Below are positions 1 through 64,000 of a DNA stretch of 64,000 nucleotides, piece after piece; the stretch's first letter is position 1, and every line of letters starts with the position of its first letter. The DNA lies in the NCBI GenBank assembly GCA_963737655.1, contig CAVTTN010000002.1:5088001-5152000 (forward strand), written 5' to 3'. Made by a program: the position numbers and the translations under genes. The stretch comes from an uncultured Planctomycetota bacterium. GTDB taxonomy: Bacteria; Planctomycetota; Planctomycetia; Isosphaerales; Isosphaeraceae. The notes under the pieces are model-generated. The model searched no databases. It was not told the DNA's origin and was given only the letters and a program-made list of their open reading frames with translations.

Positions 1-44
1 TCGAGTCGGGCATTCCAGAGGTCCAGGAATTCTCGGCAGGTCAT
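1..44 (-). CDS. Start of probable anti-sigma factor (zf-HC2-like), truncated at window edge
   Basis: ATG at 44 reads MTCREFLDLWNARL..., the typical MxC..F..L start of ECF anti-sigma factors; directly downstream of the ECF sigma gene. Confidence 0.6.
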   Translation of the reverse strand, partial: MTCREFLDLWNARL

Positions 45-84
45 GGGCGGGAGCTCTCGAGCGAAGGGGAACGCGTCGCGAAGG

Positions 85-636
85 CTAACATCGGACCCCC
101 CGGCGGCTGAGGTCCTCGGCGAGCTCGGCCCGGGCGCGGTGGAGCCAGGTCTTGATCGTGCCGACGGGCCGGCCCAGGGCCAGGCCGATCTCCTCGTAAG
201 GCAAGCCCTGTTCGTGATAGAGCGTGAAGACGGCCTGATATTCGGGTCGGAGCCGGGCCAGGGCCCGGGCGATCTCGCCGGCGAGGTCGTCGGGGTCGGC
301 CAGGCCGGGGCGGAGGTCCACCGGGTCGTCCACCGGATCGGCCAGGACCGGGCGTTTCGACCGCTTGGCCAGGGCCGTCCGGCAGCGGTTGGCGGCGATC
401 CCGAGGAGCCAGGGGCGCAACGGCCGATCCCGGTCGAACCCCGAGACGCCCCGCATCGCCCGGACGAACGTCTCCTGGGCGACGTCCTCGGCGTCCTGGC
501 GATGGCCGGTCATCCTCAGGCAGAGCCCGAACACCACGCCTTCGAATCGTTCGACGAGCCATCGAGGCGCCCTCGGGTCCCCCGAGCGGAGCGCATCGAC
601 CAAGGCGCGATCGTCAATCGTCGGATGTTCGCCCAC
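85..636 (-). CDS. ECF RNA polymerase sigma-70 factor (SigW/RpoE-like)
   Basis: C-terminal part of ORF 85..1473; region 2 [13 protein letters not shown]...WLLGIAAN and region 4 [26 protein letters not shown] start chosen at 636. Confidence 0.9.
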
Positions 637-669
637 GCGCCGGTCGAGCTCCCCGGTCGGACATCCACG

Positions 670-698
670 GATACCCCGGGGACGCCCCGTCCGTTTCA
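670..698 (-). promoter_or_regulatory. Putative ECF-type (possibly autoregulatory) promoter
   Basis: TGAAAC-N17-GGTAT on the minus strand just upstream of the sigma gene; resembles SigW-type TGAAAC...CGTA. Confidence 0.35.
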
Positions 699-727
699 AG
701 TTCGCCGGACGGTCGCGGGAATTGGAA

Positions 728-971
728 AAAGCAGTGGGCAGAAAGCAGTGGGCAGTGGGCAGAAAGCAGTGGGCAGAAAGCAGTGGGCAGTGGGCAGTGG
801 GCAGTGGGCAGTGGGCAGTGGGCAGTGGGCAGAAAGCAGTGGGCAGAATGAAGAAGAGGCTTCCGCCTTGTCTCTCCCTCTTCGCACTGCCCACTGCCCA
901 CTGCCCACTGCCCACTGCCCACTGCCCACTGCCCACTGCTTTCTGCCCACTGCTTTCTGCCCACTGCCCAC
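728..971. repeat. Inverted tandem heptamer array (GCAGTGG/GCAGAAA)n - spacer - (CCACTGC/TTTCTGC)n
   Basis: About 17 units at 731-849, a ~35 nt spacer, then about 12 reverse-complement units at 885-971; can fold into a long hairpin. Confidence 0.95.
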
Positions 972-974
972 GAT

Positions 975-1352
975 TCAGTCCGCGATCCCCGCGGCGATGG
1001 CGTTGAGTTCTTCGGGGGAGGTGTCGCCGAAGAGCTTGCCCTGGATGCGGAGTTCGTCCTCGATGCGGAGGGCGATCTCGTGGAGTTCGGGGGAGTCGAT
1101 CCTCCAGGCGATGTCGGCCAGCTCGGCGGGCTCGATTTCGCCGAGTCGCCGGCCGAGCCGTTCGAGCTCGGATTCGAGTCGGAGCATGGTCTCGAGCATC
1201 TGGGCGTGGGTGTCGGACGACCCGCCGACCATCAGGCACTCCTCGCCGGTGATGATGCGGTAGGGGCCATCCTCGCCCTCGGGGCCGTCGAGGCCCAGGC
1301 CGATGATGGTGGCCATCAGGCGTCTCGGCGTGCCCTGGGATTGCGTCGTCAT
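975..1352 (-). CDS. Hypothetical acidic protein
   Basis: Clean ORF with protein-like composition (IIGLGLDG...[18 protein letters not shown]); internal repeat LGEIEPAEL / FGDTSPEEL. Confidence 0.7.
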
Positions 1353-1543
1353 CGGGAGGGGGGCCTTTCGAGGAGAGGGAGCCGGGGTCGGACCGTCGCG
1401 GTCCGACGGGTGCCGCGGCGGGCGTCCCCGGGCCGAACCCGGGGCCGACCGGCCACGCCCTTCTTATCGGCACCCCGCGCGGTCCAAGCCAGGGCCCGAG
1501 GCGGCGAATCGCCGGCCCTCGGGCGCCCCTCCCGGCGCGGCTC

Positions 1544-1765
1544 TCACGACCCGCCCAGGCATTCCTTGGCGGTATTTCGCGCCACCCGATACGCGGCGCG
1601 GACGGTGATGGCCCGGGCCTCGATCTGCTCCTCGCCGAAGAGCCTCCCCTCGCTCGGCGGCAGGCCCGCCAGGGCGATCGTCAGCGGCAGGAGGTCGAGG
1701 AATTGCCGGTACTTCTGCTGGAGGTCGCCTGTCGAAGCTCCGTCGGCCACGGCTCTGCTCCCCAT
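1544..1765 (-). CDS. Small hypothetical protein (73 aa)
   Basis: [35 protein letters not shown], non-shadow composition. Confidence 0.7.
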
Positions 1766-1845
1766 CGAGGCTCGGTTGAGAGAGAAGGCGGGGGCCGGCT
1801 GGGCCGCCCGTCGCGAACATTCCGACCGTCTTTATCGTACTGACT

Positions 1846-1874
1846 TTGACGCGAGAGTGTTAAGCTGATATCGT
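1846..1874 (+). promoter_or_regulatory. Putative sigma70 promoter of helicase gene
   Basis: TTGACG-N17-TATCGT in an AT-richer patch. Confidence 0.5.
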
Positions 1875-1940
1875 GAAAAGACTCCCGGGGCCGACCCGCC
1901 CCGGCCCCACCCCGCGGCCCTTCCCCTTCTCCCATCTCGT

Positions 1941-3176
1941 TTGGAGGTTTGTTTGATCCAACGCTCCGAAGACGACCCCCCTCCGGGGTTCGCCTCCCTG
2001 GGCCTGAGCGGCCCGACCCTCAAGGCCCTCAAGAAGGTGGGCTACGTCGCCCCCTCGCCGATCCAGGCCGCCCTGATCCCCGAGGCCCTCGACGGCCACG
2101 ACGTCATCGGCCAGGCCAAGACCGGCACCGGCAAGACGGCCGCCTTCGCCCTCCCCCTGATCGAGATGCTGGAGGCTCGCGGCAAGGGCCCCCAGGGCAT
2201 CATCCTCGCGCCCACCCGCGAGCTCGTCCAGCAGATCGTCGTCGAGACCGAGAAGCTCGCCTACGGCCAGGATGTCTCGGTCTGCGGCATCTACGGCGGC
2301 GAGCCGATCGAGCGCCAGTTGCGCAAGCTCGCCCGAGGCGTCGACCTCGTCGTCGGCACCCCCGGACGGGTGATCGACCACATCGAGCGCGGCACCCTCT
2401 ACCTCGGCGACATCTTCCACGTCGTCCTGGACGAGGCCGACCGCATGCTCGACATCGGCTTCCGGCCCGACATCGAGCGCATCCTGCGGAGGGTCCCCGA
2501 CCCCCACCAGACCTTGCTGCTCTCGGCCACCATCTCCGACGACGTCCGCAAGCTCGCCCGCCGGTACATGTACCGGGCCGTCGAGATGAACCTCTCCACC
2601 GACGAGCCGTCGGTCGAGACCATCCAGCAGTTCTACGTGACGGTCGATCACGACCGCAAGTTCGACCTGCTCCTCCACCTCCTGGAGCGCGAGCAGCCCC
2701 GCCAGTGCATCGTCTTCACTCGCACCAAGCGAGGGGCGGACAAGCTGGCCGACAAGCTCCGAGGCCGCGTCAAGGGCGTCTCCACCATCCACGGCGACCT
2801 GCCCCAGACCACCCGCAACCGCGTGATGCAGGGCTTCCGCGACGGCTCCATCCCCGTCCTGATCGCCACCGACGTCGTCGGCCGAGGCATCGACGTCAAC
2901 GACATCAGCCACGTGATCAACTACGACATCCCCGACGACCCGGAGAATTATCTCCACCGGATCGGCCGGACCGGCCGGATGGGCAAGGACGGCCTGGCCT
3001 ACATGTTCGTCGGACCCGACCAGGGCGAGCCCCTGACGGCCATCGAGAACCTCATCAACAAGACGATCCCCGTCCACAAGCCCGAGGGCTTCGAGGCCTA
3101 TCGCCGCGAGGAACGCCGCGAGAACGCCGTGAAGGTGCTCTGGAGCACCACCGACCGATTCGCCACCGCCCGCTGA
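1941..3176 (+). CDS. DEAD-box ATP-dependent RNA helicase
   Basis: Q motif (GY..PSPIQ), AKTGTGKT, PTRELV, TPGR, DEAD, SAT, HRIGRTGR. Confidence 0.95.
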   Translation: MEVCLIQRSEDDPPPGFASLGLSGPTLKALKKVGYVAPSPIQAALIPEALDGHDVIGQAKTGTGKTAAFALPLIEMLEARGKGPQGIILAPTRELVQQIVVETEKLAYGQDVSVCGIYGGEPIERQLRKLARGVDLVVGTPGRVIDHIERGTLYLGDIFHVVLDEADRMLDIGFRPDIERILRRVPDPHQTLLLSATISDDVRKLARRYMYRAVEMNLSTDEPSVETIQQFYVTVDHDRKFDLLLHLLEREQPRQCIVFTRTKRGADKLADKLRGRVKGVSTIHGDLPQTTRNRVMQGFRDGSIPVLIATDVVGRGIDVNDISHVINYDIPDDPENYLHRIGRTGRMGKDGLAYMFVGPDQGEPLTAIENLINKTIPVHKPEGFEAYRREERRENAVKVLWSTTDRFATAR

Positions 3177-3257
3177 CTCACGAACGAGACGCGGCTTGCG
3201 ACGCGACGGCTTCGACAGATCGGATGAGCGGAGAGAGGCATGCGGATCGGGCGCCAA

Positions 3258-4571
3258 TCAAGCGCCGCCGGATGCCTCTCCGGGTTTCCGCCGGCCAAGA
3301 GAATCGGCGAGGTCGCCGAAGACCTCCAGGGCGACGGCTCGAAGCCCCTCGATCTCGGCCCTCTCGCGACCATAGAGCACCCGATCGCACCCGGCGACCA
3401 GACCGCCCGCCGATCCGGCGAGCCTCGCGTCTCCGAGAAGATGGAGGATCGTCTCCGCGGCCTCCGAGGCCGTGAGGACGCCCGGCCCTCGGCCCCCTCC
3501 GGCGTGGAGCGCCTCGGCCAGCCGATCGACGATCCGCCGGGCCATCGCCTCGGGGTCGGGCTCGTCGCGGATCTCATCCCTCGCGATTCTCAGGAGGCCG
3601 GCGGGGTCCGGGACGGCGCGACGCCTCCGCCCCCGGCGCATCCCTTCGACGATCGCGGCCCCGAGGCCCAGGATCGCCGCGCCCAGGCCGACGGCCACGC
3701 CCCATCCCGGCCCGGTCGATCGAACAAGCGGACCGATCAGGTCGCCCGCCTCGACCGAGGGCACGTCCACGACCTCGATCGGCACGGCGTTCGATGCGGT
3801 CGTCTGGTATCGGCCGGACGACGGGTCGAACCAGTCGATCCGGACCGGGGGGATCGCGGCCTTTCCCGGCTTCGACGGCCGGACGCCGAACCGGAACGTC
3901 CGGGACGGCGGATCCACGGCCGAGGAATCGGCCCGGACCAGGATTCGGGCCCCGATCGGCAGGCGGGCGAGGTCCGCAAGGTCGGGCGGCCGGGCCGACC
4001 CGAGGGCGCCCGGCCCTCGGAGTTCGATCGTGTATTCCACCTCCTCGCCGACCCGCAACCGCCTCCGATCGACGGTCGCGACCGCCTCGACCCGGCCGAT
4101 CCCTCCCAGGAACCGCCCGGTCCGTCCCGAAGCCGGCGGCAAGCGGGCCTCGATCCGCCGGGGCGCGGTCGAGCCGTCGAGAGACCCGCTTCGGACCCGG
4201 ATCGACGGGACCGTCAACGTCCCCGCCCGCTTCGGGACCGCCGAGACCGGCACGCGGACCTCGAACACCTCGCTCGCCCTCCCGCCGATCGCCGAGGAAT
4301 CGACGGTCACCAACGTCACCGAGCCGCTTCGCCGGATCTCCACGGGGTCCTCCGGCCAATCGACCCGAGGAAGCTCCGGGCCGCCGACATAAACGATCCG
4401 GCCCTCGACGATCTGCCCCACGAACACCGGGCCCGGAGGGAGCACCAATCGAGGGCGGAACGGCCGATCCTGGGCGGTGGCGATCGCGGGGAGAAGGACC
4501 AGGATCCCGACCCATCCCCACGAGGCGATCCTCGGACGAGGCCTCACCGGCTCACCAGTCCTTCCGGCCAT
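3258..4571 (-). CDS. BatD-like protein
   Basis: Signal-like N-terminus, Ig-like repeats (VFVGQ..., VGEEVEYTIEL, IPPVRIDWFDPSSGRY), C-terminal TM; follows two VWA genes. Confidence 0.65.
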   Translation of the reverse strand: MAGRTGEPVRPRPRIASWGWVGILVLLPAIATAQDRPFRPRLVLPPGPVFVGQIVEGRIVYVGGPELPRVDWPEDPVEIRRSGSVTLVTVDSSAIGGRASEVFEVRVPVSAVPKRAGTLTVPSIRVRSGSLDGSTAPRRIEARLPPASGRTGRFLGGIGRVEAVATVDRRRLRVGEEVEYTIELRGPGALGSARPPDLADLARLPIGARILVRADSSAVDPPSRTFRFGVRPSKPGKAAIPPVRIDWFDPSSGRYQTTASNAVPIEVVDVPSVEAGDLIGPLVRSTGPGWGVAVGLGAAILGLGAAIVEGMRRGRRRRAVPDPAGLLRIARDEIRDEPDPEAMARRIVDRLAEALHAGGGRGPGVLTASEAAETILHLLGDARLAGSAGGLVAGCDRVLYGRERAEIEGLRAVALEVFGDLADSLGRRKPGEASGGA

Positions 4572-6273
4572 TGTCGGCCGACGCGGGCGGCGGGGGGACG
4601 TCGAGCCGGCCCTGACGGGCCTTCTTCACGTCGTCGAGCATCCGGTCGAGGTCGCTCTCGGGCGATTCGGCCTTCTGGGGCGGGGGTTCGGACTTCGGAT
4701 CGGCCTTCGTCGCGGACGGCGGCGGGTTCGTCCCGGGGTTGGGCGGGGGATTCGCCGGGTCGCCGGGGCCTGGGGACGTGTCGTCCTTCGGCCCGGGCGA
4801 TTTGGGCGTCTTCCCGCGATCCCCCCGGCCGTCCCGGTCGCCGTCCTCGTCGGGCTGGGGCTGGGGCGGGGGCGGGACCTGCTTCCTGGCGAACTCGCGG
4901 TTGATGGCCGCATCCGCCTTCACCGGGTCGAGCCCCTCGGCCGACGATTTGAGGCAATCGTCATAATGTTTCAACGCCTCGGGATAATGCCCCCGGGCCA
5001 CGGCCACGTTGCCCAGGGCGTAGTCGATCCGGGCCCGGAGCGACGGGTCGGCCGACTCTCGGGCCGTCCGATAAAGGGCTTCCGCCTCGTCGTACTTCCC
5101 CATCTGAAAGAGGGTCGCCCCGAGATTGCAGGCGGGGATCGCCGATTTCGGGGCGAGCTCTCGGGCCCGAGCGAACGCCTTCAAGGCCGCCTCATAATCG
5201 CCGCGACGATAGGCCGAGTCCCCGGTTTTCACCGCCTGGGCCGGCGTCCCGGGGGGCGAGCCCGCGCCGATCCCGACCCCGATCAGCCCCGCCGCCGCCA
5301 GGACGAACCCTCGCCTCCTCTTCGGCCAGACCGACCCGGCGAGGATTCCCGCGCCCACCAGGATGAACGCCTCGGAACGATCGGCGCGCTCGGGAGGCCG
5401 GGTCGCGGCCCGTTCCCTCGTCTCGCTCGGGGCGATCTTCTCGCGATAGAGCGAGCCGAGATCGGCCCTCGCCACCCCCATCGGCACCAGGACGCCCCCG
5501 GTGGCCTTGCGGATCGTTTCGAGGGCATCGTCGGCCCGTTTCGTGAGGACGATTTCCCCGTTTCGGACCAGCTCCGCCGCCCCTGCGCCCGAGGGGATCG
5601 GATGCCCCTGGCGATCGTCCCCCACGGCGACGGCGTGGACGATCACGCGCCTCTCCCGGAGCCGATCCACGAGCTTCGGCCAGCGGTCCTCGTGGTCCTC
5701 GCCGTCGGAAAACACGACGATGGTCCGCCCCCCGGCCGTCTCCTGGTCGTCGAAGACGTCGAGGGCGGCGACGAGGGCGTTGCCCAGGTCGGTCCCTCCG
5801 GGCTGGACCTGGCCGGGACGGAGGTCGCGGAGGGCGTCCCGGGCCGCGCCGAGGTTCTCGGTCAACGGGCACTTGATCACGCCCCGGCCCGCGAACGCGA
5901 CGACGGCCACGCGCTCGCCTTCCCTGCCTTCGAGGGCCGCGATCAGGCCATCGGCGGCCGTCACGGCGGCTCCGAGGCGGTCGGGGACGGCGTCCTCGGC
6001 GGCCATGCTCCGGCTGACGTCCACGAGCAAGACCACGTCATGGCCGGGCGGCAAGCCGCCGCCCTCGGCCTGCCCCCAGCGAGGCCCGGCCAACGCGACG
6101 ACGAGGACCGCCGTGGCCAGAACGACCGGCCAGAAGGGTTCCCGGCGAAGCCGTCCCGACGCGCCGAGGCGGGCCCAGTCGCGGGCCCGTCGCCGGTTCG
6201 ATCGCCGGGCCAGGAAGACCAGGCCGACCGCCGCCGTGAGGAAGATCAGGAGCTCGGGCCGTGCCAGGTCCAC
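4552..6273 (-). CDS. VWA + TPR protein (BatB/BatC fusion)
   Basis: N-terminal TM, LAGPRWG, MIDAS DVSRSM, FSDGEDH, then TPR repeats and a Pro/Asp-rich tail. Confidence 0.85.
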   Translation of the reverse strand: MDLARPELLIFLTAAVGLVFLARRSNRRRARDWARLGASGRLRREPFWPVVLATAVLVVALAGPRWGQAEGGGLPPGHDVVLLVDVSRSMAAEDAVPDRLGAAVTAADGLIAALEGREGERVAVVAFAGRGVIKCPLTENLGAARDALRDLRPGQVQPGGTDLGNALVAALDVFDDQETAGGRTIVVFSDGEDHEDRWPKLVDRLRERRVIVHAVAVGDDRQGHPIPSGAGAAELVRNGEIVLTKRADDALETIRKATGGVLVPMGVARADLGSLYREKIAPSETRERAATRPPERADRSEAFILVGAGILAGSVWPKRRRGFVLAAAGLIGVGIGAGSPPGTPAQAVKTGDSAYRRGDYEAALKAFARARELAPKSAIPACNLGATLFQMGKYDEAEALYRTARESADPSLRARIDYALGNVAVARGHYPEALKHYDDCLKSSAEGLDPVKADAAINREFARKQVPPPPQPQPDEDGDRDGRGDRGKTPKSPGPKDDTSPGPGDPANPPPNPGTNPPPSATKADPKSEPPPQKAESPESDLDRMLDDVKKARQGRLDVPPPPASADNGRKDW

Positions 6274-6298
6274 GGAGGGGATTGCCTCGGAGTTCGCG

Positions 6299-7303
6299 TC
6301 ACGGCAAGCGGCGCAGGGGGCCGGCGGACAGGAGCCGTTCCAGGACGATCAAGCCGATCGCGAGGCCGACCCAGAGCGGATATCCTTCACGATAGCGGGT
6401 CCGCACCGTCCCGGCCACGGCGGATTTCTCCAGCCGGTCAATCTCCTCGAAGACGGATTGGAGCCGGTCGGAATCCTCGGCCGAGAACGCCCGGCCCCCG
6501 CCGATCTCGGCGATCCGGGCGAGCCGTTCGACGTCCGGCCCCGGGTCGGCCGGGGCGCCGTCGTCCCTCGCCGAGGGCCTGCCGACGGCGATCGTGTGGA
6601 GGGTGATCCCGAGCCCTTGCGCGACCCGGGCCGCGTCCTCGGGCTCGATCGGCCGGGCGTCCCGGGTCGCGGCGGGGACGTCGCGGCCGTCGGTCAACAG
6701 GATGAGCACCTTTTTCTTCGACGGCTCCGGCCGCAATTCCCCGAGCCCGAACGCGATGGCGAACCCCAGGCTCGTGGCGTCCTCGTCGATCCGGGCCGGC
6801 CGGATCGCCCGGGCGGCCTCGATCAGGAACGCATGATCGAGCGTGGGCGCGGCCATCCGTTCGGGCACCTTCGCGAACGCGATCAGGCCGATCGGGTCGT
6901 CGGGCCGACCCTCGACGAACGTCGCAAACGTCCTCTTGGCCGATTCGAGCCGGGAGATCGTCCCGGACGCCCCGGCGAAATCCTCGGCCGTCATGCTCGT
7001 GCTTCGGTCGATGGCGACCTCGATCGCCACGCCCTTCGCCGCGATCCGAGTCGATCCGCCGATCGCCCGGGGCCGGGCCGCCGCGACGGCCAGGCTTGCG
7101 AACGCCAGGCTCAGGAGGAGCGAAGGCACGAGCCGAAGCCAGCCGGCGCGGCCCCTCGGGGCCGTGGCGAACGCCGAGATCGTCGGCCAACCGACCCTCG
7201 CCCGCGACCTCGACCGAACCCACGGCAAGACGCACATCGCCAGCAACACCAGCCCCGACGGCTCCGCGAGATGCCAGGTCGTCCCGAAGATCGTCCATTC
7301 CAT
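6299..7303 (-). CDS. VWA domain protein (BatA-like)
   Basis: AAARPR, DRSTSM MIDAS, LILLTDG, LQSVFEEIDRLEKS; start chosen at MEWTIFG. Confidence 0.85.
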   Translation of the reverse strand: MEWTIFGTTWHLAEPSGLVLLAMCVLPWVRSRSRARVGWPTISAFATAPRGRAGWLRLVPSLLLSLAFASLAVAAARPRAIGGSTRIAAKGVAIEVAIDRSTSMTAEDFAGASGTISRLESAKRTFATFVEGRPDDPIGLIAFAKVPERMAAPTLDHAFLIEAARAIRPARIDEDATSLGFAIAFGLGELRPEPSKKKVLILLTDGRDVPAATRDARPIEPEDAARVAQGLGITLHTIAVGRPSARDDGAPADPGPDVERLARIAEIGGGRAFSAEDSDRLQSVFEEIDRLEKSAVAGTVRTRYREGYPLWVGLAIGLIVLERLLSAGPLRRLP

Positions 7304-7372
7304 CGGGGAAATCTCTCGGAAAGAGATCGATCCGCAGAGGACGCCGATTTCGCAGAGGAAGACGACATGGGA

Positions 7373-7516
7373 TTGCTCCGTGGAAAACCCCATGGAGAAT
7401 GAGGAAAACGAGTAGGTCCGACTTCAGTCGGGCCTGCGAAACAAGACCTTTTTGTAGGCCCGACTGAAGTCGGACCTACTCGTTTCCTCTCCATCGCCGA
7501 GTTTTCTACAGAGCAA
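7373..7516. repeat. MITE/REPIN-like nested palindrome, family E copy 1
   Basis: Outer imperfect IR TTGCTCCGTGGAAAAC...GTTTTCTACAGAGCAA encloses inner IR GAGTAGGTCCGACTTCAGTCGGGCCT...AGGCCCGACTGAAGTCGGACCTACTC. Confidence 0.8.
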
Positions 7517-7555
7517 CAGGGGATCGAATTCTACTCGGCGTCCTCTGCGGATCGA

Positions 7556-8710
7556 TCAAGGATCTCTCGATTCTCGGTTCAGGGCCGATCGGGCGGCGCG
7601 GGCCCGGAGCAGGGCGGTTTCGGGGTCGGGATCGAGGATGGTCAGGTGGCCCATCTTGCGGCCGACCGCGGCGGTCTTCTTGGCGTAGAGGTGGATCTTC
7701 GCGCCCGGGTCGGATTCGAGGGCGTCGGCCCATCGCGGCTCGCCCCGGCTCCAGAGGTCGCCCAGGAGGTTGACCATCGCCGCCGGGCAAACCAGGTCGC
7801 TCGAACCCAGGGGCAGGCCGGCCAGGGCGCGCACCTGCTGCTCGAACTGGCTGGTCACGGCCGCCTCGATCGTCAGGTGGCCCGAGTTGTGCGGCCTCGG
7901 CGCCAGCTCGTTGATCAGCAAATCGCCGTCCGCCTTGAGGAAGAATTCGACGGTCAGGACGCCCACGGTCCCGAGCGCCTCGGCCACTCCCAGGGCGATC
8001 GAGCGGGCTTGCTGGGCCACCGCCGGGCCGACCGTCGCGGGCGAGACCGTGGCGTCGAGGATGTGCCGGTCGTGCTGGTTCCGGCAGACCGGATACGCGA
8101 CCGAGCAGCCGTCGTGGCCCCGGGCGACGACCACCGAGCACTCCCCGGCGAACTCGACGAACCCCTCCGCCACGCTCGCCACCCGGCCCAGGCTTGACCA
8201 GGCCGAGAGGGCGTCGCGCGGGTCGTCCACCCGGATCTGCCCCTTGCCGTCGTAGCCCGACGCGGCCGTCTTGAGGATCATCGGCGCGCCGAGGTCGCGG
8301 ACCGCCAGGTCCAGCTCCTCGTCCGACCGCACCGGCCGCCACGGGGCGAGCGCGAACCCGCATCCGGCGAGGAACGTCTTCTCGCGGAGCCGGTTCTGGC
8401 TGACCCAGACCGTCCGCCAGCCCGGCCGGACGACCTTCTTCCGGGCCAGCCACCGCAGGGCCGGCGCCGAGACGTTCTCGAACTCGACGGTGATCGCCTG
8501 GGCCATCTCGGCGAGCAAGCGAAGGGCCGGGAGCGAGTCGGGCGGGGCCACCAGGACCTCGTGGGCGATCTGGGCCGCGGGGGCGTCGAGCGTCGGGCTG
8601 AGCACGACGGTTCGATAGCCCAGGCGATGGGCCGCGACCAGGAACATCCGGCCCAGTTGCCCTCCGCCGATCACGCCGAGGGTCGCCGGGGGCAAGATCG
8701 GCCCGGTCAT
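7556..8710 (-). CDS. purK: N5-carboxyaminoimidazole ribonucleotide synthase
   Basis: [43 protein letters not shown]. Confidence 0.95.
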
Positions 8711-9219
8711 TCGGGCGTCTCCGCCACGCCCTCGGTCTGCTCGCGGCGAAATGTCGCCAACGCCTCGCGGATCGCCGGGTCTCGCCTCGCCAGGATCGCC
8801 GCCGCGAGCAAGGCGGCATTCGCCGCGCCCGCCGGGCCGATCGCCAGCGTCCCCACCGGGATCCCCTTCGGCATCTGGACGATCGACAGGAGCGAATCGA
8901 CGCCTCGCAACGCCTGGCTCTCGACCGGCACGCCCAGGACCGGCAACAACGTGACGGCGGCGAGCATCCCCGGCAGGTGGGCCGCGCCGCCGGCCCCGGC
9001 GATCAGCACTTCCAGGCCGCGAGACTCGGCCTCCCGGCCGTAGGACATCAGCCGATCGGGCGTCCGATGCGCCGAGACGACCCGCGATTCGTGGGCGATC
9101 CCCAGGGCGTGGAGCATCTCCGACGCCGCCCGGAGGGTCTCCCAGTCCGACCGGCTGCCCATGACCACCCCGACCCGGGGCCCGACCTGATCCGCCATCC
9201 CGATCCCCTCGCCGCTCAT
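8707..9219 (-). CDS. purE: N5-CAIR mutase
   Basis: [42 protein letters not shown]. Confidence 0.97.
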
Positions 9220-9236
9220 CTCAATCTCATCTCATC

Positions 9237-9686
9237 TCAGGCCACCACCGGGTCGCCCACCCGGATTGTACCACCCGAGACGATTCGCGCCCGCAACCCG
9301 CCCCGGTCGGCGAACCCCTTCAGCACTCCGGGCCGGGTCAGGCGTTCGAGATGCTGGCAGGGATGGCACGGCTCGACGCCTCGCAACGTCGCCTCGCCGA
9401 CCCGGAATTCCTTCCCGACCAGGCCATTCAGCCCGACCCCGCGAGTCACCACGTTCCTCCGGGTCTCGTCGATGCCGAACGGCAGTCCGGTCTCCTCGCG
9501 GAACGCCTCGATCGCCTCGATTTCGACCAGGGTGATCTCCTGTTCGGGGTTCAAGCCGCCGTCTTCTCGGAAATAGGTATCCCCTTCCAGCCCCCGGCCC
9601 GACTCGGCCCGGACTTCCTCCACCGAGGTCATCGGCCCGGCCTTCTTCGAGTGCAGAAAAACGGCCACGACGGCGGGAGAACTCAT
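9237..9686 (-). CDS. MOSC domain protein
   Basis: GRGLEGD, TRRNVVTRG, FRVGEA, PCHPC, RGGLRARIVSGGTIRVGD; start at MSSPAV. Confidence 0.85.
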   Translation of the reverse strand: MSSPAVVAVFLHSKKAGPMTSVEEVRAESGRGLEGDTYFREDGGLNPEQEITLVEIEAIEAFREETGLPFGIDETRRNVVTRGVGLNGLVGKEFRVGEATLRGVEPCHPCQHLERLTRPGVLKGFADRGGLRARIVSGGTIRVGDPVVA

Positions 9687-9798
9687 GGCGGTCGGCTCCG
9701 AATCCGAGAGGTGCGAACGTTCTTCGCGGATCAGACCGATTCTAGCACGAGCGGGTTCGCCCGGGAGCCACGCAACGCAACGGCCCGGCCTCTCCTTC

Positions 9799-9889
9799 CC
9801 GGGTGGCATGCTTACGTCCGCGTCAGCATGTCTTCGGTCACGCCCGAATCGAAGACATGCTGACGCGGACGTAAGCATGCGACCCCGGG
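9799..9889. repeat. REPIN-like palindrome, family A copy 1
   Basis: GGGTGGCATGCTTACGTCCGCGTCAGCATGTCTTCG...CGAAGACATGCTGACGCGGACGTAAGCATGC; related copies at 15.8 and 57.9 kb. Confidence 0.85.
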
Positions 9890-10102
9890 CGCATCCTGGG
9901 CGTTCGAGACCCTTCGACGCGGGCCCAGCGGCTCGAAACCGGCCCGCGGTTCCTGGCAATCCGGCGCCGGGCCGCGTATCCTGGGAGGGTCGATTTTGGG
10001 CCTCTCGTCGAGCCTCCCTCCTCCGACGGCCGATCGTCGCCCGCCCTTTTCGGCGTCCTCCGCCTCGCCGCTTCGCTCGCCCCGCCTCCTGGAGCCCTCG
10101 CC

Positions 10103-12301
10103 ATGATCCCGCCGCGATGTCTTGCCGGTCCGCTGGTTCTTGCCCTGTGTTGCGCGGCGATCCGGGCCGATGAGCCCCAGAAGCCCACGGCGACGGCCTC
10201 GGAGAAGAACCCGGCGGTCCCCGCCGCCGGGCACTCGGTCCACGGCGAGGCGTTCGACGACGGCCCCCGTCAGCAGGCGTATCTGAAGGAGGGCCAGGGG
10301 AAGGTCGATTTCTCCGCGACGACCGCGACGCCCGAGGCCCTCGCGTTCCTCAACCAGGGCGTGGCCCAGCTCCATTCGTTCTACTACCTCGAAGCCGAGC
10401 GATCCTTCCGCCAGGCCGCGAAGCTCGACCCGGGCTGCGCGATGGCCTACTGGGGGATGGCGATGGCCAACGTGAACAACCCCAAGAGGGCCCGCGGCTT
10501 CCTCCAGGAGGCCAGGAAGAAGGCCGACGCGGGGAAGGTCACGCCTCGCGAGCGGCTCTATCTCGACGCCCTCTCGGCCCTCTACCCGGCGAATAATGTG
10601 AACAAGCCGGGATATCTCTCGGGGATGGAAGCGATCGTCCAGGACTTCCCCGAAGACCTCGACGCCCGTGCCTGGCTCGCCCAGGCCATGTGGGAGAGCA
10701 ACAACGTGGGGTCCGCCCGGAAGGCCGTGGACGTCCTGCTCGAATCGGTCGAGCGCGGCAACCCGATGCATCCCGGGGCGCATCATTACCGCATCCATCT
10801 GTGGGACGGCACCAACCCCGCCCGCGCGGAGAGGTCGGCCGGCACCTATGCGAAGACCGCCCCGGGCATCGCCCACGCCTGGCACATGCCCGGTCATACC
10901 TATACGGGCCTGAAGCGATATGCCGACGCCGCCTATCAGCAGGAAGGCTCGGCGAGGGTCGATCACGCCGCGATGCTCCGCGATCGGATCATGCCCTTCG
11001 AAATTCACAATTATGCTCATAACAACCAATGGCTCGCCACCAGCCTGAGCCACGTCGGCCGGGCCCGGGACGCCATCGCCGTGGCGAAGAACCTCGTCGA
11101 CCAGCCCCGGGACCCCCAGAAGAACGGCAAGAACGACGGCGGATCGCCCCAGCGCAGCGGACGGGCCCGGTGGTCCGAGGTCCTCGTCCGCTACGAACTC
11201 TGGGATGACCTGATCGCCGCGACCGAATCGGGCGACCTGGACTGGTCGGACGTCCCCCAGGAGAGGCGCGAGAAGGCGTACACGCTCGGCCTGGCCCATG
11301 CCGCGAAGGGCGACAAGGCGAAGCTCGCCCAGCAGGTCGAGGCGCTCCGAGGCCTCGAAGGGCCGAAGCCCGCCAACCCCCCGGCCGGGGCGAAGCCGCC
11401 GGTCTCTCCCGAGATGGCCGAGCTCGAAGGATATCAGAAGCTCCTGAACGACGACGTGGCGGGCGCCTTCGAGTCGTTCGGCAAGGCCACCAGGATGAGG
11501 GGCGAATCGCTGGCCAGGGCCCACGTCGCGGCCCGGAATTTCGGGATGGCGCCGTCGGTCGCGAGGAAGGCCGTCGAGGACGATCCCAACCAGGTCGTCC
11601 CGCTCGCCTCGGCCGTCGAGATCCTCCAGCTTTGCGGCCGGACGAAGGAGGCCCAGGAGCTTTACCGCAAGCTCGAGCCGCTGGCCCGCCACGCCGACCG
11701 CGACACGCCGGTCTTCCGCAGGCTGGCCTCGATCGTGGCCTCGTGGAGCGGCCCGGAATGGTCGGGCGCGGCGGCGAAGCCCGAGACGGCCGACCCGTCC
11801 GAGACGAAGGCCGACCTCGCCCCCCTCGGCCCGCTGACCTGGGCCCCCTGCCCCGCCGGGCCGATCGACCGGCCCGACACCGAGGGCAAGCCCTGGCGCC
11901 TTGCCGACCAGAAAGGCAAGAATGTGCTCGTTCTCTTCTATTTGGGGAACAAGTGCGCCCATTGCATGCAACAACTGGAGATGGTCGGCAAGGAGGTCGA
12001 GAATTTCAAGAAGCTCAATACCGAGGTCGTGGCGATCGGCACCGACGACCTCGCCGCGGCGAAGGCGCTCAAGGCCAACCAGGACGGCATCAAGTTCCCC
12101 ATGCCGTTCGTGGCCGACCCGGGCCTCGACCTGTTCCGCGCCTATCGGGCCTTCGACGACTTCGAGAACGCCCCGATGCACGGGACTTTCCTGATCGACT
12201 CCCGGGGCGGAGTCCGGTTCCAGAGGGTCGGGCCCGAGCCGTTCCTCGACGTGGAATTCCTCAAGGCCGAGGCCGCGAGGATCTCGCGATTGGCGAGATG
12301 A
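10103..12301 (+). CDS. Secreted TPR-like protein with C-terminal AhpC/TSA redoxin domain
   Basis: Signal peptide; EAERSFRQAAKLDPGCAMAYWGMA; HPGAHHYRIH; C-terminal GKNVLVLFY..CAHC redoxin. Confidence 0.8.
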   Translation: MIPPRCLAGPLVLALCCAAIRADEPQKPTATASEKNPAVPAAGHSVHGEAFDDGPRQQAYLKEGQGKVDFSATTATPEALAFLNQGVAQLHSFYYLEAERSFRQAAKLDPGCAMAYWGMAMANVNNPKRARGFLQEARKKADAGKVTPRERLYLDALSALYPANNVNKPGYLSGMEAIVQDFPEDLDARAWLAQAMWESNNVGSARKAVDVLLESVERGNPMHPGAHHYRIHLWDGTNPARAERSAGTYAKTAPGIAHAWHMPGHTYTGLKRYADAAYQQEGSARVDHAAMLRDRIMPFEIHNYAHNNQWLATSLSHVGRARDAIAVAKNLVDQPRDPQKNGKNDGGSPQRSGRARWSEVLVRYELWDDLIAATESGDLDWSDVPQERREKAYTLGLAHAAKGDKAKLAQQVEALRGLEGPKPANPPAGAKPPVSPEMAELEGYQKLLNDDVAGAFESFGKATRMRGESLARAHVAARNFGMAPSVARKAVEDDPNQVVPLASAVEILQLCGRTKEAQELYRKLEPLARHADRDTPVFRRLASIVASWSGPEWSGAAAKPETADPSETKADLAPLGPLTWAPCPAGPIDRPDTEGKPWRLADQKGKNVLVLFYLGNKCAHCMQQLEMVGKEVENFKKLNTEVVAIGTDDLAAAKALKANQDGIKFPMPFVADPGLDLFRAYRAFDDFENAPMHGTFLIDSRGGVRFQRVGPEPFLDVEFLKAEAARISRLAR

Positions 12302-12373
12302 TCGCGGGTCGCGGAGGCGGGACAGGCCGCATCCGCGTCCGGGGGACGGAATCCAGACGAGTCGGATCGAAGC

Positions 12374-12389
12374 CGGCATATCGATTGCG
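12374..12389 (+). promoter_or_regulatory. Putative sigma-54 (-24/-12) promoter
   Basis: CGGCATATCGATTGC gives exact GG-N10-GC spacing, ~50 nt upstream of the ATG at 12440. Confidence 0.6.
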
Positions 12390-12439
12390 TCATGTCTCCT
12401 CGCGAACCCATCTCCTCTCCCTTCCGCGAGGACAGGACC

Positions 12440-12967
12440 ATGTCGGATAAGCTGAATCGCAGGGATGAAGAAGTCGTGACCGGCGGCGACGCGAACCTCG
12501 ACCCGATCAGCGGGGAGCCCGGCGCGCACCCGGTCGGCGTGGGACTGGGCGCGGCCGGCGCCGGAGCGGCCGGAGCGGCGATCGGCTCGTTCGCCGGCCC
12601 GGTCGGCACGGCGGTCGGAGCGGTCGTCGGCGCGGTGGCGGGCGGCCTGGCCGGCAAGGGCATGGCCGAGGCGATCGACCCGACCGCCGAGGACGCCTAC
12701 TGGCGGGACAACTACCGCGATCGCCCCTACGTCAACCAGGGCGAGAGCTACGACGACTTCGCCCCCGCCTATCGCCACGGCTGGGAGGCCCGATCCCGCT
12801 ACGCCGGCCGCTCCTTCGACGAGGTCGAGACCGACCTCGGCCGAGAGTGGGACCAGTCCGAGCACAAGCTCCGAATGGGCTGGGACCGCGCCCGCCACGC
12901 CACCCGAGACGCCTGGCAGCGCGTCGAGGACACCGTCCCCGGCAACCACGGGACGCTCACCCGCTGA
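12440..12967 (+). CDS. Glycine-zipper / general stress-type protein
   Basis: DPISGEPGAHPVGVGLGAAGAGAAGAAIG..., EDAYWRDNY, WDRARHATRDAW; RBS GAGGA. Confidence 0.75.
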   Translation: MSDKLNRRDEEVVTGGDANLDPISGEPGAHPVGVGLGAAGAGAAGAAIGSFAGPVGTAVGAVVGAVAGGLAGKGMAEAIDPTAEDAYWRDNYRDRPYVNQGESYDDFAPAYRHGWEARSRYAGRSFDEVETDLGREWDQSEHKLRMGWDRARHATRDAWQRVEDTVPGNHGTLTR

Positions 12968-12994
12968 GACCGGACGGACCGGGCCGATCCCCAG

Positions 12995-13047
12995 AACGGT
13001 GTCAGATCCGCTTTCCCCCGGGGAAAATCGATCTGACACCGTTTTTT
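12995..13047. repeat. Palindrome (GTCA/TGAC type), possible terminator
   Basis: AACGGTGTCAGATC...GATCTGACACCGTT followed by a T-run. Confidence 0.65.
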
Positions 13048-13131
13048 GCCCCTCTCGACTCGGCCTGCGATCGGATACGATGTCTCTCCCGGCCGTCCCC
13101 CCTCCGTTCAGGCCCGCCGAGAGAGGCCGCG

Positions 13132-14904
13132 ATGCCCTGGATCCCTCATTTCCTGGTCCTGGATGATGACCCTCGCGTCCTCGATTCGCTGGTCCCGGGC
13201 GTGGCGCTGGACCTGGCCCGGCGGCTCGGCGCGTCTCCGGGGTTCGGGGGCTTGCTCCGTCGTGATCCGGGGGACGCCGGGGCGCCGGTCCATCTGAGGG
13301 TCACGGCCCACGGCTACGAGAGCGACCGCCTGGCCGGGTTTCGCCACCGGAGCCCGGTCCAGGCCCATTTGCACCTGGTCCGCGAGCGAGGGGGCCGGTT
13401 CGACCTGGCGAGGAAGCTCCTGAACGAGCAGGTCTTCGCCGTGGTCGTCTCGGACTTGCGGTTCTCCGAGGAGGCCGGCGGCCAGCGAGCCGGTCAGCTC
13501 TTCATCGACGAGGTGGGCCGGGTCCATCCCCACTCGCGGACGCTCCTGTACTCGGCCTATCCGCGCCCCGAGGGCTTCCCCGCCGATCGGTTCGTCCGCA
13601 AGGGGGGCGAGCCGGCGGGCGGCCTGGCCGAGGCGATCGCCCGGGCCTTCGAGGCCGCGCTGGCGGACCCGGCCGTCTTCGCCTTCGCCGAGGCGATCGC
13701 CGACCAGGGCCTGGTCTACCAGTCCGACGCCTTCGGGACGACCCTCGCGCAAATCTTCGCCCTGTCGCGGCTGATGGGCCACTCGGCCAACGCCCCGGGC
13801 CCGGCCAACGGCCCGGCCCGGGCCCGCCGCCCCCTGCCCTGCCTGCTCCTGGACGGCGAGAGCGGCACGGGCAAGCGAGGGCTCGCCGAGGTCTTCCGGG
13901 CCGCCAGCGACCGCCGAGCCGACAAGATGCCGGTCGCCTCGTGCAACGAGCTCACCAACGAGACCCTCCTCCGCTCGATCCTCTTCGGCCACAAGCGAGG
14001 CGCGTTCACCGACGCGAGGGAGGACCGCCCCGGCCTGGTCGCCTCGGCCGGGCGCGGCACGGTCCTCCTGGACGACTTCCACCGCCTCCCCCCGGCCTGC
14101 TCGGCGATCCTCCACTCGTTCCTCGAAGACGGCGAGTTCAGCCGGCTCGGCGAGGAGGAAATCCGCCGCCACGCCGAGTGCGCCGTGGTCCTCACCGTCG
14201 AGACCGGCCCGTGGGCCGAACGGAGGCGCTCGGGCGAGCTCCCCCCGGCGTTCCTCGCCCGGGTCGAGCGGCTCCCGGTCCTCGTCCCGCCCTTGAGGCA
14301 GAGGCCCGAGGACGTGGCCGCCCAGGCCCAATGGCTGGCTCGGGCCGTCTCCGGCGAGCTGGGGGCGGGCGTCGAGCTCTCGGCCGACGCGATCGAGCAC
14401 CTCAAGGCCCAGCCGTTCGCCGACAGCAACAGCCGGGAGCTCCGCAACGCGATCGAACGGGCGATCTACGGCCATTACCGCGAGACGGACACCCTGGAAT
14501 GGTCGCACCTGCAACCGTTCTTCTCCGGGGCCGCCGCCGCGCCCGCCTCGTCGCCGAAGCCCTCGAAGGCCGAGGCCGCGCCGTCTCCCGTGCCGAACGA
14601 GTGGCAACGGCGTCTCCGGGCGCTGGCGGCCAAGATCCTGGCCAAGGGGCTGGCGATCGGCGCCGAGGAGGCCCAGGAACTCGCCTCCCACCTGTTCGAC
14701 GAGGCGTTGCCGCTGTCGTGGGCCTCGATCGAGGCCGCCCGGGCGGCCCGGCCCGACGCCCCGCCGATCCCCCTGCCGGTCTGGGAAGACCTCTGGCGAT
14801 GCTTCGCCGTCAGTTGGCTCGGCGGCCCCTCCCCGGCCGAGAAGACGCTGGGAATCCCCGCGAACACGATGAGGCAATGGATCAACGACCGGGAATCGCG
14901 GTGA
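13132..14904 (+). CDS. Atypical sigma-54-dependent activator (receiver + AAA+ + HTH)
   Basis: FLVLDDD / VVSDLRF / YSAY / RKG receiver; GESGTGK; LFGHKRGAFTDA; PPLRQRPED; NSRELRN; C-terminal AEKTLGIPANTMRQW. Confidence 0.8.
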   Translation: MPWIPHFLVLDDDPRVLDSLVPGVALDLARRLGASPGFGGLLRRDPGDAGAPVHLRVTAHGYESDRLAGFRHRSPVQAHLHLVRERGGRFDLARKLLNEQVFAVVVSDLRFSEEAGGQRAGQLFIDEVGRVHPHSRTLLYSAYPRPEGFPADRFVRKGGEPAGGLAEAIARAFEAALADPAVFAFAEAIADQGLVYQSDAFGTTLAQIFALSRLMGHSANAPGPANGPARARRPLPCLLLDGESGTGKRGLAEVFRAASDRRADKMPVASCNELTNETLLRSILFGHKRGAFTDAREDRPGLVASAGRGTVLLDDFHRLPPACSAILHSFLEDGEFSRLGEEEIRRHAECAVVLTVETGPWAERRRSGELPPAFLARVERLPVLVPPLRQRPEDVAAQAQWLARAVSGELGAGVELSADAIEHLKAQPFADSNSRELRNAIERAIYGHYRETDTLEWSHLQPFFSGAAAAPASSPKPSKAEAAPSPVPNEWQRRLRALAAKILAKGLAIGAEEAQELASHLFDEALPLSWASIEAARAARPDAPPIPLPVWEDLWRCFAVSWLGGPSPAEKTLGIPANTMRQWINDRESR

Positions 14905-14943
14905 GAGGCGCGGCGATGGAGGCCCGCGGACGCATGAAAACGT

Positions 14944-15795
14944 TTACGCCCCGCATTCCTTCGCCGCGACGATCTTCGTATAGGCGATGCGGAACCCTCG
15001 CCTCTCGGCGGTCCTCTGCGAGGCGCTGCCCGGCTTCGCCCCCATCACGGCGAGGTCGCACCCGAGGGCGCGGGCGAGCTTCAACCGTCCGTCGAACAGG
15101 GCCGAATGGACGCCTCGGCGACGGAAGTTCGGGTCGGTCGCGGCCCCGGCCAGCATCGCGACGCCGTCGTGAATCAGCAGGCTCCCTCCGCCCGCCGCGT
15201 CGCCCTCGACGCGTCCCAGGAGCATGGTCCCGCACCTCATCCGAAGCATCGCGGCGAACATCTCGCGGGACTCGTCGGTGAGGACGCCCCCCTCGGCGAA
15301 GCTCGGGCCGACCGCGTTGATGTAAACCGCCTCCTCCCCTTCCGAGAGCGGGCGGACCTCGACGCCCGGCACCTCCGGCGGACGGGGATCGTCGGCCCTC
15401 AAGGTCTTCACCGTCGTGTTCTCGAACTCCGAGACGCCATAGCCCCGACGTCGGAGGAGCGAGGCGAGCGACTCATCGGCCAGGGGGCAGACCACGACGC
15501 GGGCCGTCGCCCCCCGGGAGAAGTAAACCTCCTCCAATCGGTCCAGGTCGGCGTCGGTCACCGGGCCGTCGAGCCCCAGCCCGGTGGCCTGGGACATCGG
15601 CGACCCAATTCCCGCGAAAATCGCCACGCCATCGGCCACCGGAACGACCAAGGAGCCCGTCGTCGGCACGATCTCGGCCAGGGCCCGAGCGAATTCGGAC
15701 TCGATGGCCACCGCGGCCCGTTCAAGGCGGCGGGCCAGGTCCAGGTCGGCGTGGATCAAGGGAGGTTCCTCGGCGAGATCGCGAGACGAAGCCAT
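14944..15795 (-). CDS. GNAT family N-acetyltransferase
   Basis: ATDPNFRRRGVHSAL acetyl-CoA motif; PGSASQRTAERRGF. Confidence 0.85.
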   Translation of the reverse strand: MASSRDLAEEPPLIHADLDLARRLERAAVAIESEFARALAEIVPTTGSLVVPVADGVAIFAGIGSPMSQATGLGLDGPVTDADLDRLEEVYFSRGATARVVVCPLADESLASLLRRRGYGVSEFENTTVKTLRADDPRPPEVPGVEVRPLSEGEEAVYINAVGPSFAEGGVLTDESREMFAAMLRMRCGTMLLGRVEGDAAGGGSLLIHDGVAMLAGAATDPNFRRRGVHSALFDGRLKLARALGCDLAVMGAKPGSASQRTAERRGFRIAYTKIVAAKECGA

Positions 15796-15826
15796 GTTGA
15801 GCGGGTCGGAGGGCGGTTGTCGCATT

Positions 15827-15914
15827 CTGGGTGGCATGCTTACGGAGACGTAAGCATGTCTTCGGCCAGGCCCGAACCGAGGACATGCTTACGGAGACGT
15901 AAGCATGCCACCCA
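15827..15914. repeat. REPIN-like palindrome, family A copy 2
   Basis: GGGTGGCATGCTTACGGAGACGTAAGCATGTC...GACATGCTTACGGAGACGTAAGCATGCCACCC. Confidence 0.85.
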
Positions 15915-16137
15915 ACCTCGGCGAGATGGCCGGACGAGGCCCGCGAGCGACGACACGAGAGCCGGCGATCGGGTTCGGGTCCCGGCCTCAAATCCGGCAC
16001 CTTCGGCGAACCGGTCCCGTCGGGGCCATTCCGTCGATTTTCCGATTTGACTGGATCGAGGGCGGGCGCACCATCGTTGGAGGCCGCGATCCGGCGGGCT
16101 TCGACCGTTCGACACCTCCCGAGAGGCCGCGCCGACC

Positions 16138-17121
16138 ATGCCCCGCACCCCCGGACGCCCCGGGCCCGCCGGTCGAAGGCGGGCCGAGCCGCGATGCGAT
16201 CCCCTGGAACCGCGCCACCTGCTCTCCGCCCGGTTCGGCCATGCCCCGATCGTCCACGCCCAGGCCGCTTCGGCCCAGGGCGGGCGGATCGTCCGCGACG
16301 TGGTCTATCAGGACGCCCCGGACCCGGTCGAGCGGCTCGACCTGATCGAGCCGGCCGGGACGCCGCCCCCGGGCGGCTGGCCCGTGGTCGTCGCCATCCA
16401 CGGCGGAGGCTGGCGACGGTTCGACAAGACCGAATATGAGCCGACCGTCGCGCCTCTCGCCCGGGACGGCTATCTCGTCGTGGCGCCGAACTACCCGCTT
16501 TCGGGGCCGGGCTCGCCCTCGTGGCCGGCGAACTTCGAGGCCGTCCGGGACGCCGTGAGATGGGTCCGCGACCACACCTCGGCGATCGGCGCCGACCCGA
16601 ATCGGATCGCGACGATGGGCGAATCGGCCGGGGGGCACCTCGCGGCCCTGCTCGGGACCTATCCCGACGGCCCGGTGAATCCCGAATCGCCGGCGACCGC
16701 GACCGGCTCGGCCGATCCGGGCACCTCGGCCCGGGTCCAGGCGGTCGTGGACTTCTTCGGCCCGACGGACCTCGCCGCCCTTTCCCGAACCAGCCGGCTC
16801 GCGGCGGGGCCGATCCGCCACATGCTCGGCGCCGATCCCTCGAGCGACCCGGGCCGGGCCGCCGCCGCCTCGCCCGTCTCGTTCGTCTCGCCCGACGACC
16901 CGCCGACGCTGATCTTCCAGGGGACGGCCGACCCCATCGTCACCCCGTCGCAATCCACCGAGTTCGCCGACGCCCTGACGGCCGCCGGGGTGCCGAACCG
17001 GCTGATCCGCATCCCGGGAGCCGGCCACGGATTCGGCCTCTCGGCCGGGGGGCGGGACCTCCTCGGGACCATCGAGCGGTTCCTCGCCTCGGCCATGCCG
17101 GCGAAGTCGGGCGGGTCGTGA
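16138..17121 (+). CDS. Alpha/beta hydrolase (HSL/BD-FAE-like esterase) with LEPR-XLL-type leader
   Basis: HGGGW, GESAGGHLA, GTADPIV, GAGHG; N-terminal RRRAEPRCDPLEPRHLLS. Confidence 0.85.
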   Translation: MPRTPGRPGPAGRRRAEPRCDPLEPRHLLSARFGHAPIVHAQAASAQGGRIVRDVVYQDAPDPVERLDLIEPAGTPPPGGWPVVVAIHGGGWRRFDKTEYEPTVAPLARDGYLVVAPNYPLSGPGSPSWPANFEAVRDAVRWVRDHTSAIGADPNRIATMGESAGGHLAALLGTYPDGPVNPESPATATGSADPGTSARVQAVVDFFGPTDLAALSRTSRLAAGPIRHMLGADPSSDPGRAAAASPVSFVSPDDPPTLIFQGTADPIVTPSQSTEFADALTAAGVPNRLIRIPGAGHGFGLSAGGRDLLGTIERFLASAMPAKSGGS

Positions 17122-17287
17122 GCGAACCCTCGCCCGATCCTTGGCCGCCCCCTTCGGCGATCGGAACCGGGCGATCCGCACCGGGCAACCTCCAGCGTCC
17201 CCAGACGGAAACGGCCCCTGAGATCGGGCCGGGCCCGGCGACGCCGGAGGGCGTCGCCGGGCCTTCGCGGGGGGAGGGGCCGGGCGA

Positions 17288-18499
17288 TCATCGGCGACGG
17301 AGGCGGCCGGCGAGGCGACGGCCGGCGAGCGTCGCCCCGCCGAGGCCCAGCAGCGCGAGCGTCCCGGGCTCGGGGACGGCGCTCAGCGAGGCCACGGCCG
17401 AATTCGCGGTGCCGTACTGGAAGAAGCGGTCGGAAGAGCCCATCGGCGTGGCGGACGGGTCGCCCGCGGCGTTGTTGTCGACGACGAAATCCATGCCGAT
17501 CAGCAGGTCCATCCCGCCGATCGACCAACTGTTGCCGTCGGGCTGGGCGAACGAGTCGAGGTAGGTCTTCAGCCCGGCCGCCGAGAGGGCCGTCCCGGGC
17601 GAGAAGTCGATCGGCACCCACTTGTCGGGGGCGCCGGTCGTCGGGTCGCCCTGGATGAACATGTACTGGGACGGGTCGGCCGGCATCGAGGTCGTGTAGT
17701 CGTTCACGAAGAACTGGACGCCCGGGGCGGCGGTCAGGGACGAGGAGAAGTGGCCTCCGCCGACGGTCACGGTGTAATCGAACAGGGTGGTGGCGGAGCT
17801 CGTGCCGTTCAGGCCGGTGATGGTGTTCTGGAAGTCGATCGAGCCGGAGCCGTTGGGATCGACGACGACGGAGGAGCCGGTGATGTCGTTGAAGGCGTGG
17901 AGCTCGATGGTGGGCGAGGCCGCGGGGGTGAACGTGTGGCTGCCCTGGTTGTTGACGATGGTGATCGGGTTGCCGTTGAGGGCGGGAAGATCGAGCGTGA
18001 AGGGGTCGGTGACCTTGCCGTAGCCCCGGCCGAAGCCCCCGGGCGGGATCGTGGTCTTGTCCACCGTGCCGGAGGCGAGCCCGCCGGCCTCGTACGAGTC
18101 GAAGAACGTCCCCTGGCTGATGTAGGAGATGCCCGAGGCGGTGCCGGTGGCCTTGGTGGCCCCGGGCGCAGGCACCTGGGCCTTCAGGTAGTTCCAGCCC
18201 TTGCCCACGGGGTCGCCGGTAACCGGGTCCTTGTTGAACTTCTTGTCCGGGCCGAACGTCTTCAGGCCGGTGGTGCCGCCCTCGTTGTCGGCCTTGGCTT
18301 CCTCGCTGTAGGTGCCGGCCAACGCATTGGCGGCCGACCAGTAGGAAGTGTGCGTCCCGTCCACGTCGCTGTACTTGTTCCAGAGCCAGTTGCGGCTGTC
18401 GGCCGTCGCCTTGGCGTCGGCCCTCGCGGGCCGCGTCCAGGCGCCCGCGATCAGGAAAGCGGCGCCTGCGGCGGCGCAGAGTCGAGCGATCCTCTCCAC
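17288..18499 (-). CDS. PEP-CTERM sorting domain surface protein
   Basis: Signal peptide (ARADA), Thr/Gly-rich body, C-terminal VPEPGTLALLGLGG...RRLAGRLRRR; GTG start after GGAGG. Confidence 0.9.
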   Translation of the reverse strand: MERIARLCAAAGAAFLIAGAWTRPARADAKATADSRNWLWNKYSDVDGTHTSYWSAANALAGTYSEEAKADNEGGTTGLKTFGPDKKFNKDPVTGDPVGKGWNYLKAQVPAPGATKATGTASGISYISQGTFFDSYEAGGLASGTVDKTTIPPGGFGRGYGKVTDPFTLDLPALNGNPITIVNNQGSHTFTPAASPTIELHAFNDITGSSVVVDPNGSGSIDFQNTITGLNGTSSATTLFDYTVTVGGGHFSSSLTAAPGVQFFVNDYTTSMPADPSQYMFIQGDPTTGAPDKWVPIDFSPGTALSAAGLKTYLDSFAQPDGNSWSIGGMDLLIGMDFVVDNNAAGDPSATPMGSSDRFFQYGTANSAVASLSAVPEPGTLALLGLGGATLAGRRLAGRLRRR

Positions 18500-18745
18500 G
18501 TCGATCCTCCCTTCCGTCGGCGAGACCCGGGGTCGTCCATCGTGGACCCGTCGGGCCGGACCAGGTCCGGCGCCGGGGCGACCCTCGCGGTTCGCCCCGA
18601 CTCCCGGACTCTTAGACGACCCCCCGCCTCGGCACAAGGAGGGAATGCCCGTCAGGGAGGCCATGTCTCAAAAAATCAACATCCGTCTAGGGCAAACCGG
18701 AGAGGAGCTTCGTCATGAGCCCCGAATCGAGACACATCCGCACTC

Positions 18746-19749
18746 TCACGCATGAAGGACCGCGCGGAACCGGACCTTGCCCGAGCGGACGCGATCGACG
18801 GCGGCGTTCACCTCGCCCATGGGGAATGGTTCGGTCATGGGGCGGACGCCGGTCCGGGCGGCGAACTGGAGCATCAGGGCCGTGTCCGACGGGCTGCCGG
18901 CCGACGCCCCGGAGACCGATTTCTCGGCCAGCAGCGGGAAGGCGGGGAACGTGATGTCCGACTCGGGCACCCCGCAGAGGATCAGACGGCCCTGGGGCCG
19001 GAGCGCCTGGATGTATTCGACCCAGGGCAGGTCCACGGCGACCGTCGAGACGATCACGTCGAACGAGTTCGCGGCCTTCTTCAGCTCGTCGGTGCCCCGG
19101 GTGGCGAGGAAGCGCGAGGCGCCGAGCGTCTTCGTGTCCTCGTCCTTGTCGTGGCTGGAGGAGATGGCGGTGACCTCGCAGCCCATTTTGGCGAGGAACT
19201 GCACCGCGAGGTGCCCGAGGCCGCCCACGCCCAGGACGGCCGCCTTCATCCAGGGCTTCACGCCGTACTGGACCAACGGGGTGAACACGGTGGTGCCCGC
19301 GCACATGAGGGGGCCGGCGTCCTCGGAAGGCAGCGCCTCGGGCAAGGGGACGGCGAACTTCCAGTGACAGCGGACCGTCTCGCCCCAGCCTCCGCGATGG
19401 CCGACGATCGTCATCGAGGGCGTCGCGCAGAGGCATTCGCGGCCTCGGACGCACCACTCGCACCGCCCGCACGAGCCGGAGAACCAGCCCACCCCCACGC
19501 GAGCGCCCAGGGCGATGCGGTCGCCGACCTGATCGCCGACCCGCGTGACGGTGCCGACCACTTCATGGCCGGGGACGAGCGGATATTGGGAGAAGCCCCA
19601 GTCGTTATCGATCATCGCGAGGTCGCTGTGACAGACCCCGCAATGAGAGACGCGGACCTCGACCTCCTCGGCCCGAGGGGGCCGGGATCGTACTCGAACG
19701 GCTGCAATTTCGCCTTCGGGGCCATCGCCGCGAATGCCTTCACTCCCAT
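18746..19749 (-). CDS. Zn-dependent NAD(P) alcohol dehydrogenase (Ahr/YahK-like); frameshift ~19675
   Basis: MGVKAFAAMAPKAKLQPFEYDPGPLGP joins EEVEVRVSHCGVCHSD, GHEVVG, CGRCEWC, GVGGLGH. Confidence 0.9.
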
Positions 19750-19822
19750 CGAACCGTCTCCCAGGACCATCGGGCAGGGCGGAAAACTTGAGGCGACCCG
19801 GGCCTGACTCGGGCACGATCCC

Positions 19823-20114
19823 TCACTCGCCGAGGGGCTCGATACAGCTCGGGCGATCGGCTCTCCAGCAGGGGGAACAGCCCCCCGGCGGCGAGCTCGG
19901 CGAAGTGGGGCGAGCCGCGATGGGCGTCCAGCGCGGCCTGGTCGTCGTATTGTTCGTAGAGGAAGAGGCGGCGGGGATCGGTCGTCGAGCGATGGGCCAG
20001 GTACATCCGGCATCCGGGCTCGCGGCGGGTCGCCTCGGTCAGCCGGGAGAGCAGCCCGAGCGCCTCGGCCTCGTGGCCGGTCTTCACGACATAGGTCACG
20101 GCGACGCAGATCAT
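19823..20114 (-). CDS. Putative quinol monooxygenase (ABM domain); likely 3' frameshift ~19842
   Basis: MICVAVTY...TRREPGCRMY...LYEQYDDQAALDAHRGSPHF; one-base correction gives PELYEPLGE-stop. Confidence 0.85.
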
Positions 20115-20378
20115 CGCGGCCTCTCCCCGGGATTGCGGCAAGATATCACGAGCGAGCGAACGAACGAACGAACGAGGCGGATCGATCGGCCCCATCCTAG
20201 GCGCCGGGGGAAGCCTCGGCCAGACCCGATCGGCCCGGGTCGTCGCGGGGTGCCCCGGCCCTCGAACCGGGGCGGCGCCGCCGCAGGAGACCTCGGCACG
20301 GGATTGACTCCATGCGGGCCGCCGCGCTACGCTCGGGGCCGTCCCGAGCCCGCGTCGACCCGCATGGAGGCCCGCCGC

Positions 20379-21601
20379 ATGACGTCCGCCGTCGCGTCGA
20401 TCGAGGAGGTCCGGTCGCGATTCCCCGCCCTGGCGCGAGAGCATCGCGGCCGACCGGTGGCGTATTTCGACGGCCCCGGCGGGACCCAGGTGCCGCGATC
20501 GGTGATCGACTCCGTGGCCGATTACCTCGCCCACCACAACGCCAACACCCACTGGGCGTTCCCCACCAGCGAGGAGACCGACGCCGCCCTGACCCTCGCC
20601 CGATCCGCCCTCGCCGACTTCCTCGGCGCCTCGCCCGGCGAGGTCGCCTTCGGCGCGAACATGACGACACTCACCTTCCACCTCGCCCGGGCGCTGGGCC
20701 GACGCCTCGGGCCCGGCGATGAGATCGTCGTCACCGAGCTCGACCACCGCGCGAACGTCGATCCCTGGCTCGCCCTCGTGGCCGACCGAGGCGTCACGAT
20801 CCGAACCGCCCGGATGGACCCGCGCTCCGGGACGACCGACCGCGACGACCTGGCCGCCCAGATCGGCGAACGCACCAGGATCGTGGCCGTCGGCGCCGCC
20901 TCGAACGCCCTGGGGACGATCACGAACGTCTCCGAAATCGCCGAGATGGCCCACGCCGTCGGCGCCGTGTGCTTCGTCGATGCCGTGCATTACGCCCCTC
21001 ATCGGCTGGTGGACGTGGAGGCGATGCACTGCGACTTCCTCGCCTGCTCGGCGTACAAGTTCTACGGGCCTCACGTCGGCATCCTTTACGGACGGCACGA
21101 CCTCCTGCAATCGCTCGACGTCCCGAAACTGAAGCCCGCGCCCGACTCCGCGCCGAGCGCCTGGAGACGGGCACTCAGAATCACGAGGGGATCGTCGGAG
21201 CGGCGGCGGCGGTCGAGTTCCTCGCCTCGCTGGCCCAGGGGCCGAGCCGCCGAGACCGCCTCCGCCTCGCCTTCGACGCCCTCCACCAGCGGGCCGAAGG
21301 GCTGGTCGAGCGGCTCTGGGACGGCCTCTCGGCGATTCCCGGGGTCCAGCTTTTCGGCCCTCCACCCGCGAACCCAAGGACGCCCACCGTCTCGTTCGCC
21401 GTCGAGGGCCGACCGTCGGAAAAAATCGCCCGACGGCTCGCCGACCTCGCCCTGTTCGTCTCCCACGGCGATTTCTACGCCTCGACGGCCGTCGAGAGGC
21501 TCGGGCACGCGCAAGACGGCCTCGTCCGGGTGGGCTGCGCGTGCTATTCCACGGAGGACGAGGTCGATCGCCTGATCGCCGGAATCCGGGAGGCCGTCTG
21601 A
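20379..21601 (+). CDS. Cysteine desulfurase-like class V aminotransferase; frameshift ~21153
   Basis: RSRFPAL, YFDGPGGTQVP, LDHRANVDPW, DAVHYAPH, CSAYKFYGPH, then ERLETGTQNHEG in the next frame. Confidence 0.9.
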
Positions 21602-21966
21602 TGGGCATGGACAAGGTGAATTTGGCCGAGAAGCTCGGCAAGATCGGCGACGTCTGGAACCCCCGGATCGTCGGCGAGTTGAACGGCCAGCACGTGAAGC
21701 TCGTGAAGTTCCAGGGCGAGTTCCTCTGGCACCACCACGCCGACGAGGACGAGCTCTTCCTGGTCCTCAAGGGCCGCTTCCGCATGGAGCTGCGAGACCG
21801 TCACATCGAATTGAGCGAGGGGGAATTCCTGATCGTCCCCCGAGGCGTCGAGCACCGCCCGGTGGCGGAGAACGAGACCGAAGTCCTCCTGTTCGAGCCG
21901 GCCTCCACGCTCAACACCGGGGACGTCCGCAACGAGCGGACGGTGGCCGAGCCGGAGAGACTCTGA
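21601..21966 (+). CDS. Cupin domain protein
   Basis: WNPRIVGELNGQHVKLVKFQGEFLWHHHADEDELF...VPRGVEHRP. Confidence 0.9.
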   Translation: MGMDKVNLAEKLGKIGDVWNPRIVGELNGQHVKLVKFQGEFLWHHHADEDELFLVLKGRFRMELRDRHIELSEGEFLIVPRGVEHRPVAENETEVLLFEPASTLNTGDVRNERTVAEPERL

Positions 21967-22137
21967 GAAGCAGTCCGAAGAGGCGATTTCGGCGAAATCA
22001 AGGCATCTCGGCAGGTCCGCCAGTGGGTTTGGCGACGGAGATTCCGCACCGACCGGATTCGTCCGACAGCCCCTTGTCGCCGTCTTTCGTCCCGATCACA
22101 ATCGCAAATGTTAGAGGGATGGAACGACCGTCGCGAG

Positions 22138-22200
22138 GAAAGGGGTCAGGAGGCGATCCTGAGTCTAAATAAGCCTACAATCGGCTCCCGACCCCTTTTC
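22138..22200. repeat. Palindrome family F (AAAGGGGTCAGGAG...CTCCTGACCCCTTT) copy 1
   Basis: AAAGGGGTCAGGAGGCGAT-CCTGAGTCTAAATAAGCCTACA-ATCGGCTCCCGACCCCTTTT. Confidence 0.8.
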
Positions 22201-22385
22201 TTGGTCTTTACCACGTTCTCAAACCGGAGTGGAACGAGCAGCCGGGAACGGGTAATTTGAGTACGAACAATGCCAGTGTTTACGGAACTAGTGTGCTCAG
22301 GATCCTGAAGACTTGGAGAGGCAAGCCCAAGAAGCCCGTTCTGTCCACCAAAGCGAACCCCGTTGTATTAAAAGTAATTGTGCAT

Positions 22386-23342
22386 ATGCTCAAATTCAAT
22401 TTATTTTGCGGATGGTGGATCGCCTGGTGCTTTGAGGTCGTCCTGGCAGGGACAGGGCTCGCGCAGGCCGTTCCCGCCGGTGGGTCTCCGGGCGGGGCCG
22501 ACCGCACCACCACACCCGCCCCGAGGACCCACGTCGATTTCTGCTCCCGCGGCCTCTTTTGGCACGGCCGCAGGGAGTACGACAAGGCCATCGCCGACTT
22601 CGACGAGGCCATCCGCCTCTGCCCGGGATACCTCGCGGCGATCTGCAATCGAGGGAACGTGTGGAGGGACAAGAATGAGTACGACAAGGCCATCGCCGAC
22701 TTCACCGAAGCCATCCGCCTGGAACCGAACACGAGCCAGCATTACGTAGCTCGAGGGTCCTCCTGGCACGCCAAGGGGGAAGGGAACCGGGCCCTGGCGG
22801 ACTTCGACGAGGCCATCCGGCTCAACCCGGGCAACCCCGATGGGTTCAGTTGGCGGGGCTGCTTCTGGTATGAGAATGGGAGTTTCGACAAGGCCATCGC
22901 CGACTTCACCGAAGCGATCCGGCTCCAGCGTGGCGACTCCGAGGATCTTCACCGGCGCGGCTTCGTCCTGAAGGACAAGGGGGAGTACGCCAAGGCCCTG
23001 GCCGACTATGATCAGGCCGTCCGTGCCTGCCCCGAGTACGTCCCGGCGCTGAAGGACCGCGCGTGGCTGCTGGCCTCGTGCCCCGACTCCAGGATCCGCG
23101 ATGGGGCCAGGGCCGTCGAGTCGGCCTCGATGGCGTGTAAACATGGCGGATCGAACGATGCCGACTGCTTGGCCGCGCTCGCGGCGGCCTACGCCGAGTC
23201 GGGCGACTTCACCCGGGCGATCGAGGCCCAGGAGAAGGCGAACAAGTACGACCCCGACCAGGGCGCTCGCGGAGAGGGCGCTCGGCGGCTGAGGCTCTAC
23301 CGAGAGCGGAAGCCCTATCGAATGAGGATCGCGGGACCTTGA
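22386..23342 (+). CDS. Tetratricopeptide repeat protein
   Basis: Repeated YDKAIADF(D/T)EAIRL; C-terminal AWLLASCPDSRIRDG..AV..A; start uncertain (ORF opens at 22257). Confidence 0.85.
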   Translation: MLKFNLFCGWWIAWCFEVVLAGTGLAQAVPAGGSPGGADRTTTPAPRTHVDFCSRGLFWHGRREYDKAIADFDEAIRLCPGYLAAICNRGNVWRDKNEYDKAIADFTEAIRLEPNTSQHYVARGSSWHAKGEGNRALADFDEAIRLNPGNPDGFSWRGCFWYENGSFDKAIADFTEAIRLQRGDSEDLHRRGFVLKDKGEYAKALADYDQAVRACPEYVPALKDRAWLLASCPDSRIRDGARAVESASMACKHGGSNDADCLAALAAAYAESGDFTRAIEAQEKANKYDPDQGARGEGARRLRLYRERKPYRMRIAGP

Positions 23343-23374
23343 GGGTTCCTGGCCGCGGCGAAAGCCCGTGACCG

Positions 23375-23437
23375 AAAAGGGGTCAGGAGCCGATTTTGAG
23401 TCTAACTAAGCGTTTAAACGGCTCCTGACCCCTTTTC
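23375..23437. repeat. Palindrome family F copy 2
   Basis: AAAAGGGGTCAGGAGCCG-ATTTTGAGTCTAACTAAGCGTTTAAA-CGGCTCCTGACCCCTTTT; loop resembles that of copy 1. Confidence 0.8.
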
Positions 23438-23549
23438 TTCCGGCCAGGTCGCCATCGCCCCTCCGAGAGCACGGGTCGAGTACGCCCCGTGGCACCCGGA
23501 AGCGGCCACCAATGCCGCCCGCCCGGCAGGGGCGACCTGGATTGAGGAC

Positions 23550-24318
23550 ATGATTATGCGTCTGCGACGACCCCGCCTGACGCTCGGCGTGATGATGGGA
23601 TTTGTCCTCGCGATCGGCGGGTTGCTCGGCTGGGTCGCGCATTGGGCTCGGACCCAGCGTGAGGCGGTCGCGGCGATCGTCCGTGCCGGCGGGGATGTCG
23701 TTTATGACTATCAGTGGGCGGATTTCGATGCCAGGCCCCGCGGCCCGGATTGGTTGCGACGGCTCATCGGGCGGGACTACTTCGACACGGTGTATGGAAT
23801 CAATGCCAACCGGCCGGCGGTCGATGACGCGGTCGTGGGCCAGATCGGCCGGCTCACGGAGGTCCGATTCCTCGGGCTCCAGGGGCTCGACCGTGACCGA
23901 CGCCGGCCTCGCCAGGCTGGCCGGGTTGCACAAGCTTCGCGTACTCCACATGCGAGCGCCGAACGTGAACGGCTCCGGGTTCCGGCATCTCTCCGATCTC
24001 CGCAACCTCTACGCCCTCAACTTCAATCAGACGCCGATCACCGACGAGAACCTGGCGTATCTGTTGCCCCTGACATCGATCGAGCGTCTGGGCTTGTACA
24101 AGACCCGAATCACCGACGCCGGGATGGCGCAGGTGGCCAGGCTGAGCCGCTTGAACACGCTGACGCTCGAATCGTCCGACATCGGCGACCCGGGGCTCCG
24201 CGAACTTGGCCGCATCCGCCGGCCGCTCCGGGTCGCCGTGAGGCCCAGGACGCGAATCACACCCGAGGGCATTCACGCGATGAAGGCGGTTGCCCCCAAG
24301 CTGGTGATTACCCCGTGA
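23550..24318 (+). CDS. Leucine-rich repeat membrane-anchored protein; frameshift ~23883
   Basis: RPRLTLGVMMGFVLAIGGLLGW, QREAVAAI..AGG.V.YD, then VTDAGLARL / ITDENLAYL / ITDAGMAQV LRRs. Confidence 0.8.
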
Positions 24319-24382
24319 ATGGATGAGCGAGGGGAAAAGCCGGAAAAAAGGCCAAGAAGAGGGGCCAGGAGCGAAGAGAAGA

Positions 24383-24595
24383 AAAAGGGGCCAGGAGCCG
24401 ATCCTTCAACGCCCCTGCCGGAGTTGTGCTCAGGATTGCTCTGTAGAAGACCCCGGCAAGGCTCGGAGATCGAGTCGGTCCGACTTCAGTCGGGCCTCCA
24501 GGACGAGATATTTTGTAGGCCCGACTGAAGTCGGACCGACTCGATCCCTTTCCATCACCGGGCTTTTCGACAGAGCACTCCTGACCCCTCTTCTT
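24383..24595. repeat. Composite element: family F arms enclosing family E copy 2
   Basis: AAAAAGGGGCCAGGAGCCGAT...[TTGCTCTGTAGAAGACCC...GTCCGACTTCAGTCGGGCCT...AGGCCCGACTGAAGTCGGAC...TTTTCGACAGAGCA]CTCCTGACCCCT. Confidence 0.75.
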
Positions 24596-24632
24596 GCCCC
24601 CGGTCGGCCCGGCTCCCAGGAAGTTCCGAACC

Positions 24633-24661
24633 TTGCGGAAGCGGCGGGTCGCGTCGATAAT
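24633..24661 (+). promoter_or_regulatory. Putative sigma70 promoter of rnd
   Basis: TTGCGG-N17-GATAAT. Confidence 0.45.
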
Positions 24662-24730
24662 GGGCGGGGCCGAGGGGCCTTGGCCATCGGGGCCGGGCCG
24701 GGCCTTCTCGCGGTCCCGAGCGTTCCCTTC

Positions 24731-25945
24731 ATGCCGACTTCTCCGCCCGAAGAACTCCTCGAAACGCCGGACGAGCTGGCCGGTCTGGTCGATCATCTCC
24801 GCCGGGCCGGGCGGTTCGCGTTCGACACCGAGTTCGTCTCCGAGGAGACGTTCGAGCCGGTCCTCTGCCTGATCCAGGTGGCCACCCGCGACCGCCTGGC
24901 CGCCGTCGACCCGCTGGCCGTCCGCGACCTCGACGCCTTCTGGGACGTGGTGAACGACCCGGCAATCGAGGTCGTGATGCACGCCGCGGGCGAGGACCTG
25001 CGGATCGATTCGCTGCGGACCGGCCGGTTGCCGAAGCGGGTCGTGGACGTCCAGATCGCCGCCGCGATCGTCGGGTTCAACTACCCGATGTCGCTGGGGA
25101 ACCTCGTCCACCAGACCCTCGGCGTGAGCGTCCGGGGCGGGGAGACCCGCACCGACTGGAGGCGTCGGCCGCTGAGCCCGGCCCAGATCCATTACGCTTT
25201 GGACGACGTCCGCTACCTGCTCGACGCCGCCGACGAGCTCGATCGACGGATGGACGCGCTGGGCCGCCGCGAGTGGGCCGAGATCGAATATGCCGGGATG
25301 ATCGAGGCGGTGCGATCCCGGGACGACGACGATCGTTGGCGGCGATTGCCGGGCCTGCACCAGCTCAACCGCCGGGGTCTGGAAGTGGCCAGGAGGCTGG
25401 CCGAGTGGCGCCGCGAGGAGGCCCGACGCACCAACCGCCCGCTCCGGCAGGCCCTCCGCGATGACCTCCTGATCGCGATCGCCAAGAGGCAACCCGCGAC
25501 CAAGCGCGACCTGGAGGCCCTCCGGGATTTCAACCGCCCCCACCTGCTCGCCCGGTCCAACGAGGTGCTCTCGGCCGTGGCCGGCGCCCAGGGGATCGCC
25601 CCCGAGGACCTCCCCGAGCACGCCGAGCGGTTCGACGACGGACCGGGCGTCTCCATGGTCGTCAGCCTGCTCACGGCCACCCTGAACCAGTGCGCGGCCC
25701 AGGACAAGGTGGCGGCCAGCCTGATCGGCTCGGCGGCCGACCTCAAGGAACTGATCCGCTGGCACGTCGCCGGCCGACCGGCCGACCGCCCGCCGTACCT
25801 GCTCCAGGGCTGGCGAGGCTCGGTCTGCGGCCAGACCTTGCTGGACGTCCTCGCGGGCAAGCGGTCGCTGAGGATCGTCGATCCCGAGGCCGAAGTGCCG
25901 GTGGCGCTCGACCCGATCGCCCCGGGCGAGGCGAGGCCGTCATGA
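24731..25945 (+). CDS. rnd: Ribonuclease D
   Basis: AFDTEF, LCLIQVA, MHAAGEDL, DVQIAA, TDWRRRPLSPAQIHYALDDV, HRDC, LLQGWR. Confidence 0.92.
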   Translation: MPTSPPEELLETPDELAGLVDHLRRAGRFAFDTEFVSEETFEPVLCLIQVATRDRLAAVDPLAVRDLDAFWDVVNDPAIEVVMHAAGEDLRIDSLRTGRLPKRVVDVQIAAAIVGFNYPMSLGNLVHQTLGVSVRGGETRTDWRRRPLSPAQIHYALDDVRYLLDAADELDRRMDALGRREWAEIEYAGMIEAVRSRDDDDRWRRLPGLHQLNRRGLEVARRLAEWRREEARRTNRPLRQALRDDLLIAIAKRQPATKRDLEALRDFNRPHLLARSNEVLSAVAGAQGIAPEDLPEHAERFDDGPGVSMVVSLLTATLNQCAAQDKVAASLIGSAADLKELIRWHVAGRPADRPPYLLQGWRGSVCGQTLLDVLAGKRSLRIVDPEAEVPVALDPIAPGEARPS

Positions 25946-26782
25946 CCCGCAAGATCGGCGTATATACCAACGCGTTCGGCCCCGAGGGGGTCTGCGCGGC
26001 GGCCGATCGGGTCCGCGAGACCGGCCTCGACCGCCTCGAACTGGCCATGAAGCCCCACGACCTCGGCGGGCTGGTGATCCCCGAATCGGCGATCGTGAAC
26101 GAGGCCGCCGACGACGCCACCGCCTCCGCGTTCGCCCGGCTCCTGGCCGATCGCGGGGTCAGGCTCAGCGGAGGGAACGTCGGCGGGGGCGACCTGCGGA
26201 CCGAGGCCGGGGTGGCGCTCGACCGAGCGCCGGATGCGGTTCGCCCGCACGTGGTTCGGCGTCGAGATCGCCATTTCCGGGGCCGGACAGCCCGAGGACG
26301 ATGCCCAGAGGCGGACGATTGTCAGCAATCTCCGCCGGCTGGGCGACGTGGCCGGGTCGCTCGGGATGGTCCTGGCGCTGGAGACCCACGCCGGGCCCAC
26401 CCAGAACGCCAGGGCCATGCTCGCCTTGATGGCGGACGTCGATCATCCCCGCGTCGCCCTGAATTTCGACACCGGCAACATCGCCTATTACAACGACGGC
26501 GCCGACCCGGTGGCCGAGCTCCGGCAGGTGGCGCCCCGGGTGAAGAACGTCCACCTGAAGGACAACCGAGGCCGGTTCCGCGACTGGTTCTTCCCCGCGA
26601 TCGGCGACGGCGGATCGGTCGATTTCCGCGAGATCCGCCGAATCCTCGACGACCACGGCTTCCTCGGCCCGTTCACCATCGAGATCGAAGGCATCGAAGG
26701 CGAGCCCGAACCCGGCCTCGACGCACGGATCGACCGAATCCGCCGGAGCGTCGAGCATCTCCGGGAATGTGAATATCTGTAG
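25942..26782 (+). CDS. Sugar phosphate isomerase/epimerase (xylose isomerase-like TIM barrel); frameshift ~26220
   Basis: MTRKIGVYTN...; LALETH, LNFDTGN, VHLKD, FTIEIE. Confidence 0.85.
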
Positions 26783-26938
26783 GGTGCATGAAATGCACCG
26801 TCATGTCGGGTGCATGAAATGCACCAACCCCGCGGCGGCCCCCGGCCGCCCCCATGTTTCGGTCGTTTCCCGTCGAGAAAGAGGATTGGGGAGGCGGCCG
26901 GAAGCCGCCGCAACTTTGGTGCATTTCATGCACCCTAC
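26779..26938. repeat. GTAG-type REP cluster, family B (GTAGGGTGCATGAAATGCACC)
   Basis: Direct copies at 26779 and ~26805, inverted copy at 26918-26938, between convergent genes. Confidence 0.85.
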
Positions 26939-27711
26939 ATTTCCATCGCCAGCCGGCAATCGGCGATCCACAAGGCCCGGAAATACCTCAGGACGCGTTC
27001 GGGGTCCGAACTCTCGGGGATCTCGGCCAGGGTGTAGCCGTCGTACTCGATCCCCTGCAAGAGCCCGAACAGCTCGACCCAGGGGTACGCCTCGTCGGTC
27101 AGGTCTCGCAGGTGGACCTCGCGCACCTTCTTCGCCACGAGCGCGAAATTGTCCTTGATCGACCCATTCACCACGTCGCTCGGGTTCGAATTCCAGCAGA
27201 CGAACACATTGGGATGATCCGCATATCCCATGATCTTCGCCAGGTCGGGGACGAGGCTGGTGACGGCGCCGTGGACCTCGACGCGGATCTCCACGCCGAA
27301 CCCCTGGGCGTCCTCGCCGACCTCGTGCAGCGCGGCGCCGATCCGGCGGAACGCGACGTCGGGGTCTTCGCCGCGGGGGACGCCGTTGGGCCGGACCTTC
27401 ACGCCCGGGGCGCCGACGTCGTGGGCGAGCCTCACATACGCCTTGGTCCCCTCGATGTTCTTCTTCACCTCGGCCGGGTCGTTCGAATGATACTCGAACG
27501 CGCTGCCCAGCCCGGCGAGCTCGACGGGAGAGTCGGCGAACTTGCGGCGGACCTCGGCCCGGGCCTCCGGGGAAAGCTCCACCTCCACGCCGTGCTTGTG
27601 GCTCGTCCGAAGCTCCACGCCCGAGAACTTCAGCGCTTCGAGCCGCTTCAGGATCGTGTCGAGGTCCCAATCCTTCGCGATGTTGTACGTGACGGTGCCG
27701 AGGCGGAACAT
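26935..27711 (-). CDS. Sugar phosphate isomerase/epimerase family protein
   Basis: GVELRTSHKHGVE, GVKVRPNG, IRVEVHG, CWNSN, VHLRDL. Confidence 0.85.
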   Translation of the reverse strand: MFRLGTVTYNIAKDWDLDTILKRLEALKFSGVELRTSHKHGVEVELSPEARAEVRRKFADSPVELAGLGSAFEYHSNDPAEVKKNIEGTKAYVRLAHDVGAPGVKVRPNGVPRGEDPDVAFRRIGAALHEVGEDAQGFGVEIRVEVHGAVTSLVPDLAKIMGYADHPNVFVCWNSNPSDVVNGSIKDNFALVAKKVREVHLRDLTDEAYPWVELFGLLQGIEYDGYTLAEIPESSDPERVLRYFRALWIADCRLAMEM

Positions 27712-27801
27712 CGGGTGACTCCGAAGGGCGACGACCGGACCGGGCAGGATCGGCCGAGCTTACCCGATCCGATCCGCCTCGCCGAGTCTCGCCCTTCGCG
27801 A

Positions 27802-29154
27802 TCAGAGCAATTCCTCGATCACCCGACCATCGGAGCCGATCGCGATCGGCCGGCCGGAGCGATCGACGAACGAGGTCTCCGGGTCGATCCCGAGCTTCCG
27901 GTAGATCGTCACGGCGAGGTCTTGCGGCCGGAGCGGGCGGTCCCTGGGGACTTCGCCTCGCGAGTTCGACGAGCCGATGACCTGCCCGCCCTTCACGCCG
28001 CCTCCGGCCACCAAAACGCTCATGACCTCGCCCCAGTGGTCCCGGCCGGGGACCGGATCGACGCCGGGCACGCCTCCGGTGTTGATCCGAGGCGTCCGGC
28101 CGAACTCGCCCATCACCAGGACCATCGTCGAGTCCAGCATCCCCCGGGTTTCCAGGTCGTCCACCAGGGTAGCCACGGCGCGATCGACGTTCGGCACCGC
28201 GCTCTTCACCGATTTTTCCAGGCTGGAATGCATGTCCCAGCCCCCGAAGGTGAGCGTGACGAACCGGACGCCGGCGCCCACGAGGCGGCGGGCGACCAGG
28301 GCCGATTGGCCCCAGGTGTTCCGGCCGTAGCGGTCGCGAAGATGAGGGCTCTCGCGCTTCAGGTCGAACGCCGCGCGGGCCTCGGGGCCGGAGATCATGG
28401 CGAAGGCTTGCTGGCCGAAGCGGTCCAGGCCGTCCATCAGGCCCGAGGCATCGGCGTCGGTTCGGGCCGAGTCGAACGCCGAGAGCAGGGCCCGGCGGTC
28501 GGCCAGCCGGCGGACGTCCACGTCTCCCGGGGGCGAGAGGTTCGCCACCCCGTAGCCGTCGGAGTTCGGGTCGCCGTCGGCCGAGAACGGCCCGTGGGCC
28601 ACGCCCAGATACGCCGCGCCGTGATAGCCCGGCACCAGGCCGACGGAATGGGTGTTCGGCAGGCCGACGTAGGCCGGCATCCCCGACGTCTTCGCCCCCT
28701 TGACCTTCGCCACGACCGACCCGATCGACGGGTATTTGGGCGAAAGATTCGTCGAGTTCGAGCCGAGGTATCCGGTGAGCATCCAGTGGGCGGCGGCGAA
28801 GTGGTCGCCGTTGTCGTGGTGCATCGACCGGATGATGGTCATCTTGTCCATCAAGCGGGCGTGCTCGGGCATGAGCTCGGAGACCTGGACGCCCGGGACG
28901 GCCGTGGGGATCGCCTTCAACGGGCCTCGAAATTCCGTCGGGGCGTCGGGCTTGGGGTCATACGTCTCGTGCTGAGGGGGCCCGCCGTCGAGCCAGACGA
29001 GGATCACCGAGAGGTCGCCGCCGGGCGCCTGCGGCCTCGCCGTCGCCCGGAGCCGCAAGACGTCGGGCAGGGTCAGGCCCGAGAGGCCCAGGACGCCCAC
29101 CTTCAACAGCGATCGCCGCGAGAGGCCCGGTCGGATCGGTCGGGAGTCGCTCAT
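27802..29154 (-). CDS. DUF1501 domain protein
   Basis: SRRSLLKVG, WLDGGPPQHETYDPKPDAP, RDRYG, GWDMH, GEFGRTPRIN, GRDHW. Confidence 0.92.
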   Translation of the reverse strand: MSDSRPIRPGLSRRSLLKVGVLGLSGLTLPDVLRLRATARPQAPGGDLSVILVWLDGGPPQHETYDPKPDAPTEFRGPLKAIPTAVPGVQVSELMPEHARLMDKMTIIRSMHHDNGDHFAAAHWMLTGYLGSNSTNLSPKYPSIGSVVAKVKGAKTSGMPAYVGLPNTHSVGLVPGYHGAAYLGVAHGPFSADGDPNSDGYGVANLSPPGDVDVRRLADRRALLSAFDSARTDADASGLMDGLDRFGQQAFAMISGPEARAAFDLKRESPHLRDRYGRNTWGQSALVARRLVGAGVRFVTLTFGGWDMHSSLEKSVKSAVPNVDRAVATLVDDLETRGMLDSTMVLVMGEFGRTPRINTGGVPGVDPVPGRDHWGEVMSVLVAGGGVKGGQVIGSSNSRGEVPRDRPLRPQDLAVTIYRKLGIDPETSFVDRSGRPIAIGSDGRVIEELL

Positions 29155-29178
29155 GGGTCCACCCCCATCGGGAGAGAA

Positions 29179-31637
29179 TCAATCGTTGAACTGGAACTCC
29201 CTGGCATTCATCAGGGCCCAGAGGATGTCCTCATAGGCCCGCTTCACGTCCTGCGGCGTCGTCTTCGAGGCCACGTGGGCCTCGGACGCGGCCTTCTCGG
29301 TCGGCGAGGGCAGCCGACCGAACGCGGCGAGGAACACCTCGTCGATTTTTTCCGCCGCCGGCCTCGGGTCCTTCGCCAAACGGTCGGCGCGGCCGGCGGG
29401 CCTCGCCAGCTTTTGATGCACGTCCTGCGAATTCATGAGCACGAGGCTCTGCGCCAGGCTCGCGTCGGTCAGGCGCTCGCACTCGCAGGCGGTGTCGCGT
29501 TTGGGACGGCCGAAGGCGTCGAGGAACGAGTTGCTCACGGCCTCGTCGGGCAGGTCGATCGCCCGCGTGCCTTTCGGCATCGACCGGAATTCGGACGGCG
29601 ACTCGGTCACGGCGGCCACGGCGTCCAGGAGGACCTCGGCCGGCATTCGCCGGGGGTCATGCCGGGCGAACCCCTGGCGATCGGCGGCGTTCGCCTCGTT
29701 CGGGACGCTGGAGAGGCCGTAAACCCGGCTGGTGGCGATCGTCCGGATCAGCGCCTTCAGGTCGTACCCGCCCTTCGCGAACCGATCGGCCAGGGCGTCG
29801 AGCAGTTCGGGGTCGGTCGGCGGGTTGGAGGCGCGGAGGTCGTCGATCGGCTCGTACAGCCCCCGGCCGAAGAAGTGGCTCCAGTAGCGATTCACGAGCG
29901 CCCGGGCGAAGAACGGGTTGGACGGCTCGGTCAGCCACCCGGTCAGGGCGGTCCGCGGGTCGTCGTCGGGGTCGTCGTCCGGGGCCGGCGAGCCCGGGGG
30001 CTTCGGCGCCATCACCGCGTTGGTCTTCGGGTGGCGGACGGCCCCCCCGGGCCGGAAATAGACGATTTCATCCGACCGCCCCGCCATCGTCCCGGCCGGC
30101 GAGGGCTTCTTGCCGACCCTCGCGAAGAACGCCGCGAAGCCGAAGTAATCGTCCTGGCTCCACGTCTCGAACGGGTGGTGATGGCACCGGGCGCACTGGA
30201 GCCTCATCCCCAGGAACACCTGCGCCGTCTCGTCCACGGCCGATTCGGGCGTCTTCAAATGCCGATACCAGACCACCGGAGGCGACGCCTCGGGAGGCCC
30301 CGACGCCGTCAAAATCGACCGGACGAAGCGGTCGTACGGCACATTTTCCGACAGCGACCGCTTGATCCAGTCGTGGAACCGATAGTTCCCCGGGCCGAAC
30401 TTCTCGTTGCCGTCGCGCTTCACGCGGAGGACGTCGGCCCACTTCGTTGCGAAGAACGCCGCGTACTCGGGACGCTCCAGGAGGCTGTCAATCAGCTTGA
30501 TTCGCTTGTCGGCCGAGGGGTCGGCGACGAACCGGCGGACCTCCTCGGGGGTCGGCAGCGTCCCGGTGATGTCCAGGCTGGCCCGGCGGAGGAATTCGGC
30601 GTCGGTGGAGGGCCCGAGGGCGTCAGGCCGAGCGTTTTCCATCGCTTCGACACGAGTTCATCGACGAAATTCGCCGGCTCGAACCCGGCGATCTCGGCCC
30701 CTCCGCCGTTGCGGGGGACGGTCGCCCGGTACACGGCCACCAGGCCCTGATAGCGGGCCATCACGGCCGCCGACCCGCCCGAGGCCCGCGCCTCGACCCT
30801 CCCGCCGTCGCTCACGGAGGCCAGCTCCGGCTCGTTCGATTGGAACTGGGCCCGGCGGGTCACGTCCTCGGTCGATCCGTCCCCGTAAACCGCCGAGACG
30901 AGCAGTTGCCGGCCGTCGTTCGGGGCGAGGACGTCGCCCGGCGGGTCGATCACGATCCTCGCCACCCGGGCCGCCCCCTCGACCTTGCGGGGCATCCCCG
31001 AGGCGATCCATCGCCGGAGAATCCGGTCCTCGATCGACCCTCGGACGAGCCTCCGGCCTCCTCCGTGGGGGACGTCGCCCACGGCCTTCGCCCTCAGCAG
31101 GCTTCGCTCGGGAGAGGCCGGAAACACGCGGCGCCCCCGGCCTTCCTCGACGATCGTCTGATAGTCCAACTCGGGCTCGAAACCCAGCAGGCTCAGGCGG
31201 AACCCGTTCTGGCCGCTCGCCTTGCCGTGGCACCCCCCGGCGTTGCACCCGAGCTTCGTGAACAGGGGGACGACCGATTCGGCGAAGTCGATCGGAGGGG
31301 GCGAGGCCACGTCGCGGACCGTCACCGGGACGCGGACCCTGCGATCCCCCACGCTCACCACGACCGCCGTGGTCCCCTCGCCCCGCGCCGAGACGCCCCC
31401 CAGCGCGTCGGCCTCGGCGATCGTCGGGTCCTCCGAGCGAAACGAGGCCGTCGCGGTCAGGTCTCGGCCGATCGGGTCCGCGATCGCGAGCTGCTGGACC
31501 GCCTCGGGCCCGCGGAGGCTCACCGATTCGGGCCGGGCGCGGAGCCCGTCGTCGGCCCGGAGCCGGACCTCCCCGATCGCCAGCCCTCCGATCAGGCCAA
31601 GTCCCAGGAGGAACCGGCGGCCTCGCGATCGATCCAT
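29179..31637 (-). CDS. DUF1549/DUF1553 (PSCyt2/PSD1) protein with Ig-like domains; frameshift ~30610
   Basis: GCNAGGCHGKASGQNGFRLSL, DAEFLRRASLDITG, QCARCHHHPF, VNRYWSHFFGRG, WALMNAREF. Confidence 0.9.
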
Positions 31638-31824
31638 CGCGGCCCCCTCTCGGCGGTTCGGCCGACGACCATCCTCACGCCTCGACTCTGACCGAACTCT
31701 AGCGTCCCGATCGCCGGCTCGCAACCCATTGTTCAACCAATCTTTCACAATCGGCGGCCGGCCTGATCTTGAAATGATGTGCATATTTTCCAAGACTGGA
31801 CGGCCGAAAACGTGATCACAATTC

Positions 31825-31881
31825 GTAGGGCAGGCCTCGGCCTGCCGAACCCCGAAGACGGCAGGCCGAGGCCTGCCCTAC
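31825..31881. repeat. GTAG-type REP doublet, family C copy 1
   Basis: GTAGGGCAGGCCTCGGCCTGCCG...CGGCAGGCCGAGGCCTGCCCTAC. Confidence 0.85.
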
Positions 31882-32400
31882 GAGAAACTCGCGGGCGGTG
31901 TGGGTCGATCCCGGGCCGGAATTCTTACGCATATTGACACGATGTCATTTTCAATATTTGGAAGCATCAAAGGTCGGCAACCTTGCCTCGCCGGGAAGTT
32001 GACTACACATTTTGTCGAAAAATCGCGAAAAGGGCGGAAATCAGGCCGGATTCGCGTGCGCATCGACTCGTGCGCACGGAGATCGCCTCATGTCGGCATC
32101 CTTGATCGCAAGAATCGCAAATCCCGTATCAAGCCTGGGATGCGTCGAGCCGCCGCGAGGCCCGCCCGGCCCGGAATGCGCCACAAATCGCGGACCTTGC
32201 GCGGGGCCGAGGTTCATCCACGCGTTCTCAACCGATCGCGTCTTCTCATGATGGATCGGTCGATGAAAGGGCCGCGGCCGACGGATTGGGTGATCGCCGC
32301 GGGCGGCGCTCGCGATGATCCGGGATGGGCGTTGGCCGCGCCTCCGGGATTTCCGGTGGGGGCAGGGGCGGGCCGCCGCTCTCGGGGGACGGGGATGCCT

Positions 32401-33327
32401 TTACAGTTTCTTCGCGAACTTCTGGAGCTCGCGGTCCATCGCGTCGGGCGGGCCGAAGGCGGCCGTCCAGTCGTCGAGCCGCTTGTCGGGGGTCGTCCGG
32501 GTTCGGAGGACCTTGAGGTAATCGCGGAGCTTCGCGGTGCGGTCGGGGGCCTTCATCAGGTAGTAGACCGTCAGCCAGGAGGAGGCGTAGGCGTCCTGGT
32601 TCCGGTCGTCGTCGAACGCGCCGTCCTCGACGATCAGGGTGGCGGTTGGGAGGAGTTTGGGTTTGGTCCGGCCCCCCGCCAGGATCACGTCTTTCCTCAG
32701 CGTGTTGACGGCCCCGATCATCGTCCGGCCCTTCGGGCGGCGGACCTCGGCATACGTCGCGAGCCCTTCGCCCAGCCATTTGGGGACGTCCGCCTCGCGG
32801 CTCATCAAGCCGGAGTTGAACGTGAGTTGATGCGCGGCCTCGTGGAACAGGACGAACGTGTTGGTGACCTCGGCCAGCGCGTTCTGGCCGTCCCCTCGGT
32901 TGTCGAACAGGAGGAGCCGGTTCGATTCGAGGTCGTACATCCCGGCCACGTCGCCCTCGACCTCCTCGCCCAGGAACGCCGAGAACGCCTCCCTGGTCGA
33001 GAGCGCCACGATCGTCATCCGGCCCCTGGGTTTCTCCAGGGCGAACCCCTTGGCCGCAAAGTGTTTGAAGAAATCCTTCGAGAGGCCGAGGCAGAGGTCC
33101 AAAGCGGCCGTGAGGAAGCCGTCGGGCACGTCGCCCAGGGCCAGGTACGACTCGTTCCGGGCGAGCCGGAACGGCTTCAAGCCGGCCTTGGTGGCGACCT
33201 CGTGGATCGCCCGCATCTCGGCCATGTCGTCGTCGTCTTCGGACCCCCGGGCGATCGGGGCGAGCAGGCCGGCGGCCAGGCCGGCGCGGAGGAGGTCTCG
33301 ACGGCTCGGCAGGTGTCGATTCGGCAT
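32401..33327 (-). CDS. DUF1570 domain protein (HExxH metallopeptidase-like), Tat-type leader
   Basis: SRRDLLRAG leader; FHEAAHQLTFNSG; PKWLGEGLATYAE; AYASSW. Confidence 0.85.
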   Translation of the reverse strand: MPNRHLPSRRDLLRAGLAAGLLAPIARGSEDDDDMAEMRAIHEVATKAGLKPFRLARNESYLALGDVPDGFLTAALDLCLGLSKDFFKHFAAKGFALEKPRGRMTIVALSTREAFSAFLGEEVEGDVAGMYDLESNRLLLFDNRGDGQNALAEVTNTFVLFHEAAHQLTFNSGLMSREADVPKWLGEGLATYAEVRRPKGRTMIGAVNTLRKDVILAGGRTKPKLLPTATLIVEDGAFDDDRNQDAYASSWLTVYYLMKAPDRTAKLRDYLKVLRTRTTPDKRLDDWTAAFGPPDAMDRELQKFAKKL

Positions 33328-33347
33328 GGTCGATCCGCCTTTCTCGT

Positions 33348-33578
33348 TCACGAATCCGGCCCGGAGGGCGACCGAAGCCGCCGGATCACGGCGAACGGCC
33401 CGGTCCCGAGGAGGACCATCAGCACAAACCCGACGAGCGAGGTCCAGAGCACCAGGTTCAGGACGTCCAGGACGGCCATGACCCACCAATCGCCCTCGAA
33501 ACGCCGCGCCACGGCGAAGACCAGGGCCGCCAGGACGACCAGGCGCATCCATCGAGCGATCGTGAACCGTCGAGCCAT
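33348..33578 (-). CDS. Small membrane protein
   Basis: MARRFTIARWMRLVVLAALVFAV..., two hydrophobic segments. Confidence 0.55.
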   Translation of the reverse strand: MARRFTIARWMRLVVLAALVFAVARRFEGDWWVMAVLDVLNLVLWTSLVGFVLMVLLGTGPFAVIRRLRSPSGPDS

Positions 33579-33640
33579 CGGCCGATCCTCCCCAAGGTCA
33601 GGATACCCGATCCGCCCGGCCCATGCGCCCCGCAGGATCA

Positions 33641-33815
33641 GCGAAGCCCACCGTTGTGTAGGGCGGGTGAAACCCGCCAACCGGCGGCGGCCCTCGGCCG
33701 CCCTCCAAGATTCCGTGCCCGATCGAGAAGGAAGAGCCTATGGATTGACGGGTTGCACCCGCCTGGTTGGCGGGTTTCACCCGCCCTACACAACGGTGGG
33801 CTTCGCCCACCCTAC
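33641..33815. repeat. Nested GTAG REP/REPIN, family D
   Basis: GCGAAGCCCACCGTTGTGTAGGGCGGGTGAAACCCGCCAACC ... GGTTGGCGGGTTTCACCCGCCCTACACAACGGTGGGCTTCGCCCACCCTAC. Confidence 0.85.
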
Positions 33816-33835
33816 GGGGAAACCGGGCGGCCACG

Positions 33836-33864
33836 TTGACCCGCCCAACCCCCCCGGCTAGATT
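33836..33864 (+). promoter_or_regulatory. Putative sigma70 promoter of ROK kinase
   Basis: TTGACC-N17-TAGATT. Confidence 0.5.
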
Positions 33865-33913
33865 GACCGGGCGTTCGGCGAGGTCGCGTCTCTCCTTCCA
33901 GGAATCAGCCGAG

Positions 33914-34891
33914 ATGGGCGACCAGGCGAGAAGACCGCCGTATTTCCTCGGGATCGACCTCGGGGGGACGAACATCAAGGCCGGGGTGGTGGACGACGAC
34001 GGCCAGCCGGTTTCCTCCGTGAGCGTCCCGACGCGGGCCGACCTCGGGCCCGAGACCGGGATCGCCAACCTCGCCGAGGCCGCGAAACAGGCCGTCTCGG
34101 AGAGCGGGATCGACTGGCACGAGATCGAGGCCGTGGGCCTGGGCTCGCCCGGGACGATGGACATCCAGGCCGGCTTGCTCCTGAACCCCCCAAACCTCCC
34201 CGGCTGGGACGATTTCCCGATCCGCGACCGCCTCGCCCGCGCCCTGGGCCGTCCGGTGGCGTTCCAGAACGACGCCAACGCCGCCGCCTTCGGCGAATAC
34301 TGGGCCGGGGCCGGTCGGGGGACGCGGAGCCTCGTTCTGTTCACCCTGGGGACCGGGATCGGCTGCGGGATCGTGGTGGACGGCCGGATCATCGAGGGCC
34401 GCCACAGCCACGGGGGCGAGTGCGGCCACATCATCATCCAGATGGAAGGCGGACGCGAGCACCCTCCCGGCTACTTCGGCCGGCTGGAAGCCTATGCCTC
34501 GGCCACCGCCCTGGTCAAACGCGCCGAGGAAGCGCTCCAGAGGGGCGAAAACTCCTCGCTCTCGCCCGAGAAGCTCACGGCCCGGGCCATCGACCAGGCC
34601 GCCGAGGCCGGCGACCCGCTGGCCGTCCGGCTGATGGCCGAAACCGCGAAGTACCTTGCGGTTGGGGCGACGTGCTTGATGCACACGATCGACCCGGACC
34701 TCGTCCTCTTCAGCGGGGGGATGATCGCCGCCGGGGAGCCGTTCCTGGAGGCGATCCGCACGGAGGTCAAGAGGATCGCCTTCCCGGTCCCGGCCGCGAA
34801 GACCAGGATCGAATACGCCGGCCTCGGCGACGCCGCCGGATTCATCGGCGCCGCCGGATGGGCCAGGACCGTCGGCACCCTCCGGGGCTGA
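33914..34891 (+). CDS. ROK family sugar kinase (glucokinase-like)
   Basis: LGIDLGGTNIK, GLGSPG, NDANAAAFGE, TLGTGIGCG, GGECGH. Confidence 0.9.
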   Translation: MGDQARRPPYFLGIDLGGTNIKAGVVDDDGQPVSSVSVPTRADLGPETGIANLAEAAKQAVSESGIDWHEIEAVGLGSPGTMDIQAGLLLNPPNLPGWDDFPIRDRLARALGRPVAFQNDANAAAFGEYWAGAGRGTRSLVLFTLGTGIGCGIVVDGRIIEGRHSHGGECGHIIIQMEGGREHPPGYFGRLEAYASATALVKRAEEALQRGENSSLSPEKLTARAIDQAAEAGDPLAVRLMAETAKYLAVGATCLMHTIDPDLVLFSGGMIAAGEPFLEAIRTEVKRIAFPVPAAKTRIEYAGLGDAAGFIGAAGWARTVGTLRG

Positions 34892-34940
34892 TCCGGGGCC
34901 GGAGATGGGCTTTTCGACGGGGTGAGGCGGTTGACTCTTC

Positions 34941-34993
34941 GTAGGGCAGGCCTTGGCCTGCCGTCGGTCTCGGCAGGCCAAGGCCTGCCCTAC
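34941..34993. repeat. GTAG-type REP doublet, family C copy 2
   Basis: GTAGGGCAGGCCTTGGCCTGCCG...CGGCAGGCCAAGGCCTGCCCTAC between convergent genes. Confidence 0.85.
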
Positions 34994-35084
34994 GAGGGGC
35001 CCAAAGGACAGTTCGGAAGTCAACCGCCACACCCGATCGAAAATCGCACTCGTCCCATTTGGTCCGGGTTTCGGAAGGACGAGG

Positions 35085-35972
35085 TCAGCCCGGGAGCTCC
35101 TCGCGGAGGATCGCGCGGAGGTACTGACCATAATCGTTCTTGAGCGAGCCGGCGAGCCCTTCCAGGGCGGAGGCGTCGATGAAGCCCATCCGGTAGGCCA
35201 CTTCCTCGATGCAGGCGATTTTGAGGCCCTGCCGGGACTCGATCGTCTCGACGTAATTGGAGGCCTGCATCAGGCTTTCGGGCGTCCCGGTGTCGAGCCA
35301 GGCGAACCCTCGGGAGAACTTCTCGACGCGGAGCTCGCCCATTTCGAGGTATTTGCGGTTCACGTCGGTGATCTCCAGCTCCCCGCGAGGCGAGGGCTTG
35401 AGGTTCGCCGCGATGTCCACCACGCGGTTGTCGTAGAAGTACAAGCCCGTGACGGCCCAGTGGGAACGGGGCTTCGCGGGTTTCTCCTCGATCGAGAGGG
35501 CCTTGCCCGAGGCGTCGAACTCGACCACGCCGTATCGCTCGGGGTCCTTCACCGGGTAGGCGAACACCGTGGCGCCGGGCCCGGCCGAGGCGGCCCGGCC
35601 GAGCATGTGGTGGAACCCCTGGCCGTAGAAGATGTTATCGCCGAGGATCAACGCGGCCGGGTCGCTTCCGACGAACTCGGCGCCGATGATGAACGCCTGC
35701 GCCAGCCCCTCGGGCTTCGGCTGGACGGCGTACTGGATGTTCATCCCCACGTGCGAGCCGTCGCCCAGGACGCGCTCGAACCCGCCGATGTCGTGGGGCG
35801 TGGAGATCAGCAAGACCTCACGGATGCCGGCGAGCATCAGGGAGGAGAGCGGGTAATAGATCATCGGCTTGTCGTAGATCGGCAGCAATTGCTTGCTGAT
35901 CGCCCGGGTGATGGGGTAGAGCCTCGTCCCCGAGCCCCCGGCCAGGATGATGCCCTTGGTGCATGTCGCCAT
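35085..35972 (-). CDS. rfbA: Glucose-1-phosphate thymidylyltransferase
   Basis: [48 protein letters not shown]. Confidence 0.97.
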
Positions 35973-35975
35973 CGC

Positions 35976-37051
35976 TCACGTCCTCCCTGATGAGGCGCCC
36001 AGCCCCAGCCGTTCCCGACGATACGGGCCGAGGTCACGGCCTCGACCCATCCCGGGTTGTCCAGATACCAGCGGACCGTCTCTCGAAGCCCTTCGGCAAA
36101 CTTGACTTGCGGAGACCAGCCCAACTCCCGTTCGATCTTCGAGACGTCCATCGCGTACCGGCGGTCATGGCCGGGCCGGTCGGTCACGAATCGGATCAGG
36201 TTCGAGCAGGGGCGATGAGGGAGGTCCGCGCAAAAGTCGTCCACGGCCTCGCAGATTGCCCGGACGACCTCAAGGTTCGTCCTTTCCGCTTTCCCGCCGA
36301 TGTTGAACGATTCCCCGGGCCGTCCTCGCTTGAGGACGGCGAGGATCGCGTCGATGTGGTCCTCGACGTGGAGCCAGTCGCGGACCTGCGTGCCGTCCCC
36401 GTAAACCGGCAGGTCGCGACCCTCCAGGGCGTTGAGCGTGACCAGGGGGATGAGCTTCTCGGGGAACTGGAACGGGCCGTAGTTGTTCGAGCAGTTCGTC
36501 AGGAGGGTTGGCAGCCCATACGTGTGATGATACGCCTTGACGAACAGGTCGGCCGCCGCCTTGGAGGCCGAGTAGGGGGAGCGCGGGTCCAGCGGGGTCG
36601 TCTCGGAGAACGCCCCCTCGGGCCCGAGCGAGCCGAAGACCTCGTCGGTCGAGACCTGGAGGAACCGAAAACGTTCCCGGGCCGGGGGTTCGAGCGCATT
36701 CCAGTATTGGCGAGACGCTTCGAGCAAGGTGAAGGCGCCGACGACGTTGGTTCGGAGGAACGCCTCGGGGCCGTCGATCGAACGATCGACGTGGGTCTCG
36801 GCGGCGAAGTTCAGGACCGCCTCGGGCCGGTGCTCGGCCAGGAGACTGGAGACGAGGGCCTGGTCGGCGATGTCGCCCCGGACGAAGACATGGTGGGGGT
36901 CGTCGCGGACGGAATCCAGAGAGGCGAGGCAACCGGCGTAGGTCAGGCGATCGAGGTTGACGACGCGGAATGTGCGGTCGGCGATCGCTCGGCGGACGAA
37001 CGCCCCGCCGATGAATCCGGCCCCTCCGGTCACCAGGATCGTCGGGCGCAT
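35976..37051 (-). CDS. rfbB: dTDP-glucose 4,6-dehydratase; 3' frameshift ~36027
   Basis: ILVTGGAGFIG, FAAETHVDRSI, VSTDEVFG, YSASKA, DRPGHDRRYA; corrected tail YRRERLGLG. Confidence 0.95.
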
Positions 37052-37142
37052 CCGGGGTCTCGCCTTCGGTCCGTCGTCGTCGGGGAACGGCCGCCTCGGC
37101 CATCCCGGCGCAAGGTCAGGCGGCGGAGGGCGGTCGGGCGTC

Positions 37143-37171
37143 ATTATGCCCGTGAACCCGGGGGGCCGCAA
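37143..37171 (-). promoter_or_regulatory. Putative sigma70 promoter of rfbB
   Basis: TTGCGG-N17-CATAAT on the minus strand. Confidence 0.45.
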
Positions 37172-37378
37172 GCCGAGGGATCGGGGCCGATCCGGCCGGG
37201 GACGGCCCCCGGGGCCGGTTCCCGGGGCGTCTCTGAAATTTTTTCAGGAAGACGGCCGGGGCGGGTGTCCCGTTGCGTTTGAAACGCGCCCGCGAGGCGC
37301 GCCGGAGGGGGTTGCGGCACCCGCGGAGCCGTCCTTTCCGTCGCCGATCCGGCTGCCCTCTGGAACTCGGGAACTCTC

Positions 37379-39448
37379 ATGGCGGAAGAAACCATCGATC
37401 CGGGCCTTCTCGAACAGACGAAGAACCAGATCCGCAAGCTGGTGGCCGAGATCGCCGAGCTCGCCGAGTCGGACATCCAGCCGGCGGAGTTCCACGTCGA
37501 GTTCCTCAACCGCGTGGTCGCCGCCGTGGCGGCGTCCGGCGGGGCCCTCTGGCTGCTCGACGGCCGGGGGACGCTCAAGCTCCAGCACCAGCTGGAGTTC
37601 CGCCAAACCGGCCTGCTCGACAACCGCCAGCGGGCCCAGCCCCACGACGCCCTGCTCGGCGTGATGCTCCAGGCCAGCCAGCCCCAGATCATCCCGCCCG
37701 GGGCGGCCGTCGAGGGGATGCCCAACGCCGGCAACCCCACGGCGTTCAGCCTGATCCTGTCCCCCCTGATGGTGGACAAGCAGGTCGTCGGCCTGGTCGA
37801 GATCCTGATGGACCCGACCCGCCGGGCCGCCACCCAGAAATCGACCTTGCGGTTCGTCAGCGACCTCTGCGACCTGGCCGCGCAGTACCTCAAGAACCGC
37901 CAGATGCGGCAGATGATGTCGCAGCAGAAGCTGTGGAACCAGCTCGAAGGCTTCACCCACTCGATCCACCACTCGCTGGACCTCCGCGAGACCGCCTACG
38001 CCGTGGCCAACGACGGCAAGAAGCTCGTCGGCTGCGACCGGCTCTCCGTGGCGCTGAAGATCGGCGGCCGGATGATCGTCGAGGCCGTCTCGGGCCAGGA
38101 GATCGTCGAGCAGAAGGCCAACCTGATCCGCGAGCTGACCCGGCTGTGCAAGGTCGTGGCCCAGTCGGGCGAGGACCTCGTCTACACCGGGACGACCGAG
38201 GGCTTCCCCCCCGAAATCCGGGACGCCCTGGAGGTTTACGTCGATGAGTCCGGCTCCAAGGCGGTGATCGTCACGATCCTGCACAAGCCCGAGACCGACC
38301 CGAACAAGGATAAAGACGTGTTCGGGTGCATCGTGGCCGAGCAGATCGGCGACGAGATGGCCCCGACCGACGCCCAGGCCCGCACCGAGGTCATCGCCAA
38401 GCACGCCTCGACGGCCCTCTGGAACGCCCGGGAGACCGACCGGGTCTTCGGGCTCAGCATCCTGAAGGCGATCGGCTCGCCGTGGAGGTTCTTCCGCGGT
38501 CGGACCCTGGCGAAGATCGCCGCGGTGCTCGGCCTGATCCTCCTGGTCATCGGGATCATGGCGTTCGTCCCCTGGCCGCTGACGATCGAGGGCAAGGGGT
38601 CGCTCTTGCCCGAGGACCGGCGGATCACGTATGCCCCCCTCCAGGGCAAGGTCATCGCCGTCCCGTTCGACCACGGGGACTTCGTGAAGCAGGGCGACGT
38701 CATCGCCCGGCTGGAGAACAAGCAGCTCGAGACCGAGCTGTACAAGCTCAAGGGCGACCTGATGGACGCCCGGAGCAAGCTGTCGAACGTCAACACCATG
38801 CTCCGAAAGAACACCAAGCCCGACGAGAGGCCCCAACTTGAAGGCGAGAGGGCCCAGGCCGAGGTGAAGATCCAGAGCACCCAGGCGCAGATCGAGACGA
38901 TCGAAGAGCAGCAGAGGATGCTGGAGATCAAGGCGCCGGTCTCGGGGATCATCACGACCTGGGAGACGAAGAAGAACCTCCTGAATCGGCCGGTGGAGGT
39001 CGGGCAGGAGCTGCTGTCGGTCGCCGCCCTGGATGGCGAATGGGTCCTGGAAGTGGACGTCCCCGACGACGACATGGCGCCGATCCTCGCGGCCCGGGCG
39101 AAGCTGGAAGGCGAGATCAAGAGCAAGGAAGCCCCGCCCGACGCCAAGCTGCCGGCCTACTTCGTCACGATGACCAACCCCGAGCACCGCTACGAGGGGT
39201 ACGTCCGGCGGGTCGCCTCGAAGGCCGAGACCGTCGAGGGCAAGCACGTCGTCAAGGTGACCGTCGGGTTCAACGAGGACGTGAAGCAGGACTACCTGAA
39301 GCGGAACAACATCAAGACGCTCAGGCCCGGGGCCGAGGTCCGGGCGCGGGTCAAGTGCGGCGAGGCGAAGCTCGCCTACGTGATGCTCCGCGACGTGATC
39401 CAGGTCTGGTACGAGACGGTCCTGTTCCGCTGGCCGTTCCTGAGGTGA
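37379..39448 (+). CDS. GAF-like domains + TM + HlyD/membrane-fusion (biotinyl-lipoyl, coiled coil) protein
   Basis: N-terminal GAF-like regions (SPLMVDKQVVGLVEIL; GCDRLSVAL), TM, YAPLQGKVIAV..DHGDFVKQGDVIARL, IKAPVSGII, LRPGAEVRARV. Confidence 0.8.
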   Translation: MAEETIDPGLLEQTKNQIRKLVAEIAELAESDIQPAEFHVEFLNRVVAAVAASGGALWLLDGRGTLKLQHQLEFRQTGLLDNRQRAQPHDALLGVMLQASQPQIIPPGAAVEGMPNAGNPTAFSLILSPLMVDKQVVGLVEILMDPTRRAATQKSTLRFVSDLCDLAAQYLKNRQMRQMMSQQKLWNQLEGFTHSIHHSLDLRETAYAVANDGKKLVGCDRLSVALKIGGRMIVEAVSGQEIVEQKANLIRELTRLCKVVAQSGEDLVYTGTTEGFPPEIRDALEVYVDESGSKAVIVTILHKPETDPNKDKDVFGCIVAEQIGDEMAPTDAQARTEVIAKHASTALWNARETDRVFGLSILKAIGSPWRFFRGRTLAKIAAVLGLILLVIGIMAFVPWPLTIEGKGSLLPEDRRITYAPLQGKVIAVPFDHGDFVKQGDVIARLENKQLETELYKLKGDLMDARSKLSNVNTMLRKNTKPDERPQLEGERAQAEVKIQSTQAQIETIEEQQRMLEIKAPVSGIITTWETKKNLLNRPVEVGQELLSVAALDGEWVLEVDVPDDDMAPILAARAKLEGEIKSKEAPPDAKLPAYFVTMTNPEHRYEGYVRRVASKAETVEGKHVVKVTVGFNEDVKQDYLKRNNIKTLRPGAEVRARVKCGEAKLAYVMLRDVIQVWYETVLFRWPFLR

Positions 39449-39520
39449 GGTCAGGTCAGGTCAGGTCGGGCCGGCTCGGCTCGGTGAAAGTTCGGTGGGC
39501 GGGCCTGGCCCGCCGCGGTC

Positions 39521-39542
39521 TGGTGCATTCCATGCACCCTAC
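39521..39542 (-). repeat. Single REP, family B
   Basis: TGGTGCATTCCATGCACCCTAC. Confidence 0.75.
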
Positions 39543-39570
39543 AGGTGACCCGCTCCCCGGAGAGACTCAT

Positions 39571-40539
39571 ATGCGACTTTCCAAGAAGCTGATGGCCGTG
39601 GCCGCCGGCGCCCTGGCGATGATCTCGGCGGCGTCCTGGGCGCAGGACTCGCCGACGAAGAGCGAGGAGACGATCGCCGTCTCCGGCAGCCTGGAATGGC
39701 TGGAGAAGTCCGACGTGTCGGCCCTGAAGGAGGGCGTGATCCGCCAGATCGAATTCCAGGTCGGCAAGCGAGTGGCCAAGGACAAGGAGATCGGCTCGCT
39801 CCGGGACGAGATGGCCAAGCTCACCCTGGCCAAGGCCGCGCTCGTGGCCAAGAACACCGGGGAGATCTCCAAGGCCAATGCCCAGAGGATGCTGGCGATG
39901 TCCGAGCTCGCCCGGCTCCAGAGGCTGGAGCTGAAGGGGCCGGGGTTCGTCTCGCAGTCGGAGAAGGAGAAGGCCCAGGCCGAGCTCGCCGTGGCCGACG
40001 CCCTCCGCCAGGTCGCCATGGAGACCCAGAAGGTCAACGAGGCCGACCGCGACCTCGCCCAGCAGGCCGTGGACGACCACGTCATCCGCGCCCCGTTCGA
40101 GGGCGTGATCACCGACCGGATGAAGTTCCCCGGCGAGTCCGTCCGGGCCAACGAGCCGGTCGTCCGGATCGGCCGGACCGACCGCCTCCGCTTCCTCGGG
40201 ATGCTGCCGATCGAGGTCGCCAACCGCCTGAAGGGCAACGAGGTCATCGACCTCCGCCCGACGATCGAGGGGGCCGACCTGCCGATCGAGGGCAAGGTCT
40301 TCCGGGGCCGGATCACCGCCCTGTCTCGCGAGATCACCAGCGTCCGCTCCACCGACGTGCAGATCCTCGCCGAGATCGAGAACTGGCCGATCGACGTGCC
40401 CAAGCCCTCGGCCGCCGAGAAGGAAGCCGGAGCGGCGCTGGACCCGCAGCTCGAGCTGCTCGTCGGGATGAAGGCCGACGCCACGATCTACCTCGGAGGC
40501 GCCGCCCCGAAGGTCGCCGCGAACAAGAAGACGCGCTGA
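39571..40539 (+). CDS. Periplasmic adaptor (RND/HlyD-type MFP) with signal peptide
   Basis: MRLSKKLMAVAAGALAMISAASWAQ; VSALKEGVI..I..QVG; IRAPFEGVI; LLVGMKADATI. Confidence 0.85.
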   Translation: MRLSKKLMAVAAGALAMISAASWAQDSPTKSEETIAVSGSLEWLEKSDVSALKEGVIRQIEFQVGKRVAKDKEIGSLRDEMAKLTLAKAALVAKNTGEISKANAQRMLAMSELARLQRLELKGPGFVSQSEKEKAQAELAVADALRQVAMETQKVNEADRDLAQQAVDDHVIRAPFEGVITDRMKFPGESVRANEPVVRIGRTDRLRFLGMLPIEVANRLKGNEVIDLRPTIEGADLPIEGKVFRGRITALSREITSVRSTDVQILAEIENWPIDVPKPSAAEKEAGAALDPQLELLVGMKADATIYLGGAAPKVAANKKTR

Positions 40540-40630
40540 TCCGAACTTCCAGAGCTCAACCGGGGGACGGCAGCCGCCCGCCTCCCCCGGCCTCGCCCGA
40601 TCTCTCCCCTTCTCGAAGGGCCGACGACCG

Positions 40631-42833
40631 ATGAGTGCCGCCCCCACGCTGGCTCCCGCCCTGCCCGCCGGCCAGTCCGCCGAGCAGCTCCAGGTCAAGC
40701 TCCGGCCCGACCTGATCGTCCAGCCCCAGTTCTACGAGGGGATGACCCACTACGTCGTCAAGGACCCGATCGCGCTGAAGTATTTCCGATTCAAGATCGA
40801 GGAATATTTCCTCCTCCAGCAGTTCGACGGCAAGAATACGCTCCAGGACGTCAAGCGCGCCTTCGAGCGCAAGTACCGGCCGCAGACGATCACCGTCGAC
40901 GACCTGATCCGCTTCGCCTCGCAGCTCCACGAGGCCGGGATCGCCCAGATCGACACCCCCGAGCAGGCCAAGGTCCTCATCGAGCGCCGGCGGAAGAACA
41001 AGTGGAAGCGGGTCTGGCAGTTCTTCGCCAACATCCTCTACATCAAGATCCCGATCATCGACCCCGAGAAGCTGCTGACCGGGATGTACCCCTACTTCCG
41101 GTGGCTCTTCACGCCCTATTTCGTCACGGCGAGCTGCGGGCTGATGCTCGCGGCGCTCACGCTCGTGGTCAGCCGGTTCGACGAGTTCTATTCCAAGCTC
41201 CCGGAGTTCCAGAGCTTCTTCAACTGGTACACGATTGTTTATTTTTGGTGCAGTTTGGCGGTCGTCAAGGTCATCCACGAGTTCGGCCACGGCCTCACGG
41301 CGAAGCATTTCGGCGGCGAGGTCCACGAGATGGGGATGCTGTTCCTCGTCCTCACGCCGGCGCTGTATTGCGACGTCACTGATAGCTGGCTCCTGCCGAA
41401 CAAGTGGAAACGGATCTGGATCTCGGCGGCGGGCATCTACGTCGAATGCTTCCTGGCGTCGCTCGCCACGTTCGTCTGGTTCAACACCCAGCCGGGCCTG
41501 CTGAATAGCCTGATGCTGGCGACGATGTTCATCTGCTCGGTCAACACGATCCTCTTCAACGCCAACCCGCTGCTCCGATACGACGGCTACTACGTGATGG
41601 CGGACTGGCTGGAGATCCCCAACCTGCGGATCAAGTCCACCCAGTTCTTCGTCTACCTGTTCCAGGAGAAGGTGCTGGGGCTGGAAGTGCCGGTGCAGAA
41701 CTACATGCCCCGGTCCCGGCGGTTCCTGTTCGTCACCTACGCGATCGCCAGCTATCTGTATCGCTGGGTGGTCACGTTCAGCATCCTGTTCTTCCTCAAC
41801 TCGTTCCTGAAGCCGTACAAGCTGACGTCGATCAGCCGGATGCTGGCGCTGGGGTCGCTCATCCCCCTGATCGCCATGCCGCTCTACCAGATGGGGAAGT
41901 TCGTGAACCAGCCCGGGAGGATGCGTAAAGTGAAGAAGGCCCGCACTGCCGGGTTCTTCGCGGTGGCCGCCGCGATCATCGCCGGTGTCATGCTGATCCC
42001 CACTCCCTTGCGAGTCCAGGGGACCCTGGTCCTGACGGTGGCCCAGCCCGCGATGGTCTATCCCGAGGTCGAGGGCCAGTTGGTGAGGATCCACGTCCGG
42101 GACGGCGACCCGGTGGCCGAGGGGCAGCTCCTGGCCGAGATGATCAACCCGCCGAAGCAACGCGAGCGGCTCCAGCTGACCGAGCAGCAGTCGGTGAACT
42201 TCGCCAAGTATGAGATGTACAACCGCTCGCTCGTGGTGACCGACCACGACCTGGCCAACCAGTTCCGCGCCGACGCCGAGGCGATGGAGCCGGCCATCGA
42301 GAAAGTCAACGAGCAGATCGCCAAGCTCAAGCTCTACGCCCCCAAGGCGGGCATCGCGCTGGGCGTCCCCCATCCCGAGACCACCGGCACCTGGCTGAAG
42401 CCCGGCGGCAAGCCGTTCTGCGAGATCGGCGACACGAGGAAGCTGGAAGCCCACCTGATCCTCGACCAGAGCGACGTGGACCTCGTCCGGCTCGACCGGG
42501 ACGAGGGCTCCTCGCGCCTGGGTGAAGATCTATGGCGACTCCGAGCACACGCGGAAGACCTACGTCCAGGCCATCGCCCGGAAGAACCGCGAGGAGATCC
42601 CCCCCGAGCTCTCCAACCAGGCCGGAGGCGAGATCGCCACCAAGCCCGACCAGAAGAACCAGGGCGTGGTCAAGCCGCTGAACTCGGTGTACGAGGTGAT
42701 CATCCCCGTCTCCAATGACGACCTCAAGCTCCAGCCCGGAATCCGAGGCTTCGCCAAGATCGACGGCGGCCACTGCACCCTGGGATGGTGGATGTGGAGG
42801 CTCGTGAGCAAGACGTTCCACTTCACGATCTAA
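40631..42833 (+). CDS. PqqD/RRE-like + M50 (site-2) zinc metallopeptidase + HlyD/MFP fusion; frameshift ~42508
   Basis: N-terminal YVVKDP..YFRF...FDGKNTL; VIHEFGH and NANPLLRYDGYY; multiple TMs; VRDGDPVAEGQLL; C-terminal LQPGIRGFAKI in ORF 42522..42833. Confidence 0.85.
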
Positions 42834-42838
42834 AACCC

Positions 42839-42937
42839 GTAGGGTGCATGAAATGCACCATCGTCCCCGTAGGGTGCATGAAATGCACCATCTTCGGTCG
42901 TCGCGAGATCGAAGATGGTGCATTTCATGCACCCTAC
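42839..42937. repeat. REP cluster, family B (2 direct + 1 inverted)
   Basis: GTAGGGTGCATGAAATGCACC at 42839 and 42869; inverted copy at 42917-42937. Confidence 0.85.
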
Positions 42938-42984
42938 GGGTGAGGAAATAAGTCCGCCTGCACGGACGCATTGGCGGACACATG

Positions 42985-43023
42985 GGGCGGGCCCGAGCTT
43001 CTCGGGCCCGCCCTTTTTCTTTT
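42985..43023 (+). terminator. Rho-independent terminator of the MFP/M50 operon
   Basis: GGGCGGGCCCGAG-CTT-CTCGGGCCCGCCC followed by TTTTTCTTTT. Confidence 0.75.
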
Positions 43024-43224
43024 CGTTCCTACGAGGCCGGGGCGTGTCATTGTTACAACACGACGGGTTCGCTTCCCGGCTTCGGACGTGTCCTCGAGGA
43101 TCGAAGTCGTGCAGGCGATGGGGTTTGGTGCGGGCCGGATTGACCCCGGCGCGGGTCGGGCATGGGGATTGCTTCGCCATTTCGGACCCGAGAGGCTTCG
43201 CGGCGGTTGGGAAAGGATTCCCCG

Positions 43225-44509
43225 ATGGCTCATGTGCTCGACCTGATCTATCTCGGCCTGCTCCTGGCCTTCGGGCCGATGCTGGCCTATCGCTCGTGGA
43301 AGGCCGGCAAATATCGCGACGGATGGTCGGAGAAGGTCCTGGGCAAGGCGCCCCGGCGGATCGGCGACCGGCCGTGCGTCTGGTTCCATGCCGTGAGCGT
43401 GGGGGAAGTCCTCCTGCTCCGCCCCCTGGTCGCGGAGCTCGCCCGGAGGAGGCCGGGCTGGGAGGTCGTCGTCTCGACGACCACGACGACCGGCCTGGCC
43501 GTCGCCCGGAGGACGTTCCCGGACCTCGTCACCTTCTATGCCCCCCTGGACTTCAGTTGGGCCGCCCGTCGCGCCGTGGCGAGGGTCCGGCCGACCGTCC
43601 TGGCCCTGGTCGAGCTGGAGTTGTGGCCCAACCTGATCGCCTCGGCCAAGGCGGCCGGCGCGGGTGGCGATCGTCAACGGCCGCCTGAGCGACCGGAGCC
43701 ACAGAGGGTATCGCAAGATCCGCTGGGCCCTGGGCCCGACGTTCTGGAGGCTCGATTCGGTCGCCGCGCAGACCGAGGAATACGCCGAGAGGTTCGTCGA
43801 TCTGGGCGTGCCGTCGCCCCACGTCCGCGTGACGGGCTCGGTGAAGTACGACGGCCTGGAGGCCGACCGGGGGAACCCTCGGACGGTGGCCCTCCGGCGA
43901 GAGCTCGGGCTGTCGGCGGCCGACGTGATCTTCGTGGCCGGGAGCACGATGGAGGGGGAAGAGGCCGCGGCCCTGGACGCCTTCCGCAAGGCCCGCGTCG
44001 ATCACCCCAGGCTCCGCCTCGTGCTGGTCCCCCGCCACGCCGAGCGGTTCGACCGGGTGGCGGCCTGGTTGCAGGAGGCGGGGGCGAGGGTCGTCCGAAG
44101 GAGCCGTCCGGGGCTGGTCCTGGGTCACGGCGACTACCCTCCGGTCTTCCTGATCGACACCCTGGGCGAGCTCTCGGCGGTCTGGGGCCTGGCGGACGTC
44201 GCGTTCGTCGGCGGCAGCCTGTTCCCGGGCCGGGGCGGCCAGAACATGATGGAGCCGGCGGCCTTCGGGGCGTCGGTGCTGTTCGGGCCGTCCACGGGGA
44301 ATTTCAAGGAGGCCGTCGAGGGCCTGCTCGCCCGCGACGGCGCGAAGCGCGTGGAGAACGCCGAGGCCCTGGCCCGGGCCCTGATGGCCGACCTGGACGA
44401 CCCCGAGGCGGCGGCGGCCCGCGGGGCGGCCGGCCGGGCGTTCGTCCTGGCCCAGAACGGCGCGTCGCTGAGGACGCTGGCCGAGCTCGATCGCCTGGTC
44501 GGCGACTGA
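43225..44509 (+). CDS. waaA: 3-deoxy-D-manno-octulosonic acid (Kdo) transferase; frameshift ~43662
   Basis: WFHAVSVGE, YAPLD, ELELWPN, NGRLS, VTGSVKYD, LVPRHAERF, DTLGEL, FVGGSL, GGQNMMEPA. Confidence 0.92.
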
Positions 44510-44726
44510 TCGGGACCGGGCAAGATCCCCCATCTTCGCCGGGCTCTCGGGACGGCCCGAGATGGCCCCGATTCGGCCGATTTTGCGGGTCGGTCCCCGG
44601 TTGCACGACCGATGGGGTTTCGTCAGACTGTCACGACTCGCGAGGCCCTCGGAGGCCCCGCGCGGCGACACAAGGCCGCCGACCCTTCCGTTCCGTTCCG
44701 ATCCGAGTTTTCTGCCGGAGACAGCC

Positions 44727-45098
44727 ATGAGCGAGACCGAAGGCGTTCAACAGCCCCAGGGCCAGCAGACCGAAGTCCACGTGGACGACTCCTCGACGCT
44801 GCCGTCGTACTCGAACTTCTGCCGGGTCACGGCCACGCCCGAGGAAGTGATCCTCGACTTCGGCCTGAATCCCCAGCCGTTCGCCACCGGCCGGCAGGAC
44901 GTGAAAGCCAATCAGCGGATCGTCATGAATTTCTATACCGCGAAGCGACTGCTGACGGCCCTGGGGATGACGATCCAGAGGCACGAGGGCACGTTCGGCT
45001 CGATCGAGCTGGACGTTCGCCGCCGGGCCGGGACGTTCCAGCAGACCCAGACGCGGCACCCCTCCGGCTCGGTCGGCCCCCAGGGGATCGTCGAGTAA
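44727..45098 (+). CDS. DUF3467 domain protein
   Basis: YSNFCRVTATPEEVILDFG...RIVMNFYTAKRLL.AL...IQRHE..FG; RBS GGAG. Confidence 0.85.
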   Translation: MSETEGVQQPQGQQTEVHVDDSSTLPSYSNFCRVTATPEEVILDFGLNPQPFATGRQDVKANQRIVMNFYTAKRLLTALGMTIQRHEGTFGSIELDVRRRAGTFQQTQTRHPSGSVGPQGIVE

Positions 45099-45130
45099 GC
45101 GTCGGATCGACGGCGGCATGACGGATGAGA

Positions 45131-45172
45131 TCGGGCGGGCCCTCCCTCGGTGGGGGCCCGCCCGATTTTTTT
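45131..45172 (+). terminator. Rho-independent terminator after DUF3467
   Basis: TCGGGCGGGCCC...GGGCCCGCCCGA followed by TTTTTTT. Confidence 0.75.
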
Positions 45173-45424
45173 GCGCATCTCGCCCAGAGTCCGCCGGACT
45201 CGCCGATCGTGCGGGCTTTCCGGGTCCAAATGGTTGATCTCCGGGGTGGAGATCGGCCGATCCTGAGTGTCAAGACGAGTGGTCCGCGAAGCCCGGACGC
45301 GCCGCGAAGGCCGATCGGGCCCGGTCTTCGACTCATTCGACCTTCGCGGACGTGTCGATACCGTAGGGTGCCGGGAGCCCGGCCTCGATTCAGGACGGAC
45401 GAGTCCCGCCCAAGGAGATAAGGA

Positions 45425-48400
45425 ATGTCTCACTCTTCCCGGCCGGACCCGCGCGGAGACGCGAATCGGCCCCGTCGTCGCGTCCGGATCGAGAACCTGG
45501 TCACGCTGGAGGATCGGATGTTGCCGGCCCCGGTCGTGGCCTCCACGATCCCCCAGGCCAACTTCACGGCCGCCGCGGCGCCGTCGAACGACAACCTCGG
45601 CACGGTCTCGATCTCGGCGGTCGCCAATTCGGCCAGCGCCGCGGCGCTGACCTCGGTGGCCCAGCTCACCTCGGCCAACTCCTTCGGCGGCGACATCGTC
45701 CGCATCAAGGCCGGGCCCGGGGGCGACTTCGGCAAGGGCGTCTACGCCATCAGCCGGGGCGCCGGCGAGAACGCCGACGCGACCTCGCGAGACCCGAGCA
45801 TCCAGGCCCCGATCAACCGGCCCGGCGTGATCTACCGCGTCGATCCGGCCACGGGCAAGACCTCGGTCTTCTTCGACCTGAACACCGTGATCAACCAGCT
45901 GCAGACCGGAGGGGACGCCTCCAACGGCTCCTCGCCCGGCTCCGGCCTGCTGAACTGGTACGATATCGCCTTCGACCCCGAGGGGTATTTCGACGGCAAA
46001 CCGTCGATGTTCGTCAGCTCGCTGTCGCAGAGCGACCCGACCAAGAACGTGATCTACCGGATCGGGCCGGACGGCTCGTTCATGGGCCTGTATATCCAGT
46101 TCACGGCCGGGGCGACCGAGCAGAACTTCACCCGCCAACCCAGCGCCCTGTTGATCCCCCCGCCGGAGCAGCAGAGCTTCCTCAAGGGCCTGTTCGTCGG
46201 CCAGGGCACGGGGCTCACCCAGAATAACGGAACGGCCGCCGGCGGGTTCGCGGCCCTGTTCTTCGACGCCAACCAGTTCTCGCCCGGGGCGAACCTCAAC
46301 GGCGACACCCTGCCCAACGGCGTGACGGCCACCCCGCTGACCTACGGTCCGCAGGTCGGCCTGACCTCGGCCAACTCGTCGTACACCTCGCCGGTGTATT
46401 CGGCGTTCAGCGACTTCGGCACCCCCGGGGCCGGCGGGGTCGCCGCGACCTTCGGCCTGAGCGGCGTCCAGGGCCTCCAGGGCGAGATCCCGATCGGAGG
46501 GGCCGGGACGATCATCCCCGACTTCACCACGGCGCCGGCCATCGCCGGGACCACCGACGGCGACGCCGCCGTGATCACCCCGTTCCGACGGTTCCAGGAC
46601 ATCGCCTTCGACCAGTACGGCTACTTCTCCTACGGGACCAACGGCAACACGCTCACCGCCGGGGCCGCGCCGACCTACGAGGGGAGCCTGTTCGTCTCCG
46701 ACCTGGCCACCGGGCTGACCGTCCCGGTCAACACGGCCGCCGCGCTGGGCGGGATCGCCGCCGGGACCGCCGTGAACATCCCGATCCAGGGCGCCGGCGG
46801 CCCGATCGGCGTGACCCTGAGCCCCAACGGCACCGTCGTCCCGATCTTCACCAACGGCAACACCACCAACGGCACCAACCTCGGCGGCCGGATCTTGCGG
46901 GTCAGCCCCACGGGCGTGGTCTCGGTCTTCGCCGACAATTTCCACACCAACGGCGCCCAGGACGCCTCCAGCTTCGTCTCCAGCGAGCTGAGCATCTCGT
47001 TCTCGGCCGACGGCACGACCCTCTACGCGGCCGACGACGACGGGATCTGGCAGTTCAAGACCGTCACCGACCTCGCCGGCGCGACCTCCGGCTCGCTGAT
47101 CGGCCTGAACGACCTGAGGACCCTGGGCGTCCCCTACGACGGCCAGGATTCGGCCGTGGCGATCGTCGATACCGGCGTCGATTCGCTGACCCCGAACTTC
47201 CGGGGCCGGGTGGCCACGGGCCTGAGCGTCGTGACCAACGGGCCGGGCAACGACGACACGGCCGCCGCCGTCAACGGCCACGGGACGCTCGTCGCCGGCG
47301 TGGTCGCCCAGTTCGTCCCCCAGGCCACGTTGGACCCGGTCAACGTCTTCACCCCCAACCAGGTCGCGCCCGGCAACTCGGCCGGGGCCGCCTCGGTGAC
47401 CGGCGCCACCACGCCCCAGAACGTCTACACCGGGCTGGATTACGTCGCCAACAACCCGTTCGTCCGCGACCCGATCCGCCCGAACACCCAGGACCGCGTG
47501 ATCGCCGCCAACGTCGGCTTCGGCACGACCACGACCTATGGGACGGAGACCCAGGCCTACAACCGGTTCCCGCAGATCACCCTGGCCTTCGAGAACGAGT
47601 TCGCCAAGTTCCGGCGGATCGGGATCCAGGGGATCGCCGCGGCCGGCCAGTTCGGCACCCCTCAGGGCGCGACGGTCACCGGCGGATCGGTCACCGGCGG
47701 GGACGTCCAGGGGATCGCCTTCCCGGCCGTCCTGGACACGGTGATCTCGGTCACCGGGAGCTATTCCTACCCGTTCACCGCCCTGCCCACGTCCAGCCCG
47801 GTCGATCCCGGGACCGGCGTGATCCCCCGGCCTCCCGGGCCGGCCCTGCTCTACGGCAGCCCGGCGGGCAACACGATCACCGGGGCCGGATCGGCCGCCA
47901 CGGTCGCCTCGGCCGATGCCATCGTCTTCAAGGACAAGCTCCTGGCCTCGTCCAACCGCAGCCTGACGACCGACTACACCGCCCCCGAGCTCGACCTGCC
48001 CACCTTCCGCCGGACCGCCGCGTCGACCATCGGGGCCACCACCACGGCCGTCGGCGCCCCGCCGGACTTCAACGACTTCTCCGAGGGCGGGACCTCGCTG
48101 TCCTCGGCCGTCGTCACCGGCTCCTATGCGATGGTCGCCTCGGCCCTGGACTACTGGCAGACCATCTCCAACAACAACGGCCTGACCGTCGATGGCTACC
48201 TGACCACCCCGGCCGGCGTCAACCAGTTGAACTTCGGCAAGGGAGGGATCGAGAACCTCTCGGCCTACTCCAACCCCGACGGCATCAACTCGATCCTCCA
48301 GTGGACGGCCGTCCCGGCGAGCGACTCGCTCAACACGGTCGATCCGGTGACCCCGCCGACCCTGTTCCAGAGCCCCAACTACCGCGAGTTCGCCCGGATC

Positions 48401-49714
48401 GACATCGGCAACGCCATCGCCGCCATCGAAGGCTCGATCGCGCTGAACTACCTGTTCGCCCACGGCACCTTCGACATCATCGACGCCAACAAGAACGGCC
48501 TGGTCACGGCCCAGGAGCTCCAGAACTTCGCCGACAACGCCGCCAACATCGGCATGCCCGAGGCCGGGGTGATGGCCCGCTTCCTGGGCGGGACCGCGCG
48601 AATCCCCACCACCGGCTTCCAGCAGACCGGCGCCGGCGAGTCGCCCGATCAGCCCGACGTCCTCCAGCGCCGCTTCAACTTCTTCGACTACGCGGCCGAC
48701 GGCCAGCTCAACGGGGCGATCTCGATCGCCCAGTACCAGGCCCTGGCCAAGAACCTGCTGCCCACGCCCGACGCCTTCACCGTCACCGACCGCCAGAGGG
48801 CCTCGGTCGATGGCTTCCTGCTCTCGCCCAACCCGCTGAGGAACTACTCGGACCTCCAGCACACCCTGCCGACCTACGCCTTCATCCCCAAGAGGGTCGT
48901 GGCCCGGTTCAAGAACATCTCCCCGGCGAAGTTCGGGATCAAGGGGAGGACCCAGGGGCCGGTCTTCACCCTGTTCAGCCAGGGAGGCGCCCAGTCCACC
49001 ACGGGCAAGACCCCGGTCAAGGGGAACACCACGACCAAGCCCGCGGGCTCGACCACGACCACCACCACCAAGCCCGCGGGCTCGACCACGACGACGACCA
49101 CGACCAAGCCCGCGGGCTCGACCACGACCGGGACCACCACGACCACCGGTTCCTCGACCGCCACGCCCCCCTCGGCGACGGGGACGACCGGCTCGGGCCA
49201 GGCCGCCACGGCCTCGGGGGTCAACTACATCGCGTCCTTGCTGAACAAGGCCCCGGCGGCCAGCCCCGTGACGGTCAACTCGGCCGCGACGAGCTCGACC
49301 GCCACGCCCTCTCCGGTGACGACCAACGGCGCGACCACCGGGGCCCCGGCCGCCGAGAGCGCCTCGGGCGTGGGGACCTCGCTGACCTCGGCCTCGCTCG
49401 CGGCGATCTCGACCCCGGCGAAGGCCGGGACGCCCGCCGCGACCACCGCGTCGTCCTCGACCGAGAACGTCCAGGTCGCCATGTCTCGACAAACCGCCGC
49501 CAAGCTCGCGAGGAACGAGGCCGAGGGCAAGTCCCAGGTCGCCCCAAGCGGCTCGCACGTCGCGCCGGTCGGCTCGGGCAACGGCACCGGAACCGCAACC
49601 GGATCGTCCGCCCCGGCCGCCGCCGCCCACTCGACCAAGAAGAAGTCCAAGACCTCCACCAAGTTCGACCCGTTGAACCCGTGGAAGTCGATCACCAACA
49701 TCTTCAAGAAGTAG
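45425..49714 (+). CDS. Large extracellular S8 subtilase-like protein with LEPR-XLL-type leader
   Basis: RRRVRIENLVTLEDRMLPA leader; VAIVDTGVD, HGTLVAG, GGTSLS triad; EF-hand-like DANKNGLVTAQEL; Thr/Ser-rich tail; RBS AAGGA. Confidence 0.85.
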   Translation: MSHSSRPDPRGDANRPRRRVRIENLVTLEDRMLPAPVVASTIPQANFTAAAAPSNDNLGTVSISAVANSASAAALTSVAQLTSANSFGGDIVRIKAGPGGDFGKGVYAISRGAGENADATSRDPSIQAPINRPGVIYRVDPATGKTSVFFDLNTVINQLQTGGDASNGSSPGSGLLNWYDIAFDPEGYFDGKPSMFVSSLSQSDPTKNVIYRIGPDGSFMGLYIQFTAGATEQNFTRQPSALLIPPPEQQSFLKGLFVGQGTGLTQNNGTAAGGFAALFFDANQFSPGANLNGDTLPNGVTATPLTYGPQVGLTSANSSYTSPVYSAFSDFGTPGAGGVAATFGLSGVQGLQGEIPIGGAGTIIPDFTTAPAIAGTTDGDAAVITPFRRFQDIAFDQYGYFSYGTNGNTLTAGAAPTYEGSLFVSDLATGLTVPVNTAAALGGIAAGTAVNIPIQGAGGPIGVTLSPNGTVVPIFTNGNTTNGTNLGGRILRVSPTGVVSVFADNFHTNGAQDASSFVSSELSISFSADGTTLYAADDDGIWQFKTVTDLAGATSGSLIGLNDLRTLGVPYDGQDSAVAIVDTGVDSLTPNFRGRVATGLSVVTNGPGNDDTAAAVNGHGTLVAGVVAQFVPQATLDPVNVFTPNQVAPGNSAGAASVTGATTPQNVYTGLDYVANNPFVRDPIRPNTQDRVIAANVGFGTTTTYGTETQAYNRFPQITLAFENEFAKFRRIGIQGIAAAGQFGTPQGATVTGGSVTGGDVQGIAFPAVLDTVISVTGSYSYPFTALPTSSPVDPGTGVIPRPPGPALLYGSPAGNTITGAGSAATVASADAIVFKDKLLASSNRSLTTDYTAPELDLPTFRRTAASTIGATTTAVGAPPDFNDFSEGGTSLSSAVVTGSYAMVASALDYWQTISNNNGLTVDGYLTTPAGVNQLNFGKGGIENLSAYSNPDGINSILQWTAVPASDSLNTVDPVTPPTLFQSPNYREFARIDIGNAIAAIEGSIALNYLFAHGTFDIIDANKNGLVTAQELQNFADNAANIGMPEAGVMARFLGGTARIPTTGFQQTGAGESPDQPDVLQRRFNFFDYAADGQLNGAISIAQYQALAKNLLPTPDAFTVTDRQRASVDGFLLSPNPLRNYSDLQHTLPTYAFIPKRVVARFKNISPAKFGIKGRTQGPVFTLFSQGGAQSTTGKTPVKGNTTTKPAGSTTTTTTKPAGSTTTTTTTKPAGSTTTGTTTTTGSSTATPPSATGTTGSGQAATASGVNYIASLLNKAPAASPVTVNSAATSSTATPSPVTTNGATTGAPAAESASGVGTSLTSASLAAISTPAKAGTPAATTASSSTENVQVAMSRQTAAKLARNEAEGKSQVAPSGSHVAPVGSGNGTGTATGSSAPAAAAHSTKKKSKTSTKFDPLNPWKSITNIFKK
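49029..49135 (+). repeat. Coding tandem repeat (TTKPAGSTTTT)x3
   Basis: CCAAGCCCGCGGGCTCGACCACGAC repeated three times in frame. Confidence 0.8.
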
Positions 49715-49861
49715 CGAGGGCAGCGCCTCACGAAACCCGACGGCCGGACCCGCCGACGAGGGCGGGCCCGGCCGTTGGGCGTTTCCGGCGTTCGCACTCG
49801 TCGAGAGCCTCCGTCCAGCAGGGCAGGCCGAGGCCCGCCCTCCAAAGCTCCTCGAGCGTGG

Positions 49862-49958
49862 TCTGTAGAAAACCCCTTCGAGGATGAGGAAACGAGTAGG
49901 CCCGACTGAAGTCGGACCTACTCGTATCGAGACTTCGAAGGGGTTTTCTACAGAGCAC
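49862..49958. repeat. Family E element copy 3 (internally deleted)
   Basis: TCTGTAGAAAACCCCTTCGA...GAGTAGGCCCGACTGAAGTCGGACCTACTCG...TCGAAGGGGTTTTCTACAGAGCA. Confidence 0.8.
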
Positions 49959-49968
49959 GTCGAGCGCC

Positions 49969-52667
49969 TCAGTCCATCGCCTGGGCGAAGACTCCGACGG
50001 CCAGGGCGACTCCCTCCGGGGCGTCGAGCGCCTCGGTCAGGTCGATTTCCCGGCCTCCGTCGCGGCCCTTCATGAGCGTTTCGATCAGGGCGATGGTGGT
50101 GTCGATCACGTCGGGCTGGATCAGGATCAGGTCGCCGGGGCGGGCCTCGCGGACCACCGCGTCCACGGCCTTCAGAGCGCCCTGGAACTCGCGGACCTCG
50201 CCCACCCTTGAGCCCGATTCCAGGCCCTTGCGGAACAGGCTCATGATCTCGCCCGGCTGGCGGCCCCGGACGTACTGGTCCTCGTACAGGACCACGCGAT
50301 CGAAGGCGTCGCCCAGCATCTCCCCCTGGCGGACGAGGTCCTCGTCCCGGCGGTCCCCGGCGGCCGAGTAGACCACCGTCCGCCGTTCCTGGGGGAACGG
50401 CTCGATCGCGTCGATCAACGCCTGGAGGGCCGAGACGTTGTGGCCGTAGTCCAGGATGATCGTCGCCCCGTTCATCTCCAGGAGGTTGAACCGGCCCGGG
50501 ACCGAACCCATCGCGCCCGGAAGCTCTCCAGGCCCGTGCGGATCGCATCCATTGAGAGCCCCAGCGACCACGCCGCCGCCGCGCTCGACAGGGCGTTCTC
50601 GATCTGGAACGACACCCGCCCGCCGTGGGTCAGAGGGACGTCGGCCAGGGCGATCAGGGAGGTCTCGCGGGGCCCTTCGGCCAGGACGATCCACTCGTCC
50701 CTCACGAACGCGGCCCGGCCCCCCTCGGAGCGGTGGGCGGCGATCACCGGCAGGTCGCCGTCCTGGGCGAAGAAGACCACGGAGCCGGGGCAATGCTCGG
50801 CCATCGCCGCCACGAGCGGGTCGTCCGCCTTCAGGACCGCCGAACCCTTCGGGCCGACCGCCTCGACGATCGTCCGCTTGACCTGCGAGAGCTTGTCCAG
50901 GGTGTGGATGTCGTGGAGGCCCAGGTGGTCCCCCTCGCCGATGTTCGTCACGACGGCCACGTCGCAGCGATCGAACGCCAGGCCGGCGCGGAGGATGCCG
51001 CCCCGGGCGGTTTCCAGGACGGCCGCCTCGACCCGGGGATGCATCAGGACCGCCGAGGCGCTGCCGGGGCCGGAGCAATCGCCCGACTCGATCCGGCGCT
51101 CGTTGATGTAGATCCCCTCGGTGCACGTCATCCCGACGGTCCGCCCCGTCCCCCGGACGATGCTGGCGATGAACCGCGTGACGGTCGTCTTGCCGTTGGT
51201 GCCGGTCACGGCGACCAGGGGGACCCGGCCGTTCTGGCCGTCGGGGAACATGAGGTCGATGATCGCCTCGCCGACCGGCCGAGGGCTGCCGGAGGAGGGC
51301 TCCAGGTGCATCCGCAGGCCCGGCCCGGCGTTGACCTCGACGATCACGCCGGCCTGGTCTTCCAGGGGGACGGCGATGTCCCGGGCCACGACGTCGATCC
51401 CGGCCACGTCCAGGCCGACCATCCGGGCCGCCTCGATGCACCGGGCGGCGACCTCCGGATGGACGCGGTCGGTCACGTCCTCGGCCGTCCCTCCGGTGCT
51501 CAGGTTCGCGTTGCGGCGGATCGGGACCTTGCGGCCCTCGGCGGGGACCGATTGCGGGTTGAGGCCCTGATCGGCGAGGACGGCCAGGGCGATGTCGTCG
51601 AGCTTGATCTTGCTCAGGGAGGTGGCGTGGCCGTCGCCTCGGCGGGGGTCGGTGTTCTTGATCGCGACGAGTTCGGCGACCGTCGATCGGCCGTCGCCGA
51701 CGACGTGGGCCGGCTCCCTCCGGGCGGCGGCGACCACGCGGTCGCCGACGACCAGGACGCGGTAATCGTCGCCCGGGGCGAACGTCTCGACGATCACCGA
51801 GCCGTCGGAGCTCTCGGCATGGGCGGCGTCATGGGCGGCGCGGACCTGGGCCTCGGTCGTCAGGTCGGTGGCGACCCCTCGGCCCTGGTTGCCGTATCGG
51901 GGCTTGACCACCACGGCCACGCCCAGCTCCCGGGCGGCGGCCCAGGCGTCGTCGGCCGAGGCGACGGGCCGGCCGGCGGGCACCGGCACGCCGATCGGGG
52001 CCAGGAGCGACCGGGTCAATTCCTTGTCCTGGGCGATCTCCTGGGCGATCGCGCCGGTGCGGTCGGTCTCGGCGGTCAGGATCCGCCGTTGCCGGGCCCC
52101 CCAGCCGAGCTGGACGAGGCTGCCGGTGTTGAGCCTTCGGGTCGGGATGCCTCGGTCCTTGGCGGCCTTGACGATCGACCCGGTGCTCGGTCCGAGCCGG
52201 GCCTCGTGGAGGATGTCGCGGATCCGGGCGACCTCGGCCGCCACGTCGAACGGTCGGTCGTGGAGGGCGGCCAGGACGAGCTCTCGGCCGACCTTCAGGG
52301 CCTCCCGGGCGGAGGTCTCCTCCTCGTACTCGACGACGACCTTGTACACGCCCTCCTCGCTCGTCTCGCGGGCCCGGCCGTAGCCGACGTCCGAGCCGGC
52401 CAGGGCCAGGAGCTCCAGGGTGACGTGCTCGAGGATGTGGGCCGGATAGGTCCCCCGGCGGAGCCTCTCGAAGAACCCTCCGCGCGTGCCGACGCTGCAC
52501 CGGTGCTCGACCATCGTCGGCAGCCAGGCCATCAGGCGGTCATTGAAGCCGGGGGCCTCGTCGGACGATGTGTCCTTCAAGGGGCCGAGGTCCACCCAGG
52601 CTTCGAGGACGGGGAAATTCGCCCAGAGGTTCGGTCCGCGCAGTGCCAGGACCTTCCGGAATTCCAT
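49969..52667 (-). CDS. cphA: Cyanophycin synthetase; frameshift ~50518
   Basis: LRGPNLWA, EHRCSVGTRGGFFERLRRGTY..HILEHV, LGPSTGSIV, ATP-grasp (EVNAGPGLRMH), Mur ligase VTGTNGKTT, ETARGG, DYGHN. Confidence 0.95.
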
Positions 52668-53097
52668 GGATCGTTCGCTCCGGGAGGGGGAGCGGCCCAG
52701 GACGCGGCCCGGGGGTCCACCCCGACCGGGCGACGACGACACCGGGGGCACCCGCCCCGTCCGTCCTGGGCCGAACCACCTCCGCAATGACCAGGCTCGC
52801 GACAGTGACGGCGGACGAGAGGGGGGGCCGAGCCGCCGAGACGAGCACCTCGCACGGGTCTAGTACGAAGGATCGCCGTCGGGGATCGAACTCACCTGCC
52901 CGATTTCTTCGGAGAAAGTCGCCGTTTGGGCGCTCTCGGTCGCACGTCCGGGAGTCCGCCCTTGCCTTGGCCCCGGAGGCGCGGCACGCCCTCGCGCCCG
53001 GGAGGCCCTCTTATCTTGTCGGACCGATGACAAAAGGCAAGAGGGACCCGGCCCGATCCAGCGGTTTCCTCCGGAGGGGCCGTCCGGGAGATTCCGG

Positions 53098-53189
53098 GGG
53101 GTAGAGCTCTGGAATCTGGAACTTCTGGGGTGCCCCCGGTTCTCGAACCGGGGGCACCCGAAAAAACTCCAGATTCGGGAGCTACACCC
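53098..53189. repeat. Long imperfect palindrome in the cphA/ABC divergent region
   Basis: Perfect core GGGTGCCCCCGGTTC-TC-GAACCGGGGGCACCC with extended arms GAATCTGGA/TCCAGATTC and GGGTAGAGCTC/GAGCTACACCC. Confidence 0.75.
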
Positions 53190-53281
53190 GATTCCGGGCG
53201 ATTCTCTCTAGGCAGCGCCGGGGCCTCGCCTATGATGGAAAGTCCAGGGCTCGGGCGGACCTTCCGGGGAGAGCGACGGCG

Positions 53282-55499
53282 TTGAGCGATCGGCCTTCGG
53301 GCTCAGACGATGCGATCGGGGGCCTCGGCCCGGAGGCCCGCGGCGAGGTGGCGGGCCTCCTGGGGCCGGACGAGCGCGTCCGCGGGGCGTTCCAACCCGA
53401 TCTGGACCCCGGACTCGTGTATCGCGACGGGCTGGTCGTCCTGACCGACCGCCGCCTCCTCGGCCGGGGCCATTCGGCGGACGCCGGGCCGTCCGGGCCC
53501 TCGGCCCGGCCTCCTGGCCGCTGAATCCCTCGCTCCGGCTCGCGATCCACGAGCATCAGGGCCTGGGGACGCTCGACCTCTCCGGCCCCGACGGCCTCCT
53601 GGCCCGGTGGCGGTTCACCGCAGCTCGGGCGAAGGCGGCGAGGAAGGTCGTCGAGGACTTCCCGGCCGCCGTCGCCGGCCTGCCCGTCGCCGAGGCCGAG
53701 CCCGCCCTGGCCGAAACGGCCGACGAACCGCCCCCCGCCTCGGGACGGACCGCCTCCTCGCTCGTCCGCCTCCTCAAATTCGCCCGGGGCCGCTCCGGGG
53801 CGATCGCTCTGGGCTTTTTCCTGACGCTCACCAGCACGGCCGCCGGCCTGATCCCGCCTTATTTAACCGAGCCGCTGATCGATGACGTGCTCGTCCCCCG
53901 CCAGGCCGGGCAATCGGTGCCGACGGCCCTGATTTCCTGGTACATCGGCGGGATGGCGCTCGCGTCGGTCCTGGCGTGGATCCTGGGATGGGCGAGATCG
54001 TATGTGATGGCCTGGGTCGGCGAGCGGATCAGCGCCGATTTGCGGGACCGGACGTATTCGCACCTCCTTCGCCTGTCGATGGAGTTTTTCGGCGGCAAGA
54101 GGACCGGCGACCTGATGAGCCGGATCAGCTCGGACACCGATCGGATCTGCAACTTCCTGTCGGTCAACCTCGTCGATTTCGCCACCGACATCCTCATGAT
54201 CGCCGGGACGGCGGCGATCCTGGTCGTCAAGGCGCCCTGCTCGCCCTGGCCACGCTCTGCCCGTTGCCGATGGTCGGCTGGCTCGTCCACAAGGTCCGCC
54301 ACCGCCTGAGGAACGGGTTCCGGGCGAGCTCCCGGGCCTGGGCCGCGATGACCAGCGTCCTGGCCGACACGATCCCGGGCATCCGGGTCGTCAAGGCGTT
54401 CGCCCAGGAGGGCCGCGAGGAGGCCCGATTCGTCTCGGCCAACGCCCACAACGTGAAGGTCAACGACCGGGTCAACGCCATCTGGGCCTTCTTCGGGCCG
54501 ATGCTGGGGCTGTTGACCCAGATTGGCCTGCTGGTCGTGTGGGGGGTGGGCGCCTGGCTGGTGTTCCACCGGAACTTCAAGGTCGGCCTGCTGACCATGT
54601 TCCTGACCTACCTCGGCCGGTTCTACACGAGGTTGGAGTCCATGAGCCGGATGGTCCAGGCCACCCAGAGGGCCGCGGCCAGCGCCGGGAGGGTCTTCGA
54701 GATCCTCGACCGCGTGCCGAGCGTCCCCGACCCTCTGCGGCCCCGGGACGCCTCGATCATCCGGGGAGGACTGGAGCTCCGCGACGTGGGGTTCCGCTAC
54801 GGGACCCGGACGGTCCTCGAAGGGGTGAACCTGAACGTCCGCCCCGGGGAGATGATCGGCCTGGTCGGCCCGAGCGGGGCGGGCAAGAGCACCCTGGTGA
54901 ACCTGATCTGCCGGTTCTACGACGTCACGGCCGGCTCGATCCGGATCGACGGAGTGGACGTCCGCGAGTTCGCCGTGAGCGACTATCGCCGCCATATCGG
55001 GATCGTCTTGCAGGAGCCGTTCCTCTTCTTCGGGACGGTGGCCGAGAACATCGCCTACGGCCGCCCCGAGGCGACCCGGGAAGACATCGTGGGCGCCGCC
55101 CGGGCCGCCCGGGCCCACGAATTCATCCTCCGGCTGCCCGACGGCTACGACTCGATCGTCGGCGAGCGCGGCCAGTCGCTCTCGGGAGGGGAGCGGCAAC
55201 GCATCTCCATCGCGCGCGCCCTCCTGATCGACCCCAAGATCCTGATTTTGGACGAGGCCACCTCCAGCGTGGACACCGAGACCGAACGGGAGATCCAGGA
55301 GGCGCTGGACAACCTCGTCCGAGGGCGGACGACGATCGCCATCGCCCACCGGCTGAGCACGCTTAGAAAAGCCGATCGACTGGTGGTCATCGAACGCGGG
55401 AAGATCGCCGAGATCGGCCACCACGAGGAGCTCCTCCAGACGCCCGGGGCGTATGCGAGGCTCCACCGGGCCCAGATCGAGCTGGCGGGGGTGTCGTGA
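53282..55499 (+). CDS. ABC exporter (extra N-terminal domain + TMD + NBD), cyanophycin-associated type; frameshifts ~53500 and ~54235
   Basis: DLD..LVYRDGLVVLTDRRL N-terminal domain; RTGDLMSRISSDTDR; GPSGAGKST, LSGGERQR, ILDEATSSVD, IAHRLST. Confidence 0.88.
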
Positions 55500-55500
55500 C

Positions 55501-55974
55501 ATGGGAGGAACGCCGCCGTTCGGCCTGAGCCGGGACGACTGGGGCCGCCTCGTCCTGATCGACGCCTCGGGCCGACGGTTCGTCGGCGTCGAGCCCGTCC
55601 GCGCCTTCCCCTTGAGCGACCCCTCGCGAGGGATCAGCCTGTGCGAGGAGTCCGGCAAGGAAGTCGCCTGGATCGATCGGCTCGACGACCTCCCTTCGGC
55701 GACGAAATCGCTCCTGATGGAGCACCTGGAAGGCCGCGAATTCCTGCCGAGGATCGAGCGGATCGTCTCGATTTCGAGCGATTCGGCGCCCTCGGATTGG
55801 CGAGTCGAGACCGACCGAGGCCCGACGGTCTTCACCCTCGAAGACGAGGAGCAAATCCGCAAGGTCGGCCCCCACCGGGCCCTGTTGACCGACTCGCGAG
55901 GGATGAGGTTCGAGGTCCGGGACGTCCGCGCCCTCGATCCGGCGAGCCGGATGCTGCTGGATCGGTATCTCTGA
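55501..55974 (+). CDS. DUF1854 domain protein
   Basis: RDDWGRLVL, GVEPVRAFPLSDP..GISL, F.PRI.RI, W.VETDRG, DSRGMRF. Confidence 0.85.
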   Translation: MGGTPPFGLSRDDWGRLVLIDASGRRFVGVEPVRAFPLSDPSRGISLCEESGKEVAWIDRLDDLPSATKSLLMEHLEGREFLPRIERIVSISSDSAPSDWRVETDRGPTVFTLEDEEQIRKVGPHRALLTDSRGMRFEVRDVRALDPASRMLLDRYL

Positions 55975-56151
55975 GAAGAAAAGGGGTCGGGGAGTCGGCT
56001 CCCGGGCCGGATTCCCCGATTTCCCTCCAGTCGCCGCCCCCTCGCGGACGACAATGCCCGAGGCCCATCGGGCTTCGCATTGCCCGTTCGGGCCGATTCC
56101 GAGTATAAGGCTCGCCGCCGGATCGATCGGAAGGACCCGAGACGAGGCCCG

Positions 56152-57239
56152 ATGCCCGTGACGCCTCACATCGCCATCCCGCCCCGCCCGGGGATGATCT
56201 CGCTGGTCACTCCCATCTACAACGAGGAGGAGTTGATCGACGAGCTCCATCGCCGGGTCTCCGCCGTGATGGGCGGCCTGAAGCGGCCGTGGGAGGTGGT
56301 TTACGTCAACGACGGCAGCCGCGATCGCTCGTTGGAGATGCTCCGCGAGCATCAGAAGCGGGATGGCCACGTCGTCGTGGTCGAGCTGTCGAGGAACTGG
56401 GGTCATCAGCCGGCGCTGACGGCCGGGCTCTCGGTGGCGAGGGGGGATGCCGTCGTCCTGATGGACGGCGATCTCCAGGACCCCCCGACGGTGATCCCCG
56501 AGATGGTCCGCGCCTGGGACCTCGGGGCGAAAGTGGTCGTCGCCGAGCGGAGGAGCCGGGCGGAGAAGGGCCTCCGAGGGGCGTTGTTCCGGGCGTTCTA
56601 CAAGTGTTTGGGCATCCTCTCCGATTTCCCGATCCCGCTGAACGCCGGGATCTTCGGGCTGCTCGACCGCCAGGCCGTGGACGCCATCAACCGCCTGAGC
56701 GAGAGCAACCGCTACCTGCCGGGCCTCCGGGCGTGGATCGGCTACCCGACGGAGGTCGTCTTCTACGACCGGGCCGAACGCGCGGCCGGGCGCCGAAGCA
56801 GACCTTCTGGAAGCTCGCGAAATACGCCCTCGACGCCATCCTCAGCTTCAGCTACAAGCCCCTGAGGCTGAGCCTGGTGATGGGGCTGGGCGTGGCGACG
56901 TTCGCCCTGGTCTATGGCCTGATCCTGACGATCCTGGGGATTTTCCACGTCGGGCTGTTCGGGCTCCAGTTCGTCCCGGGATACACCAGCACGATCGTCT
57001 CGATCCTGTTCCTGGGCGGGGTGCAACTGGTCTGCGTGGGGCTTCTGGGCGAGTACATCGGGCGGATCTACGACGAGGTCAAGCGTCGCCCGCTCTTCTT
57101 CATCCATCGCGTCCATCGGACGGGCCAGGAGTCGGAGCCGGCGTCCCATGAATCCCAAGGAATACGAGAACCTCGATCGGATCGACCGGACCCACTGGTT
57201 CTATCGGGGCAAGCGGGCGATCGTCCGCCACTGGATTGA
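56152..57239 (+). CDS. GT2 polyprenol-phosphate glycosyltransferase (GtrB/ArnC-like); frameshift ~56790
   Basis: SLVTPIYNEE, VNDGSRD, LSRNWGHQ, MDGDLQDPP, two C-terminal TMs, GEYIGRIYDEVKRRP; exact stop uncertain. Confidence 0.88.
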
Positions 57240-57894
57240 CCGGCTCGCCCCTCCGGGCCCCGACGACCTGCTCGTCGATGCCGGGATGGGCACGGGGACG
57301 TGGCTGGTGGAGATGGCGTCGCGGTGCCGGGTCCTGGGCCTGGACGACCACGACGAGAGCCTGGCCCTGGTGCGCCCTCGATTGGAGGCCGTCGGCGGAG
57401 GCGCCCTGAAGACGACCCTCGATTCGGTCGACCTGCCCGACGGCTCGGCGGCCGTCGTGACCATGATGGACGTCCTGGAGCACCTGGACGACGACGCGGC
57501 GGCGCTGAACGAGATGGTCCGGATCACCCGGCCCGGCGGCCTGATCGTGGTGACCGTGCCGGCGCTGCGGTGGCTCTGGAGCGACTGGGACGTGACGTTG
57601 CACCACCGGAGGCGCTACCACAAGCCGGACCTCCTCCGTCTGTTCCGCTCCCAGGACGTCGAGGTGATCCGCTGCGCGTATTTCAACACGGTGGCGCTGG
57701 GCCCGGCCTGGGCCGTCCGCTCGTGGAGGAAGGTCCGCAAGCCGAGGCCCGGCGCCCCGAGGTTCGAGGACCACGTCCCGCCCGCCCCCCTGAACGGCCT
57801 GATGTACCGGATGATGGTCGATCCGGCCCGATGGGGCTGGCTGAGGCCGCCGGCGGGGGTCTCGCTCCTGGGAGTGCTCCGTAAAAACCCGTAG
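57148..57894 (+). CDS. Class I SAM-dependent methyltransferase
   Basis: HWFYRGKR, LVDAGMGTG, DVLEHL, TVPALRWLWS..D...HHRRRY. Confidence 0.88.
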   Translation: MNPKEYENLDRIDRTHWFYRGKRAIVRHWIDRLAPPGPDDLLVDAGMGTGTWLVEMASRCRVLGLDDHDESLALVRPRLEAVGGGALKTTLDSVDLPDGSAAVVTMMDVLEHLDDDAAALNEMVRITRPGGLIVVTVPALRWLWSDWDVTLHHRRRYHKPDLLRLFRSQDVEVIRCAYFNTVALGPAWAVRSWRKVRKPRPGAPRFEDHVPPAPLNGLMYRMMVDPARWGWLRPPAGVSLLGVLRKNP

Positions 57895-57998
57895 GGTGGC
57901 CGCGTGGCATGCTTACATCTTCGTAAGCATGCCTTCAGTCGGGCGTCAATCGGAGACATGCTTACGAGGACGTAAGCATGCCACCCGGCGCATCCTAC
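57891..57998. repeat. REPIN-like palindrome, family A copy 3 with GTAG ends
   Basis: GTAGGGTG..GTGGCATGCTTAC...CGTAAGCATG...CATGCTTACG..CGTAAGCATGCCAC...CATCCTAC. Confidence 0.8.
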
Positions 57999-58105
57999 GG
58001 TCGTTTCGCGCTCGCTCCGGGGCCGTGACCTAGCCTTGGAGCAGGACGGCCGGGGCGATCGATTGAGTGGACCCGGCCGGTTCTCCCTCAAGGAGCGGGA
58101 CGGCC

Positions 58106-58408
58106 ATGCTGGTTCTCACGCGGAAGTTGATGGAAAAGCTCCACATCGGCGACCAGATCACCGTCACGGTGGTCCGCCTGGAGACGGGCCAGGTCCGCCT
58201 GGGGATCGACGCCCCCCGGCAGATCCCGGTGGTCCGGGGAGAACTCCGGCCCCGAGCGGCCGGTGCGGATTCAGGGGCGGAGACGGGGGCGGGGGTGGAG
58301 GCCGACGACCCGGCCTCGCCCCCCGGCGAATCGCCCCCCGGGGCGATCAGGAGACGGCGGCCCGTTCCTCTCGGAATCGGTATCCGACGCCACGGACCGT
58401 CTCGATGA
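58106..58408 (+). CDS. csrA: Carbon storage regulator CsrA
   Basis: MLVLTRKLMEKLHIGDQITVTVV...VRLGIDAPRQIPVVRGEL; RBS AAGGAG; 3' end uncertain. Confidence 0.85.
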   Translation: MLVLTRKLMEKLHIGDQITVTVVRLETGQVRLGIDAPRQIPVVRGELRPRAAGADSGAETGAGVEADDPASPPGESPPGAIRRRRPVPLGIGIRRHGPSR

Positions 58409-59053
58409 GGTCGGCCGACTCGTTCATCTTCTTGCGAAGGCTCTTGATGTGGACGTCGATGGTCCGCTCCAGGACGACGGCGTCCTCCCCGATCGCGGCG
58501 TCCATCAATTCGTGGCGGGTGAAGGCCCGCCCGGCCTGGCGGAGCATGACCTCCAGGAGCCGGAACTCGGTGGGGGTCAGCAGGAGTTCCTCGCCGTTGA
58601 GCAACGCCCGGTGGCGGTGGCGGTCGATCACCACGCCCTGGCATTCGACGACGGACTCGGCCGGCGAGTCCTCCCGGCGCTCTTCTTGCGGAGCTCCTTC
58701 TTGATGCGCTCGATCAGGACCTTTTGCCGGTAGGGCTTGATCACGTAGTCGTCGGCCCCGACCTTGAAGCCGACCATCTCGTCGATCTCTTCCCCCTTGG
58801 CGGTCACCATGATGATCGGGATCTCCCGGGTCTGGGTGCCCGCGCGCAGGGTCTTGCAGACGTCCCAGCCGTCGCGGACGGGCAACATCAGGTCCAGGAC
58901 GATCAGGTCCGGCAGGCGGAGCTGGGCCTGGCGGAGGCCGTCCTGGCCGTCGAAGGCCGTCATGACCTCGTACCCCTCGCGGGTCAGGCTGTACGCCAGG
59001 GGCTCGACCAGGGCCCTCTCGTCCTCGATGATCAGGATCTTCGGCTTGGCCAT
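58347..59053 (-). CDS. phoB: OmpR/PhoB family response regulator; frameshift ~58673
   Basis: KILIIEDE, DLIVLDLMLP, GADDYVIKP, LTPTEFRLL, RTIDVHIKSLRKK, IETVRGVGY; in pst operon. Confidence 0.88.
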
Positions 59054-59174
59054 CGGTAGAGGCTTGCTCGAATGGGTTTCGAGGAGGGTCGTGTCGGGGG
59101 AGCCTACCATACGACGATGAAGCCTCGATGAAGGGGTGATGAGGAGCGCCCGGTCTTCCTCGGGACGGTCGCGA

Positions 59175-60029
59175 TCAGCCGATCCGGCCGGTGATGTACG
59201 CCTCGGTCCGGGGGTCTCGGGGGTTGGTGAAGAGGCGTTCGGTGGGGCTGAACTCGGCGATCACGCCGATCCTCTGGCCGAGGGAGGCCGGGGAGTCGTC
59301 CAGCATCAGGCAGGCGGTCATGTCGCTGGTGCGGCGGGCCTGCTGCATGTTGTGGGTGACGATCACGATGGTGTAATCGGCCTTGAGCTCGTCCATCAGG
59401 TCCTCGACCTTCGCCGTGGCGATCGGGTCCAGGGCCGAGCAGGGCTCGTCCATCAGGATGACCTCGGGCTCGACGGCCAGGGTCCGGGCGATGCAGAGCC
59501 TCTGCTGCTGGCCGCCCGAGAGCTCCAGGCCGGAGCGGTGGAGCTTGTCGCGGACCTCGTCCCACAGCGCGGCCCGCTTCAGGGACCTTTCCACGAGTTC
59601 ATCCATGTCGCCCCGGTACCCGTTGATCTTCGCGCCCCACGCCACGTTCTGATAGATGCTCTTGGGGAACGGGTTGGGCTTCTGGAAGACCATGCCGATC
59701 CGGCGGCGGAGGGCCACCGGGTCGGTGCTCGGCGAGCTGAGGTCCTGCCCCTCGAACCGCAGCTCCCCTTCCATCCTCGCGCCGGGGATCAGGTCGTTCA
59801 TCCGGTTGAAGCAGCGGAGCAGCGTGCTCTTGCCGCAGCCGGAGGGGCCGATCAGCGCGGTGATCTCGTGGCGGGGGATGCAGATATTGATCTCGCGGAG
59901 GGCCTGGCTCGCGCCGTACCAGACCGAGAGGTTCCGGGCCGTCAGCGCCGGCTCGGGGCTCGGCTCGGCCGGCGGGGCCTCGCTCGGGAGGGCGGTCGTC
60001 ATCGTCGAGCCGTTGGGAATGGGGTTCAT
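59175..60029 (-). CDS. pstB: Phosphate ABC transporter ATPase
   Basis: [52 protein letters not shown]. Confidence 0.96.
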
Positions 60030-60937
60030 CGCGACGGGGCCCGGTAGCGGTTTCGGATCACGATCGCCACGGAATTCATCGTCAGGAGCAGGGCCAGCAG
60101 GATCAGGATGCCCCCGGCCGCCACCACCCGGAAATCCTCGCCCGGGCTCCTCGCCGCCGAGTAGATCTCCACGGGCAGCGCCGTGTACCGGCTCGACGGC
60201 CCGCTCGGCAAAAACCGGATCGAACCGGCGGCGCCGACCAGGAGCAAGGGGGCCGTCTCGCCGATCGCCCGGGACAGCGCGAGGATCGTCCCGGTCAAGA
60301 TCCCCGGCACCGCCGAGGGCAGGACGTGGTCGCGGACCATCTGCCACCTCGTCGCCCCCAATGCCAACGCGGCCTGGCGGAGGCTGGGCGGGACGGTCCG
60401 GAGCGCCTCTCGCGAGGCGATCACCACGACCGGCAGGACGAGCAGGCTGAGGGTCATCCCCCCGGCCCAGAGCGTCTCGCCGACGCCCCACTGCTTGTGG
60501 CCGAAGACCCGGACGAACGCCGCCAGGCCGAGGATCCCATAAACGATCGACGGCACGCCCGCCAGGTTCGCCAGGTTCAGGCCGATCAGGTCGCGGACCC
60601 GCCCCGGGCGGGCGAATTCTTCGAGGTAGACCGCCGCGCCCACCCCGACCGGGATCGCCATCAGGGCCACCAGCAGCAGGAGCCAGATGCTGCCGACGAT
60701 CCCCGCCAGGAAGCCCGACTTGCCGGCCTGGGCCGAGGAGAACCGATTCGTGAGCCCCACCACGCCCGAGATCCCCCCGGGCAGCTTCGCCGCCGAGGAG
60801 ACCACGGCGCCGACCAGGACCACCAGGATCACCAGGCCGAGCAGGGTCGCCGCCAGGCACGCGGCGCGGAACAGCCAGCCGGCGACTCGCCGTCTGGCCA
60901 TCCTCGGCTCGAACCGAGACGGGGCCGGGCCGCTCAT
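60026..60937 (-). CDS. pstA: Phosphate ABC permease
   Basis: [31 protein letters not shown]. Confidence 0.93.
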
Positions 60938-61902
60938 TGGTAGACCTCCCGGAACCGCCTCAAGATGAAGTTGGAGAGGATGTTCAGGACCAGGGTGATC
61001 AGGAAGAGGACCATCCCCACGGCGAACAGGGACAGGTATTCGTCGTCCCGGGAGGCGTCCCCGCCGATCACCCCGACGATATACGCCGTCATCGTCTCCA
61101 GAGACCTCAGCGGGTTGAACGTGAGCTGCCGGTTCGACCCGGCGGCCAGGACCACGGCCATCGTCTCGCCGATGGCCCGGCTGATGGCCAGGATGAACGC
61201 CGCCATCACGCCCGAGAGGCCGGCCGGGACGACGATCTTGGTCGAGACCTCGAACTTCGTCGCCCCCAGGCCATACGCCGCCTCGCGGAGGCTCCGGGGG
61301 ACGGCCGAGAGCACGTCCTCGCTCAGGCTGGAGACCATCGGGATGATCATGATCCCGACGACGATGGCGGCGCTCAGGACATTATATTGCTCGACCTTGA
61401 ACGTCGGCTCCAAAAGCCATTTCAGGCCCGGGGTGACGAGCATCAAGGCGAGGTAGCCATAGACGATGGTGGGGATGCCCGCGAGGAGCTCCAGGGCCGG
61501 CTTGAGGACGCTGCGGAGCCGCCTCGGGGCGTATTCGCTCAGGTAGATGGCGCTGAGGAGGCCGATCGGGATGGCGATCACCGACGCCCCGGCGGCGATC
61601 ACGAAGGTCCCCCAGATCAGGCCAAAAATCCCGAACCGGGGAGGCTCGCCGGCCGGGTCGAGCTCGGTCCCGGTCACGAATGCCACCGGGCTCACGCCGG
61701 AGATCGCGAAGAACCGGACGGTCTCCACGCCCAGGACGACGACGATCCCCACGGTGGTCAAGACGGTGATCAGGGCGCAGGCGAACAGGAAGAGGCGGAC
61801 GGCCACTTCCTGGACGGCCAGCCAGGGAGACGGCCCCCGCCACGGGTCGGGCGGGGGTTCGGCCACGGCGGCGGGGCTCGAGATCGGCGGGTTCTCGGTC
61901 AC
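60934..61902 (-). CDS. pstC: Phosphate ABC permease
   Basis: [36 protein letters not shown]. Confidence 0.93.
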
Positions 61903-61903
61903 G

Positions 61904-62872
61904 TTATTTGGCCGCCGTCTCCGTGCCCATGCCGGCCAGGGCCTTGGCGTTGGCCGCCAGGTCCTCGGCCGTGGGGGCGACGTAGCCCCCGGCCTCCGCG
62001 AACTTGCCGGCGCCGTCGAGGTAGAACTTCACGAACTTCGCCACCTCCGGCCGCTTCATCGCCGAGTTCTTCACGTAGATGAACAGAGGGCGGGCCAGCG
62101 GGCTGTACGTCTTATCCAGGATCGTCTGAGGACTCGGCTCGACCGGCTTCGTGCCCGAGTCCTTCTGGATCGGGACGGCGCGGAGCTTCGACGAGGCCGC
62201 GGCGAAGTAGGCGTAGCCGAAGTAGCCCAGGGCGTCGGGGTCGCCGGCCACCCCGGTGACCAGCACGTTGTCGTTCTCGCTCTGCTGGGCGTCCTTCCTC
62301 TGGGCCCCGGTCTTGCCGGTGATCTCCTCGGTGAAGAAGTCGAACGTGCCCGATTTGCTGTCCGGCGTGAACAGGGTGATCGGCCGGTCCGGCCAGCTCG
62401 GGTCCAGCTCCTTCCAGGTCTTGATCTTGCTGTTGGGCTCGAAGAGCGCCTTGAGCTGGGCGACCGTCAGGCTCTTGACGAAGTCGTTCTTCGGGTTCAC
62501 GACGATGGTGATGCCGTCGTAGCCGACCTGGAAGCGGGTCCAGGGCATCCCGCCCTTGATCGCGCCCTCCTCTTCCTTCGGCTTGGCCGGTCGGGAGGCA
62601 TCGACGATGTCGACCTCCCCCGCGAGGTACTTGTTGAACCCCGGCCCCGTGCCGTGGGAGCTCACGATCACCCGGCCCTTGGGGTCTTCCGAGGCATATG
62701 CCTCCTGGGCCGCCAGGCTGATCCGGAAGACCGTGGACGAGCCATCGACGACGACTTCCTTCGAGGCCGACGAGGAGGAGGACGAGGCCGTCCCTCCGTC
62801 CTCGCCCCCGCCGCACCCGGCGAGGAACAGGGCGGAGACGATCGCGACGGCGGATGACGGACGGAGCCTCAT
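61904..62872 (-). CDS. pstS: Phosphate-binding lipoprotein
   Basis: Lipobox LAGC; VDGSSTV, GTGPG, DASR, SGTFDFF, YSPLARPLFIY. Confidence 0.92.
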   Translation of the reverse strand: MRLRPSSAVAIVSALFLAGCGGGEDGGTASSSSSSASKEVVVDGSSTVFRISLAAQEAYASEDPKGRVIVSSHGTGPGFNKYLAGEVDIVDASRPAKPKEEEGAIKGGMPWTRFQVGYDGITIVVNPKNDFVKSLTVAQLKALFEPNSKIKTWKELDPSWPDRPITLFTPDSKSGTFDFFTEEITGKTGAQRKDAQQSENDNVLVTGVAGDPDALGYFGYAYFAAASSKLRAVPIQKDSGTKPVEPSPQTILDKTYSPLARPLFIYVKNSAMKRPEVAKFVKFYLDGAGKFAEAGGYVAPTAEDLAANAKALAGMGTETAAK

Positions 62873-63025
62873 GGGAAGCCTCGAGCAAACGCGGGATTCG
62901 GTCCAGGCGGGGCCCGGGGACGGCCCCCTCGCACGACAGTTCGCCCCCACGCTACCCGAATTCCGTGAAGATTTCGGGTAGATGACGCGAGGAGGCGGCG
63001 ATTTTTGTGAAGATCCGCGGGCCGG

Positions 63026-64000
63026 TCACGGCGGGGCGTCCGGGGGCGATCCCCCCTCGCCGTCCACCAACCGGGGGAGGGTCACGCGGAAGACCGTCCC
63101 TTCGCCCAGCCGGCTCTCCACGCCGATCTGGCCCGAGAGCGACTGGACCAGGTGCTTGACGATCGACAGCCCCAGCCCCGTCCCGCCGAGCTCGCGGCTC
63201 CGGGCCTTGTCCACCCGGTAGAACCGCTCGAAGACCCGGGGGAGGTCTTCCCGGGGGATGCCGATCCCGGAATCCGAGACCTCCAGGCGGATCGAGCCGC
63301 CTCGGGCGGCGCACGAGACGTGGACCATCCCGCCGTCGGGCGTGTACTTGATGGCGTTGTCGATCAGGTTATCGAGGATCTGCCGGACCGCCTCCTCGTC
63401 GGCCAGGACGCGGGCGGAGCGGGGGAGGCCGTCGAGCCGGGCGGTGAAGTCCAGGTCCTTGGCCTCGGCCCGCCCCCGATAGGCCTCGACGATCTTGCGG
63501 ACCACCGGCGCGATCTCCAGGGGGGCGTGATGGAACACCTCCTGCCCCGATTCCAGGCGGGCGAGGCTGAGCAGGTCCATGATCAGGTGGTTCAGGCGGT
63601 CGGCCTGCTCGTCGATCTGGCCGAGGAACCGGCCGTTGACCTCGTCGTCGTGCAGGGCGCCATCCATGAGCGTCTCGGTATACGCCTTGATCGCGGCCAG
63701 GGGGGTCTTGAGCTCGTGGGAGGCATTGGCGACGAAATCCTGCCTCATCCGCTCGAGGCGGCGGAGCTCGGTCACGTCGTGGAAGACCAGGACGGCCCCC
63801 GGGGGGGCGAGCCCGGCAGGGGCGTCCCCTGGACCGCCAGGACGCGGGCCCCGACGCCTCGGCCCTCGGTCCCGGTCACCACGATCTCGACCCGGTGCGG
63901 CCTCGGCCCGGAGAGCGTGGCATCGACGGCGTCCTGGATCTGGGGGCTGCGGATCAGCTCGGCCACCAGCTTGCCGACCGACGCCGGCCCCACGCCAAAG
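63026..64000 (-). CDS. phoR: Sensor histidine kinase PhoR (5' truncated by window); frameshift ~63800
   Basis: DFVANASHELKTPL, NLIDNAIKYT, DSGIGIP, FERFYRVDKARSR, GGTGLGLSIVKH. Confidence 0.9.
   Translation of the reverse strand, partial: LWRGAGVGRQAGGRADPQPPDPGRRRCHALRAEAAPGRDRGDRDRGPRRRGPRPGGPGDAPAGLAPPGAVLVFHDVTELRRLERMRQDFVANASHELKTPLAAIKAYTETLMDGALHDDEVNGRFLGQIDEQADRLNHLIMDLLSLARLESGQEVFHHAPLEIAPVVRKIVEAYRGRAEAKDLDFTARLDGLPRSARVLADEEAVRQILDNLIDNAIKYTPDGGMVHVSCAARGGSIRLEVSDSGIGIPREDLPRVFERFYRVDKARSRELGGTGLGLSIVKHLVQSLSGQIGVESRLGEGTVFRVTLPRLVDGEGGSPPDAPP

Follow-up and report, generated by a model that had tools for sequence, protein, structure and literature searches.

The window, a 64,000-nucleotide stretch of an uncultured Isosphaeraceae (Planctomycetota) genome (GCA_963737655.1, contig CAVTTN010000002.1, positions 5,088,001 to 5,152,000), contains an operon of three distinct membrane-fusion proteins (MFPs) with no dedicated ABC transporter encoded with them. 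This arrangement raises the question of what cargo the adaptors carry and what drives it. A candidate cargo is a family of proteins with an N-terminal LExLExRxLL leader, for which the triad is very likely a dedicated export route. This leader, reportedly described by Studholme in 2004, has since counted as a presumed export signal, with no machinery named for it in the papers searched, and the SecA/HlyD/M50 locus has been a machine without a cargo since 2015. The features of the window on which the argument draws are as follows.

16138..17121, + strand: second leader protein of 327 aa without linkage to the triad (genome leader profile score, 16.4 bits)
37379..39448, + strand: GAF-GAF-TM-MFP protein with tandem cytoplasmic GAF domains, 689 aa (Pfam GAF 201-347, GAF_3 43-172, HlyD_3 517-582)
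39571..40539, + strand: periplasmic MFP of 322 aa bearing a Sec-type signal peptide (HlyD_3 and RND_mfp matches; hydrophobic N-terminus)
40631..42833, + strand: RRE (PqqD-like)/M50 intramembrane metalloprotease/MFP fusion, hereafter M50-MFP (Peptidase_M50 match)
42984..43024, + strand: intrinsic-terminator-like hairpin closing the triad (14 pairs, 12 of them G-C, then a T tract)
43225..44509, + strand: kdtA/waaA (Kdo transferase), frameshifted (PF04413 divided between two frames)
44727..45098, + strand: DUF3467 protein, 123 aa (PF11950, E 6e-21)
45130..45172, + strand: hairpin and T-run 3' of the DUF3467 gene (read from the sequence; inner stem also in the hairpin listing)
45425..49714, + strand: S8 subtilase-family protein, 1,429 aa (subtilisin matches down to E 3e-6)
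45506..45529, + strand: subtilase leader core, residues 28-35 (L28 and E29 in 18/18 sequences; R31 in 16/18)
53976-55499: ABC ATPase adjoining cphA (best match, cyanophycin-associated ABC family)

The three-adaptor operon and its neighbours

The original prediction described a three-adaptor operon closed by its own terminator, with one MFP fused to GAF domains. Both features are borne out by the three MFP genes, the GAF and GAF_3 matches and the 14-pair hairpin (paired region 42984-43014), which is by far the longest of the 12 terminator-like sites found (7.6 ± 2.7 in shuffled sequences). The triad is present once in this genome, and the GAF-MFP is likewise single copy (one tblastn match). In M50-MFP, the predicted motifs HEFGH (216-220) and NPLLRYDG (312-319) are intact, but the gene is frameshifted near 42505-42515 and its C-terminus runs on in another frame up to 42833. 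Close relatives are mostly whole proteins of ~727 aa, and the frameshift is probably an assembly error. The protein has the HExxH and NxxPxxxxDG ligands of site-2 proteases, and its zinc-ligand residues H216, E217, H220 and D318 are invariant in 37/37 diverse alignment rows. Profile comparisons gave weak PqqD-like matches (E 0.0034 to PqqD 3g2b; E 0.15 in a separate search), a match to the site-2 protease 3b4r (E 0.0021) and a match to the daptide RRE-protease model NF041824 at E 5e-51, under that model's cut-off.

DUF3467 and the large gene do lie downstream on the same strand, as proposed, but kdtA and the second hairpin intervene. In 29/80 relatives kdtA lies no more than 10 kb from the M50 gene; it is a conserved neighbour and probably not a component. 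The window had also been thought to have no ABC ATPase; one is present 11 kb from the triad, the nearest ABC gene to it, and its cyanophycin-associated family rules it out as a triad partner.

The leader proteins and the subtilase downstream of the triad

A leader profile trained on this genome identified 100 matches at 12 bits or more and none in reversed open reading frames. Among 99 matches, hydrophobic stretches lie close to the leader in six, and TM-like segments occur in three. Because these 99 proteins extend for a median of 504 aa after the leader, the system in this lineage would be a general secretion pathway rather than a cassette for one giant protein. The genome consensus is the same as in Planc_extracel (PF07595) and LEPR-8K (NF012209), of which the subtilase of the window carries a variant. 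The profile match of the second leader protein in the window lies at C2:5104051-5105118.

The 1,429-aa protein was originally read as a giant substrate; it is instead a conserved S8 subtilase, one of ~100 candidate substrates. Its Asp-His-Ser triad occurs in order, with D582, H619 and S891 invariant in 18/18 aligned sequences, and it has weak EF-hand matches and a basic, amphipathic-looking tail. As claimed, it lacks a hydrophobic signal (best 11-aa hydropathy 1.59, versus 2.26 for the MFP signal peptide). Its assignment to the Planc_extracel/LEPR-XLL leader type holds in part: orthologues conserve a basic N-terminus and, after it, an LExRxL core located in the first 60 residues, but the leader is a variant below the PF07595 and NF012209 curated cut-offs and lacks the acidic residue two positions before LE (E/D in 96/99 proteins of the genome consensus). 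These two models are insensitive here, since only one and three proteins of this genome, respectively, pass them. The subtilase has no match on the genome-trained leader profile and scores 11.4 bits on another leader profile, A1, on which its orthologue L056, itself an A1 training row, scores 27.7 bits.

Adjacency alone is weak evidence for a link to the triad because 11% of random points in this genome have the start of a leader gene no more than 5 kb away. Linkage of the subtilase gene to the triad in 30/80 relatives is stronger evidence. The two are on opposite strands in 30/30 relatives that keep them close, and their co-orientation is peculiar to this genome. The subtilase is likely a substrate of the export system.

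Co-occurrence of triad and leader across genomes

We profiled 250 Planctomycetota genomes, 71 with M50-MFP and 179 without, with the proviso that related genomes are not independent. NF012209 leader matches occurred in 40/71 M50-MFP-positive and 5/179 negative genomes, as expected from the proposed link. Four of these five are wrong-frame noise; the fifth, G205, has one true leader, on a 6-kb contig in an assembly with 6% contamination. With training genomes excluded, profile A1 at E ≤ 1e-4 matched in 22/62 positive and 0/179 negative genomes; looser A1 thresholds are noisy, as 42/179 negative genomes match at E ≤ 0.05. Among the 71 positive genomes, 31 gave no NF012209 match and 11 no leader match at E ≤ 0.05; re-searching four of these 11 recovered real leaders in three and none in G193. 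We also considered hidden M50-MFP genes in genomes with leader matches but no M50-MFP. Ten of them, searched again with profiles, yielded nothing beyond MFP-domain matches, one stand-alone PqqD and one weak partial match to the M50 region, so the absence of M50-MFP from them stands; their leader matches were mostly wrong-frame noise.

DUF3467 is an accessory. It is present in 49/71 M50-MFP genomes, in 14/179 genomes without the triad and in 3/14 control genomes, which excludes it as an exclusive component; five DUF3467-positive genomes re-searched with one query yielded no M50 match. Its predicted structure (pLDDT 80) combines three strands with one long helix and best matches COMM and PUR/PC4 domains at a Z score below the reliable level (5.7; r.m.s.d. 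3.0, 59 aligned). No solved relative was found by sequence, and Atlas returned DUF3467 clusters only. The proposed chaperone role is unsupported, given this weak fold match and the occurrence of DUF3467 without the triad.

The pairing extends to Proteobacteria, for which our evidence consists of eight hand-picked plasmid records out of 76. A leader protein accompanies the triad in seven of these eight cassettes and TolC in six; five show no short SecA, and no operon among the eight includes an ABC or RND gene. The DUF4347 proteins of proteobacterial cassettes share the leader core of Planc_extracel/LEPR-8K.

Consistent pairing with ABC or RND pumps had been named as the observation that would speak against a dedicated machine, and it would favour a type I system to which leader processing has been added, in which the triad provides the adaptors for a transporter encoded elsewhere. 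This genome does have many ABC, RND and TolC genes, and at one locus (L104) the M50 gene is directly followed, on its own strand, by genes for an MFP and an RND pump. Across loci, however, ABC and RND genes neighbour the M50 gene in only 2/80 and 4/80 close relatives and 2/40 and 1/40 distant ones, and the conserved ATPase partner is SecA-like (17/40 distant loci). Together with the plasmid operons, these counts make a borrowed ABC or RND transporter very improbable. A dedicated export link between the triad and the leader proteins, by contrast, we hold to be highly probable.

A predicted leader-guided export route

To the support from profiling and plasmid cassettes for a dedicated machine that recognises and exports leader proteins, structure prediction adds a complex. 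Modelling of the leader with RRE-M50 gave a score of 0.66, against 0.02 for the best control, with at least 94% of contacts agreeing between runs and a partner pLDDT of at least 63. The score mark is reached by 116/157 solved pairs and 2/215 mismatched ones, counts that are only rough with our own alignments. The leader modelled is a canonical one from elsewhere in the genome, not the variant of the subtilase. In the predicted pose, it lies on the RRE and reaches into the M50 active site, a mode that fits PqqD-like strand addition, although the complex may pass through likeness to solved RRE-leader structures.

We propose that the triad forms the envelope-spanning core of an export system for leader proteins. 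The prediction has the residues just before LE pair as an extra strand with RRE strand 50-54, packed against helix 91-102, and those past LE enter the HEFGH/RYD site, where M50 would remove the leader with a cut near LL. Leader binding by RRE-M50 is quite probable and cleavage by M50 moderately so. A SecA-type ATPase, whether a short paralogue or, where that is missing, housekeeping SecA, would drive the chain, and the three adaptors, as a mixed oligomer docked on TolC, would hand it to the channel. As a whole, this leader-guided, ABC-less system is our best explanation of the data and a probable one.

The suggested search for a SecA paralogue or an outer-membrane channel found both elsewhere in this genome. 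The short SecA (682 aa, C2:4438427-4440475) lies ~690 kb from the triad. Short SecA is present in 43/71 M50-MFP genomes and in 2/179 negative ones, both ambiguous, and is missing from 11 leader-positive genomes. A SecA beside kdtA-DUF3467 in relatives, considered as the short paralogue, proved to be housekeeping SecA (~1,208 aa). We slightly favour a SecA-type motor. The family-matched orphan TolC (G000:C2:2787584-2789869) is also unlinked to the triad; of 19 same-class genomes, its family occurs in the 18 that have M50-MFP and is missing from G003. In G183 and G105, a member directly follows the M50 gene.

This operonic TolC and the three MFP domains point to a conduit. They argue against a module for sensing or regulated proteolysis, by which leader proteins would be controlled or degraded but not exported, as does the lack of any other visible export signal in these proteins. 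Such a module would account for the GAF domains and the site-2 protease, which are classic signalling parts, and a regulatory role has been proposed for the GAF protein (PMC4452313); we consider it very improbable.

A second reading places SecYEG before the triad: SecA or short SecA would bring the proteins to the periplasm, RRE-M50 would serve as their signal peptidase, and the adaptors and TolC would cross only the outer membrane. The SecYEG pathway requires signal peptides with a hydrophobic core, which the leaders lack, and TolC/MFP conduits normally take up cargo from the inner-membrane side. Nevertheless, in 25/80 close relatives the M50 gene has housekeeping secA no more than 10 kb away, and cassettes without short SecA occur in 22/5,426 E. 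coli genomes. Periplasmic LEPRxLL giants, reported for Chlorobium in an excerpt of 10.64898/2026.03.19.712371, would also fit this two-step route, which we regard as unlikely.

The proposed direct, leader-guided route builds on a gene set described by Kamneva, Poudel and Ward in 2015 (PMC4452313), a locus of a secondary SecA_DEAD protein and three HlyD-domain proteins with or without an OEP. They proposed short SecA as the ATPase and M50 as the pore, noted that the parts are sometimes scattered, termed the role of the set unknown and gave no substrate; their main text does not mention 'leader', 'PqqD' or 'DUF3467'. Our locus likewise encodes M50-HlyD, HlyD and GAF-HlyD together without an ABC transporter, and the genome has a second SecA_DEAD protein without most of the wing/scaffold, here outside the locus. 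It differs in that the genes for short SecA and TolC lie apart from it and that the ATPase gene linked in relatives is housekeeping secA. From the cargo side, the consulted portion of PMC8567305 presents RRLxxExLExRxLLA as a presumed novel export signal in 52 Tuwongella genes, 20 of them detected by proteomics, and names no export machinery for it. Among open-licence PMC and bioRxiv texts, we found no report of the leader-triad link.

Like type I systems (HlyB-HlyD-TolC), the proposed route combines MFPs with a TolC-family channel; it differs in its three distinct MFPs, its SecA-like ATPase and the lack of a dedicated ABC transporter encoded with them. In peptidase-containing ABC exporters, a membrane-bound peptidase reads an N-terminal leader; here the peptidase is M50, not C39, and an RRE is present. 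We consider it evenly poised whether these traits (leader reading and cleavage by RRE-M50-MFP, an ABC-free SecA motor and a three-adaptor TolC conduit) define a distinct class of secretion system, a general surface-protein pathway in Planctomycetia and the route of giant leader proteins in other phyla. A Pectobacterium multi-repeat-adhesin type I system, considered as a possible experimental precedent, may bear on this claim to novelty; the accessible description of it lists no component domains.

The closest parallels to the predicted action of an RRE-M50 fusion on an acidic-hydrophobic leader come from small peptides. The available sections of the sources state that the daptide RRE-site-2 protease MpaP removes an ELExMEAP-motif leader (10.1101/2023.03.08.531785) and that EpeP is thought to cleave and also export epipeptide (PMC10885120). 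Their substrates are short RiPP precursors, whereas here an MFP is added and candidate cargo runs to thousands of residues. If correct, our proposal would account for the exit of proteins as long as 12,000 residues from the cell, supply a short, transferable tag with which large proteins could be exported and show that leader reading by an RRE, so far a matter of small peptides, also serves protein secretion.

Triad anatomy and genomic setting

The genome containing the window (G000; 7.63 Mb, 3 contigs, 87.7% complete), whose nearest named relatives are Isosphaeraceae planctomycetes, carries one DUF3467 gene and one copy of a triad of adaptor genes, assigned by domain matches.

37379-39448, same strand as the other two triad genes: tandem-GAF/TM/MFP protein (MFP, membrane-fusion protein)
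39571-40539, co-oriented with the triad: MFP with a signal peptide
40631-42833, co-oriented with the triad: RRE/M50/MFP fusion (M50-MFP)
3' of the triad: hairpin of 14 pairs with a T tract

Beyond this hairpin lie, in order, kdtA, DUF3467, a second hairpin and a gene for a 1,429-aa protein. Four G000 genes are frameshifted (the M50 gene, kdtA, cphA and housekeeping secA); because close relatives of the M50 gene encode mostly unbroken proteins of ~727 aa, assembly error is the likely source. Longer M50-MFP frames (1,100-1,300 aa) in L126 (a locus of G121), G057, G165 and G053 suggest extra fused domains. Short, GC-rich inverted-repeat elements with one common core lie between genes (42836-42940 and about 39500-39545), and their translation recurs, REP-like, in several ORF listings elsewhere in G000.

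The original prediction placed no ABC ATPase in the window. The window does hold an ABC gene, which we rejected as a triad partner on its best match, a cyanophycin-associated ABC family. Positions 49969-55974 form an ordinary cyanophycin cluster, comprising a frameshifted cyanophycin synthetase, its associated ABC transporter and DUF1854. The DUF3467 model has three strands and a long helix, with weak, COMM/PUR-like fold matches. Tandem DUF3467 double-domain proteins also occur in genomes of family f2 (for example, G035, G072, G203 and G222), family f29 has low-scoring DUF3467 without the triad, and DUF3467 in G030 is divergent from a dnaJ-like gene.

Co-occurrence of triad and leader

All profiling searches ran on a single set of 250 Planctomycetota genomes, each with completeness of 90% or more. 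M50-MFP matched 73; with G043 and G062 left out as partial matches, 71 were positive and 179 negative. The curated leader model NF012209 (E ≤ 0.05) matched 40/71 positive versus 5/179 negative genomes and, outside the window's class, 32/53 versus 5/178. On inspection, four of the five matches in negative genomes proved to be wrong-frame noise; the remaining one is a 60-aa frame containing a stop. In family f7, M50-MFP and NF012209 occur together in the same 2 of 9 genomes. Across this set the leader tracks M50-MFP, as anticipated, although Fisher p-values are too strong because related genomes are not independent.

A1, a leader profile built here and counted without its 9 training genomes (leaving 62 positives), matched 22/62 M50-positive versus 0/179 negative genomes at E ≤ 1e-4, 34/62 versus 6/179 at 1e-3 and 49/62 versus 42/179 at 0.05. 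Five of the six negatives at 1e-3 were inspected: four are noise and one is a true leader (G205, on a 6-kb contig). Eleven M50-positive genomes had no leader match at 0.05; re-searching four returned real leaders in G035, G222 and G090 (frames of 3,962, 3,838 and 7,079 aa) and none in G193.

A short SecA paralogue, assigned from where the match ends or from the length of its frame, occurs in 43/71 M50-positive genomes (29/56 without training genomes) versus 2 ambiguous cases in 179, and DUF3467 in 49/71 versus 14/179. The TolC family is present in 18/19 genomes of the window's class and gave no match outside that class under a stricter first look; in G183 and G105 it lies immediately 3' of the M50 gene. 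G003 (100% complete, 170 contigs) has no M50-MFP, DUF3467, TolC-family, short-SecA or true leader match.

Gene neighbourhoods and predicted leader recognition

Among 40 loci hand-picked from M50-MFP matches and counted by eye within 20 kb, 30 have GAF-MFP, 17 a SecA-like gene, 11 a leader protein, 10 DUF3467, 5 TolC, 2 an ABC gene and 1 an RND pump. Eight of the 76 plasmid records in which M50-MFP was matched were examined and fall into two types.

Type A cassettes: Methylosinus, Mesorhizobium, Pseudosulfitobacter, Thalassospira; leader giant of 4,000-12,900 aa
Type B cassettes: E. coli, Burkholderia, Azospirillum, Magnetospirillum; TolC and triad

Type A cassettes include DUF3467 (3/4), short SecA (3/4) and TolC (2/4). 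No ATPase gene was found in the four type B cassettes; three encode a DUF4347 protein that shares the leader core, and the cargo gene of the fourth is 5'-truncated. None of the eight plasmid operons includes an ABC or RND gene; the consistent pairing with such pumps that would have counted against the original prediction is not seen in these operons. The type B cassette occurs in 22 of 5,426 E. coli genomes, and 9,587 representatives match the M50-MFP profile at E ≤ 1e-30, some perhaps only in part.

The operonic SecA-like gene L129:11130-13106 is highly degenerate (167 bits leave-one-out versus 666-979 for the other 16), and its locus has two DUF3467 genes. In a cassette lacking DUF3467, a SapC-family gene (L089:22218-23039) separates M50-MFP from short SecA; available passages of a preprint (10.64898/2026.03.19.712371) likewise place sapC next to Chlorobium giants. 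Small 'tail fiber' genes lie 5' of two type B cassettes (L091:5439-6053 and L092:4967-7816), L092 also having a GNAT gene.

Complex prediction paired M50-MFP residues 15-435 with a 30-residue canonical leader from G000. The score was 0.66 versus 0.02 for the best of three controls. The pass mark is reached by 116/157 solved versus 2/215 mismatched pairs (rates only approximate with our own alignments); contact agreement between runs was at least 94%, and partner pLDDT at least 63. In the predicted pose, RRE strand 50-54 and helix 91-102 pair with leader residues 12-17, the leader's invariant arginine sits at T250 beside D248 (D or N in 37/37 rows), and the interface takes in H216, E217, H220 and 316-318. 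The model supports the proposed leader binding by RRE-M50, although the pass may stem from similarity to RRE-leader structures already solved. Searching by sequence turned up no solved structure of an RRE-M50 fusion; available passages of the daptide preprint (10.1101/2023.03.08.531785) and PMC10885120 give an RRE-M50 precedent.

Candidate cargo and proposed export route

The 1,429-aa protein, originally proposed as a leader-bearing substrate, is a single-copy subtilase that matches solved subtilisins (best E 3e-6). D582, H619 and S891 are invariant in it and 17 orthologues selected for long open frames. In its leader, L28 and E29 are conserved in 18/18 and R31 in 16/18, but this is a variant without the acidic residue normally seen at -2; it scores 11.4 bits on A1 and is missed by PF07595 and NF012209. 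Across 80 related loci, the genes found no more than 10 kb from the M50 gene include a subtilase homologue (30 loci), DUF3467 (31), kdtA (29) and housekeeping secA (25). All 30 linked homologues are encoded on the other strand from the triad; by this comparison of gene order, the co-orientation in the window is a local rearrangement.

A leader profile trained on 66 regex-picked G000 leaders gave 100 matches at ≥12 bits versus 0 in reversed ORFs. The 99 with a locatable core have a median of 504 aa after the leader, and 17 exceed 1,000 aa, some lengths perhaps shortened by frameshifts and a few low-scoring matches perhaps false; hydrophobic stretches close to the leader occur in 6 and TM-like segments in 3. 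Of the two SecA_DEAD genes in G000, one encodes a 682-aa form that stops about where the scaffold region begins. Among the TolC-like genes of G000, one (C2:2787584-2789869) is the genome's sole match to any of eight cassette TolCs (E 2e-13, query from L116), with no pump genes found nearby with the queries used. The 682-aa SecA and this TolC-like gene both lie away from the triad; the original prediction placed the energiser elsewhere.

The triad system is real and, by membership, is not a type I secretion system. Most likely, the RRE would read the leader, which would then be threaded into the M50 site and cut off there; a SecA-type motor would push the chain along the three adaptors towards TolC. 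This motor appears to be interchangeable: type A operons supply a short SecA, type B operons have none, and in Isosphaeraceae the system is linked to the housekeeping secA gene. The main rival is a two-step route via SecYEG.

Available passages of Kamneva, Poudel and Ward 2015 (PMC4452313) describe the same gene set without cargo, and those of PMC8567305 call the motif a presumed export signal, attributed to Studholme 2004. The Chlorobium preprint proposes a TolC/SapC/HlyD route for LEPRxLL giants, with no match to 'M50' in its available passages. No leader-machine link was found in those of 10.1101/2023.11.21.568195, PMC6584795, PMC13723633, PMC6963963 and PMC10952558, nor any publication joining the two in the main text of open-licence PMC and bioRxiv articles. 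The system is probably a distinct pathway of leader-guided export that builds on a gene module described earlier. The window adds one machine facing ~100 mostly ordinary-sized candidate substrates, a linked housekeeping secA, a matched TolC family and a conserved candidate subtilase cargo.

In L019, L020 and L063, the triad, DUF3467, kdtA and housekeeping secA lie on one strand within ~12 kb, an arrangement that connects the system with genes for LPS synthesis and general secretion. The subtilase C-terminus (49600-49714) is a basic, aromatic, amphipathic-looking helix retained in many orthologues, and K/H-rich tails end many G000 leader proteins; such tails are a possible surface-retention signal.
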